Source: Ascidiella aspersa (lineage: Eukaryota). Taken from it: 64,000 nucleotides of DNA. Numbering within the stretch: position 1 is the stretch's first letter; every line of letters begins with the position of its first letter. This document shows positions 1 through 64,000 of this stretch, piece by piece. The notes under the pieces were generated by a model, which searched no databases, was not told where the DNA came from, and saw only the letters and a list, made by a program, of their open reading frames with translations. Made by a program: the position numbers and the translations under genes. The DNA is taken from the NCBI GenBank assembly GCA_963924565.1, contig OZ004610.1:7564001-7628000 (forward strand), given 5' to 3'.

Positions 1-3000
1 TCCATAGCATCCATCTTTGTGGCAGATGCTATTCGGGTACACAGTACGTGCGGTTTTACAGGGAAATGTCATTTTGTCGGTTCGTCCTGCCGTTAAAAAA
101 ATCACGGGTAGTAACGGGGTTGACAAAAAATCAGAACAATTGGCATTTTTTGCATATGTGTTTTTACTAACGCTTATTGGTAACAGGTTGTCCTGCATCC
201 CCGCACAAAACTTTTGTTTTTACTTTCAAATCGACGAATCATAATATTCAAAAGCCAATTTAGAAAAAAACGTGAACAATTTAGGCCTGTCAAAAGTTCG
301 TGATTGCTGCAATTGAAAATGAAAGATCAGTTTGCTTTCGCTATCAATTATAGCATAATGAAAAACCGAAGTTAGGATAATTTCGTCAGTTGTCGGAATT
401 CCAATTTGGTAAACTATATTTTAAATCGAAAACGTTTTTGTGTCCAGCTAAGCGTTTAATTTAAGGATTATATAATTGGTTGAGTGTTTAATAGAGAGGT
501 TTCCTGAGTTCTTAGATCCTACGCCAATAATTGTTTGCAACTAAGAAAGCCAGATATTGCTGCGCGCCCAAAAAACATACGGGATGGGTTTTCTAAATCT
601 GCAAAACTATTAGCTCAATTCATACGAAGCCTGGCTAAGGAGCATACGTTTCATTTCAGGTGATAAAATCCGCTTTACAATACACCCCACTTGCCCCACG
701 CTACTAACCCCTGCTCACCCTATGCCAAGTTTTGAGCACGCGCCCTGTAGTCGGTAAGGAAGGTGACCAATAAAATGTAAATTAGGTTTAGGACATCCTA
801 TGCTTCACATTTCCCTAAAAACATCCTATGCTTCGCATTTCCCTAAAGGAGGATATGAAGCCACGGGTCAGGTCCCTCACTTAAATTGCTGAACGTTAAA
901 AGGTACCAGCGACCGTCACTCGAATAATATTCCGTCGTAGAACAATTGTTAGCCAAGCTGGCGCTGTTGCTCCTTAAGCACAATTTTTCCTTTCCTCCGT
1001 GCCGTGTTCGCATCTCAAGTAAAACAAATAATCATTGGCCGTTGAAACAACTCAATGCCAGAGTTTAAAAATATTATGTCAAACACTGATCAGGGTTTAG
1101 ACAAAAGCGCCTAATTTTTTTACAGGCTGTCTGAAATTTTGCGAAGCGATATATCTCTAACAGGTTTATTTTTGTTATGAGCACTGTTATTCAGATGAGC
1201 TAGCTCGCGATAACTTCATACCGCGTCGGTGTATGACGTAACCATTTAACGTAATTTTCTGAGAGGTGCGACATTGGCCAAAACTTAAAACGAGTTGATG
1301 CCGAAACCTTGGACGGCGCATCACTTCATCGCGTCACGTGCCATTTTTTCGGATCAAAAGATCAAAAAGGATTAAAGGCAAGGGCCGCGTGACCACATTG
1401 ACAAGGATGTCCGGGAGAGAGCTTTACAAGCAACCAGGGCGGCTCTGTCCATAAATCTCCTGTATTTTGTTTGCCAAGAACCCTAAGGACTGAACGCACA
1501 GAAATGTTAAAAAGTGAACAGAACTTTCGAAACATACCTTTCATTCTGTACATGTCGCTTCGGGGCGGTTTCGCACACTAAGCACAAATGCTGCTTGTTC
1601 AAAAAATGCAAGGCATCATTTTCACCAGTGCCGAAGCCGAAGCATTTCACAAATCCTAGGCTCACAAGTTCGCGACTGAGCTTCGCGTTTTTATTACTCC
1701 GCGCTTTTTTTTTTGCACACGCGGTCGTTCATTCACAGAAAACGCCAATAAAAGGCGCCTTAAAACGCCAGTGCACCAATTCGCCGGGCTTTCAAGTTAA
1801 AAGGAGGAAAGAGCGCGGCGCCGTGGCCAGATTACCGTTTTTATGGCTTTTTAAAATTCCTAGCTTTGCGTTGCACAAGCACAGCCAGCTAAAATATTTT
1901 GTTACTTTTTCGGTACAACTGCGCACCACCATGACAGCAGCATGTTTTTACCCAACTTCTACTAGATCGGAACACACAAATAAATTAATAAAAATAAATA
2001 TACATTGCCTACTAAAGACAAGATTTAGTATAAATGTGGACCGTTGCACTTTTAAAATAAAGTTAGACAAAATTTTAAACTTAGTATGTGTATGCACAAC
2101 AGAATCTATCCCTCCAACAGAACACATAATGAATAATAAAATTGACAATTCAATAATCTCAACTTTTTTATATTTCTATCGTTTAGCCATAACAACGTTC
2201 AAGTTAATAAAGTTCGACAAAAAAATTGGTCTTACAGATAAAAAAGTTTGAGACTCCTGGACTAGAACAGTGGTCTCAACCAGGGTGCCGTTATATTGCT
2301 TAAGGGTGCCGAGAGATCTTTTATACTCTAATTTTGACCCGAATATCAAGCTTCTTATTCTATCTGTTTGTGTACGACTGGCGTGCAATAAATCGAAAAT
2401 TTTTCCTGCATTGTGACAGTTTACGTGTGTTGCTTTAACTTAGTATAGTGTGACACCGAACGGCACACTAATGAGCGAAATTATAGTCGGGAGGGAGCCA
2501 TTAATATATCACGCCAAAACGGTGGGAAGCCACTGCAATATAGAATGACACGTGTATAGCACAGTTAAAAAAACACTGTCGTAGAGCTATGGAGCCTGGG
2601 GTGCGAAATCTTACACCAGAATAGGACGATATATACGCCAAAAACGATTTTTGTTTTTGGTAAATTCACTACGCCGGTGATATTCCACGCGAAATGACGA
2701 CAATGGCGTGATCTTGCGCAAGCATTCATCGCCAAAGATCTCTGGCGGGAAAGCACTAGCAAGCAATCGGCCTAGGGGGCTTCTGTTACACGGGCGCACA
2801 TAAAGAGGCAAAGGTGGAAAGGATGCGACCCACGGCATGGCATAGGTGACAGGGCCGATGCGCAAATAGAGGCAATTGGCCGGTAATTGCTCGTGAAAAG
2901 CGTCCGCTTCCATCCTGAACGCCATTAGGCTAGCGCTCGTATATACGTGCGTACCAGGCACATAGGGAACGCCTTTCATGTCGGCGCGCACGCAAATTCG

Positions 3001-6000
3001 TCCTACATCAAACGGGCCTCTCAATGTCACTCCACATCACACAAACGACGGGCTCCGTTTATCCCTTTGCCTTGCAATTGCGAGGGGCCTCTTTTCTCTA
3101 TCCCTTTTTTCATTCTCTTTCGGTAGGCTTCGAAATGTAGGATTCTGTTTTTGCTCGACCAGCACGATGGGTTAGAATATTAATGCGATGGGTTGTAATT
3201 TTGTGGACAAAAAACACATTATCAATTCACAAACTCAGAGACACTCGCTAAGGATTCGGGCTGCATGCTGTACAGTTTTACTCCAATACCCCACTGATCA
3301 CGAAGGTTCAACATGGTGTCTATTTTCTTACTTCGGTAATTAAAACTTCACACCATGATTGATTCGATAGCTTCAAAACAGTGTAGTTTTATTTCTTCTT
3401 AACCAACGTGCAAGACTATATACGCCAGTACTGCGAATTTCAACATTTTTGCCACTTTATATGGACATTTGCTGTCATTGCTTCCTAGAGAAGCTAACCA
3501 CGATTTCCCTTTGCAGAGTGCAATTAACGATACCTCATGCTGTCGGCGCCTGTCTTGAACGCAAATCGACGATGGCCTTTAGCGGAACAGAGATATAGTG
3601 CGACCTCTAAAACTGACTTGCCCACTCATCTTCGGTGAAATGGCAACAATCGATTTTGCTTGCAGGCGTGACGGCGCTACATTTACCGGCTGACATAGCA
3701 ATCGTGAAATGGCGTATTTTAACTTTTAACGGGTTGTTAATTTGCGTTTTATCACTTTAGTTTAAGCTTAACCAAGCAAGTGCGCTGAACAGCCCGAACG
3801 CCACCCACTTGCTTACACAACACAACAGAAATAGATATGTAAATATAGGACAGCAATCGGTCTGACCAACGCAAATTATAAACGCGGCGCATAAACCAAA
3901 CGCTTATGAGAAAATGAATTCTCACTTTACCCAACCTTAGCGGCAACGGTATACCACGCAATTCTGCATCAGCTGTAACGGGGCTTCAAATTACTGCATA
4001 CAGTCTCGCACTTCAGTCAGCAATTGCCTGCTGCCTTTCTGCTGACCTTATGGCTCAGCAATTTGAATGTACTGTACGTACGCCCGTCGCCCGTGGAAAT
4101 TCTGCCGCCCGCCGATTGGAAGCCTTCTGCCTTTTTTTCCCGAAATCGCTTGGGATTTGAAGCATTACGTCATGGCGCCAATGCGCGCATTGCTGCTGTA
4201 TAAATAAAGTGCCTCGTCAGGGCGGCCAAAAATTGGAGTTAGAATTGATGCTTTTTACTCGCCATTAAAGCAGTTTTATGCATTTCAAAGCGGCGTGTGC
4301 ATTTTAATGCGTATGCGTCAGATCGTTTCACGCTAAACGCTGCCATTTTATCCTTTTAAGTTCGGCTCGTTTTAATCCATGACAAAGGCCTATTAAAGCT
4401 GCGTGCTGTATATCTCATGGTGCTGCTTTTATTGTGCTAAAAATAAGGCTTTCTCAACGGTGGTTCTTGTCTCCTGGACGAAAAGGAGCAGTCTTTGAAG
4501 GCCACGAGCATATATTATTTGAATTATCAGGTTTTTGTTATGACTTTAGTGGCCTCTCTTATAACGTTCTATGCAATATCAATCGTTAACACATGGGAGC
4601 CATACAGCATTTAGAGCTTATGTTAAGGAGGCACCACTCATAAATGCTTAGGGTAACCACTGGGTCTATAGTAGGGAAGTTCGATAATATTGGATCGGTG
4701 GTTGGTTTTGGAACGGATCCCGATACTTTTTGTCTAAACTAAAGGATATTTTAGGTAAAATGGCCAAATATAACAAATTGATTTAATTATTATTTGCCAA
4801 CGTAATATTTCTCGGCTGTTGAGCCAATTTGCTTTTGTACGAAGTAAACGTCGTTAGTTTTGACGAACAAATAAAATATACAATAAAAAATATAAAAAAA
4901 TTACAGGGCGAATACCGACACTTAGCACTTGGCAGAAGATTTTAGCTTTGATCCGATATTATAAGACACCCCTTTTTTATTCTTTGTAAATGGTCGTATT
5001 TGTCTAATTCTAAATAGGGTAATCAGGTGGCACTGTATAAAAACAAGCTGTATTGATTCTCGACAAGCTTTTGTACAACCGTTCTTTATCAAGTCAAAGT
5101 AGGTTTTCCACTTTTCCTATATTGTTGTTATTGAGTGCGCACGAAACGCCGAATTTGCAAATCGCGTTCTTGCAACTTCTGTTTGTCGTTGCAATCAGTT
5201 GCGTGACGTCAGGCCTGTCCCGTGACTGTCGAACAGAAAGTCCCTAATCCGCAAACTGCGGTGCGACACTTTCTCGCGGCGTCCGCACTAATTTCGCGAA
5301 GCCAACAAATCCGCAGCGATCACGGGACATTGCGTGATCGTATACAGAGGAAATCCATCAGCACAGAAAAACACAACACAACAGTCATCCGTCAATAGCA
5401 ACATCTGTCAGTTTTCGACTGTTAACTCTGGGGTAGCTTTCACTCGATTACCCCTGGAAATGCGTTGCACAGCGGGTAAAAAGCACAAGTTAATTGCAGA
5501 AACCTGCCTATACGCGATTTGTACCTCAATCAACCTTATCTAGCCTGTTTATCAAAGCTTAATGTTGACATGTATACATGGGGCACAAGGGTCCAAACCC
5601 GGTTTCGCGTGCTAGACTTAAACAAAAAAGATACCCCTTTTTCAGACACGAAAACACACTCATAAACATTATAAAACTGTTATGTTTACCTTTCTATTAT
5701 CGCACAGACAAACGGTAATGGTACGATAATAAATAGTTAACCTGGAACAAAGTTTAAAAAAGCATAACAAAGAACAGCACCAAAGTTTACCGGAAATTTA
5801 CAGAAAAAATGCGTGCCATGTTATGTGTGAAGGGTAATAAATTGCGACCGATGGCTCAATATTTGATATTCGTGACATGAAAACGCACGTACTATTAATA
5901 GCTTTGCAGCTGAAAGCGACAGGTTTTTGCATCAGCGAATGATTAAAATTAATAAAACCATTATAAGCTCTTTGAATATATATCTGCCTTTAATTTCGTG

Positions 6001-9000
6001 TAGAAAATATACGGGGCAATCAAATTTACTCTGCGATGAATCGTGGCTCATGCGGGATGAGATCTATTTTTTAGAAGAACAAAGCAAAAATAGACGAACG
6101 TTACACAGTCAAACTCATCACGCTTATATTGTTTTAAGAGTTCGGTAGACCAATGCGTGACTCCCAATACGATGGTCGCGATGCAAAAAACGTTATTAAA
6201 ATTGCGCCAGCAAATGCATTAACTATACAATTTTGGCAGAAATTGCATTCCGTAGAGAGTTTAAGTGCCTTGAAAAAATTCACTTCAATGGCAAAACTTA
6301 AGCAAAACGATTCGCGGAAATGTAGGTAGTTAATGTAAGTACAGCTGGAATAGCCTTACGGGCATTGCGCATTAGATCATTCGATCGGGATGTGCTTAAA
6401 TGTGCGTATATATGCTAAAATTATTGCAGCCGTCTTTCAGAAAGGCGCCCAGTTATATATTTAACTTTGTTCTGACCATGCGACATAACGCTGCCCTTTG
6501 TGTAAGTTTAAGCAGCTCAACGCTAAAGGGTGTAAAATATCATCAATGGTGACACTGTACATATCTTGATGAAAAGCAAGATTGCAACCGGGCTCATATT
6601 GGAAACGCAAATTCGTGATTTTTTAAGATGGTTTACCACCAGACCTAAAGTGCGAAAGACCTGTTGCTTGATATGGACTCCTTTGTAGCCATTCGCCTTT
6701 GAGTGGACTACCGTTAAAATTCAAACGGGATGAAAAGTAGAGAGACGTGCAAAATCATCGCTTTAAATGTAACCTTGACGTCTTACGAAATTGTCATTTA
6801 AACTCGACAATAAACGCTCAAAATAACAAATGACGGTTTACCTACTTCTGTATGGACTTTAATATTCCTGCCCGGGCTCAAAATGTTGTGGTTAATGAAA
6901 ACAGAACCTTACTCTTTCAACGCTACCCTAGAGGGAGAATTAAATTTCGCGTTGCCACATATAACGATGATATCAGTTTATAGCCATTTTCCCAAGCTTT
7001 CCAGGTGGCCTTTCCTCTGTGGATTGGTCGTTATTCTACTTGGTTGATCAACAGTTAAGGGGTGGTTTTTAACGACATGAAGACAGCGTCAACAACTGGT
7101 AAATGTATATGGGCGCAATTTCCAGCCTTTTGTACCTTTAGTTAAACGCGGCTGGTAAATGCTGGGCTGACGTGTTAAATATTGTTTTATTTGGGTGCAA
7201 AATCTAACTGAACGATTGACGTCTGTATAGAGCACATTTGTAAGGTCAAAAAGTGACTTTTCATAGGCTACGTTATTCGGGGAAATTGTATTCACGGAAA
7301 GCACGCGGAAATTCTCGGATTCAATCAAAAATCAACCAATCACGATTTTTTCAATTGATAGGACATTGGCGCTTAAATCAACGAATTTAGAAAACTACTG
7401 TTGAATCAACAACAGTTTGCGTTTTGGGATAACAGTAAAAATGTTTTGTTAGTGAGGTTTTAACCCCTAAGTCATTAGGTCATTATGCACTACTGCCAAT
7501 AGTGAGAAAAGCAATAGTAAGCAATTTTTCGGCAAAACTAGTGGTACTTTACCTTTTAAATATATATTCAACGACAAACAAATTATGCATTACTTTTCAA
7601 AACCTTTCAATAGGGTAACAATATTACAGCACCCACAGTTTCCTTTTTTGTTAACCCCTCCAAAAAGCTAACAATTCACGACGAGTCAATTTTAGACAAC
7701 AAAGTCTATCAGGTCAACGTGAAATCGAAAACGTGTGGGAAAAGGTACCGAAAATAAACCACGATATATCCTACGCTAAGCTTCACAGCATTTCGCGCCC
7801 TTCACAATGGGAAGGCACGCGAATTCAACAATAGAAGTGCAAAGCCCGCATTCGGGAAACGCAAGCCATCCATCATCTCTTGTAATATATGGAGGTCGCC
7901 CTGTTGGCATTGCAATGCTCGCTAGATCGAGCGGGCCAATAGGTAGTGAATCATGGTTTGTTCGCCGTGCATTAGTCTTTGCTGCGGCGAATAGATCAGA
8001 CAGAATAGTCATGCACGTTGGAAATTTTCATTATTGCAATGACTCGAGAAAATGACTTGACTAATTGGTAAGTCATTCCATTCACAGTAAATTCCCTCGT
8101 TTGATTTATTTGTTAGTGATGTGTAAACGTTCTCGCTATCCTTGAAACTGTTATACAGTTACGACACATGAATTCAAGTATCTTTTACATTCAAATAAAG
8201 CTTCAAGTGCACTTTATTTCCTTGCAAGAAAATGCCGAACTTTAAAAAATAATTTGAAATAAGTTAAATAGGTTTGAACAAAATATTTTGAAGCCATTAT
8301 TAAAACGCACATTCTCGATGCATTTCCAATATATATATATATATTAGTGAAATATATAAAATCTATATCCTTACCTTAGTGTACAGATCTGTTCCGATTC
8401 CAGACCCATAACTTGTGTGTGTCACCGAAGTCGTTATATCAGCTTCTGAAAAAAGTTATTTAATCGCGCTTTTAAAATTAACATTCGCAAAAAAAAAATT
8501 ACAGCAGAAATATAGCAATGCTGGCTAGGGTCAGACAATTTGTGTAAATGTTAAAAAAAATATATAAATACAAACAATGTCATAATTAGTACAAAGAAAC
8601 GAATAAAAGAGTCTTGGCAGAAGAAACGAAAATAGGAAAGTATTGCTCCACTATACTGTAACTTCATAATATTTGAGGTTGCTCGCAAGATTCAAAGCGC
8701 AAAGTGGCAAACAATTTGTAATCAAACTACAGAAATTAACATGTTAAACGATTATTAAAATCATATCAGAGATGTGGATATTCATAGCTATTATGTGGTC
8801 TTAAAAAAAATGCAAAAATATTGATACTGGCATTTAAAAAGTAGCAAATATATCCCTTTCTATATCAACTGAAAAAAATATTTCAAACATATGTTAAATA
8901 TTTAAATTAGGGATCCTAAACAACTATATATTGTATAAATAATAAAAATTGTATTCACCGTGCGTTACATCAGGCACCGATACCAGCTTTTCCGCAACCT

Positions 9001-9152
9001 TATAACTTACGGAAGGATGGGGATCGAGTGTTTTCTTCGCATTACAGAAGTAAGCGAGAAGCAGAAAGACTAAAAAAAAACGAAATATTTTTTGCTTGAA
9101 ACTAAACGATTTGCGACCATATATACGGTTTCTGTGCAGTAAAGACTTAAAC

Positions 9153-9630
9153 CAGGGGTGTCCAACTCAAACATGCCGGCGTGCCAATTTTTTATCTTAT
9201 AACTTCTTTCCGTGCCAAAGTTTCGTAACCCAACCAATTCTTTTTAATCATAAAAGCGTTTTTTTACCAAAAATAAAAACGTTTATTTAAACTTGAAAAA
9301 AAACTGTCTAGTAGAAATGCGCATCACTACATCAAAGTGTCTCTCGGTGAGCTCACTTTTGTTTCTTCACACCAAGCTATATAATATTATGTGAATGCTA
9401 GCCTCCACTACTATATCAAAAGTAATTGTTGGTTGTCGTGATTGCCGCGATTGTTTTATATTGTGAACAAACAATGGCAATTGGCTGTATAACAAACTTA
9501 ATATTTTTCTGGCAATTGGCTGAATAACAAATTGAGCTTTTTGGGCAATTGGCTAAATAACAATTTTAGTATTTTTTAGGGAGGGCTAGTGTGCCATTTT
9601 TTATTAGGTGCCGCTTGTTGGACACCCCTG
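9153..9630. mobile_element. hAT-type MITE
   Basis: TIR CAGGGGTGTCCAA; 8-bp TSD ACTTAAAC; a related inverted copy lies at 28383-28898. Confidence 0.88.
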
Positions 9631-9841
9631 ACTTAAACATTCGATTTTCTTATAATAAGGCCCACTAATGTGTCTGTTTAAATCAGGGAAAGATTTCGTT
9701 TCATATGGATATAAAACTACAGTTGGCTTGTAAACAAACGACAAATTGTCTTCCATTACGTTAGTGTTGTAAACTAGTTATTTTGAAGTAACTCAAGTTC
9801 CATTCAAATCATTTGCAAAATGACTTAAGTTTAGGTCAAGT

Positions 9842-10018
9842 TTGGAGCATAATGGTTTGAGGTTGTAGTAAGGCGTAATAAGAAGATCAAAGCCCATACA
9901 GAAGTAGGTATAATTTTGAACGTTTAGAATAACTCTGATGTTGAAAATGAATAAAGAGTTATTCGAAACGTCCAAAATGATACCTACTTCTGTATGGGCT
10001 TCGATATTCTTATTACGT
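9842..10018. mobile_element. Hairpin (inverted) Penelope-like fragment inserted in a GACTT-rich MITE
   Basis: Inverted repeat 9874-10017; 12-bp TSD TTTAGGTCAAGT (9830-9841, 10019-10030); degenerate hammerhead-like core. Confidence 0.55.
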
Positions 10019-11456
10019 TTTAGGTCAAGTCTTTTTCCAAATGCAACTAGTCGGTCATGTTAGTATACAAGCAAGTCAATTTCAAATCAAGTCATTAACA
10101 TAAAAATAAATAAAAAACACAATTGGTAAACCCGTACGATTACGAGCAATAACGCAACTAAAAAACGCAGTATAAAACAAGAATATTATTTTCAGTGCAA
10201 AAATTGAGAAAAATAAGCTAATTTTATTACAAATATATTCAGCGAAATTTCCTAATTTTAAAAACTACTTGGGTCTAAGCAAATCATTTGTCTGAAAGAC
10301 TTAAGTCAAGTCAATTTATTATGGTTAAAACATTTAGTCACTTCATTTGAAAACAGTGATTCAAGTATAGTCAAGTCATTGACTTTAGCCATTACAACAC
10401 TGCATGTTGGCAGACTTTTTTTAGGTTTACACTACAACGAGATATAGTGAATAAGGTTTGCTGTTATGAGGATTAGCTAATCAAGTGGTTTATTTTTTAA
10501 ATACTGACGGACGAACAACTATTTACTTTTTAAAATGAACCACATCCCCCTATGTGAACGAATACATGTCAGTAAAAGCATTACTAGGCATCGCAATCAC
10601 TGGAAAACTGAGTATTAGCTTTTCTTTAACCAGCTTATGTATTTTGGATAAAGTTTTTTATTACAAACACAGTTTTTGTTTACTTTTACGGACACTTGAA
10701 GTCCCAACATGAACCTCAATTAAAAACAACTTTCCCTATATTTTTGGAAAAGACATACACTCAAATCAAAAACCCAATAAAAATACAAAAACGCTAAATG
10801 CAGCGTATTGTATACCGAGGTGCGCACGACAGAGCCTGGACGACGGTCGGCCCTCCTGCTTATCAATAATGCACGCTTTAATAAATCTAAAGTGCGCTAC
10901 GCTCGGCGATGGGGCAGCGACGAAGGCGCAGGGTTACTTGGGTTACCGTGCACAGGGGCGGATTTCAGAGGGGGGGTAAGCTGGACAACCCCTAAAAACT
11001 GTATATTTTAGGCAACATTTAAACTCTATATACATAGTATATTTTATGATAAACTAAACTATAAACGCTATTCTATCCATATGAATATTTTTATGTGCCT
11101 ATAACACACGCATCCTTAATTTAAAGGTTCTGCTAATTCAAACCTATAGTATTAAATAGATATGACAAGGTAGCTACAAAGAACTAGAATAATTACGTCA
11201 CACATTTTTAGTTTTTTTGTCCCCTAATTAACAAGTAATTTTCGGCCAATATAATTATTAATCCCTATTATATATATGCGAAACTCTTTTATATCTTTAA
11301 AATTGAAAGGTCTGCTAGTTCAAACCAAATATTAATAAAAAACCCTTCTGATAATTATATTTTTCCTCCAACGTTTAGCAACAGTTTATAGCCAAACATG
11401 CTGCGCACGAGATCGCTCGAGTACAGCAGGTCTTTTTAATATCAATAGCTCTACGT

Positions 11457-12579
11457 CAGGGGTCGGCAACATTTCGTACACAGTGTGCCAGTTTGTGAAC
11501 AATTTTAAAATATCAACAACTCGCGTGCCGAACATTTGTTTGGTTTTGCACTGCCAACCAGGGCTGCGGAGTCGGTTAAAAACAGCCCGAGCTTGACTCC
11601 GGCCCCATGCGCAATTTAATCGAGTCCCTAGTCCTGCTCAGACTCTCCAGCCTGTATTTCACCCATTTACGTAAAAAACTTAAAGTCAAGACAATGTGCC
11701 ACGATGTTCTATTCAACTCTAACAATTTACAGTTTGCTGCCTTCGAAATTCGGTACTGCACATGCGCACATGTCGGACTCGTACTCGAAAATTTCATAAG
11801 TTAAATTCTGTCAAGATTCTGTAAAGGAAAAAAGGCTTTTCGCATTGGGCACACAACAAATTTCTCGTGCTCGACACATTGATTTTTATCGAGCTGATAT
11901 TGACAAACGTGTTGTAGGGGCATTTGCTCCACAGTTGTAAAGTTGTGATGTCAATGGCAAATAAATGTGTCAAGCGCAAAAAGTTAACTATTGCGTTATC
12001 GTGTTTCAGAAGATGTGTCGACTGACGAAACACAATACAACGGCAATATTGCAAAAACATTATAGATTCGCGCAGAAAAGTTGTACCCCAGTTGCTAGCA
12101 ATAACAGAGTTTGTACAGCCCTGTAGGAGTGGTGTACAACCCAAACGGAACCATTAGAATCATTGCGAAATATTTAAATATTAACTTAGAGCTCGCGCCC
12201 CCCTAAGAATTGCTTGTCCCCCCAAGGGGGGCGCGATCCCCGGTTAACAACCGCTGCCTAGTCCCTAAGCCTGCTGAAAAAATAAACGCAATACTGTGCC
12301 CGCTATTTTAGAATGTTAACTATCAGTTTCGCTTTTATCTTGGTCTCTTAGTTGCACAAACACACACGTGCTTTCATTTAAAGTTGAATGCCCTGCTTTA
12401 ACGCGGTAAACATCACGCCACATTCATTGTGACGTAATACGAACGGTTAGTAGTAAACAACAACGCCCACAAAAAATAATGTTAAATAAAACAGTTAAAA
12501 CACTAATTTGTGACACGAACACTGCCGAATCATTTGGCGTGCCACTTCTGGCACGCGCGCCAGGGGTTGCCGACCCCTG
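11457..12579. mobile_element. hAT-type MITE with a nested GAGTC-family MITE (11559-12123)
   Basis: TIR CAGGGGTCGGCAAC; TSD CTCTACGT; nested CAGGGCTG...CAGCCCTG element. Confidence 0.85.
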
Positions 12580-12668
12580 CTCTACGTTCTATACGACGTA
12601 GCTATGTAACGAAACTTTGTGACGCCATCATTGTATATTTCCTGACTACAATCACCCCCAAACAAAAT

Positions 12669-12833
12669 TTATGGATTCACTTCTGTTGCTGGTTTTATTA
12701 TTTAACATAAAAGGCCGACCGAGCGATAGAATGACGTAATCCACATGATTTTCATTCATTATGGATTCACTTCTGTTGCTGGTTTTATTATTTATCATAA
12801 AAGGCCGACCGAGCGATAGAATGACGTAATCCA
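12669..12833. repeat. Tandem duplication, period 90 bp, 2 copies
   Basis: TTATGGATTCACTTCTGTTGC...GACGTAATCCA repeated with 1 mismatch. Confidence 0.9.
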
Positions 12834-15800
12834 AGTGTCTATGGAGTATAGAATAGCGAACCGTTAAGAGACCTTTAACCTTTACCGATTTAAGATATGA
12901 TCAAATAAATATTGCCATTGATTGGACCTTCGACTCAATCGATCATGGTTTAGACAGCACTTTGAGGTGGTTGAAATGATGGTTTTAAATATTTTATTAG
13001 ACTGTTGTTTGTTTGTTTTAACTAGATAAAACAGCCAAACGAGGAAGCGCTAGAGACAGCCAAATGTTATTTAGTTTATAATATACTGGGTGGTCAACAC
13101 ATAAATTAAATTGTGGGCTCAGTTAAAATAACTAAACAATTTTTATTGTAGGTCGTAAACCAGAAGCATGACACTTTTTAAAGGTGTTTTTTATCGTTGT
13201 AAGAAAAATGTCCTAGTTGAAGAGAAATTGGTTGTGTATAACTTTACGAACACTGTGTAATAGGTACATTATAAGGCTAAACAGGTGCATTAAAGGTCAG
13301 GCCAAACCGCTTTACATGTCCTCCCTGTTAATCACATGCAGAGAAAAGAAGAAATGAAAGCTTCTTTCTTCAAGTATATATAATCAAGGTTTAGGTCGGA
13401 GACTTCCAATAAAAAAGCTTCATATAAAGATGCAATTAAAAGATGCAAAAAAGCTTCATATAAAGATACAATGGTGCAAAAATACGTCGTAATTCAGTTT
13501 AAGTTGTCCAAAGTTTAATTTTCGAGGGTGCTTTGTGGACGCGACGACTTTGGGTTAACAACATTTTACAATAATCATCCAAACAAAAATGTTTGCATTT
13601 GAGTATTTAAAATAGGAAAAAATACAGTTTTTGGAGGGGCAATGTTTTTTTTAAGGTGTTTTGGGGGACCGAAACGTTCCCCCAAATTTCTCCAGTGGTT
13701 TCCAAAATTTTGGACTTGCAACTTTTTGGTATTTAACTGAAACACTTGCGGTCTCTTGAAACTACTTAGCGGTCACCCAAACCAAACCTTAAAAAAAAAC
13801 CTGGGCATGGCTATCATTCCCCCCCTCCTCCCTTTGGATCGGCCTCCGGTCAAATGAATGAAATTTATGAAATTGAAGCATCCAACAGCAAAGGCAAAAG
13901 TGAAATGGAAACGCCCAAAGGCATTTAAATTGCATACTTAATGTCAAGTAATTTGAACTTCGCTACTCCGATACTGTGTTGCTGGTTTCGGTGCCGATCC
14001 GATACCAAACTAATATAGAAATTTCAGTCATAATTTGCGTTCCTAAGCAGCTATTCTACTTTTAACGAAAAACTTACCCCCGAAATAGAAAACAACTGGC
14101 TGTAACTACTTTATATACTTAACGCTAAGATTTTATCCAAATAACCTGGAAAACAATACCTTTAAGCGTTTTAATTTTATTTGTGTTGCTTGTTTGAGCG
14201 TAGTAATGACATCATTCGGTATAGGATCCGTTCGCTATAGTTTTTGTCGGAAATATTGCATATTGGAATAAAATATGAAGTATATCCCTAATCATAAAAA
14301 ATATAGTATGTGATCGCCATCTATATATACTATAATCCTAGTTTTTGCAAGTACCGAAAATACTACTTTGCATCGGTCGGCTTACAATGCCAGAGAAACC
14401 CGAAACCAAAACCTAAATGAAAATCGCAGTGAGAAACAAGTATTGAGTTTATCTGTGCAAGTTTTGAACTGACGTCATTACTACCTATTTGTAATAGCGC
14501 AGCTAAAAAGGTACACCTAGATGCGGGATCGATTAGGATACTTTGCGTTAGAGGTTTTAGCGCTCGATATGTCGTGATCTTTAGTTTTTACCTGCTATCT
14601 CCGTCTCACATTGAGTTTTGGCGCATTTTAGTCATTGAGAGCGACCTTTTAGTGTTCACGAGATGTCGGGTGTGGCTATATTTAAACGAATTTCGCAAAT
14701 TAGATTCGGTACTTCTAGTAACCCCTGTCTTTTTTGCACATCGAGAAGGTATATCTATTTTTTATCGCAATTGAATGGTATTATAAATTAATTTGACAGC
14801 AACTGTATTTTATATTTTGTAGAGTTTATAAAGTCACACGGCGCAAGATACCATTAGGATGCGCGAAGACTTTTGGAGTAGTATGCACAGAAACTAAGTT
14901 AGCAAATATGAGGGGGGTGGTGTTCCCCCTGGTGATCACAGCAAACCAACATTTTTGCTATCACTTATTGCACTTTCGTTTCTGCTTTATATTAACTACA
15001 AAAAAAAAATTGTTATAGACCACGTCATACCTTTATGAATTTTACCCCAAAGTCGTCACATTTGATGAATTTTACCCCAAGGCCGTTACTTATCCCAGCT
15101 ATTCAAAGCCCCTGATTTAGTGGGAGATTGGCGTCAGGGCAAAGTCCTCGGTTTAAAAGCATTTAGAAGCGCGTATCGATTCGACCTGCACCTACCTATC
15201 AGCTGTTCACCTGCATCCAGGCTCGAATATAAATATCCGGTCGTTAATTATTCACGTCTTCCTCCAACCCCCGTAACGCAGCTCGCATCCCATTTCGCCG
15301 TTTCAACCCGGGCCCTGTTGCGATTTGCGCATTACGTAATCGCTTCCGAGTGACGTCATTGCAAGTTTCGGCGACCAACCAAAAGTGGGGGTAGCGGTCC
15401 GACGCAAAACGATCTTGTTGTTGCTGTGTTAAATCAGCTGTGATTTCGCAGGTTTGTAGTTCTAAATCCTTTTGAGCTTCACTCAAAAATATATAAGTCT
15501 GATGTGTAACGAAATTAATTGGCGCATTTAAAAGACAAATCCTGAATTTAAGGAGCTTTTACAATTACAGGGATACCCAATAGTATAGGATCGGAGCCAA
15601 TAGCAAGTGGATAGTATCGGTGCTCGTCATATACTAGGCTGGAATCGGTGCCAATTTGATACTAAATTGACATTGGTATTGGCGCCAAAACTGTGCCATA
15701 AGTAAGCGATTTTACTTTAAAGAGTAAATGTGTCAAATTATAGTAAGTTAGCAAGTTGAGATAAAGCTAAACTCGTTAACACCACGACAAATATTTGGCC

Positions 15801-18383
15801 TTGGAATAACCTGCAAACCATTACCTTTGAACGTTTTAATTTCCGTTTTTCATGCTTGGGATTATCAATTGCGGCATTCGGTTTCGGATCGCAATAATTT
15901 TTGTTTAATATATCGGGTATCAGTGTCAGAATAACATGTTAAGTAGCGAACATCCCCATTCACAACCCTATACTTTATTTCGTCAAATTACAAGTATAAT
16001 TTGTTTTTAACATTGGGGCATAATGGGTTAAGTCTTGCATTTCTAAATCTGTTTAAAACGCCCAAAAGTGTTACACATGCAATACTAAAAATCTTCGTAC
16101 ATTGTGTTCTGTAAATCGTCGTAATTTGGTTTACCAGCAGCGCGAATAGAAATTCAGGGTAAAATTTTTAATTCCTGATTGAACAAGATTTAAAATTGCA
16201 GAGACTTTATTTTATTGGTGTTAACGCTGTGCTTTGTAGGAACATATTTCAAAATTGAAAGACGTGATAAATGGAAGAGAAAAATGTTTAATTTTTTTTG
16301 CGAGGCGTTCCTCAAAGTTCCGTCGCTCGACCATACATCGATAAACGGTTTTAAACAACTTAAATGATTTTTACTTCCCAGGGAGTTTGTTAACTTTGCT
16401 ACAACGCAAATCAAAAATCCAAATCGTTCGTTCAAATCAGCGACATTATGCATTTTTACGTCACAACGATACAGGTGTTTTCGGTGCCTCTGCATCACAC
16501 ACAAGGCTGGAAACCAAGGGTGGAATAAAACAGCAAATCACGTCAAGAACACAATAAAACCAAACAAAGAAACTCTGGATCACGTGACCACAACATCGGG
16601 CGTGGTCGTCACGTGACGCGATCATGTGACGTCACCGCACGGGACGTTGACGGAAGAGCTGCTCTCTGCCGCCGCCAAAGTTTAGGCGGATTTCCAGCGC
16701 TCGAAATAGTTTTTCGCTCGAATCGCTTCCCGCAAAACGAACTCGGCTCGAAACGATGACATTTCGATTTCGAGCGCTTGTTATGCATTCTGGTCGTTTT
16801 GCTGTGAAAACAAGTGACGTAATGTGCTTGTTTATGCGCGCCAGACGTATGTCGCCCCCTGAATTCGAGTTCACGCCAATATTTACAGACGGAATTGGAC
16901 ATTTTCGTGGTTTGTTTGGCCCAATTAGAGATGTTCGATGCTTGGAATTTTATTCCGGTACCGAATCTTTTTGGGCGAACAGTTCGACCGTACGATTTGT
17001 TTCTAAAGGTTATCAATGCTTAATAACAATATGGAATAATTTAAACGTTGAACTGTAGATTTTGAAGATTGTAAAGGAACCGACAAATGTGAAAGTGATT
17101 TATTTAAAAATAAGTAGAAAACGTTGGATTAAAATAGTGGATGCGCTGGATTAAAATAGTGGATATAATGCACAAAATTGGTATGAGATCGGCACCGGAA
17201 TCGGGAAAATTTCGATACTGACATCGGGTATCCCCTGTTCAAAATATTACAGTTTAAAAAACAAAAGGCTGTCTATTGTAATAACAAAACATTATGAACA
17301 CGATAAGGAAAACTCGCAACACCACGTGCTATTTTGTAACCGTCATTTGTGTGCGGAACCAGTCAAATTACAACTATACAACCTTGACATGAACCGTGTC
17401 AACCAGTAAAGTTGCACCCCAAGTATGTCAGTGTCATGACTCTTGACTTGGTTAAGAAAAGCATGTATATATCAGTAGAGGTACGCCCTACCAGTAAAAA
17501 TGTCTAAATCTTTTTTCATCAGACTATCAAGCCAACTTTTTAAAATATATACACTCATTTCAGTTGTACATTCGTGCATGACATTAAACGATACCCTCAG
17601 GTTTCCTATGGTTATTATTTTTGGATGTCTGGTTGTAACCATGTGACGTCATCTCTGAACATTTTCACGCCTTCCGTTAAGAACATTATTCTACTTCTAC
17701 CTCTGGTATGTATATATATATATGTTTGTTCAGGTATATATTTTGTATAAACATCCAGTTGCTGCTCAAGCGGTGTTGAATTGGTTGGAGAAACATGACA
17801 TTTGGACGCGCCTTAACCGCCTCCATTACACAGTTTAAAGAGCGGAAAATACCACTTCCACGCTCCTACTGTTATTTTGTGACTTCTTAAAAACTGCAAG
17901 GAATTTTTTGTCAGTGCTGTTGCTAATTTTGCACAATAAATTAATTATTTTACGCTTTTGTGTACCTAAGTCAGCAGCGCGTGGTCTCTACTGCTCTCTG
18001 GCGGCAGACAATAAAATGGTTCTATCGCATTAACTACGCGCCAAAACTTAAAAATTTTTCGCAGCACAGAAACAACAGGATTCAATAAAATCCAAGCAAT
18101 TATAAATAAACTAAATGGAAGCAATTTACAAATTATGCTATGTAGTATAGTCACCGCTTTAAGGTGCACACTGCACAGTACATATATTTGCGCAATTAAC
18201 CTTAATGTTTTAGACTCAACTATCTATCGAAGTTTAACAATAAACGTGGACAGGGTGTATAAGCGTTGAAAAATCACATAAACAAGGGGGGTTCAGTATG
18301 AATAAAATTACTATTCGTTCGAACTTTGGAATAACTTATCCTGATTTTGGTTTGCATACAGGATAAAACGAGTACATATAGAC

Positions 18384-18720
18384 CAGGGGTTCTTAAACTG
18401 GGGTCCATGGACCCCTTGGGGGTCCGTGAGCTGATATTAGGGGTTCCATGAACGCCTAATTAAAGAACTAGTGTATACTTAAAGTAAATAATTTTTAAAA
18501 GAAAACACTTTAATTCAAAATTAAACGGTTTTGCACTGAATGTATAGTTAGACTCATTTACCTTTCACATTTTTCGAACCGAAATAACAGAGTCATGAAG
18601 TCTATTTGTATTGTGACGTCAATTTATGACGTCATTTTGGAGTATTTCTTGTCTAACGGGGTCCATGCAAAGCAAAAAAAAATTTAGGGGTCCGCGGTAA
18701 AAAAAGTCTAAGAACCCCTG
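18384..18720. mobile_element. hAT-type MITE
   Basis: TIR CAGGGGTTCTT; TSD ATATAGAC. Confidence 0.88.
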
Positions 18721-20790
18721 ATATAGACAAACAAATACATAGACAGAAGTAAGGTTTGGACATTTCAAGTGTCATAGTGGCATTTGTTTAGTTTTATCCA
18801 ACAGATTATTTTAATGGCAAGTTTTAACACGGGTCATTCTTTTAATACAGGGGTGGGCAATTATATTCTACCCCAGGCCACATGAGAAACAAAAAAGGTT
18901 TGAGAATGCTGGGCCAAATATGGGATCTGAAATACATCATTATATTATGAAGGGTAATCGTTAAAAAATGTAAAACACAATGTTTTTACCAGCCGACGAG
19001 AGTTGGACAATTAGACTTTTTAAGTTGTATTTCAATAACATTGTTATGTATCATATAATTGGTTTAAAAAAATGATAAAAAAACTTGTATGACAAATAAG
19101 ACGGGGGGCGGATTAAATTTAATGCCGTGCTGGACTGCGAGCCTTAGTTTGCATAAGTCTGTTTTAAGACATGTAATAAAAAAGAGATACCGCACAATAA
19201 AGTCCATATTATTCTATTGTAGTGTACAATCTTTGAACAACTTACCGATTAGGTGGGAAGAATTGAAGAATTTCATACTTTCCGGGAACATAAAATATAA
19301 GTCCAATTTTTTTTCTTTTAACTGTAAACTCAACTTTTCAGCTATACTGTTACTTTCATTCAACTCTATATAGACATAAATGGTGAAATTGTCTTTTAGT
19401 GTAGGCCTAACTGACAATTGCTTACAGACAGTACAGTTTGTTGTAGCCGTTTGTAAAACTGCAATTTATTGCGTTGGCCTTTGTCCTAATTAAATCTGAC
19501 ACCTTCGCGCGAAAGTTGATCACATTTATTAGTATAGACCAGAATACTTTAGAACGGGGATGGGCAACCATTTTTAAAGTATCAGACCAAATGCCAAATC
19601 TCAACAGGTGGTAATAAGTTATCACTAACAATTTTAATTTAAACATGATTGTAGTAATTGTTTTTTTTTTTATGATTTAATAATAACTCTACATCCCACA
19701 TCAACGTTCTTACATTTAAAAACAACTGCTATGATTTTGGTAACAACCAAAATACACACGTGGGGCTTGGGTTCTCATAAATTAGTAAAAACACTCAAAA
19801 AACGATAAATTCATATAAATTAGCAAAACACCCTAAACGATTACTATTGCGTAATTCAGGGGCGTGATTCTTTAAGGGTCTAAGCGTGGTCGCTATAAAT
19901 GTTTTCAAAACTCAGACAGCAGCTACAGGATTGCTACAGTTTGTAAAAATTATGAGTCACTTGATTTAATTTGTCGGTTCGGATCTAATTCAATTATTTT
20001 AGCTAATATCGCTGCTAAACAAAAACTCGTTCAAATAAAAATTAAACACCTGCTTACATAACAGCCTTAGCTCAAATTAAGCTAAAATTAGATGATTTTT
20101 TTGGGTTCAGTAAAACACAGAAAGATTACATGACGGCCTTAGCTCACATTAAGCTAAAGTTAGACGTTTTTTTTTGGATTCGTTGAAACACAGAAAGCTC
20201 AGTCCCAAACCGCAATCACAACAAATTTCAGTTTCTCTGGGTAGTGTCCTCACCACTCGGTCTCACAAATACCGAAAACAGTTTTGGTTGTGGTTTTATT
20301 AAAAGCGAGGTACGCTTGTCGCCAGATGACGAGAAACAGGTGCACTGGTTCTTGTCGAAAGATAAGACCAGAGACGCTTTCAATGGGGCACCAGGCCATG
20401 CCCCTCCTCCTAAGTATATACGTTTTCCTAGCTTAGCTACGTAAATGTAAAATAAATTAGAAAAACTTGTTTAATTTTCTACTGTTTTAAAAGAAAACAT
20501 TTTAGAATAAAGCCATTGTACATCCCAAACTTCGCCTGGTAGAATTATGAACATTGCAATATAACGGTTAGCATAAATCAATTTCTGTGCATATTTGCGC
20601 ACGAGTTCGTCCGATAACAGCAGTTTTCTCAAGTTAACTTGCTTTATAACGAAGATAACTTTTGTGACACAGTTTTGTAATGTCGTTTCTGACAATTACA
20701 AGCCCTCCCGCCCCCCAAACAAAAATTATGCAACCCTTAATAGGCGGGTTTTTCAGCAAAGCGAATTCTTGCCTGCAACATACTGTAGTC

Positions 20791-21112
20791 CAGTGGTTCT
20801 CAACCGGGGTGCCGCGGCACTCTAGGCCTAGGGTGCCATTCTTAACGCTCAAGGGTGCCGAGAGATATTTCAAATTCTTTGGGATTCCAAGTTTTTCTTT
20901 ATTAGTAAGCTTCTTAAAACAATTTTTTGAGTACGATTAAAGCGCAACAAACCAGGAAGTTTTCCAACCTTGTACACGGTTGATGTGCCTTGTTTCAACC
21001 TAGTTTGTAGTGACGATGGCAACCAATTTGGAGAAATATCTATAGTAATGGTAGCACGAACTATTTATAATTCATATGGGGTGCCGCAAGATAAAAAGGT
21101 TTGGGACCACTA
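20791..21112. mobile_element. hAT-type MITE (related copy ~2268-2535)
   Basis: CAGTGGTTCTCAAC...TTGGGACCACTA termini; TSD CTGTAGTC/CTGTACTC. Confidence 0.75.
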
Positions 21113-23413
21113 CTGTACTCTGTGGACACCAAAACCGAAAACTATTCCTTTCCACAATCACTTTGAAATTACTGCCTTGCTAGACCAAACATCAGTAGCC
21201 CAATGTTGCGACGGCCCTAGTCAAATCTACTTAAAGCCAAGATAGAAATATCAAAGAATAAAGATTAGACTACAGAAAATTATCCACATTTAATTAGGAA
21301 CATTGATTAAGGGCTGAGCAAATAACTGTCCTTTTTTGTAGTTTCACCGCAAACGGAGTATGCTTTTACGAATATTGTATAGTTAGTGCGAAAAAATTCT
21401 TTATTTTTGAACGTTGGCCGTTTTGTTCAATTTAGGTAAAAAAATGTGCCAATGTAATAGAACGAATCGCCATTACTTTTCGCATAAATTTTATTTGATG
21501 ATAAATTTCGTGCATCCGGCTCTTTGTTTGATCGACGTAATAATCATTTGTGTGCTTTACACAGCAAACGTTAAGGCTATAACCAAATGGTATAGTTTTT
21601 AGAAAACTATAAGGCAACAAATGTGCAGAATTTAAGAACAATAAGTATATTAAAAATAATTCGATAAGTAAATAGACAGTACAAAAAAACAGGTTAGTTC
21701 GAAATTATTAAACTCCACTTAAAAGCAGAAAAACGACCTATTTTTTCCTTAGTTAGTTGTAAGTTGGTTTTGGTTGGTAAATCTGTTTCAAATCATTAAC
21801 TGATAAGTTGATATAAATCTAGTGATCGGTATGTGTTAAGTTTTGCCTGTTAAAGCCGTATCCTCAAAAGTTAACAAGCGTCAACATGTTTTACTGCTTT
21901 TGCGACTAAAGGTTTTTTGAGTGTAGGGCTTAAAACAAATGAGGATTTTAATTGGTATTTGAACGTTTAACACAGCATTTAACGTTTAGTAACCACGAGT
22001 TCATCTGATAAGTGTTTCAAAACATTTTATTTAACATGCAGACTGTAAAACAAAACTATATTAGCCTTTCTTGTATGCCGTAGAAACAAAATTTAGCTAT
22101 AGTTCCCTGCGAGCTAATTAGTTTCTTAAATCGTATGAAAATGACAATCCAGACCAAAGTACTAAATAAACTGCGACATGACAGCAAAAAGCACCCGAGG
22201 CAATATTCACGCAGTGATGTCGTGTATAACTCGCTCGACAGTTCTTATTCCTCAGTCGGTAGCTTTTGAGAAAGGTGCTGTGTATGAGGACCAAGCCATT
22301 GTATTATTGCGTTACTTGCATGAGCTTGTTTTTGTGATACTACCACAAGACATCAGAAATTCAGTTTTTTTTGTCTTCTCAGAGTGCGCAGTCGCTCTCA
22401 TTTGAATTGGAAGTCCAGCCAGTTACAAGACAGATGGTATTTAATTTCACGTTAAAAACAATTGATTTGCGTTTTCAAAAGTTGAAATAAGTATTGTTTA
22501 AAGCTATTTAGAATTATCAATATTTAGAATAGCTTAAAAGTTGCTCAAAACCAAGTCTAATAATTCAGTTTGTGAGAAGTTTATTATGCATTGAGGTTTC
22601 TCTTGTTACGGATATTTTAAATACTATACCAGTGGTTCCCAGCCTTTCTTTTGTCGGGACCTCTTTTAAGTTTTCGGCAACCTAAGCGACTCATTAACTT
22701 CGCTACACAATATTCTAGATTACAATCATTTACAATTTGAAGAAAATGTTTACATTTCTAGACAATAGTTTCAAAACTTGGCAAGAATGTACAAATTTAC
22801 GCCATAAGCGTAAAATTACGTGCGTCATCACCTTTTTTATTTCTAAGAAGAAAAATTTAATGTGCGCTTTTGATATAATTTAAAACAAATTTGACTTTCC
22901 GTAAAATTTAAAATTGACTTCCCGTAAGCTCAAAAGTAACTAAGAGTTTGATTTACTTAGATTAGGAAGACATTTTATAACACTATTGTTTTACGCATGT
23001 TTTTAAAATGTCCTGTTTGTCGAACCAAAACTGTTCAAAGGTGTTGTTCAATAGTGACGTAATCAACAAGACTGTTTCAGTGGAACAAATGCCATAAAGA
23101 TAATTTTTCACATTGACGGTTACTAGGTCGTTTCTGGTACTGCTAAATTTTTAGCCTATATTGTTGTTGTTTTTGTTGTTCATTTCTCGTTTAAGAAATG
23201 TAACTATGCGTAATAGGCTACTTAAAGAAAAATCTTCAGCTGGCCAATGTCTATTTTTCTATATTTAGCTATTCAATGTCTATTGTGTGTCTTGATGTTG
23301 GTAAGCAACTGAGAATTTTCAACAGGCTTTGTCTAGGAGGGTTGTACTTAACTGAAGAACTTTTTAACAGAGTTTTCTAAATCACATAAACTGACAATTT
23401 TAGCAGAAATACA

Positions 23414-23503
23414 ATGAAGAAGTTTATTTTAGCATATCTATTTGGGATTATTTATTTCTGCTCCTTCATTTCCACAAAAGCTGCCATGGACCCAGTTTTC
23501 TTC
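23414..23503 (+). CDS. GH9-like gene coding exon 1: signal peptide
   Basis: ATG 23414; MKKFILAYLFGIIYFCSFISTKAAMDPVFF; GTAAGT donor at 23504. Confidence 0.8.
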
Positions 23504-26500
23504 GTAAGTATTTTATGTCTATAATATTATTGCACGTTTCAAAAGACAAAAGCAAGAATCTTTTCAGTATTTAGGAATTATTCGAGAAACAATTTCGTCT
23601 GTGAGGGTGACAATCAAAACAAACGCAAAAACAAAGTTTAAGTTTTGAAGTGTTATTCATCAAACCAGAAAAAGTTACAATCGTGTCAGTGCTGGTATCA
23701 TGCGGATTTACGTCTATTGAAATATGCTCACTCAATAACCATTGGTTTATCACCACATAAAGCCACAAAACCGAATAAAGTTTAATTGTCTTCTTACCTA
23801 TGTCCCCATTGTATCTTCGTAGGAGATTTTCTTTGTGCATTGCATAGAAGTCTTAAACGCACGTCACACCGCGCAAGTTTTGGGTGAGGTTGGGGTTAGT
23901 CAGATACCCCAGCAAACGTTAAGTTCCAGCTGGCATTATTAGGGTTCAAAATAAATTTATCTCAATTAGGTAGATTTTTAGCACTATACAATCCCCGCCA
24001 AGAATATACCCACAGTGTTGTACTGACTTCAGTCATTGTTTTTAAAAGACTTGATTTGACTTAAGTCGGCTTGAGAAAATGACTTAACTTTACTTAAGTT
24101 ATTTGGTCAAATAACTTTACTTGGACTTAAGTCATTAAGTCAAATGACTCGAGTTGTAATTAAGTGTTGTCATTTAACATTGTATTATAAAATTAGGATA
24201 TTGGGCAACTTTTGATTTGGACTTAAATTTGACTTTTTTTTTAAATATAGCTTGACTTGGACTTAAGTTATTTCACAAATGACTTAACTGGGAATTAAGT
24301 CATTTTTAAATGACTTATTTACAACACCAGGGAGTCGAACCGTTTGACTTTTCCGGTTCAGGTTCGGTTCGGGTTCAAGGATTTTTTCGGAATCCGGTTC
24401 AGTTCCGGTTTCGGTTCGGAGAAATTTAAAAGTTCCGGTTCAGCTCCGGTTCGACCATCGCTATTTCAAAACCGGTTCATAAAGTTCCGGTTCAGATACA
24501 ATATAATTTGCGTTAAATCTCAAAATGTGGGTCGATAAATGTAGAAAATAATCTTTGAATTGTAAGTCATTTACTCTGAGTTACGTGACGTATTAAAAAC
24601 ACAGTAACTCATTATTGAAATATCTAAAAAAAAAAATCTGCGTTTTATTTATTCAATATTCATATTTTTTCATAAAATTTTGAGCATGGCGTAAGTTGAC
24701 TCTGTAAAATAGAAGTTGTGGCGTCATGCAGGAGCGAACCGCTTTTATTTACAGGTTTGGGTTCGGTTAAGGTTCAGGTACTTTCTAATTATTCGGTTCA
24801 GTTCCGGTTCGGCTCCTTAAAATCTTATAAAAACCGGTTCAGGTTCGGTTACGGTTCGGAAAAAATTGACCCAAAACCGCTTCATAAAGTTCCGGTTCGG
24901 TTCCGGTTCGACTCCCTGCTGTATACCCATTAATGTGAGGAAAAATGTTAAACAGTGTTGTAAACAAGTAATGATAAAATGACTTTAGCCTGAGTCAAGT
25001 CATTGCCAAAATAACTTCAGTCCAGTTGTTGGTAAAAGTGGTTTGCCTAACCTAAACAGAGGCCAAGTCAGGCCATTTGTTAGATTTAGAACTTCTGAAG
25101 TCAAATCGGATCGTTTTGCCCCAAATAGGATATACATACAGTAGATTTGGGTCAAGTGAGTCAAACCGTCAAAACACTACACTTAAACCTCGATCTTGCT
25201 TTGCAGTTTGAACAGGACCCATGGCAGAACCAGACGCACGTTGGCTACGTCGGTCACTTTAAGATCCCGGTCAACGTTGAGCTGCGTAAATGGTGGATAG
25301 CACTCATCTACACGCACAAAGTCACCGAGTTTGATGCAAGTGCTGGTAGTTTTGTTTTAGTTGTTGAAAGGACCAATAAATATAGTCGGCTTCACTGGGC
25401 AACTTATACTTTACCGACTGAAATAAAATGTCATTTCGAGACATGTGCTGCCAATAGTACTGTTAGGACCTTTTAGAATTTTGTTTATTTTACGCATTCA
25501 ACTTTTCGTGCCGATTTAAGCTGAACTTTTAAAGTTAATGCATAATTTTACAAAAACAATTATGCGTTGTTCTGAGAAAAATTAGAAAACCGTATACTTT
25601 TAGTTAATATTTTTGTTTGAGTTGTGCAAAGGGTCAATGAATAGAGTTAGAAGGCAAATTGTATTTAACCGACTGACATAAAAAAAAAACTGTTTCGAAG
25701 AAAATAATGTCAATGCTACATTTAGGACGTTATACATCCATAAATTTTCAACAATTTATGCTTTGTTTTATTAAAAAGTCGGAAAGTCTTTACATTAAGA
25801 CTAGGCTATTGTTTTCGCCGGTCGAAAATCACAGTACAAATTTTAAAAAAATATTAGATAATAAGCCGTTGTTGGATAAAAGCGTGGACCCCCAGGATAT
25901 ATAACGACGTACTGCAAAAAACAAACAAGTTAGGAATGACTGAATAAAAAATCGCATTTTGGAATCAAAAAACGGACTTTTTCCAACATGTCTAATGTTG
26001 CTTAAAACGAATATACTGTTTGAGATGTAATTCAAAGACAGGCGTTTTTTCTTGGAATTTATCTCATTTTTAATAAAGCGATATAGCCGAAATTTAACAC
26101 TCGCTGTAATGTGATCCCAGGCTTGGCAGGCGCGCTACTGGAAGTCAAGCGATGATGGAAAGATTGTCTTCGTCAAGAACAAATCGTGGAACGGAAGGCA
26201 GAGACCAGGAGGAGTGTTGGATCAAAGGTCAGTTTCAAAATTAAAGCTTATACTTTGGAGCATACAATGGTTGGAAGTTGTAGTGAAACAAGAACACCCG
26301 AGTTGTTCATTTTCAATATCTTTGTTGAACTTCTATGTTGAAAATGAATCAAGAGTTAAACGTTCAAAATTATACCTATACTTCTGTATGGGCGGTGATA
26401 TTCTTACTGAAGCTTATACTCTTTAAGTACTCATCAACGATGGACGACAGGTTGTAGGACTAGACCCTATAGGGCAGGGGTCGGCAACCTTTTTCTAGTC

Positions 26501-29500
26501 GCGGGCCAAAACCAAACTCAGAAAGGTCTCTGCGGGCCGCAATAAGTGTATACTAAGAATGGTGTTATTAAAATGTTAGAGCAACTGTAAATCAGGCGAG
26601 CCTCAGGTCTTTTTTGTACTTAAAAACGTGTTTAATTATATTTAAGAAGGTAGTAAAGTGCTGACGGAAAGCGCGAAAAAAAGCTTTTATTTTGGTATTC
26701 CGGCATTTCTTTTAAATTTCTTGCAAGCTCTGTTTTATTACATTGCCGAAAAAAAAATAAAAAAAATAAAAAAATATATGTCCAATATTTTTGTATACGT
26801 GTTCCGTTTTTCGCGACACACGACAGCATCAAAACGTAAACAAATCGGATGTAGAATGATCATTCGTGCAAAGCGCGAAAATTTTTCGAACTTACGTAGT
26901 TAAAATGTATGTGAAATTGATTCGTGTCTAATTTGTCAAAGAGGCGGCGGGCCGGATGAACTACATCGGCGGGCCGCGGGCCGTAGGTTGCCGACCCCTG
27001 CCCTAGGGGTCTCCTGTTTGCTGTAGCTGGTACCAGGGCTTTGGAGTAAAAACTCAAAAAAAAAACAGTCAAGCCAAACTAAAAACCAGACAAACCAAAC
27101 TCCCCAGTACGACTAAGGCCGAAAAAATAAACTCGAATCCGACTCTCTAGTCCAGATTCGACTTTACAGCATAGTCTCCCTATTTCAAACAGTAATCCTC
27201 TCAAAGGGGGGAGCATATTATTCATTCAATTAATACGTGGTTCGAAAATATTCCATTATATGGTATTCCACTTTTACAACATACAGTTTGGGACCTTAAA
27301 ATTTGGTACTGCACATGCGCACCTATACGACGCGGGACACGGGTAGGCCTACGTAGTCTTACTCGAGTCCCGAGTTCGAGTTCGAGACCGACTCCGACTC
27401 CGACTCCGCAGCCCTCGCTAGCTCCCGGAAAAACAGGAGAGTTTAGCGGCCAAGGTTTGTCGTTTAGGAATAAAGAGTTGTTTAAGATACTCGACTCCGC
27501 TCAGTAACTAGCATTGTTGTTTTTTATTGCCTTTCACCGAGTCCGCGTTGCTCAGTCTGTGGAGCCACGGCCCTCGGAACGTTCGTTGTTGTAAGTGTGG
27601 TTTTATCACATGCTACTTTTGCGAACAATATGGAGCAACGGTGCTATATGGTTAGTTTAAGACTTGTGCACTAACTTGTTTAGTAGATACCCGAAAAACA
27701 GTCGAGGTCGCAAGTTGAAATTTAACGGCGGGCAGCTAGACAAACCATTATAAATTATATACTGGTCGACTGATTTCGGTCGAGGTCACTCGATGTTTGA
27801 ATTTGAGTTTATTTTTTATTATTCAATCAACGAATTTGAAAATCGAAGGCATTAAAATGCCGAGGTCGTACGTAGAACGATTGTTTTGCAGGCCCCAATA
27901 AAAATAGAAGTCCTGTAAACTCACACACGAAAGAAAGCATATAAACAAACGTAAAAAATGATTTGAAAAACAAGTAGTGTAAGTTATTTATTTATAAAGA
28001 CAAAAAAGTGCTTGAAAGTGACATAATTCTGGCTTTGTTATATTTTAATTAAACAAAATCAAATTCTGCTGTTTAGCTTCAAAACTACAATTCATGAATC
28101 GTGTTGAGATCTCTGGAGCATGTATCTGATCTTCAACAGTAAGGTTAATTGACTTATTTTGGTAGGTATTTAATCAACTACGAGAAGAAGCCTGGCATTG
28201 ATTACGATGAAGAGCCAACGATAAGACCTGTGATAGTCTTCCTCGAAAAGGTCTACATTCCCGACCCACTTGAATTCCAGGAAGCTCCCATGAGGGCGAT
28301 ACCGATCAAACAGGTGAGCGTTAACGGTTTAACTTATTTGTAACGTTTTTAGGCCTACTAACTCTTATATATCGGTATAAAGCAGGGGTGTCCAACACGC
28401 GGTACGCGTGCAAAATTTGGCATGCGTCCTTATAAAAAAAGGCACGCAAGTCCTCCAAAAATACTGTATTTGTTATACAGCCAATTTCATTGTTTATTCG
28501 CAATATAAAACAATAGCGGAAATCACGACAACTAATAATTACTGATATTATAGCATTTTATACTGTAGTGGAGGTTATATAGCTAGCGTTCACATAATTA
28601 TTGGTGTGAAGAAACAAGAAGCAAAAGTCAGCTCACCGACGGAAACTATAAGAGGCAGTAATGCGCATTTCTACTATACACAGCTTAATGCCAACCTACA
28701 TTCAGAGTTTAGCTGAAAACAAACGTTTGCCAAGGAGCATTTTTTTTTTTTTTTTTGATTAAATAAACAAATGTTTTTCATCAAAATAAACGATTTTATT
28801 TCTTGTAAGAAAGCGCTTTCAACATTAGAAATTTGGCACGGAAAGTAGTTATAGGTTAAAAATTAGCACATCGCCGTGTTTGCGTTGGGAAACCCCTAGT
28901 ATAAAGGGATGCAAAACCAAACAGTTTTTTCTAGCGCTGTTGGTCGTTTTCTAGATTGATGTTGTTTTACAGCAGTGACTTATATTAACCCATTGTTAGC
29001 AGCGGCTCAGAAATACAGCAAAAGGTTTGACGACTCAATTATCTCTCTGCTTTATAAAAAACAAAACAAAAAAAACATTGATATAATAGCATAAATAAGT
29101 TCGAATGTAATTCATAAGCGCCACTTTAAGACTTCCATTTCAGGGTTTCTCAATGGTGGCCCCCATCTCCCCCCTAGGGGACACAGAGAACTCATTGGGT
29201 AACCCAGGAGCATCTTATACTTCAACTAAGGGTTGTAAACACGTCATTCTGAAATGAAATAAGGGCCACTTAAGTAATTTAAAGTCCCAATCAAATCATT
29301 TATAAAATAACTTAAGTTCAACATAAGTCATTTATAAAATAACTTAAGTTCAAGATAAGTCATTTATGAAATAACTTAAGTTCAACATAAGTCATTTATA
29401 AAATAACTTAAGTCCAATTCAAGTCATTTTCAACAAATAGCAAGTCCCAGTTCAAGTCATTGATTACGCAAAAGTCGAAGCATTCGAAGAAAAAACTAAT

Positions 29501-32500
29501 AAACGTCTAGAAATGGTGAACACGTTCCATCCTGGGCGACATTTCAAATCATTGAAGTATATTTGCCTGACAATGTAGATTTGCTGCATTGGACCGCAAA
29601 TCATGGCTAAATTTCTATATTATTTAGGTGTCATATCGGCACCAAAAACACCTTGGTATCGGACTAGTTAACTACCGATACTGTCATTTGGTATCGGGTA
29701 TCGACTTTGATCCGATGTTATTAGACATCTCTAACAGAAACTTTAAAGAACATTCAATTAAATCAACAGCAACCTGTGAAATCTTTTAAATGTGCGAACA
29801 CTTTTTGACTCAGCACTTGTTTGTAATATTAACTGACATCCTTATTGGGTACACTATGCACGGATCTGTAATGTAGCTTGATAATGAATTGCAAAGCCAA
29901 AAAGGTCGAGTAGATCGACATTATCTTGATTAAGACGTTTCGATACGAGCTTGTATTATCTTCAGTTCATGTAACCGTCACATTAACTAAAGATGATACA
30001 AGCTCGTATCGAAAATCAAGATGTTGTCGATCTACTCGACCTTTTTGACTTTGCAATTCATATCAACTGACTTCCTTTTATACTTACTCTACTTTACAGT
30101 ACAACGGCTTCCCAGACAACTTCATAATGCTTCCTGTGGAAGTAATCGCCACTGAAGCCCCGGTAACCCGAAAGCCCCTGACCAAGGGTCCCGATTCGGG
30201 GGAGTTCTGGTGGGTCTACACGGACCCCCCTCCCGTCACCCGCCCTGTGCCAACTGCCAGGCGAAGGAACGTGCCAACGGCGATGACAGTTGCCATACGC
30301 GCCACTCCTGGCACTCCAGGTCAAAGGCAATACGGTAAGTGTCACGTATGAGGCGTCCGTCGGTCAAGGCTCAGTTTCTCAAACTGTGCGTCGCAAAGCC
30401 CTGGTGCATTGTTTTAAATTTTAAGGGCATCCCACAACAATCCCACTTCGTATCTAAAGTCAGCTGCAGACGAAATGCTTCCAAATAAACTAAAATTATC
30501 CCTTGACATGTGCATTCTTAAATCTAAATCATTATTTCGAAAAAGCTAAAGCGATTAATTTTAATTATATGCTACAAACAGACAAATAAATAAATAACAA
30601 AACATTGAGACTCCGGACAAGTTGGGTCGCAAGTCGAAAAACCTTCTTAAATTCGTAAAAAAAAAAGTTTGAGAACCACTGGGTTAAGGGGGTGGCCAAC
30701 CAGTCGTATATTAATAACTTATTCATGTTAACAGCAATTTTTTTTACAATAGACCAATTTTGAGGTGTCGGTATAAACCAGGCTGCGTAGTCGGACAAGG
30801 GACTCAAAACACTTGTAAAACCACACGATTCCCGAGTCCGACGTGCGCATGCCCGAGCCACATTTTAAAACTGATATGGCCGCGAACTGTAAATTGTAAA
30901 GGTGGAATAACATACGATGATTTTTTCCGACCATTGGTCGATGAACTTTATGACACCCCTAAGAGTGGATTTCGGAATATCCACGTTATTTTAGTCACGT
31001 AAATTGTGAAATATAGGCTGTAAGGTCGAACAAAGACTCATTTGGACAGAGTCGGACTCGGCTTTGGTTTATATTTTTTTGCCGGAGTTAAACTTCGGTT
31101 ATTTTAGCCGACTTAGGATCCCTGAACAACCTGGTCCGACTGCGATGCACAAATCCCTAACAAGTTGTTCGACTCGTTCGGCCCGGAGTCCGGCTCCGAC
31201 TCCACAGCCCTGTATATATAACATCAAACTCCAAACTAGTTTTTCATTCGAATTCCTAACATGCATTTACTTCATTCAGCGCTGCCTTGTCACGAGAGCC
31301 TGGCGCACCGACAGAACCGCTGCGTACAACTTGGCAAGCCAAAAGACGCCTGCTTCGAACCGCAGTGCTCGAGTTACGACGTGGCTCGCTACAGCGCGGT
31401 GCAGTGCTGGAAATACCAGGGTTCGTGCTGGTGCGTCGATTCCAGGACCGGAGCTCGCAGCTCGGATCAGGTGGTTAGGTTCAAGTTCATGCACAAGCTT
31501 TCCTGTATCGGCGGTGAGTTATTTCCTACTGTTGATCAGTGTTGTAAACAAGTCATTTTGAAATGACTTAAGTCACAGTCAAGGCATTTGTAAAATAAGT
31601 TGAGGGTATTTAAAAACACAAAAACAAGCCAAGTTCAAGTCGAGTCATAATTAGAACAAATCAGACTCACATGTCAAGTCCTTGTTATAAAAATATAACT
31701 TTTAACTATTTCGATTGGTAAAGTGGTCCATGATGAACAAAAACCGGACTGTGTCCCCAACGGCTATTTCAGTAAACCTGTTTGTTTATTTTTCAAATCT
31801 ACCCAGGTGATACAGTGATTACTTTTGGTCGTCCTTTTTAGGGTGATCGAAATTTTATGAAAAGTATTGTTCTACTGTTCAATTTGTTGGTTTTAGACAA
31901 TTTGAAATAGCATAAATATGCATATATACAATATATTAATTTTGCTGAAACGTCTTTTAAAACTATAAAACTAGATTTTTTTTTGTTTATTTAAAAAAGT
32001 ATATAATAAAGAAAATATGAATGCTATTTCAAGGTTAATTAGATTCGCTTTACTTCCCAAACCGATGAAATAAAACTGTAAAAATTCTAACTCATGGGCA
32101 ACCGTTCTCCGACAGGATCTGCAACCACGACCACGCCCACCACAATAAAGACCACGCCCCCTCCTGTGACCCTCGCTTCGGGGTCGGCAGCGTTGAAAAG
32201 GCCCCCGTTCGTACCAAGGAACAACTACGACTATAACGAGGTAAGGAAAATAAATTGCAAACTCAATATCAGGCTGCTGAGTCGGTTAAAAACAACCCGA
32301 GTTAGACTCCAGAGTCCAAAATCCGACTCTGGCTTCATTATGGTGATTTTGAGTCCCGAGTCCTGCTTCAACTCTACAGACCGTATTTAACCTATTTACG
32401 TTACTTGTGAATTTTTAGCACTCCAATCATACAAACGTGAATTTTCAGCACTCCAATCATAGGGCTGACATATAAGTTATCGTCACCATGCGTGGTTGGC

Positions 32501-35500
32501 ACATATTCTAGCAAATGCTATTGCATCCTTACAGTTCACAATTTCCAGCGTCATCAGTTTCAAAATTTGGTTTTGCGCATGCGCACGGCGGACTCAGGAC
32601 TGGGGTAGTTTCACGTTGTCTCACTCAAGTCCTGAGTTCGACACCAGCAAAAAAAAAACGACTCCGTCGAGTCCCAAATCCCGTGTCCGTCTCCGACTCA
32701 CAGCACAGCTCAATATATAACGAGGCGAAAGGTAACGTTTGGCCATCCGCCATATTGATGAAAAAAATAAAACAAGTTGTCAAATTATTTCTGGAAAGCA
32801 CAAATAAATTAATTTCTGGTAACCACTTTCTGGTAAGGTTTTCTGAAAAGCACGTCCCTGAAATTGACTTTTCATGTAGAGTTAATGATACCTGAAGTCC
32901 TCAACCTACCTTACAAAATCGTTAAAAAAGCTTTAGTGCACAATTTTTTTTATTTGCACAAAGTTTATATCCTACTGACAAATATCCTTTATTCTAACTT
33001 TTAAGTTACAGTCTGCGAAATGTTAAACAGCCCATATAGCATAGTTTATAAATCGGGTCAAACCTGCTGTGACAATTGTTCTGTGGAATTTTGATCCAAA
33101 TCTGAAACAGCATCGGGTTCAAAAATGAAAGCATCGGGTAGTAAACTGTTTTCCGAAATATAGCAAAAAAATTAAATCGTCTGCTCTCCTTAAATTGCAT
33201 TTTCGGTGTTGAAATGACTTTGATCGACAATTTTTAAACGTGAGCACACAATAAGGACTACAAATTAACAATATCTGAAGAAGAAGAAGAATCTATAATT
33301 CCATAGTACATAATATAGTTTTGGTGTTGGCGTTTCGGCGCCCTAGGTTGAACGACGTCTTTGGGGACACCGCTGTTTTGGCAGAGGACTGTTTTCCCTT
33401 TTGGGGGTGGGTGGGTTTGAAATTAGGTTAGAATCGTTGGTGATGTATTTAGGGGTGTTAGGTAAAACGTTGTATAGGCATTATTCTGGCCATTGTAGGT
33501 TTGTTTCGACATATTTCGGTCTTATTCCGACTTGGCGTTATTACGACTATTAGGTCGTCGGACAATTTCTCATGCAACTTGAGAATAAATTAAACTTTTT
33601 ATTAGCCCTATTTCGGTCTTACTCCGAAACGTAAAAACAAGGCAAGCTGCAAAAAATAAATAACTAAATTAGTTCAATTGAAAGTCAACAAAATGATGAT
33701 TTAAACATTTCCACTTAAACTAGTTAAAAGTCCCTCTTTCGTAACAAGAACCGACGTTGGTGTTTTTCTAATTTTCGGCCATTTAAACGGTTTGCACATA
33801 TAAGTTGTTTTTTTAGGTATTCAGATAAATGGCTTCGAATTTAAGATGCAAAGACGTCATATTCGACGATCCGGCACAACTAAAAAAACCATTGACCAAA
33901 AACTTTGCAGATCATCAGGAACTCGCTGCTTTTTTTCGAGGCGCAACGCTCGGGCAATCTCGATCGAAACAACAGGATTCTATGGCGGTCCAGCTCACAC
34001 ACCGCTGATGGAAAGGATTGCGGCAAAGTCGACTTGTCAGGAGGCTATTATTTATGTGAGTCGCATTCACCAATTGTTATAAGAATTATGTATTTCGCAG
34101 AGTAAAATCTTATTTAATTACTACCAGGGATGTCCGATAATATCGATTTGGAGACGATACCTGATAACAATTTCAAGTTTGGGTACTCGTACGATACATG
34201 TCAACTGATATCGCTGCCAATCAGATACCAAATTAATATAGGAATTTTAAAATAACCTCGGAACGTTTTAATTTTTTAATTTAATTTCGCGTGTTTAAGC
34301 ATAGTAATGACGTCATTTGGTATTGGCACGGATCGCGATACTTTTTGCGCAAAGTGTCGAGCATCAATATAGACATGAAATGTAAAGTATCGGACATCCA
34401 TTATAATGTCAATTTTTCGGACGTCGTACGCTTGACAGTTAATTTTGTTCAACGTTGCCTGTTTACCATTGTATAAAAAGTGAAACGTTAGAAGGTAGAA
34501 AGGGATATTTCTTTTTGAGGCAAATCAGTTAAATGCTATATTGTTTAGTTTTAGGCGTGTTTTTATGTTGGAAAAAAACTAAGCAAACTCTGTTTTTTAT
34601 GTTAATCGACTTATTATGTGTTGCATATACCTTGAACTAGTTTTGGACGTACATGATTACGAGCAGTCACATTAAAGTAGATCACAATGAAACCAATCTA
34701 TTTTTTATCATGCAGCCGGCGACTACGTGAAATTCGGCTTCCCGACTGCGTCCGCTCTCACCATGCTCGCTTGGGGTTTTCTCGAGTTTCCCGACTCATA
34801 TGTGAGCGCGGTGGAGACTGGACACCTCAAGCAGGCACTTAAGTGGGGAACCGACTACCTCCTCAAGACTCACCGCACCAAGTACAGCCTTGTCGGACAG
34901 GTACGAATTGCTATGTGAAAGCGCCGCTGCTTTACTTCCAAATATGTCGCAACTAACTTAATAGTGACTTCGTGACTTGAAGGTGCTGATTCAAGTTAAA
35001 TGCAAGCCTCTTTTTGAACAAATCTCTGTGAATTTTACATCTTGGACCCAAATTGCTCGATTTTTCTTTCAGTCTTTCGGACAAATTAACTGACTTAAAT
35101 TGATGTCGACAAATCCCATTGGTTTTCAAAATGACTTAACGTGGTATTGAGTGATTTAGACTCATTTGGTTAAATACTGGATCAGTTGACCTGGTATCGA
35201 TATCGGAATCGGCTCTTATGTTGCAATCTTTAAACGTAACTGAAAAAGCCATGTAATTTCGCATCGGAGCCGATAGCCACGGTACAATGCCGATCTCATA
35301 CATAATCGATATATAGTCATTTCAGTTGAGGTTCGCGATGCACTGTAGCGATTTTAATTCGCAAACTTTATACAATATATTGCGTTAACACCCAAATATA
35401 ACTAAACCTCTAAGTCTGAACGCTTAAGAAAAGTTTGATGACCAAAAGTCTCGTTTTCATTTAATTTAATGTTTCATGGTGATTTGCTTAATTAATCGTT

Positions 35501-38500
35501 GTGTAATAAAAATACTCATTGTGCAATATTAGAACAATTCAGCCCGATATAATGTTTGTGCTCTTCTAAAAAGGCCCGATATCACATCGAAAAATAGATA
35601 GTTGGAAAATTGGTGTTGTTTTGCTCATTTTACTGCATTAGCAAATAAGCCTTCGTTTGGCGCTTCGAAAAATTATTTTCTTGCATGAAGTATCCCGTTG
35701 CTCCAACAGGTTGAAAAACCTATGACGTACCGGTAACCAATACTTGAATCTGTCAAAATCAAGCTTCAAATTATTTGCTCCTTAGGTTGGCAACCCGGAG
35801 CGGGAAAACGCATTCTGGACTCGGCCAGAGCACATGAGGATCCCCAGGCCTTGCTTCAACATCACCAGCAAGAGTCCTGGATCCGACCTCGCAGGGGAGA
35901 CTGCTGCTGCAATGGCCGCCACTGCCAAGGTTTGGTTGGCAACTGGAAGCTCTATGCGTGAGTTTATCTCCACTGGTAATTGGTAACTGTTATAGGAGGT
36001 TATAATCAAGTACGAGTAGCAAAGTGGTAGCGCAAGCAGGGCCAAATCATGCCTTTTAGAGGTCCTAAACTTTTATATTTTGGTGCCCTATATGAGTCAT
36101 TCAAAATATAAACACAGAGTATAAATATAGAGAGGTTCAAGATGATACTTAAGAAAGAAAAATAAGCTAAAATGTATTTTAACTGGGACATTATTGAGGT
36201 CTAAGTCGTCTGACCAACTCGAATTGTGTCGTTAAACACTGAGGCACCATTTAAAATTGTTTTCCTTTGTGCCCTATGCACATGCGTATTTTGCTTAATG
36301 GTTCAGCCCTGAGGAGAAGAGTATATATGGTAGACCTTTGCCAAGTTCTTCGTTATGTAGGAGGAAAAACTGAATCAAGAGTCACTATTACCAACTATTG
36401 TCTGTAACTTTGACATGTTCTTCTTTCAGTTGAGTTTGAGTAGCAAGTGGTAGCACCAATATTTAGTATCTAATATTACGAGTTTAGTTTGTAAGATTTC
36501 AGTTATGTCTCGCCAAAAGTAACCATAACAGTAAGCTAAGTTCATAAAATAGTGAGTACATTTTGGTAAAAGTTAAGCTTGATAATGCCTCACTGAAATC
36601 TGAGGAATAACTGCTCCCAAAAGTGGATTAGTCAATCGCGCATGTTTACTTTAATAAAGCTTTGATCTAATAAGTACAGCAACTAAAAACACCACTATTG
36701 GGTATAAATTCACATACGTTTAATTCAACAGTATTTCGTTTAGGTCTGCTGACGAAAAAGTGTACCTAGAATAAGTATCAATTACTGAATTGTAACATCA
36801 AATATGATACAGTCAAGTCTGAGGAATAGCGCATCAGTAGAGACTATACAAATTATTCAATAGAGACTATACAAATTAAGTCCAACAACTATTGCACCAA
36901 CGAGAGATTTATCTCGATATTGCAAACCTTGTGTATCGATAAGCGGTTAATAATATTGGAGTAGGCCTATAACTTTGTAATTTATATATGAATTTCTAAC
37001 GTGGTCATGTATATTTTTTAAGGTTAAAAGTTTTACAAAGAGTAGCAAACCCTTTACCATTTCGTAATTTATATAATTTCGTCAAAAGCCTAAAAATTGG
37101 ATTCTCTTCTTGTATTTAGTACAAATCACGGTTTACAATCCAAAGTTAAACTTCACGATCTGAAAAACTTACGTCCATAATAATAAACCTTGTATTTTTC
37201 GGCAAATCAAGTCTTTAAAAGGTGTGCAACTTTTCTTGTTTATTTTAAGGTGATCCCTACGTCATCACTCTGCTGAGTCACGCTCGGGACCTATATGACT
37301 TCGCACTAAAGTTTCGCGGAATTTACTCGAATTCGATGCGTGCGGCTCGAGACTTCTACCCTTCGTCGGGGTGAGTTTAAAACAAATAACATAACCGGTT
37401 AAAACGTAATAAAATCGACATTTCGCAGTTTACAGACGTTTTAGCAATATTTTTTGCACTGATGATGGCATGATGCCCATCTACTCGACCGTTTTGACTT
37501 TGCAATTCTTTATCAAGCTAGAGTTGTATTGTGCATGAGTAGAATAATGTTATATTTATATTAAAATAACACAAATAACTCCACAGATACGGGGACGAGA
37601 TAGTGTGGGCTGCCCTTTGGCTCTACCAGGCCACTGGCGAGTTGCGCTACCTAGCGGACGCGGGCCGACTGTACCGCGAGTTCGACCTGGACAAGAAACA
37701 GGGGGACGTGTCCTGGGACAACAAGGTGGTCCCTGTCCAGATCCTGATGGCCAAGAACGCCATGAAGGCCGGGGCGCCCAACGCCGGTCAAGCCTTTCTT
37801 AATTCGGTGGTCGGCTTCTGTAACTTTAAGTTGCCAGGTGGGTGGATGTTAAGGTTTTGGGGTGTTTTCTTGTTTTTTAGTTTGTCATTTGATTGGCCTG
37901 ATTTGAAATATGTTAGGTTGAAATGATCTTGTTGTTGGTATTAAAGCTTTCGTACGTGTGCAAGTCACCTTTCGAACCGCATATATAACCATTGTTTTTC
38001 ACACTTATTTTTTGTGTCAAAAATTAAATGAAAAAATGAAAAGTTTTTAAGTCATTTGAAATAAAAATTTATTTTTTTATTTCTAATCATTTATTGCTTT
38101 TAAATATTGGCCAGGGGCACTTTCAATACCATTGTTAGGTTGTGTTCCATGAAAAAAACAGCAATTCGAGCAATAAACAAAACAATTTTTGCCATTTCAT
38201 TAATTTTTAATAAATCTCAAAGCCAAAAAGTGCGAGTAAACCGACATGATCTTTATAACGAGGTTTCGATACGAACTTGCAACATGTGATACAAGTACTT
38301 ATCGAAACGTCTTTAGACTCTTTATCAAGATGATGTCGATTTACTCGACCTTTTTGGCTTTGAGATGTATTATTAAGCTATATTACATATCCGTGCATAG
38401 TAAACCTCTTCACTTTCAGTTGTTAAAAAATAGGATTAAGAAGTCACGTTTGTGTTTTAAGGAAAACACACACGACACAAAGATGGTCAACGTTGTTATT

Positions 38501-41500
38501 TTTGCATTTCAGGCGGTGGTTCGAGATACACACCTCAGGGACTCCTGTTTGTCAACGAGTGGGGAACAAACAGATACGCAATGAACTCGGCCTTCGTCTG
38601 TCTTGTGGCATCTAAAATGCCCGAGCTGGACAGCGTAAAAAAGCGAAAATACAGGTTCGGAATGTGCTGATACTCAAACCATGCCTTCTAAAATTGAGGA
38701 AGTCACCTTATATTTTATGATAATATTAAGAGCGAAACTTTTTTACATCTCTAAGGTCAAACAAATTTAAACTCACTGCTAAAAAATAATAGTCAGTCAA
38801 TATAGAATTAAAAATGTCTATCTAAGTTATTTTCAACAGACAACAAGGCAAGTATCAGTTAGTATTTATAATTATTCACCAGCAATCCAAATCAGCATTA
38901 AATAAAATGTACGTTTAACACTTTGAAAGAGTTCTGAAGTCCACTCAATTCATAACAGCACATCATAAAAAAAATTATCGTTATTATTTATTATTACTGT
39001 GAAAATCTCTCTTGTGACTTTGTATAAATCATTTTTCAATTTGCGAGAAAGCAGGGGCACAAAGTGTTGAGAGTCCATTACCGTGCAGCTGACTGGAAGG
39101 TCCATTGGACCTTCGCTGCTCCGGCCGTATCGCGCGTGAATTTGTTTTTTGTTATAGCTTACTTGTGTATTTTAATTTAAGCGCTAACGGAAAAATAAAC
39201 ATTACTTACATTAAAGGTGGTCACCACTCATAACGTATTAAAACCAGGGCTGCGGAGTCGGGCTCGGGACTCGACGAAGTCGGTTTATTTTGCTGTAGTC
39301 GGACTCGGGACTCGAGTAAGACCACGTAAAATACTCGAGTCCCGAATCCGACGTACGCATGCGAAGTACCAAAATTCGAAACTGATAAGGCAGCAAACTG
39401 TTAATTATAAAAGTGTGATAGCAAATGGTAAAATATTTTCCAACCATGTATGTTTAATGGATCAGTTATATGACGGTGACTGGATGAAAGCCACCATTTA
39501 GCCGGAGTCGGACTCGAGACTCGTGAGTCCGGCTCGGGTTAATTTTTTATCTGGAGTCGGTCTCGGGAGTTATACTAGAGTTATTTTAAACCGGCTCCCC
39601 AGTCCTGGTTAAAACCACTGGTCTAAAGACTTCTATAGGTCTATTCCAATAGTAAAAAGTGTGAAATTTCAAAGAATCCGTTTTGTTGTCGGTCATCTTC
39701 TGCATTTAAAACGGTACTTCGATAGGAACTACTGATATTTTTTTCTAATAATAAGAAAACGGTACTCGGATGGGAAGCACTGACATTTTTTCTTATTAGG
39801 TATTTATCCGTTTTTTTTCTAATTTTTTAATTATCCAAGAGCGATTTGCTTTTATTGTGGCTTTGCTTTTTTAAGCATCATTTGTAATCTTTCGTTTTCA
39901 CGTGTAACGCGCAGGAAGTTCGCAGAAGACCAGATGGACTACATCCTGGGCAAGACCGGTAAAAGCTTCGTGGTAGGATACGGCTCGTACTACCCGGATA
40001 GACCACACCACAGATCCAGGTCAGTAAATTCGCTCCATGGCAATGTCATTACGCTGAAAATTAACTTTACAGTATATCGCAACGCGCTGACAATACCTCT
40101 CGTGTTGGGGCATGGGTTGGGTTCAGCTCAAGCCTACCATATTTTCTTGCTTTTGTATACGCTTAAGTCAGCGGACGCCTAATTTGATTTTTATAAAGCT
40201 GGATAACTGAAGATTTTGACGATTCCAATCCAACTCGTTTCTCAAATTTTGGAGAAGGAAATAACTGAATTATATAAATACTTCTTGCAAAACAAGCCTT
40301 AAGGGCTAAAATGCCTAGTATAGTTGTTTACCAAAAATATCCACCGAAAGGATTTGTTTGCCAGGCAGTTATTTTTTCCATAGTGGCGATTTTGCTTGCA
40401 AACAAATCGTATTTTTGTGGCTAACGAGGAAGCCTGGTATATTATCACACATTATCATCGGCCATCTTAAATTTAAAAGTGGCCGACATTAGTTACATAT
40501 TATATACATGTCACCATTTTAAAGTAATTTAATCAGGCCACAAGTTGCTTCTTTTTACACAAGGTCAACTATTAAGTTATCCTCGTAGTTTCAGTACCGA
40601 AGGATGTATTTTAGTGGGGAAAGTAGAATAATTTTTTAGAGGAACGATAAAACATTTTCTTAATGAAACGCATGATATTTTCAGACAAAGTTACGTCATA
40701 CCGAATAGTCAAAAATAAAAAAACCTTCGGGTGTAACTTTCCTAAAAAGTAACCTTCGGTAACCTAAGGGTATCGCTCGATGTAAAGCAGAAATATACAG
40801 CTAGGCCTGTCGAGAATAGAAATTCTTTTTTTATTGACGTGAAGAACCTAAAAACATTGTTTTTCTTTTTTGCCGTTCCGGCGGCAATTATTTTACTAAA
40901 ACGCCGTTTCCGGCTTACTTTCAGCGCCGACATTGAAATATTTCGCACATTTAAAACCCGCGCGCTTTCTTGCAGTTCGTGTTCGATGGCGGGCGCATGC
41001 GGGTGGGATTTCTACAACAAAGACTCTCCGAACCCCCAGGTGCTGGTCGGGGCCATGGTGGGCGGACCGGACGAGCTGGACGGCTGGCAGAACGACCGGA
41101 CCGACTACAAATCGAACGGCGTCTCGCTGGACCACAACGCCGGGCTTCAGAACACTGCCGCAGGTAATAGATAAACAACGAACTGTAAAGTGCAAGTGTG
41201 AGGCGGTATATGTATGTACATACATAATATTTCGCTATTAAAGCATCATAAGTATCCAAACACATACCACAATATGCTTTAATAGCAAAATATATTTATC
41301 ATATTATAACATCTAAACAAACTGATTTTCGGTTTACTAAGTTCTGTACTTGGTTTAATCTTTATCATTGATGTGCAGCCAGACTCGTTTGTTTTCACCA
41401 TTCGGATTCAGGCAGATTTGTTTTTCGAAATTAATTTTGATTACACAGTGCTGTCATGCATATAGCAGTAAAATAGGTAATAATGTAGTGAAGCGTAGAG

Positions 41501-44500
41501 GGGTGGTGTTGTAGGGAGCTATAGGAAGGCTGCTGACCCTATAGACGAGGGCCGACGGCTGCCTAAGTCTCTTACAAGTTCTTAATCCGACTCCAAAGGA
41601 GCAGGCCGCTAGAATACCTGTCCTTAACTTCTTGTACTCTAAGCAAAGACAATCCACTCAGTAGATAGTTGCTCTTAGAGTATATTCACAAATCTCAGAA
41701 ATACAGCGATAAACAGAGCGGTGATTCAAGCCGCTAATCAGTAAGACGTATAAAGTAGAATGAATTGTCAAATGCGGAAAAGCAATTCGCGAGGCGCGGC
41801 GGTCACACATCAGTGGACAATGGTCACGTGTATAGTGACGTAAAAGTAGGCTAAATGCTACAGAATTCCCCTTCCAATGAACAAGCCAGACGTAGGAAGG
41901 GTTGTTCATTAAAGAAAAAAAGAGATCTCAAAGATTGATATTAGGATTTGGTTTGGGTGCATGTCCGAAAGTTGTGGGACATGAAGAGAAATAGCATGCA
42001 AAAATGGCGAGCGAAAAACAAGCGTGGCGTTATAAGAAAACAATATATTTACAACTCAAGAGAGCAACGTTTTATGGGTGTTTTTATAATTTTTTTGGGG
42101 GGCGAATTTTTAAAAGATTTTTCTCCGTGATATATTTGTACACAAACGATTGAAAATGCAATACAGGAAACAATTAATGTTTGGCCGGGCTCTTTCAAGC
42201 TGCGGCAACTCAAATGAACAGCTGAAGGCTGTCTGTTTTGTAAACAAAGTTTGAACGATTAGTTTTCTTGGTCGCTCGGACCCTTTGCGACACAAATAAA
42301 TTTCAGGCGTACATTGATGAAATGCGATACATCGAATTATAGATACATGGCGATAAATTTCATGCACAATTCTGTAAGCTTAGCGTTTGGCTTTAAAGTT
42401 ATTTTTAGCAAACGTTGATTTAGGCCTCTGTGTCGCTGTTCGCGCTGTCAGAAATCGAATTTGTGAACGGTCTTGCCGCCGACTGTAGGTTAGGGGTGGG
42501 GGTTTGGGTAGGGTTATTTGTGTTGTTTTGTAAGGGTGGCATATTCGGGTCTCTCCTAGCAATATTGCGTAGGCGACTGCGCCACTCTGAGATGCGAATC
42601 CGCATGTTCGCCATTCGTTGTTCGAACGGGTTGTTTGGGAAACGCTGTTGAAGCCTTTCTGATAGAGCTGCGATGGTCAGTTTCATTCCCCAAATGCACG
42701 CTTGAATTACAAGGAAGCAAATTATTCCCTGTATCCAAGGGCTTGATATAGATGATATCATGCTTATCAGCGCGTTGTCTAGAACTTTTGCAAGGTAGCT
42801 GAGTTTTGCGCCTGTTCCGCCTGACGACGTGGTGTTTGCCAGGTCGGTGAAGTAAGCTTTCATTGTTTCAGCAATATGACGTGATTCCTCTATGGAGTTC
42901 ACGAGAGTGCTGAGGTCGGTTGAACTCGAAGACATTGAAGCAAAAGTGTGGAGCGTGTCCACGTAGTCTTGAGCTGTGAAGTTCAACGCAATTTTTGCGA
43001 AATGCATTATTAGCGTTGTCGTTGGGGCGTTTTCGTATTCCAACGTGTAGTTCTTGAAGATGTAAAGAACTCCTTGTATGACAAATTTTTGTACTCTGTT
43101 CGGAACGTAATCTTCGAGGGCTTCCACTTGGTCGTATGCAAAGCCATCGTAACCTAGCTGTGCTGTTCGAGTGGTACCATCGGGGTGACGATAACTTATC
43201 AGCGGACGCCTCGCGAACCTGTCAGAGAATTGATCAGTTTCCCATCTATTGTTCGGCAAGAAAGTTGGCTGATTGTGTCCGAATTTGATAGTCCCGCTGA
43301 GTTCGTGTCCTTCATGGTTGAAAGAACCTCGCTGGGGTAGACGCGTGAAAGCATCTTTAATGTCATAGTTGCACTTCGTTTTATCTGACACTCGAGCAAA
43401 TTGATTTCGCTTACTATTCGTGTCAGCTGTGATTCGACGTTGTCCTGTAGGTTATTGAGCGCTCGACCCACAGGAGAGTATCGATCCAGTGTAAAGTTTT
43501 GTGGGGGTTGAAAGTCTTTCGTTGGGATTTTGCAGCGTTGTGCGGCGAAAATTAGTCCGCCCAGGTCACAGAAAGCTGTGGGAACTCGAAGGCATCTCAA
43601 TGTGTTTTCATCACACAGGTTCCACGTGTGTAACGAAATGGCGAGGCTTCGGAATTCCAAACGGAAAAGCTTCTTTTGAGTATTGAAGTGGAGAAGCATC
43701 TTTTCTTCTCCGATGGTGGTTAGTTTCGGGCATCCGATGTTTTGCGGAACTTCCCAAATGAACCGATGTGTTCCAGATAAGCAATTGCCTTTTGCAACGT
43801 GGCAATCTTGTAGTGAAGTTAGTGTGCTGCTTATCCTTTTCTTTATTGGGTCGTATAAAATTGTCACTTGTGTCAAAATTGCGTTCTGTACTGTTCCGGT
43901 GGATTTGATTGGCCAGACGTATCGGAAATTTGGTTTGTTATTTGTCAACCACTGGTTGGGCGTTTTCTGCGTTAGATGTCCAAATTTAGTCTGTTTTGTT
44001 CTTGACCATTCTTGACAAAGATTCCTGCTTGGTGCTGCTTTGAAAGCGGTGTGTTGTTCTTTGGTCTTGGCGCCAAAGAAATACAAGACAGTTGAGTAGG
44101 TTGTTATTGTTTGTTGACAGCTGGAGGTAGTTAGTGGTTGAAGATGCAAGTCCGGATTGTAAACTTTTGCTGAGCCAATGGTTGATTGACCCTGTTTCGT
44201 GATAGACGCATTGCTCTGGCGTCTTAATGACGTAATCTTGTGAGATTTGAGCCTTATTGCAAAGGCGTAGATTTGTTAGCTGTATGGGGGTTGCTAACGG
44301 CAAAAACAATATATACAATATCAACAGTAGGAACGAAAAATTAGTCTGTTTGCGTGATGCGTTAATCACGGTATCTGGCTGGGAGGCGGATGTTTCGTCC
44401 TCTTGCAGTAGTCCGTTCCGTCTCAGGTGGCGTTTCAGTGTCTTCATCTTCGGAGACATCTGTTGAAACATCGTTAGGTGACGGTTGTGTTGGAACAGTT

Positions 44501-46865
44501 AGAATAGCGTAGGCGGTTTTCAAGCGGTCAATGGAAACGTTATCAGGTTTTCCATTTTTGTCAAGCTTGAAGTACTTGTTGCTTCTGTCAAGAACTTTGT
44601 ATGGCCCGTCATAGAGTGGGGCCAGGCTTGGTTTTGAAGCGTCGTTTCTCACGTAGACGTGTTTGCAGGTCATCAATGCCTTGTCGACGTAATTGGGCCT
44701 TTTATTTCGCGGCCGTGTCGGCTTGTATCGCTGTTTGTCCATGTAGGAGCGAATTTTGCAAAGAATACTTCCTGATGTTGCCTCGCTTTCTGGCGACGTA
44801 GTGGCAAAAACGTCATTGGGCAATTTCAGTCTTTGGCCGTAGAGAAGTTCTGCTGGCGAGCACTGTAAATCCTCTTTCCACGTTGATCGTAATTGCAGCA
44901 TAATGAGCGGCAGGTTGTAGTACCAGTCCTCTGCTGAAGTCTGTGCTCTTAGACACGATTTTAGCTGTCTGTGAAATCTTTCGATTTGGCCGTTGCTTTG
45001 TGGATGAAACGAGGTGGTTGTATTGTGTTGTATCCCCAAATATTCCATCATTTCCTTCCACTGGTGTGATGTGAACTGAGATCCACGGTCTGTGGTCAAA
45101 GTGTTGCATATTCCATATCTTGAAATCCAGGTGTATAGAAAAGCTTCTAACACAGTTTCGGTTGTTATGTCTTTTAGAGGTGAAACTTCGGTATAACGAG
45201 AAAAACGATCCGTCATGGTTAGAATGTACCTGTAACCGTTGCTGTTGTTTAACGGTCCCACTATGTCGGCGTGCACACATTCGAATCTCCTCTCAACTGG
45301 TTGGAATCGTCCAATTGGAGTGAAATTGTGCCGTGTCACTTTGCAAGTCGCGCATTCGTGACATTGTCTGGTCCAGATGCGAACGTGCTTTTTCATATGT
45401 GGCCATACATAGCGTTTTGCAATCAGTTCGATGGTGGGTTTGATTCCTGGGTGGGTCACGGAGTGTAGAATCCGGAAGACGTGATGTCTGAACCCTTGCG
45501 GAATGTATATTCTTGGCACAGAGCTGGAAGTGTCACACCATAATTCCGTCTTCATGGTTGGTGGAGTGAGTTTTTGTAGTGACATGCCAGTGCCGTTGTC
45601 CTATAGGGCTTTCAATTCTGGGTCTTCTTCTTGCGCTTGTGCGATGGCTTTCCAGTCGATCGCTTCCGTGTTGAGTTGAATGTGATTGAGCGCGTTTCTA
45701 GACAAGTGGTCGGCTACGACGTTATCCTTTCCTGCTACATGCTCCATGGATGTGGCGAATTCGGCGATGAAGACCAAGTGTCTCGCTTCTCGCGGAATTA
45801 TGCGATCCGCATTCGATGTGAAAGCGTGAACGAGAGGCAGATGGTCGGTGAAAATCGTTGTTTCTCTCTCTCCAATGTAATATATGAAGTGTTTCACCGC
45901 AAGGTAAATGCCAAGTAATTCGCGTCCAAACGCGGAACTGTCGTCTCTCTAATTGTCGAGATTTTTAGTCCGTTTTTTTGCCTGCTTTTGATTGCAATGT
46001 TCTGTCTTCAGATATCTTCCGAAGAACAAGGGGGTCACCAGTGAAGCGTAGAGGGGTGGTGTTGTAGGGAGCTATAGGAAAGCTGCTGACCCTATAGACG
46101 AGGGCCGACGGCTGCCTAAGTCTCTTACAAGTTCTTAATCCGACTCCAAAGGAGCAGGCCCCTAGAATACCTGTCCTTAACTTCTTGTACTCTAAGCAAA
46201 GACAATCCACTCAGTAGATAGTTGCTCTTAGAGTATATTCACAAATCTCAGAAATACAGCGATAAACAGAGCGGTGATTCAAGCCGCTAATCAGTAAGAC
46301 GTATAAAGTAGAATGAATTGTCAAATGCGGAAAAGCAATTCGCGAGGCGCGGTGGTCACACATCAGTGGACAATGGTCACGTGTATAGTGACGTAAAAGT
46401 AGGCTAAATGCTACAGTAGTGCTTTTTGTTTTATGTTTTTATTTGTTTTTTCTAAACGAATTATTCATTTATTGTGGCTGATACTTGTGTATCATTTTAT
46501 TGCAAATTGTTCCGACATTCTGCGCCATTCAACCACATACAGGCCGCTTTAACGACCTACAAATAACACTACTAAACACTGCTTTTATAAAACGTGACTT
46601 ACAACAGCTTTAGTGGTCGATAATCAATTCCGACAGACATAATTTACATAAACTGTTGCTACTGCGTCATTTATCCTGAGGAAAGCTACGCAAATAAGTC
46701 GTCAAAACGTTGAAGTCATATAATTATCAGAGGAACTGTTTTTAGATTCTGATATATTTTATTTTTTATTTCACAAATAACTGAGCTTGTCATTTGATTT
46801 CAGGTCTTCGACACTTTCAGCTCGAGTACGACGCTTGGCTGAGACAGGAGCGTAGCAATTCGTGA
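23414..46865 (+). CDS. Secreted multidomain GH9-family (cellulase-like) protein: SP-CBM2-linker-thyroglobulin type-1-linker-GH9; 16 coding exons, ~812 aa; catalytic residues substituted
   Basis: Hand-spliced exons 23414-23503, 25207-25335, 26121-26227, 28166-28313, 30100-30334, 31280-31513, 32116-32240, 33911-34055, 34716-34900, 35786-35957, 37250-37370, 37587-37837, 38513-38654, 39915-40019, 40976-41163, 46804-46865. Total 2439 nt, phases consistent, no internal stop. GH9 motifs: LLFFEAQRSG, DLSGGYY, KFGFP, KWGTDYLLK, PGSDLAGETAAA, DEIVWAALWLY, SWDNK, PHHRSS, GAMVGGPD, DHNAG. Confidence 0.9.
24013..24921. mobile_element. GACTT-rich MITE with a nested GGTTC-rich MITE (24328-24918)
   Basis: Outer CAGTGTTGTA...TACAACAC/CTG with TSD TATACCCA; inner TIR CAGGGAGTCGAACCG. 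Confidence 0.8.
25207..25335 (+). CDS. GH9-like gene exon 2: CBM2-like N-half
   Basis: TTGCAG acceptor; FEQDPWQNQTHVGYVGHFKIPVNVELRKWWIALIYTHKVTEFD; ends at a GCAAGT (GC) donor. Confidence 0.8.
26121..26227 (+). CDS. GH9-like gene exon 3: CBM2-like C-half
   Basis: CCCAG acceptor; AWQARYWKSSDDGKIVFVKNKSWNGRQRPGGVLDQ (CBM2 'N..WNG...PG' motif); GTCAGT donor. Confidence 0.85.
26475..27000. mobile_element. hAT-type MITE (related partial copy from ~63624)
   Basis: TIR CAGGGGTCGGCAACC; imperfect TSD CTATAGGG/CCCTAGGG. Confidence 0.8.
28166..28313 (+). CDS. GH9-like gene exon 4
   Basis: TAG acceptor, phase 2; YLINYEKKPG...MRAIPIKQ; GTGAGC donor. Confidence 0.8.
28383..28898. mobile_element. hAT-type MITE, same family as 9153-9630
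   Basis: CAGGGGTGTCCAAC start; TSD GTATAAAG; shares internal sequence in the opposite orientation. Confidence 0.82.
29296..29420. repeat. ~31-bp minisatellite (about 4 copies) inside a GACTT-rich MITE
   Basis: CATTTATAAAATAACTTAAGTTCAACATAAGT-like units in tandem. Confidence 0.8.
29878..30066. mobile_element. Inverted-repeat Penelope-like fragment with a minimal hammerhead motif (relatives at ~37470-37520, ~38218-38362, ~56350-56430)
   Basis: Long hairpin; minus arm reads CTGAAGA-T-AATAC-AAGCTC-GTATC-GAAACGTC. Confidence 0.6.
30100..30334 (+). CDS. GH9-like gene exon 5: Pro/Thr-rich linker
   Basis: TTTACAG acceptor; YNGFPDNFIMLPVEV...PPPVTRPVPT...GQRQY; GTAAGT donor. Confidence 0.85.
31280..31513 (+). 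CDS. GH9-like gene exon 6: thyroglobulin type-1 domain
   Basis: PQC...Y.AVQC....SCWCVDSRTG signature; TTCAG acceptor and GTGAGT donor; phase 1-1. Confidence 0.9.
32116..32240 (+). CDS. GH9-like gene exon 7: Thr/Pro linker and start of GH9 (YDYNE)
   Basis: GACAG acceptor; SATTTTPTTIKTTPPP...NNYDYNE; GTAAGG donor. Confidence 0.88.
32270..32708. mobile_element. GAGTC-rich MITE family (other copies 11559-12123, 27034-27416, 30779-31212, 39245-39607)
   Basis: CAGG(G)CTGC(G)GAGTCGG...CGACTC(C)(G)CAGCCCTG-like termini; 8-bp TSD CTCAATAT here. Confidence 0.8.
33911..34055 (+). CDS. GH9-like gene exon 8
   Basis: IIRNSLLFFEAQRSG...DLSGGYYL; TTTGCAG acceptor, GTGAGT donor. Confidence 0.93.
34716..34900 (+). 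CDS. GH9-like gene exon 9
   Basis: GDYVKFGFP...KWGTDYLLK...LVGQ; TGCAG acceptor, GTACGA donor. Confidence 0.93.
35786..35957 (+). CDS. GH9-like gene exon 10
   Basis: VGNPERENAFWTRPEHM...PGSDLAGETAAAMAA; CTTAG acceptor, GTGAGT donor. Confidence 0.92.
37250..37370 (+). CDS. GH9-like gene exon 11
   Basis: DPYVITLLSHARDLYDFALKFRGIYS...FYPSS; TTTAAG acceptor, GTGAGT donor. Confidence 0.9.
37587..37837 (+). CDS. GH9-like gene exon 12
   Basis: YGDEIVWAALWLYQATGE...SWDNK...; CCACAG acceptor, GTGGGT donor. Confidence 0.92.
38513..38654 (+). CDS. GH9-like gene exon 13
   Basis: YTPQGLLFVNEWGTNRYAMNSAF; TTTCAG acceptor, GTTCGG donor. Confidence 0.9.
39915..40019 (+). CDS. GH9-like gene exon 14
   Basis: FAEDQMDYILGKTGKSFVVGYG...PHHRS; GCAG acceptor, GTCAGT donor. 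Confidence 0.93.
40976..41163 (+). CDS. GH9-like gene exon 15 (contains the catalytic-acid position, here Gly)
   Basis: SCSMAGACGW...PNPQVLVGAMVGGPD...DRTDYKSNGVSLDHNAG; TTGCAG acceptor, GTAATA donor. Confidence 0.93.
41489..41862 (-). repeat. 3' LTR
   Basis: Direct repeat of 46042-46415 (3 mismatches seen by eye); preceded on the minus strand by the polypurine tract GGAAGGGGAA (41866-41875). Confidence 0.95.
42420..44471 (-). pseudogene. env: env-like glycoprotein gene (class III / gB-like), broken by two frameshifts (~44175, ~43225)
   Basis: Three overlapping ORFs join into ~680 aa: hydrophobic signal FSFLLLILYILFLPLATP, Cys-rich ectodomain, long helix, TM WIQGIICFLVIQACIWGM, cytoplasmic tail. 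Confidence 0.85.
44362..45937 (-). pseudogene. pol: Truncated pol: RNase H C-half plus integrase, with an in-frame TAG at 45601-45603
   Basis: SAFGRELLGIYLAVKHF...FTDHLPL (RNase H); HSVTHPG...CHEC zinc finger; HADIVG/TDRGSQF/HPQSNGQIERFH DDE core; LYDGPYKV. gag, PR and RT are absent. Confidence 0.92.
46031..46040 (-). promoter_or_regulatory. Primer binding site, tRNA-Trp type
   Basis: TGGTGACCCC is complementary to the ...GGGGUCACCA 3' end of eukaryotic tRNA-Trp. Confidence 0.8.
46042..46415 (-). repeat. 5' LTR
   Basis: Direct repeat of 41489-41862; followed on the minus strand by 1 nt and the PBS. Confidence 0.95.
46804..46865 (+). CDS. GH9-like gene terminal exon 16
   Basis: TTTCAG acceptor, phase 1, continuing AAG-LRHFQLEYDAWLRQERSNS*; candidate AATAAA at 47190-47195. 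Confidence 0.75.
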
Positions 46866-48691
46866 AACTTTTGCAAATGATACCCCTTCCAAAGAGCTTG
46901 AATTAGTTTAACAAAATGCTTTTCAATGTTGAGCCCGTCATTTTTTGCCGAACGTTTCTAATCTGCAAAACGCGCGAAGTTCCCATCAATCGTCTACTTT
47001 TATCTTATATTTATTTCTGCTGCTTTCAGTGGTATGCTGTAATATTTTTTGTGGTATACAGTTGCACTTTAAGATGACACAATTTTAGATAAATGTATTT
47101 TCAGAATATTCGCACAAGTTTTATCGCCAATTTTTTGCTGTGCAATTTCGCCACGTCATCTCATCTCGCAACATATCGCACTATTTAGGAATAAACTTGA
47201 ACCTGCAAAATGCATATACATGCTACAATGGGACCAACCAATTTGGAAATCGCACTGACCAGCGATAACGGCTAAAATCATTGTAACACCACATCAGAAA
47301 TTAGGCGAAAGGCAACATCACCGTGATTTATAACAGCGCTTTATACTGGTGCGCCTCGGTCAACTGGAAAAAAATATCGTACAATTTAAAACACGTGTTT
47401 TTTGTTATGTTTTACTTTCTCTTTTGTCTTAAAAAGCAACTATGAGGCTTGCAAAATACCAACTTTAAAGAAAAATACCGGTATAAAGAAATACCGGTCT
47501 TAAAGAACACTGGTCTATAACACGTTTTGGCTTTATGGTTTTACCGGACGTTTTGTTCACATATATTGAAGAGCGTAAGTAACGCGCGTCCTAAATGAGC
47601 GGCCCGGCAAGACTGTAACAAATAGATAAAAATCGCTCTTCGGGTGTAAAAAAAAGTTGTAGGCCGACGTTTAAAGGTCAAAATACATAATCGGGCAATT
47701 CGGCGTTTATCAGCTTGTCTCACATACAGTTTTAAGCAGATTGCCGGGAACAAGTCCATTTTTGTTTATGGTGTTATGGGATTGGTTGATCGTTTAATGA
47801 ACCATCTTTCGTGATAGTCTCAGGTTTAAAAAATAACAATTAGCCCAAACAACGCCGGGTAAAAGTTCAACCACATGCTCTGCTAAATCCGACTTAGATC
47901 TTTGTGAGGACATCACACTGAGTTTCAGCTTCCTAGTCCAACGAAAGTGTTTAGTTTCCCCTTACAGGTTCCAAATGGGATTTCATTAACCATTTCTTGA
48001 TGTTTCTCCGCTTGAAGTTACGGTAGTTGTTTTGGTTTGAGTATCAGCTGCACAAGTAAACATCGAGGCTGCCCGAAACTCGATTCAATTTTTCACCTAG
48101 ACCTATAATGTAAGATTGTAAGGAATCATAGCCAGACCTTTCGATTCTCGTTTACCCTTTTACATTTTTTGTGTTGTTTTGGTTGTTTAAACTTTAGATA
48201 ACCAATCAGTGTATTCGATTTTCTCATGGCCTTTCTAATATGTTAAATTTTTTTCGATCGGTCAACGTTGCTATTGCAGATTTTCAAAGCTCGTTGGATC
48301 GGATCGGCACCGATATCTCAAAGTTAAGACTAGAACCGATATTACTACTTTTGCTATTGGTTACGAATCGAAGATATCGGACATGTGGGGGCAATATTTG
48401 TATTAAAACTTACAGAAGAATTATTTGTTTTGAGCTGCATTGCAAAATGATTGCACATCACTTCTGTGACGTAATAAGTGTGACGCAAAAAGTGTATAAC
48501 ACGTAACGTGACGTAACATGCTCGTCTACCGTTGGCCTGGCTTAAACATGAAACAAAATCTTTCAAAAGTCATCAAATCCTATTTTCTTGCCAACAAATT
48601 TGCATAAAAGAACGTAGTGTGACGTAACAGATACCGAAACCTTTGTTGGTAAACTGTGTTCAATTTTGCCAAAAAATTACGAAAAATTAAA

Positions 48692-51600
48692 ATGGAGGAC
48701 GTTAAGTTGACTCACCGTTGGGCGAATTATTGTGGCGAGATCAACGATGGCCGCATGGAAGGAAAGGGAACCTATTGGTTTGACACCGAGACGAAATATG
48801 AGGGAGAGTTTAAAGACGGAATGTTTCACGGCAAAGGTCAGAAAACGTTTTCCAAGAAGTTTATTTGATATTTTTAATCCGCACAAAGAGTGTTCCGTTA
48901 GCATGGTTTATGTAATCTTTTCTATGACAATTATTACACGGATTTATTTCATTCGTCATTACGTTTTTTTTTTGTATTCAATCACAAATGATGCATTTCA
49001 ACATTTTTATAGCCTACCATTTTTAACAATGATCCAATTGGTGAAATTTACGTCATTATAGAGTAGACAGACATAAATAACAAAGGCTTATCATAGCAAA
49101 AGGAGTGTGTGTTAGGATGAAAGGCGACTGAGGCACAAATGACGTATTACAAAATTTCACTTTTTCTAAGGTCCTGAAAATTATACTTGCTTACGATAGC
49201 GGACATTGGGGGCTTTTTAAAGATGATGAAAGTTCGATTGAACGTTATAACGTAGATTGGTTTTAAATAATAAGAAGAGTTGACAAAGTTACACCTGGGT
49301 TATTGTATCAGATCAAAATGACTGCCTTGATAAGGTGTCGTTTTTTGCGTTTATTCTACAAATTTTTGAAGGTACCGGTACACTTAAAAAAGCAAGTCCT
49401 GCGTCAAACTGGTTGAGGGGCACTGTAAATAAATAATTGGCGAGCAACATTTTTGTAAAACGGCCAATGGGACACAGCCGAAGCCTACATAGGTTTTCAT
49501 TATTTTTATATTATATCTATTTTATATTTAGCAATATTTTTTTACTTATTTAAACATGACTTTCAGATTGTACTGTTAACACATTGTGTTCAAATTCAGA
49601 GCTTTGGCACAACCGTGCTTCATCAGGTTCAAGTAGAAATACCCCTAAAAATAACGAAAATAAGCATCCAAAGGGCACCAGTGCATAAAGCCTCACTTTC
49701 TAACAACGGATCCCTCCCCCACAAACAAGATTTTATTTTATTATATGTGTGACACGCAGTGGTTCTAACTTTTTCAGCTTGCTGCACACTAAGAACAAAA
49801 AATGCGACAATCTTTCCAAAAAAAAAACACAATAACATTACAACTTAAGATGCACCCTAAATAAACGGCAAGCCAATAGGTATATCCCATTATAATGCCA
49901 TCTACAATATCACGGTTAGTATCTATCCAAGTCTTACATGCTTGGCTGTATGCCAAATCGTTATACGTTTTCCAAACTTTAAAACATGGCGTGCACTTAA
50001 GTATCCCGAGGCACACAGTTCTACAATCACTGCTTTAACTAATGCACCTCTTGTGCCTGTTACGTTATAGGCACACTCTATTTCCAAGACGGTGGCCAAT
50101 ACGTTACCATCTGGTCGAACGGACGAGATCTAGGGGGGACATTTCGTTTTAAGGATGGCCTTGAATTCGACGGTAATGACGATACCCTGTCGGGCTGGGA
50201 TTACGCCAATCGCATCATGGACAGAAGGTTTTACCAGGTTTGCTGGAAGTACTTTTGTTTTATTATAGCTTGGTTGTGGTCCGGGGCCCACTAGACCCAG
50301 CCATAGTTCGCTAAATAGCTCTTAGGACCTATAAAGAAGTGGTGAAGTTAAGGCGAAAGGGTCCGGAACGGCGCACCGGTAGAATAATTTTCACAGGTAA
50401 TCGGTAAAAATATGTTTTTTACCAGGCTATCCCGCCATCTCTTTCAATGTATTCAAACATTGATTTCGGTTGTTTTTAGGGAATCCTGGTTTAAGGCACT
50501 TAACGCCATCGGCGCATTTGCCTTTCCGCAGGACTGGATGTATGCATTAGGGATGTCCGATAATATCGGATCGGTGCCGATATCAAAATAATATATACAT
50601 GAATTTCACCCCTGATTTGAGATCCATCGCTGCGGTTCTACTTTCAAAGGTTAATTTATTGAACAAGCAATAGCCTATTGGGATACCAAAACTTTGGGAT
50701 ACCTGGCAAATTTTGACCTAAAAATCTGAAAACAAATTTACGTCGGACGTTTCGTAGCGACCTATTTAGCATTTTTTCGATCACGTAATGACGTCATTTG
50801 GTATCGGATCAGATCGCGTTACTTTTATCGAATCGGATTACGATACTGTGTCAGGTATCGGCCATCCCTAATATGCATATGGGCTAAAAATGCCTCACTA
50901 CAGACGGGAAAATTTTGTTTTCAAATTAAAAGGGTTCCACATTTTAGATTTTAGTCCAAGTTGAATTTTAAACACATAACAATAACTAGTACACCGAAAA
51001 GCCATTGCAGACTCACCGAATCTGTCGATCAATGATGCAAGCACAGCAGACTAGAAAAACAACTAGCCTGCAGTGAGGTTCGAACTCACGACCTCCGGTC
51101 AAGCCGGGACCGTCGCTCTACCAACTGAGCTATGCAGGCTCAGAAGGGAACGAGTCGAGAAACAACCATACGCCAATGCTTGCTCAATCTGCTGGTACAG
51201 GCAACTTCATAATGAAGGGGATCGCCAGTATCATATCATTATACAATGAAACATATGTACACACATATATGTGTGCTTACAACTGAGATCTAGCCCTTCT
51301 GAAGCTGCTTTTTGACGAACGATAACGGCTTACGTATTATTAGTACACCGAAAAGCCATTGCAACAATAACTAGCCACGCTTTTAACCTGTGTGAATATT
51401 CCGCGGTCAACCTAAATACATTTTTTGCAAATGAGCTAAAACAGCAAAGCATGGTTGGTGGGGTAATGGAGGTAACCACTAGCGCAAGGGTTTGGTCCTC
51501 TGAAAAATTCTGAAGCAAACGTCTCAACCGAATAACGCAACGCGCAGGAACGAATCGAAGGTTTGCGGCCTGTAGACCGTTGCATGTTGGCACCCCAGAG

Positions 51601-52925
51601 CAAGGAAAGCGGTCAGCCTTTCCACTTTATACCGAAGGGATGCTACGACACGGGAGACGGTTACTACAACCCGGCCAGCAAAATGGTACTCGGCTATCAA
51701 GAGCTTCCCGAAACAGGTAAGCTTACTGAATACATATATACGAGGGCTCGAATCGCAAAAATAACATATTGGCCTGCTACGTTTGTCTCGTTTTAAAAGT
51801 TGGATCGAGAATCACGATACAATAGCAGTGTTGTAAACAAGTCATTTTGAAATAACTTAAGTTCCAGTCAAGTCATTCGTAAAATAACTCAAGTCCAAGT
51901 TAAGTCTTTTTGAATAAACAACAAGTCAAGCCCCAGTCCAAGTAATCGGTTGCCCAAGTCAAGTCTCAGTCAAGTCATAATTCATTTAAAAATAATGACT
52001 TAAGTGCACTTAAGTCAAGTTATTGACTTAATTCATTACAACACTGTACAATAGTATACACAGAATGGTATATGTAGGATTTCCTTGGTTGGGCAAAACA
52101 CAGTGTTGTAAACAAGTCTATTTACAATGACTTAAGTCCCAGTCGAGTTATTTAAAAAGTAACTTAAGTCCAAGTCAAGTCTTTTGCCAGAAGACTTAAG
52201 CCAAGTTAAGTCATTTTGGTCGAAAGACTTCAAGTCAAGTGACCTGTACTACTTCGAAACTGGTGGTTGTCTCTCGGTAATTTTACCAAAGGAGTATGTG
52301 GTATTCTTGCTGGTTGAAAAAATGCTTTATGGAATGCTTTCTGTTCTTAATTGACTTGACTTGAGTCGTTAACACAAATGTCCTGACTTGTCATTCAGTG
52401 AAATAACTTAAAATAAGTGTTTTCATTAAATAATTTTTAAGAAAATTGGCTTTCCAATTTTTGCATGTAAAACAATTCGCTTGCTATCTATTGCGTTTTT
52501 GCTATTTTTTGACATGTGTATGAATGGGATCGCGGGCCGCGTATTAGAGGCTTCTGTCTGAGTTACTTAACTTGGACTTCAGTTATCTTACAAATAACGT
52601 CACTGGGACTTAAATCCTTTCTAAATAATTTGTTTACAACACTGCTAAAATCAGTGGACCTAACCAAGGCAGGGAAATATGGTTTAATTCATTTTTTTCA
52701 CGAAAAAGGCGTTGCTGACTGATTGATTCATTTGTTACAGAGGCGAACTGCTTCATCCGCAACGTCACCGATGACCAGCATGACTGGATCGTGGCGCACT
52801 GCCGCAATGGCGACGACCAGTTCGTCGGCTGCCAGCGTCGCGTTGACTACAGTGACGTAATAAAGACCAGTAAACGGGCGGGAGCGGCGGCGATGCAGAA
52901 ACAGGGAAAGTCCGGGAGGAAGTAG
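48692..52925 (+). CDS. MORN5: MORN repeat-containing protein 5 homolog, 4 exons (48692-48836, 50071-50237, 51548-51716, 52741-52925)
   Basis: [41 protein letters not shown]...DRRFYQERIEGLRP...IPKGCYDTGDGYYNP...FIRNVTDDQHDWIVAHCR follows the MORN5 motif order; GT-AG introns with consistent phases. Confidence 0.9.
50548..50870. mobile_element. GATAC/GTATC-rich MITE family (other copies e.g. ~4671-4973, ~34126-34400, 57692-57938)
   Basis: TAGGGATG...CATCCCTA termini; TSD GTATGCAT/ATATGCAT. Confidence 0.75.
50990..51362 (-). mobile_element. tRNA-derived non-autonomous retroelement in MORN5 intron 2
   Basis: 12-bp TSD AACAATAACTAG (50978-50989, 51363-51374); 23-bp terminal direct repeat TAGTACACCGAAAAGCCATTGCA (50987-51009, 51341-51363); internal tRNA-like segment. 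Confidence 0.7.
51065..51139 (-). other. tRNA-like (pseudo-tRNA) head with intact A and B boxes, inside a repeat
   Basis: GCCTGCA TA GCTC AGTTGGTA GAGC ... GGTCGTGAGTTCGAACCTCAC TGCAGGC; anticodon arm non-canonical (loop CCGGCTT, no U33). Confidence 0.75.
51826..52046. mobile_element. GACTT-rich MITE (other copies ~9764-10402, 24013, ~24954, ~31538, 52101-52644)
   Basis: TIR CAGTGTTGTAA; TSD TACAATAG; internal AAGTC/GACTT repeats. Confidence 0.85.
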
Positions 52926-53702
52926 CTGGTTCGCTTTTGGTGATTTTGATTTTGTTCGTGGTGGAAAAGTGTGGATTTTTTTTGTTTTTTTGAATACAAT
53001 GTGGCAATTTCCTATTGCGATCGTGTGCTTATCAAATAACAGGAGTCAATACTTGTTTCTGTTGTAATGACTTCCGTAAATGACTTACTGGAGCAGGTTA
53101 AATCACGGGCGGATCAAGAAGTGTTATTTTGAGGAGGGGTATAGAAAATGTTTCCTACTCGGGAAAGCGAAAAACTCCTTTAGTTTACATCGTTTATGTT
53201 AGTAAAACTTTCAGTTTTAGTTTTGGGCTAAATCAATTTTTTTTTAAATGAGCTAAGATATCAGGCAAAAAGTTGCACTTACTAATTAAAATTCGCCTAA
53301 AATAAGATAGTGACTTAATTACAAAACTGATAAAAGTTTTAATTGCATAGAGAACTCATTGGGCTTATACAAAATTAATATTGAACTGTGATATAAAGCA
53401 CACCAATCGGTTATTTAAATTTTGTGCTGTTTTATCACCAATTTAGCAGATTATAGTGAATGGTTTTTACTTGGTTATCAAGTAAAATCAAAAATAAAAA
53501 TTCAACAAAAAGAGTAGGACCACATTCCACTATGTTCCATGTTTGCTAATCCTGTTTAAAAGGGTGTGTCCAATGCAACCGATGTCTTTTAAAGTGGGAT
53601 ATAGCCCACCTCGCACCAATTAACATATGCCAAGCCAACAACGATTTTTTTCTAAAGGGCTTTCGAACTTAGTAGAAAAGCAGCTAAACCCTTGGTATAC
53701 AC

Positions 53703-54034
53703 CAGTGCTCGGCAACCATTTGTTACTTGGGACAAGCGAAAAAACAAAATCGGCGACACACTCAACAAATAACTCTATATAGACATATGAACCACCGAAT
53801 GTTGAATAAACCGAAGGCGCAAAAAAATTGCTATTAGGCCTACATTTCTACATCTTTGAATTTTTCTGTGTTAAGGTCCTTCTGAAATACCTTATACCGG
53901 TCAAATTCGGCGTTATTACCTTTCCCTGCGATAGGCAGAGAACATTGTGAGTTCCGCTTAATTATTAAAAAAGTACCTTTAAAAATGGAATAAAACTTTC
54001 GGGGACACCGCGGCACACCAGTTGCGGAGCACTG
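53703..54034. mobile_element. hAT-type MITE
   Basis: CAGTGCTCGGCAAC...GTTGCGGAGCACTG; imperfect TSD GTATACAC/ATATAGAC. Confidence 0.7.
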
Positions 54035-57000
54035 ATATAGACCGTTAGGTATCTTTAGATCACCAGTTTAAAAAGCACAATTTACAGTGCACTTTATTTT
54101 ACCAGACTTCAGACAAAAATCAAAAGTAATGCAAAGCATTATTCATAAATGAGCTGAAATCAGTGCAATACCAAACTACAAGAAACGTTTCTTTAACAGG
54201 GTTTGCCAATTAAAAAGTGTTTCAAAGGTCTGGTTTAAACAATAGAAAGAAGGTGCAGGTCTATCGCAAGATAGAGGCCCAGTGTTTCTTGTGCAGCATT
54301 GTCCAAACACCTCCGCTAAGATTCGATTTTAAACGATTGGGATGACGCACTTCCTTGCTTGCGTTTCTCGGTCATTTTTTTAAGTCCGATTAGCTTACCA
54401 AAACCTTTAAGATGGTGTATAACGATGCTGTTCAATTTTTCGGGTGTACAACTCTGGATGCCAACTAAATGGTTTTCTTGAGTTGCTGATATTTGTTGGT
54501 CTTTCTATATTTTCCCAGGGCTATATTTCATAAGGGCAAAGGTCAAACTCTGAAAAGTCAACGTTTTACATTGAATTGCGATTTTTTTTTATTACCGCGG
54601 GTTTTTTTTAATTTATTATCGGAACAATTTGGCCGGTCGTATCCTTGCGCTATTTTAATTAATATATGACCTTTTAGGGATAATAAACAAACTAGGAAAG
54701 ATGTAGAGAAACTAGTCAATTCCCCCTTGCTTTTCAACGAGACAAACATAATTAAATAAAGCTTCGTCAAAGCGATCCTTTGTGAGAATGGTTTGTAGCT
54801 GGCAGCGCTTTTCAACTGGATAGCCTCCAAGACATTTTAGGTGGACCATCTACCCTTTTTTACAAAAGTTTTTGGATTTTGACCGGGGGTAAATAAAGCT
54901 AAATCATACTGTTTGAATAGGCAATTTTATTTATTTTTTTATAGGACGTCATATGATGTTTTTTTACGAAGGCATGTATACCAGAGTTGATTTGGTGAAA
55001 CTGTGAAAGCACTCAATAGCATCTGTACTTCGTGTTATCTTGGAGACAACAAACCTTATTGTGGTCCACCACATCAATATTAGCAAATAGGGTCGGCTAT
55101 TCGTAAAAAAATGTTAAAAATATGCCGGGGAAAGAGCAACGTTGAATGGCACCGTTGATTAAACTTCACTGATTAAAAGTGATTGACATCGGGACTAATT
55201 GGCAGGGTAATGTTGTGGACACGAGGCCATTGCCGCCCAAACTAGGCCAAACAAAAAAACAAGTACGCAGTTAGTTATTGAAAACATAAAAAAAAAACGT
55301 TTTTAAAACAATTGCTGTTGAGTTACAATGGTCAAATGCCTACATATTTGTAAGCATCCATTCGTAAAAATACCAAAAAATGTACTTAATCGTTAGGCGC
55401 TACCAGATGGAGTTTTCCGTCTAGTTCCCACTGACAGCCTTACATCAAGTCGTAGGTGCTATTTCAATTAAAAATTCGAGGCGGCTGCATACAGGCGTTA
55501 ACCATTTGAGCGTTGGTGGGAGGCAGTTAATGCGTTTAACCTAGTTTCTGACTTTCAGCTAAAAGTAGTGAACAATCGACAAACCCTATTTCTGTGATGA
55601 AAAAATAAAGGTTAAGAATGTGGGATAAGTACGGGGCAGGACTGGACGAGTTAAAGTCTCTATCTTTCCGAATTTTGCGGCTAAACAGCAGTGCGAAAGG
55701 GTGGCGCTCGACGTAAAGCGACGAGACCCTTTTAATAATTTACGATGCGGTAGCTCGGTGCAGGCGCGGGCGTACTTTGGCAGACTCAATTGTTATCGCA
55801 TTGCTTTTCCACTGCTGCACGCCGATCGATTTGGGCCGCGGCTTTACCTGGGAGGTACTTGAATTAGCACGAAGGCTGGCGGGGCTTGGCCGGTTGTGGC
55901 TGCAGCTAGACGCAAAATCGACCCGACATCGTGATTTGAGAGATTAATCATGGATATCCGACGACCAACGCGTAGAGTCTTCTTGTAATCCGGTCTATCA
56001 TGGCGTATATAGGGATTTGTAGCTTGCACAAAAAGTACCACGTTGATAAGAAGGGCACGTCAAGTGCGATAACCTTTAACTTTTAAATCTGATTTTTTTC
56101 GCTGCGGTTCCGCCCGCTTGACTGCTGACAACGTTATGGCTCAAAGGCGGCTGGGTTCAAGTTTTTCCTACTTTTATATGTTTTTCCTCCTTTCAAATGC
56201 ATTTTCCACATATTTTGTAAGATATTCCACACTTTATAGGTTTAACCTGAGAGTGTGGATTAATTCGCCGTATATAGAAACTCTGAATGATAACAATTGA
56301 CTTTTATAAGTGATGCTTTGATTTACTTCTCAGTCACATTAACAGCAGCTGATACCGGCTGGTATCGACACGTCTTAATCAAGATGATGTCGATCTACTC
56401 GACCATTTTGGCTTGGCAATTCATTGTCAAGTTTAGTTTTAACTTTTCCAAGACTAGTTCACAAGCTTCATCTAAACGAACAAACTCACAGAATGTAAAA
56501 AAAAATGTGCGTGGAAGTTTTAGGCGTTCTATTATATAGTCTGCCAAACGGCATAGACCCAGACGTACACAGCATACCATGCCAAATCCCAACGACAAAC
56601 TCTTTATATCGTTCAAACATACAGGGACAATATGATAACAGCAACTTGAGCATTAAACTGAATTTTTGCCTTGAAAAAACAATTGAGTCGAAATTTATCC
56701 CGATTGCTCAACCAGAGCATCATTTTGATCCTAAAATCGTGCGTCAAAAACAACACACTTCCTCGACCTTAAAAATTTAGCGAAACTGTCACCGCGTTTC
56801 GAAATCAATAATATAGGTTGGCCCTTTATTGCTTTCTGTTCGAAGACGCGCTGCACCTAGCTCGCGTTACGGATACGGGAGTTACAAAATTTGTTCCCTA
56901 AAAACGGACGTTACTGCAGATAAAGCACGCCGAACCACGTTATACATGATTGTACGTTACATTTTACGTACATTTGGGAAAACCTTATCCTACGGACAGT

Positions 57001-58173
57001 TCCATGACCATGAGCTGGTATATCCGTAACCAATTCAGTGGAAATTTGGTTACAAATAATTCCTAAAATCTAAGTATGATAAAAGGCTGAAAGTGAAGTA
57101 ATAGTTTTGGACGATTGCAGCACTAACTCCTATTGCAAAACGGAACACGAAATAAGTGATTTGCCACACGTCAATTAAAACACAAGCTACTGCGGGTTTT
57201 TGTATAGCAATCAGGGCCAGTAGTACCGGTGGCAGCTTGATATAGGCCGCACCAACTGGGAGCAGAGAGTAATGATTGGCGGGCGCTGGAGGAATGGTGA
57301 AGAGCAGTAGGGGGAGAAAAGCGCATTACGACGGCCAGCAAGACAAATCGATCGGGGCGACAGGCGGCAATCGATGGCCACTGCGGCTCTAAGTGGGCAG
57401 CGTTGGCGAGCGAGTAACCAGGCGATTTACTGTGGAAGCAGTAAGGGTCGGTACGTTCCTGTGTCCATAGAACTTTTTGCTCAAACGGAGACTTTTTTGG
57501 GAGGGGGGGTCCTGCGGACTTTTTCGTTTCGATCAATTTCCCAAGGCAAATTTTATCGGACTGGAGGTGGCACAACGAGTTTTAAGGGGAGTTAAAGTGC
57601 ACCGATATAATGTGAATTAAACTAGTACTTTTTGTGCACCTTATATGCAGATGTAATGAACAAAACCCCAAAAATGTACGTTGCTTACAAATAGGGATGT
57701 CGGATAATATCGGATCGGAGCGTTTGCATGAGTACTTGTCCCATACTAGGACGGTATCGGTGCCGATCCGACATCAAATTGTCATGAGAATTCAGCGATT
57801 ATTTACGAACCTAATAAAAATAAACTTTGGACGTTAAATTTCTTCTTATAACATGATTGAGCATTAAGTATCGGATAGCGATATTTTTTGTCCAACATAT
57901 CGGGCATCGGAATTAAATGTCAAGTATCGACAACCCTACTAACATATCCAGGTCGAAGTAGACACCAAGATTATTCTGGTTTCAGTGTCATTCACCTCGA
58001 CGAAGGCGGCTTGTATAGGTTGCCGAAACGTTGGTTAACAATTACAATTACCAGAGGAGCTGTTTTTCATTTATATTATTTTTGTTTGTTGCGATTTGGG
58101 CGACTGGGAAGTATTTCCAAGCTAAGTAGCTATTTTTTGGACAAACCGAAGGTGCGACTTTAATGGCCTAAAC

Positions 58174-58597
58174 CCGTGGTCGGCAAACGCCGGTCCGCGA
58201 GGAGTTGGTTACCGGTCCGTAGCAGGGTTGTAAGATTAAAATTTTGTTGAAAAACGAACTTAAATATCCTTATTTTGAGAAGCTGGTAAGAATATAGGAA
58301 TTGGTAAATATGTTATACCAGTGTAATTTAAGAAAAAAACGTAAAGGCCTAAAAGTTTTATTGAAATGAGCCGCGGGCTGGGTTAAACTAATTTGTTTGG
58401 CTGGCCGGATGCCGCTCGCGGGAAGTTCAATAATTCTTAGATGGGAGCATCTCTTTGCGGCAAAACAAGCATTAAGTTGGCATTGAAAGTTGTAATAAGT
58501 TTCCTTTCCAGAACATGTATTGTTTTTTCAAGGCCGGTCCGCGACAAAATTTTAGTTTTAAACCGGTCCGCAGTGCAAAAAAGGTTGCCGACACCTG
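58174..58597. mobile_element. hAT-type MITE
   Basis: CCGTGGTCGGCAA...TTGCCGACACCTG; TSD GCCTAAAC. Confidence 0.8.
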
Positions 58598-61500
58598 GCC
58601 TAAACGATTCCATGAATACAAGCGGTTTAAAATTTGTCAACTTTTCGCTTTGGCATTACCAGATTGCCAGTCTATCTCAAGTTTTCAACCTATAGGTAAC
58701 CGTTTAATGAGGTTGGGTCGCCGGCTTCAGTAGTTAACAGATTTATGGAGACTAACAGTAGTTCATACAGTTAGATTTTATTACGAACGGTCCATGGGAC
58801 TTTTTTTTTTAATTTGGGTGAAATACGAAGATATGACTGAATTTAGTTCAATTCGAATTTATTTATGCTTTTTGTGTTACGTTTTGTTAAAAAAATGTGT
58901 AGTGAATAGAATTGGGTGGCCAAAGTTCCACTGTTATACTTACGCTTAATGTTCAATCGCCGCGAAAAAAGGTTAAGAAACACTGGAGGACTAGGGTCAT
59001 TATATCAGTCTGCATTTCATAGCCCTTTGGGCAAGGGAGGCGTGCGAAGCGCCGAAACTTTAGACGAGCATGTGTACAAACAGGGATTTATGTACACCTG
59101 TATTTCACAAACCTTTCAGCGAGGGGGAGGGGGCTGCATAGCGCCAAAATATTAATATGTGCACGTGTACAAACAGGGATTTATGTGCACCTTTATTTTT
59201 TACTTTTCAAAACACCGATGTAAACCAAGTGAACACTGTCAAAAATTGGGTGTGAATTTTGCTTGTTCAGTGTGCACCCTATGATTTGCATTATATATAT
59301 ATATATATATATGTGTAATTATGATGCATATATAGTTGAATGTGCACCTTCCACAGAATGCAAGTTAGCATATATAGGGTCGGCGCATAGACGTCATGTA
59401 ATGACATACGCAATTGCACTAGCACTTTGACCCATCGTTATTATTTAAAGTGATTTTTCGTCATCACTATGCGTTAACCCATTAGTATCGACGTCAAAAT
59501 CAATCGTTTAACAATATTTTACATCAGGTGCGTGCGGCGTGATGGTAACTTGCAAATGCCAAAGATTTATTAAATGAATATTTCAATCATTCACACAGTT
59601 AAGTAAAACAGCCGTTAACCTGGCCATTTTTTCAGCGAATAGCGACGTATACCTCGCTTCGCAAGCGGCCTTTGTTGTGATTTGACCTGATATTGATATG
59701 TGGTTCATCGTGCGAGAAACCTGATTTAGGTGTTCTTTCTAATGTAAAGCTCAAAGGCTACCACAAAAAACACAACCACAAGGCAGTATAGGCAATAAGT
59801 GGATAAATACGTCCGGTGTACACTCATTTAATTGGTTGGTCAAGTGAAATTCTTTCAAATAAAGGCGAATTCGAAATGAAGTTCTTTTTTAGACATATCA
59901 TTTTTTAGGCACTGAAATTGAAAAAAAATCCTCACAATCAAGAGTATTGCGTTGCACAGCAAACAACATAAACCTAATTTTTAGCGTTGAAACCGTTCTT
60001 GTTGTCGAAATTCCAAGAGATACCTACGCGATCGCTTTCGCTATTTCGTTCATCAATTCGTTTTTCGAAAAGTGCAAGGCTATTGATTTCGTCAGAGGGC
60101 TCAATGTAATTTAAAGTCTTTCTGTGACATTCGCAACCAAATGGGTTGATTTATATAAGTCAAGTCATTCAAACGGGGCACTGAATTACTTTGGCACACG
60201 TCCACCCCTTAGTCCACTCCCCACGTGGTCCCGCGAGTCGGCCTGTTCAATTTCGGCAATTTCAAACTGACAGGGGCCAATCAAGAGGTTAGCGCGCGGT
60301 TAAAGGGGTCGGCGGCCTCGGGGCAGGGATGACGTGTTGGCCCGTGGCTCCGTTGGCCGGCGTCAGGCCGCAAGGCAAATCGCGGTGAATTAAAGTGCTC
60401 AATCCCTGCGGGTATAGCAGCGGTTTACGCAAGCCAGGAGCGACGCGCCATTGATTCATCAGCAATCGACTTGTCTGGGAGCCCGAAGTGGCCTAAGATT
60501 TAAATTAATTCACGATGCGCACGTCCAGGCAGAAGCTCCCAAGTCCAAGTCGGTTATATACAATGCGAAGTGGACGAAACAAGACGTTTTTCGTATTCTG
60601 CTATCGGAGCAGTGGCGTCTAAACGTTTTTCTGGTCGTTTTCACTGAGAACAATTTAACCGTTGTCGAACTTAAGCGTGGCCTGCAATCAAATAATGATA
60701 AAAAAGTAAACCACATACTGATTAAGGTAATAGGTTACACTCAAATGTCCTTACAAGTTAAACAACTAAAGGCCTATAGTTGCCATTGCTATTAAAGCGG
60801 TTCATAATCAGGCTTGTTTTTCATATGCCCTAAATAGCTTTAATTATCCTGCTATGGGGGTTATTATTAACAGTTCATTAGTTTAGACTTAGGGATTAAA
60901 AGAGAGGCACCTGAATGCGTTGTTTTTACGTGTTCCCAGAGCTTAAAAAAATACCAAAAATAAATCATCTGACGTCACACTTTAGCCTGTCGTAAAGATA
61001 CACTTCAAATCGAGCAACACTATAACTACTTAAAAAAAAAACTAAGAAAAAACTACCAAGAGTGCCAAAAAATTTCAAACTAATTCATAGGACTCGTTAA
61101 ACCAGAGAATGGTATTGCATTCGCAGCATAGCATCATTGTATGTGTAACATACAGGTACCTGCTACGTAAAATAGCATTTGTCGTAGTCATTTCAAAGCA
61201 AATAGTGAAGAGGATAACTGATTCATTTTGCAAGTGACCCCTTTTGTGATTGGACTTGAAATAGGCATGTTGTTATGACAAAACATGTTGTTATGCAAAT
61301 CATGACAAACCTGTGTTTTTATGTGTTAAGCTCAAGAAATCAGAAAAAAATGAAAAAAAATGCTTTTTGGCCATGTTTGACAGTAATATGACAATTTTAC
61401 GATTTAAAATATTGCAGGATTGCTGAGCAAAAAAAAAATTATAAACAAGGGGCATCGGCGTTAATTCAAACCGAACCATTTGGTGGGAAAATGCAATCAC

Positions 61501-61664
61501 ACTTGGCATTTCACATCACACTCTGAGACTGCCAAGCTGAATTTGTTCACCATATTTTTTGGGTGTCTTTCAAATTTATTCTTTTTCGGTAAAAAAAATA
61601 GAAACGAAACTCAGGTGGGGCAAATCGAGGGCGCGGGTAACAAAATCAAAACGGATGGCGAGGC

Positions 61665-62011
61665 TCAGCGACAAATGAGCGTCTGAAATAACAAGGTGAG
61701 AAAACACAGGGTGAAAGCGGCGAAAAGGCCTGGGGACTGACTGGGGCTAGAACCACCCGGCACCGCGGCGGTGGTGCAACCGGCACATTTGCCCGGTAGC
61801 CGAGAATGGCGCACTTTAAAATGGGTAGTGGTGTTTGTGTAAAGCCGATGGTGGCTACCTGCCATAGTCACAGTGGTCAAGTCTACAGCGCCATGTCGGT
61901 GGTCATGGTGCTTGTTAAGCTGACTCTGTGTGGTGGGCTTGGGCTCCGTCTGGGCTGAACAGTTGTAGCAGTTGGACATTGTCAACGCCGGCTCGTTTTC
62001 TGTATTCAGGC
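61665..62011 (-). CDS. Terminal coding exon of an unidentified, probably GPI-anchored protein (upstream exons not found in the window)
   Basis: TGTTCAG acceptor; GC-richer coding-like sequence; His/Thr-rich stalk; GGSSPSQSPG spacer, then hydrophobic tail LFAAFTLCFLTLLFQTLICR*. Confidence 0.6.
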
Positions 62012-62298
62012 CTGAACAGAACATAACGTTGTGTTGATTTTTTATGGTTTTAGCTGGAACTTCAGCCATAAGACAACGAGATAAGAACAACATCAACGTC
62101 AAAATATAACACAGTTCGGAATAAGGCCAAAATAGGACTAATACATAATGGTTGTAGTGCTGTTTAAAACAGAATAAGTCCTAAATCCGTCGTAATGGGA
62201 CCTAAATGGACAAAATCAGGCCTAAAAAACACTTTTACTAACCCCAAACCCCACCCTTAAGTACATCACTAACTCCCCTAATAATTTAAACCCTAACC

Positions 62299-62607
62299 CA
62301 GGGATGTCCAACCTGCGGCCCGCGGGCCACATTGCGGCCCGTCTGAAATTTTTGTGCGGCCCGCTAGTCATTTTCACACCCAAGTAGTATTTTAAACGTT
62401 CAATATTAGCCCAATTAAAAGGTACCAGTCAGCTTTTAGGGGCGCGCTAACAGTACAATATGGGTAAATAAATATATATATAACTCTGAAGGACCGTTAT
62501 AACTCTAAAGAGCAATACCTAATCTTTAAACGTAGTAGGTTCTGCGGCCCATTGAATTATTTCAAGTGTCAATGCGGCCCACTATAATAAAATGTTGGAA
62601 ATCCCTG
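62299..62607. mobile_element. hAT-type MITE nested in a CCCTAA-rich (Helitron/helentron-like) repeat at ~62100-62760 (related inverted copy ~33330-33640)
   Basis: CAGGGATGTCCAAC...GTTGGAAATCCCTG; TSD CCCTAACC. Confidence 0.8.
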
Positions 62608-64000
62608 CCCTAACCTATTTTCTAACCCAACCCATTATCCTACAATAACTCCAAACAGGACCAAAAATCTGGCATCCAAACATCGTCACCAAAACGGCAG
62701 ATGCCAGACCGACGGCCCCTGATTTTCCCATATCCTCCACACACAGTTTCAGGTGTTATTTTAGCCATTTTAGCCTTATTCGGACGATTTTAGGACGTAT
62801 TTCGGCAGATTTAAGCTTATCCAGATGATTCCAATCTTATTCTGTAATGGATATTACTGTGTATTTGGCTATATTATGTGGTTGGTTTTAATTTATGGTT
62901 TTATAGATTTTTCTGCTTTAGGTATCATTGCTTTTTAGGTCTTATTGTGTGTTCCCCCAGGAACCTATGGCTGTTTTGATAATGTATTCTTGATCGCAGA
63001 TAAATCTAAGCAATTATTATTTGTTATCATGACTTAAATAAAACTACATGAGGGCATGACCCCTTTTAAATGTATTTGTTTAAAAACAAGTGTATATCAT
63101 AACAAAATTCTCCACACTTTGCTCGAATCCTGTTTGTCTATTCTGCCTGTTAGCCGATTTGACGAAGACCTTTATATCCGTACAAAATTTTTTCACACTT
63201 CCTGCATTGTCTTTATAAACAACCAAATTCAACTAGATGTGGAAAAATACAATATGGCTCATTGAAATACAATCAAAAACAGTTGGGTTTAATGGCTCCC
63301 TTCAAAGTAAAAAAGGTACCAGTTCACTTAATTGGTTTATTAATTAGGAAACAGCAGCCTAGTTTCGTTAGTCTTGGATTTTAGCGGCATTTTTTTTACT
63401 AATCAGTGGCCACAAGCGGAAAACATTAACGTCCTGTATTTTGATCTACCTTTTAAATAACATTAACCAACTGTTGGGGTTTGAGGCTTTATGTATCGTT
63501 TTTACTGATGTAGCCCAATAGTAAAAGTAACATGTTCACTTCTAGTTTTTACATGTTTGTGGACGTTAATAAAAACATCTGCCTAACGCTGCCCATCAAA
63601 AAAGTTTATCATATAATCTAGAACCGGGATCCGCAACCTTTTTCTAGTTGTGGGCCAAAACCAAACTCAGCAAGGTCTGGCAGGTTAGAATAAATTTCTT
63701 TAACAATTTTGTTATAATAATGTGTGGCTCTTGACAATTTAATTAGAATAAACGTTAATGAAAATTAGTCCAATTCTATTACAAAAGGCAGCGTCGCAGA
63801 AGCGCGAAACATTTGGCATTTGTTTAGTTTAAGGCAACATTTTCACATTAAAAGGAGACGTGACACATTGCACACACAAAAATTCACACAATGCTTATAC
63901 TTTAGTTATATACTTTATATATATCACTAACTAAGAAATGTATCAGCGAAAAATAAACTTAGCAAAACTTGTATTCTAGAGAGTTTCAGTGCAAACAGTG

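Follow-up and report, generated by a model that had tools for sequence, protein, structure and literature searches.

The 64,000-nt window, by which we mean the whole stretch of Ascidiella aspersa DNA that was analysed, contains an intact GH9 gene of 16 exons on the forward strand (23414-46865), whose model translates into 812 amino acids with no internal stops or frameshifts. From N to C terminus the protein is laid out as a signal peptide, a CBM2-like module, a thyroglobulin type-1 module, a linker and a GH9 domain. The first-pass annotation had placed a 16-exon gene at 33911-41163; the number of exons stands, but the span does not, as it takes in just the eight main GH9 exons. The same annotation described the splice sites as preserved, and usable sites are indeed present at all 15 introns, 14 of them GT-AG; the exception is a GC donor at 25336, where GC-AG is the sole option that preserves both the frame and the length seen in the orthologues. 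The last intron holds a young LTR element whose 300-nt ends are 99% identical. Database searches were made with single exons or with orthologue identifiers; the joined gene model was used in local translation, alignment and tree building, and its GH9 part was also among the queries of a tblastn run locally on the paralogue loci. The exons, each with the evidence for it, are as follows.

23414..23503, + strand: exon 1, ATG and hydrophobic signal peptide; matches the N terminus of the Phallusia orthologue P0157
25207..25335, + strand: exon 2, CBM2-like module, first part, followed by a GC donor at 25336; P0157, P0158 and P0159 as tblastn queries
26121..26227, + strand: exon 3, CBM2-like module, second part, with a WNG motif; tblastn with orthologues and frame, with hhalign and Foldseek for the family
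28166..28313, + strand: exon 4, final part of the N-terminal beta-sandwich module; tblastn with orthologues, frame, orthologue structure model
30100..30334, + strand: exon 5, Pro/Thr-rich linker; tblastn with orthologues, disordered in the orthologue model
31280..31513, + strand: exon 6, thyroglobulin type-1 module, a phase 1-1 exon; Pfam PF00086, E 2.8e-9
32116..32240, + strand: exon 7, Thr/Pro linker running into the start of the GH9 domain; tblastn with orthologues, frame
33911..34055, + strand: exon 8 (GH9 exon A), ends in GGYY-Leu, TTA at 34052-34054; Pfam PF00759 positions 6-54, solved-structure alignments
34716..34900, + strand: exon 9 (GH9 exon B), finishes the Ser codon and continues with Gly-Asp; alignments to T. 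fusca Cel9A 57-110 and NtEgl 56-116
35786..35957, + strand: exon 10 (GH9 exon C), Glu-Asn at 35804-35809 before W.RPE; alignment to solved GH9 chains
37250..37370, + strand: exon 11 (GH9 exon D); 77.5% identity to P0157, frame
37587..37837, + strand: exon 12 (GH9 exon E), SWDNK motif; Pfam PF00759 positions 214-281
38513..38654, + strand: exon 13 (GH9 exon F), WGTNRY motif; tblastn with orthologues, family motif comparison
39915..40019, + strand: exon 14 (GH9 exon G), PHHR motif; tblastn with orthologues, family motif comparison
40976..41163, + strand: exon 15 (GH9 exon H), Gly GGC at 41118-41120, His at 41133-41135 for the Tyr of DYNAG; NtEgl alignment, two DNA runs
46804..46865, + strand: exon 16, C-terminal tail beginning GLRHFQLEY, stop TGA at 46863-46865; tblastn with P0157 and P0159

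The assignment of the C-terminal part to GH9 draws on both profiles and structure. Five exons of the domain tested against the Pfam profile PF00759 scored 43-66 bits each and a genome scan matched two more; together these matches span profile positions 4-441 apart from approximately 167-213. The orthologues span positions 1-443 at 424-455 bits, and the Phallusia orthologue scored 389 bits against the termite endoglucanase NtEgl (1ks8). The AlphaFold model of this orthologue, whose domain is 70.5% identical to that of the window protein, has a mean pLDDT of 84.5. Superposition of the GH9 part of the model on endoglucanases from earthworm and termite gave a TM score of 0.96 and an rmsd of 1.6-1.7 A (TM 0.95-0.96 against 1ks8, 3wc3 and 8ihy). 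By way of the fold of that model, the GH9 domain encoded in the window is predicted to be an (alpha/alpha)6 barrel.

Of the two accessory modules, the thyroglobulin type-1 module was identified directly by Pfam (PF00086; 36.7 bits against a cut-off of 20.6, E 2.8e-9, at 31240-31563) and was present in all five orthologues scanned. The Pfam CBM_2 profile (PF00553) gave no match on exon 2 of the window gene and reached E 0.017, below cut-off, in the Styela orthologue only. Three further comparisons bear on the N-terminal module: hhalign of the module in the orthologue family against nine CBM2 modules returned a probability of 96.5% (E 9.5e-10), the top three matches in the ESM Atlas were CBM_2 clusters (0.88-0.89), with structure matches of up to TM 0.65, and Foldseek paired the orthologue module with the C. 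fimi CBM2 6qfs (E 4e-4). Together these point to a CBM2-like fold, and it is at the level of this fold that the module may be expected to bind cellulose. The linker is apparently disordered, with pLDDT below 50 at residues 174-230 of the Phallusia model.

Within the GH9 domain, the residues on which catalysis would depend are altered at three places. Exon H aligned without gaps to residues 370-424 of NtEgl, which sets the Gly codon GGC (41118-41120) on Glu412, a residue that we take to be the catalytic acid (Glu424 in Cel9A), and the adjoining DYNAG reads DHNAG. Exon B opens with Gly-Asp on Cel9A residues 57-58, and the final full codon of exon A, TTA (Leu, 34052-34054), is therefore placed at the position of Asp55; the codon split between the two exons, T and CC, supplies Ser at Ala56. 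The second Asp of DAGD, presumably the catalytic base, is kept (34721-34723). In exon C, Glu-Asn (GAA AAC, 35804-35809) stands where all four solved GH9 chains that we aligned have Asp-His before W.RPE, a pair (His125 in Cel9A) that we assume is hydrogen-bonded to the base. All three substitutions had been proposed in the first-pass annotation, and the alignments to solved GH9 structures put each of them where it was said to be; the numbers of base changes given there (three for Asp to TTA, two for Glu to GGC) are likewise correct.

The argument that these are not read errors also held. In two further DNA runs from the same species covering 40804-41317, exon H differed only synonymously (at 41021 and 41111) and the Gly codon was unchanged; this agreement, together with orthologues that carry the same changes, rules out an error of sequencing or assembly. 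The Phallusia orthologue also reads GGYYLSGD, which supports both the Leu codon and the predicted A/B splice junction, and this intron position is common to the paralogues. Restoration of DAGD by alternative splicing was rejected, as the junction offers no other in-frame GT/AG pair and Phallusia reads LSGD. A run that we had considered as a second species was set aside, its pieces being near-identical to the window. Measured against what an active GH9 enzyme carries, the protein has Gly for the acid Glu, Leu for the first of the two DAGD Asps and Glu-Asn for Asp-His. Mutant studies of other GH9 enzymes provide the basis for judging activity from such substitutions, and by that standard the window protein is most likely unable to hydrolyse beta-1,4-glucan.

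The gene belongs to an ascidian-wide family and is present as its single-copy orthologue. We recovered eight other members, from Phallusia (A0A6F9DSI0), Ciona (XP_026695442.1), Clavelina and Styela clava (LOC120327569) and from four contigs of 2.6-2.8 kb that are occupied throughout by unbroken ORFs of 786-833 aa and that we took to be spliced transcripts. The nine form one clade (SH-aLRT 100) within which the window gene and the Phallusia protein are sisters (99), and in the searches run the family was seen only among tunicate-type sequences. All eight orthologues carry [L/V/Q/H]-S-G-D, E-[N/E] and N-[G/S/A]-V; the comparison could have overturned the proposal of a disabled enzyme, and instead the same residues are missing from each of the eight, with DAGD/NEV retained in none. 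The catalytic residues were lost before the split of the ascidian orders compared. In Ciona and Phallusia the family members are currently annotated as ordinary 'endoglucanase', a label contradicted by the predicted effect of the substitutions.

Conservation across the family is uneven. Among 132 aligned GH9 domains, 104 have the canonical catalytic set, and 100 alignment columns are at least 90% conserved within these 104. Sixty-four of the 100 columns are kept in all nine family members, and only five are changed in all nine, coinciding precisely with the catalytic sites: Asp55, Ala56, Asp124, His125 and Glu424, with Asp124 and His125 each 100% conserved in the canonical domains. That the same five positions are changed in every member indicates that the substitutions did not arise by chance. 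The acid position is Gly, Ser or Ala across the family, the second Asp of DAGD is invariant, and the motifs SW(D/E)xK, PHHR, DE(L/I)xW and GGPD are found in every one of the nine, with WGxxRY in seven of them. The earlier statement that the frame and the PHHR motif are preserved is borne out by the intact ORF and by the presence of that motif throughout the family.

An invariant second Asp, alongside the retention of most cleft motifs and of family-specific invariant carboxylates at domain positions 117, 169, 343 and 344, is what might be expected if the protein were still an enzyme with altered chemistry, using the second Asp with another acid, acting on another substrate or serving as a transglycosylase-like remodeller. 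We consider this unlikely. A Gly, Ser or Ala at the acid position cannot protonate the leaving group, the first Asp has become Leu, Val, Gln or His and the network His has become Asn or Glu, amounting to three losses in one catalytic network, and a scan of the family-specific invariant residues placed no new carboxylate adjacent in sequence to the lost acid.

The degree of divergence argues for constraint on what remains. The window gene and its Phallusia orthologue are 70.5% identical, as compared with 71.3% for an active GH9 pair from the same two species, and Clavelina and Phallusia are 61.7% identical in this family and 63.0% identical for active GH9. This match with the active pair accords with the suggestion of the first-pass annotation that the gene is selected rather than evolving neutrally. 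With the catalytic residues lost and the remainder constrained across species, the family appears to be a selected pseudo-enzyme rather than a decaying gene.

A separate question is whether the copy in this species is silent or newly decaying, whatever its orthologues do. In one RNA run from the same species, of unspecified tissue and with approximately 6% of the run read, depth on exons 10-15 was at most about one read and no read crossed a junction over these exons, and the LTR element described above sits in the last intron. The run is no evidence for or against expression of the gene. The 812-aa ORF has no stop or frameshift, its 15 introns can be spliced, it matches Phallusia as closely as the active paralogues of the two species match each other, and of the four exon differences listed for two other DNA samples three were synonymous, with no exon indel among the listed variants. 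On balance we regard a silent or decaying copy as very improbable.

The host is a tunicate, as the first-pass annotation had supposed conditionally: matches to a cellulose-synthase-type GT2 and to GH6 lie 2.8 kb apart on contig C5, and the closest relatives are Phallusia proteins. To our knowledge, no animals other than tunicates make cellulose. Of the 13 GH9 loci in the genome, about six are degenerate in their catalytic motifs. The other degenerate loci (C4:26.09 Mb, C4:26.92 and 26.94 Mb, C1:12.56 Mb and C2:32.25 Mb) likewise encode GH9 folds, but in the tree they lie apart from the thyroglobulin-1/GH9 clade and they carry different substitutions; they are separate losses. Counting GH9 genes would accordingly overstate an animal's cellulolytic capacity.

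We propose that the window gene encodes a non-cutting cellulose-handling protein, and it is probable that it is a conserved, secreted pseudo-enzyme that binds glucan chains and is likely to lack hydrolysis. In an ancestor of the ascidians compared, a GH9 domain would have lost its acid Glu, its first DAGD Asp and its Asp-His pair, while the remainder of the fold, cleft motifs included, would have been held by purifying selection. The secreted protein would dock on crystalline cellulose through its CBM2-like module, the dead GH9 cleft would hold a single glucan chain uncut, and the thyroglobulin-1 module would provide a contact with matrix proteins or inhibit a protease. The presence of a predicted CBM2-like module within the protein speaks for cellulose binding.

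That the cellulose in question is the animal's own, organised in the tunic, is speculation on our part. Occurrence of the family, in the searches run, only among tunicate-type sequences, tunicates being the animals that make cellulose, and the further dead GH9 genes in the same genome are suggestive of it, and only that. The ligand might instead lie elsewhere, the protein being a conserved non-enzyme that binds algal glucans of the food in gut or mucus, an immune beta-glucan lectin, or mainly a thyroglobulin-1 protease inhibitor on a glycan-binding scaffold. Thyroglobulin-1 modules of other proteins inhibit cysteine proteases, and no result places the window protein in epidermis or tunic. Animal GH9s, moreover, are described as digestive in a paper on tunicates (PMC10334666). 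We rate another ligand as rather improbable, though less so than an enzyme with altered chemistry. Tentatively, and with considerable doubt, the proposal of a cellulose-handling protein may be extended to an ancient, dedicated ascidian family of secreted CBM2/thyroglobulin-1/dead-GH9 proteins that grips single cellulose chains uncut and helps to assemble, cap or cross-link tunic cellulose, as one of several independent dead-GH9 lineages making up a tunicate toolkit for the cellulose matrix. If true, this would be an animal counterpart of expansins or chi-lectins.

Published work on tunic cellulose centres on CesA and GH6-1, and the same authors still seek further glycosidase-type genes that shape the tunic (PMC10986139, PMC10334666). 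Our literature search found no paper on a dead GH9 in tunicates. The family is a concrete, conserved and testable candidate for the ordering of tunic cellulose, with members in the model species Ciona and Phallusia.

The nearest known systems are the animal GH9 endo-beta-1,4-glucanases (NtEgl, 1KS8; earthworm EF-EG2, 3WC3; a polychaete enzyme, 4ZG8), which belong to the same sequence family and share the fold; active GH9 paralogues also share intron positions with the window gene at the two junctions checked (A/B and after exon H). Those endoglucanases are active hydrolases, whereas the window protein, in which the acid Glu, the first DAGD Asp and the network His are missing, is most likely inactive and adds N-terminal CBM2-like and thyroglobulin-1 modules. 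GH18 chi-lectins (YKL-40 and the insect IDGFs) have a glycosidase fold that has lost the catalytic acid and kept the cleft, and are secreted glycan-binding proteins of matrix or signalling. The evolutionary logic is the same, but they are TIM barrels of another family with chitin as ligand and no homology to the window protein. Expansins and swollenin combine a GH45-like fold that lacks the full catalytic machinery with a cellulose-binding module and act non-hydrolytically on cellulose; they differ in fold and lineage, and loosening activity has been shown for expansins, whereas the window protein is known from sequence. The GH6 fused to the tunicate synthase is also a cellulase-type domain, retained without one of its key catalytic residues in a setting tied to cellulose, but it is a horizontally acquired GH6, whereas the window gene comes from animal GH9 stock and its product is predicted to be secreted. 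Plant KORRIGAN, a class A GH9, is likewise found in a cellulose-making organism and serves the production of cellulose, not its digestion (PMC10986139); unlike the window protein, it is membrane-anchored and catalytically active.

Eight exons at 33911–41163 on the forward strand (exons 8–15 of the gene, here exons A–H) translate into a nearly complete GH9 domain. In a Pfam scan of five of these exons each matched Glyco_hydro_9 on its own (43–66 bits), a genome profile scan matched two more, and the combined matches are colinear over profile positions 4–441 except for ~167–213, which corresponds to exon D. By aligning single exons to solved GH9 structures, we mapped the following substitutions:

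34052–34054, forward strand: TTA (Leu), the final complete codon of exon A, at the position of Asp55 in T. fusca Cel9A, the first Asp of the DAGD motif
35804–35809, forward strand: Glu-Asn in exon C, where all four solved GH9 chains aligned have Asp-His (Asp124-His125 in Cel9A)
41118–41120, forward strand: Gly codon in exon H, at the position of Glu412 in the termite endoglucanase NtEgl (1ks8, residues 370–424, aligned without gaps)

The codon split after exon A encodes Ser at the position of Ala56, and because exon B begins with a Gly-Asp that aligns to Cel9A residues 57–58, the second Asp of DAGD is kept. In exon H the Tyr of 'DYNAG' is replaced by His. We take Glu412 of NtEgl (Glu424 of Cel9A) to be the general acid, Asp55 and Asp58 of Cel9A to activate water, and His125 to hydrogen-bond Asp55/Asp58. 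The loss of the first DAGD Asp, of the conserved Asp-His and of the catalytic acid, all read by the first-pass annotation from sequence alone, is therefore borne out by structure-based placement. Two further same-species DNA runs covering exon H differ only at 41021 and 41111, both synonymously, and show no difference at the Gly codon. No family-specific carboxylate lies adjacent in sequence to the lost acid position in an alignment of the nine family members.

We modeled the whole gene by local tblastn guided by the orthologues from Phallusia, Ciona and Clavelina, and then read the exon boundaries. The gene comprises 16 exons at 23414–46865 (2439 coding bases, 812 aa) with no internal stop and a terminal TGA at 46863–46865. 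The 16 exons and intact frame described at 33911–41163 by the first-pass annotation thus stand, but that interval holds only eight of the exons. Splice sites are preserved as GT-AG at 14 of the 15 introns; the intron after exon 2 (25336–26120) is assigned as GC-AG, with the donor GCAAGT at 25336, because no in-frame GT donor yields the orthologue length. Aligned to the 809-aa Phallusia protein, the model shows 62.5% identity and just 15 gap positions.

The protein begins with a hydrophobic signal peptide and continues with a CBM2-like beta-sandwich, a thyroglobulin type-1 module (Pfam E 2.8e-9) encoded by a phase 1-1 exon, a Thr/Pro linker and the GH9 domain. Three results, each from orthologues rather than from the study gene's own module, mark the beta-sandwich as CBM2-like. 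First, hhalign of the orthologue family against nine Pfam-defined CBM2 modules gave 96.5% (E 9.5e-10). Second, the nearest ESM Atlas clusters are CBM_2 (0.88–0.89), with structure matches to CBM_2-containing clusters at TM up to 0.65. Third, Foldseek matched the module to the Cellulomonas fimi cellulose-binding domain 6qfs (E 4e-4). Pfam CBM_2 itself fell below cut-off in the study gene exon and in the orthologues scanned. The JGI protein P0208 has a CBM_2 region that scores against Pfam GD_N as well ('serine protease gd N-terminus'), and one 90% cluster holds both a GH9 protein and a 'serine protease gd-like' protein of Cloeon, which hints at kinship between the GD_N module and CBM2.

An AlphaFold model of the Phallusia orthologue (mean pLDDT 84.5) contains three confident modules with disordered linkers between them:

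residues 26–153: beta-sandwich
residues ~231–305: thyroglobulin-1 module
from residue ~345: GH9 domain

The GH9 part of this model matches earthworm, polychaete and termite endoglucanases at TM 0.95–0.96 and rmsd 1.6–1.8 Å.

Exon E, used as a query against 1.84 billion representative sequences, recovered two full-length relatives, P0004 and P0013, both from Logan contigs. P0004 as the next query retrieved the family, all members of which carry PF00086 and PF00759. The orthologues are:

Phallusia mammillata, A0A6F9DSI0
Ciona intestinalis, XP_026695442.1, annotated 'endoglucanase 13-like'
Clavelina lepadiformis, one protein
Styela clava, LOC120327569
four further proteins, on 2.6–2.8 kb contigs

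These four contigs are nearly filled by uninterrupted ORFs of 786–833 aa, and since the study gene has 15 introns over 23 kb, we take them to be spliced transcripts. At the three substituted sites all eight orthologues read [L/V/Q/H]-S-G-D, E-[N/E] and N-[G/S/A]-V, so that every one lacks canonical residues where the study gene does and none retains DAGD or N-E-V; the Phallusia protein has the identical Leu, Glu-Asn and Gly. We placed 58 GH9 domains in a maximum-likelihood tree, where the nine members form one clade (SH-aLRT 100); within it the study gene and the Phallusia protein are sisters (support 99), and Styela and one contig protein mark the earliest splits, an order that agrees with ascidian phylogeny. 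Because all eight orthologues share the site losses within a single clade, the catalytic residues were lost before the sampled ascidian orders diverged, hundreds of millions of years ago. Two mayfly GH9s (P0012, Ephemera danica KAF4527166.1, and P0027, Cloeon dipterum XP_065337461.1), with T-x-G-R for DAGD and N-D-V for N-E-V, branch next to the tunicate family (SH-aLRT 90), a placement that may reflect long-branch attraction. Changes at the catalytic residues may extend more widely among animal GH9s.

With regard to decay, we aligned 132 GH9 domains, 104 of which have the canonical Asp, Asp, Asp, His and Glu, and identified 100 columns that are at least 90% conserved among the canonical domains. 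The canonical residue is kept in all nine family members at 64 of these columns and is replaced in all nine at only five: Asp55, Ala56, Asp124, His125 and Glu424. Across the family 129 of 456 domain positions are invariant; the SW(D/E)xK, DE(L/I)xW and GGPD motifs occur in all nine members, as does the PHHR motif already noted as preserved in the study gene, and WGxxRY occurs in seven. The study gene and its Phallusia orthologue are 70.5% identical over 444 columns, compared with 71.3% over 439 columns for a control, the active-type GH9 at C2:17.63 Mb and its Phallusia orthologue. Between Clavelina and Phallusia, identity is 61.7% for the dead family and 63.0% for the active-type control. As divergence is no faster than in a live GH9 and the only family-wide changes are catalytic, these comparisons indicate a selected pseudo-enzyme, as had been proposed, rather than a decaying gene. 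Polymorphism, in a tiny sample, points the same way: three of the four exon differences listed in further DNA runs are synonymous, and no exon indels are among the differences listed.

A scan of the 308-Mb genome, in which the window spans C4:7564001–7628000, identified ~13 GH9 loci. We built rough exon-chained models, approximate at split codons, of the other 12, with the GH9 part of the study gene as one query in local tblastn against the paralogue loci. Canonical motifs are present in seven, and motifs are degenerate in five (among the four outside C4:26.09 Mb, for example, GGYF-V/GGYVKY with N-V-V, ASYVKY with N-S-V, and L-H-V):

C1:12.5585–12.566 Mb, one locus
C2:32.2475–32.2598 Mb, one locus
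C4:26.09 Mb, one locus
C4:26.92 and C4:26.94 Mb, two adjoining loci (within C4:26.92–26.945 Mb)

None of the five falls inside the study gene's clade in the 58-domain tree, and the study gene is a dead-GH9 lineage independent of the degenerate copy at C4:26.09 Mb. About six of the 13 loci thus look non-catalytic by their motifs. The C4:26.92 and C4:26.94 Mb loci are neighbors, and in the Ciona proteins P0163 and P0164, too, the GH9 matches fall in two separated blocks.

Elsewhere, on C5, a Glyco_trans_2_3 match (19610502–19611038) lies 2.8 kb upstream of a Glyco_hydro_6 match (19613851–19614090) on the same strand. Such a GT2 and GH6 layout is that of tunicate cellulose synthase (PMC10334666), and C5:19610502–19614090 is likely the CesA of this tunicate. 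Because of this layout, and because the proteins nearest the study gene are from Phallusia mammillata, the genome belongs to an ascidian, and Phallusia is the nearest of the species compared; a tunicate host had been only a proviso of the first-pass annotation.

In a single RNA run of the species, of which ~6% was read, exons 10–15 have a depth of 0 to ~1 and no splice-junction reads, and intronic repeats reach 10–40 fold. In that sample, expression of the study gene is weak at best, and it is here that the case for this species is most vulnerable; the transcripts of the orthologues speak for expression of the family elsewhere. RNA reads pile on intronic high-copy repeats (37350–37550, 39150–39550 and 41150–41749; word depth thousands to >100,000), and neighboring exons receive none. 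Other repeat features of the introns are:

38116–38417: 302 bases in the intron that follows exon 12, absent from contigs of a further two same-species DNA samples and flanked by very high-copy repeat
41487–41786 and 46040–46339: direct repeats of 300 nt each, 99% identical, in the last intron (41164–46803)
44362–45585, minus strand: ORF with integrase core and zinc-binding domains, in the ~4.3 kb between the direct repeats, which contains several minus-strand ORFs

The first of these represents a small repeat element whose insertion is polymorphic. The interval 41487–46339 has the look of an LTR retroelement that inserted recently, in antisense orientation to the study gene, and accounts for the strong GC/AT skew at 42–46 kb.

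Taken as a whole, the sequence observation is confirmed and its interpretation was upheld wherever tested. Most likely, the secreted multi-module protein would bind beta-1,4-glucan chains without hydrolyzing them, and a putative role in tunic cellulose is plausible. A full-text literature search of incomplete coverage returned no account of a tunicate GH9 that is catalytically dead, nor of a GH9 fused to thyroglobulin-1; such silence is not proof of novelty. In the tunicate papers found, GH9 figures only as a digestive enzyme of animals (PMC10334666) or as expanded in the house-building epithelium of Oikopleura (bioRxiv 10.64898/2026.03.31.715263), and the authors of PMC10986139 state that they continue to look for additional glycosidase genes with a part in shaping the tunic of the larva. 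Pseudo-glycosidases are already known as a kind, and the study gene adds a GH9 case to them rather than a new category.
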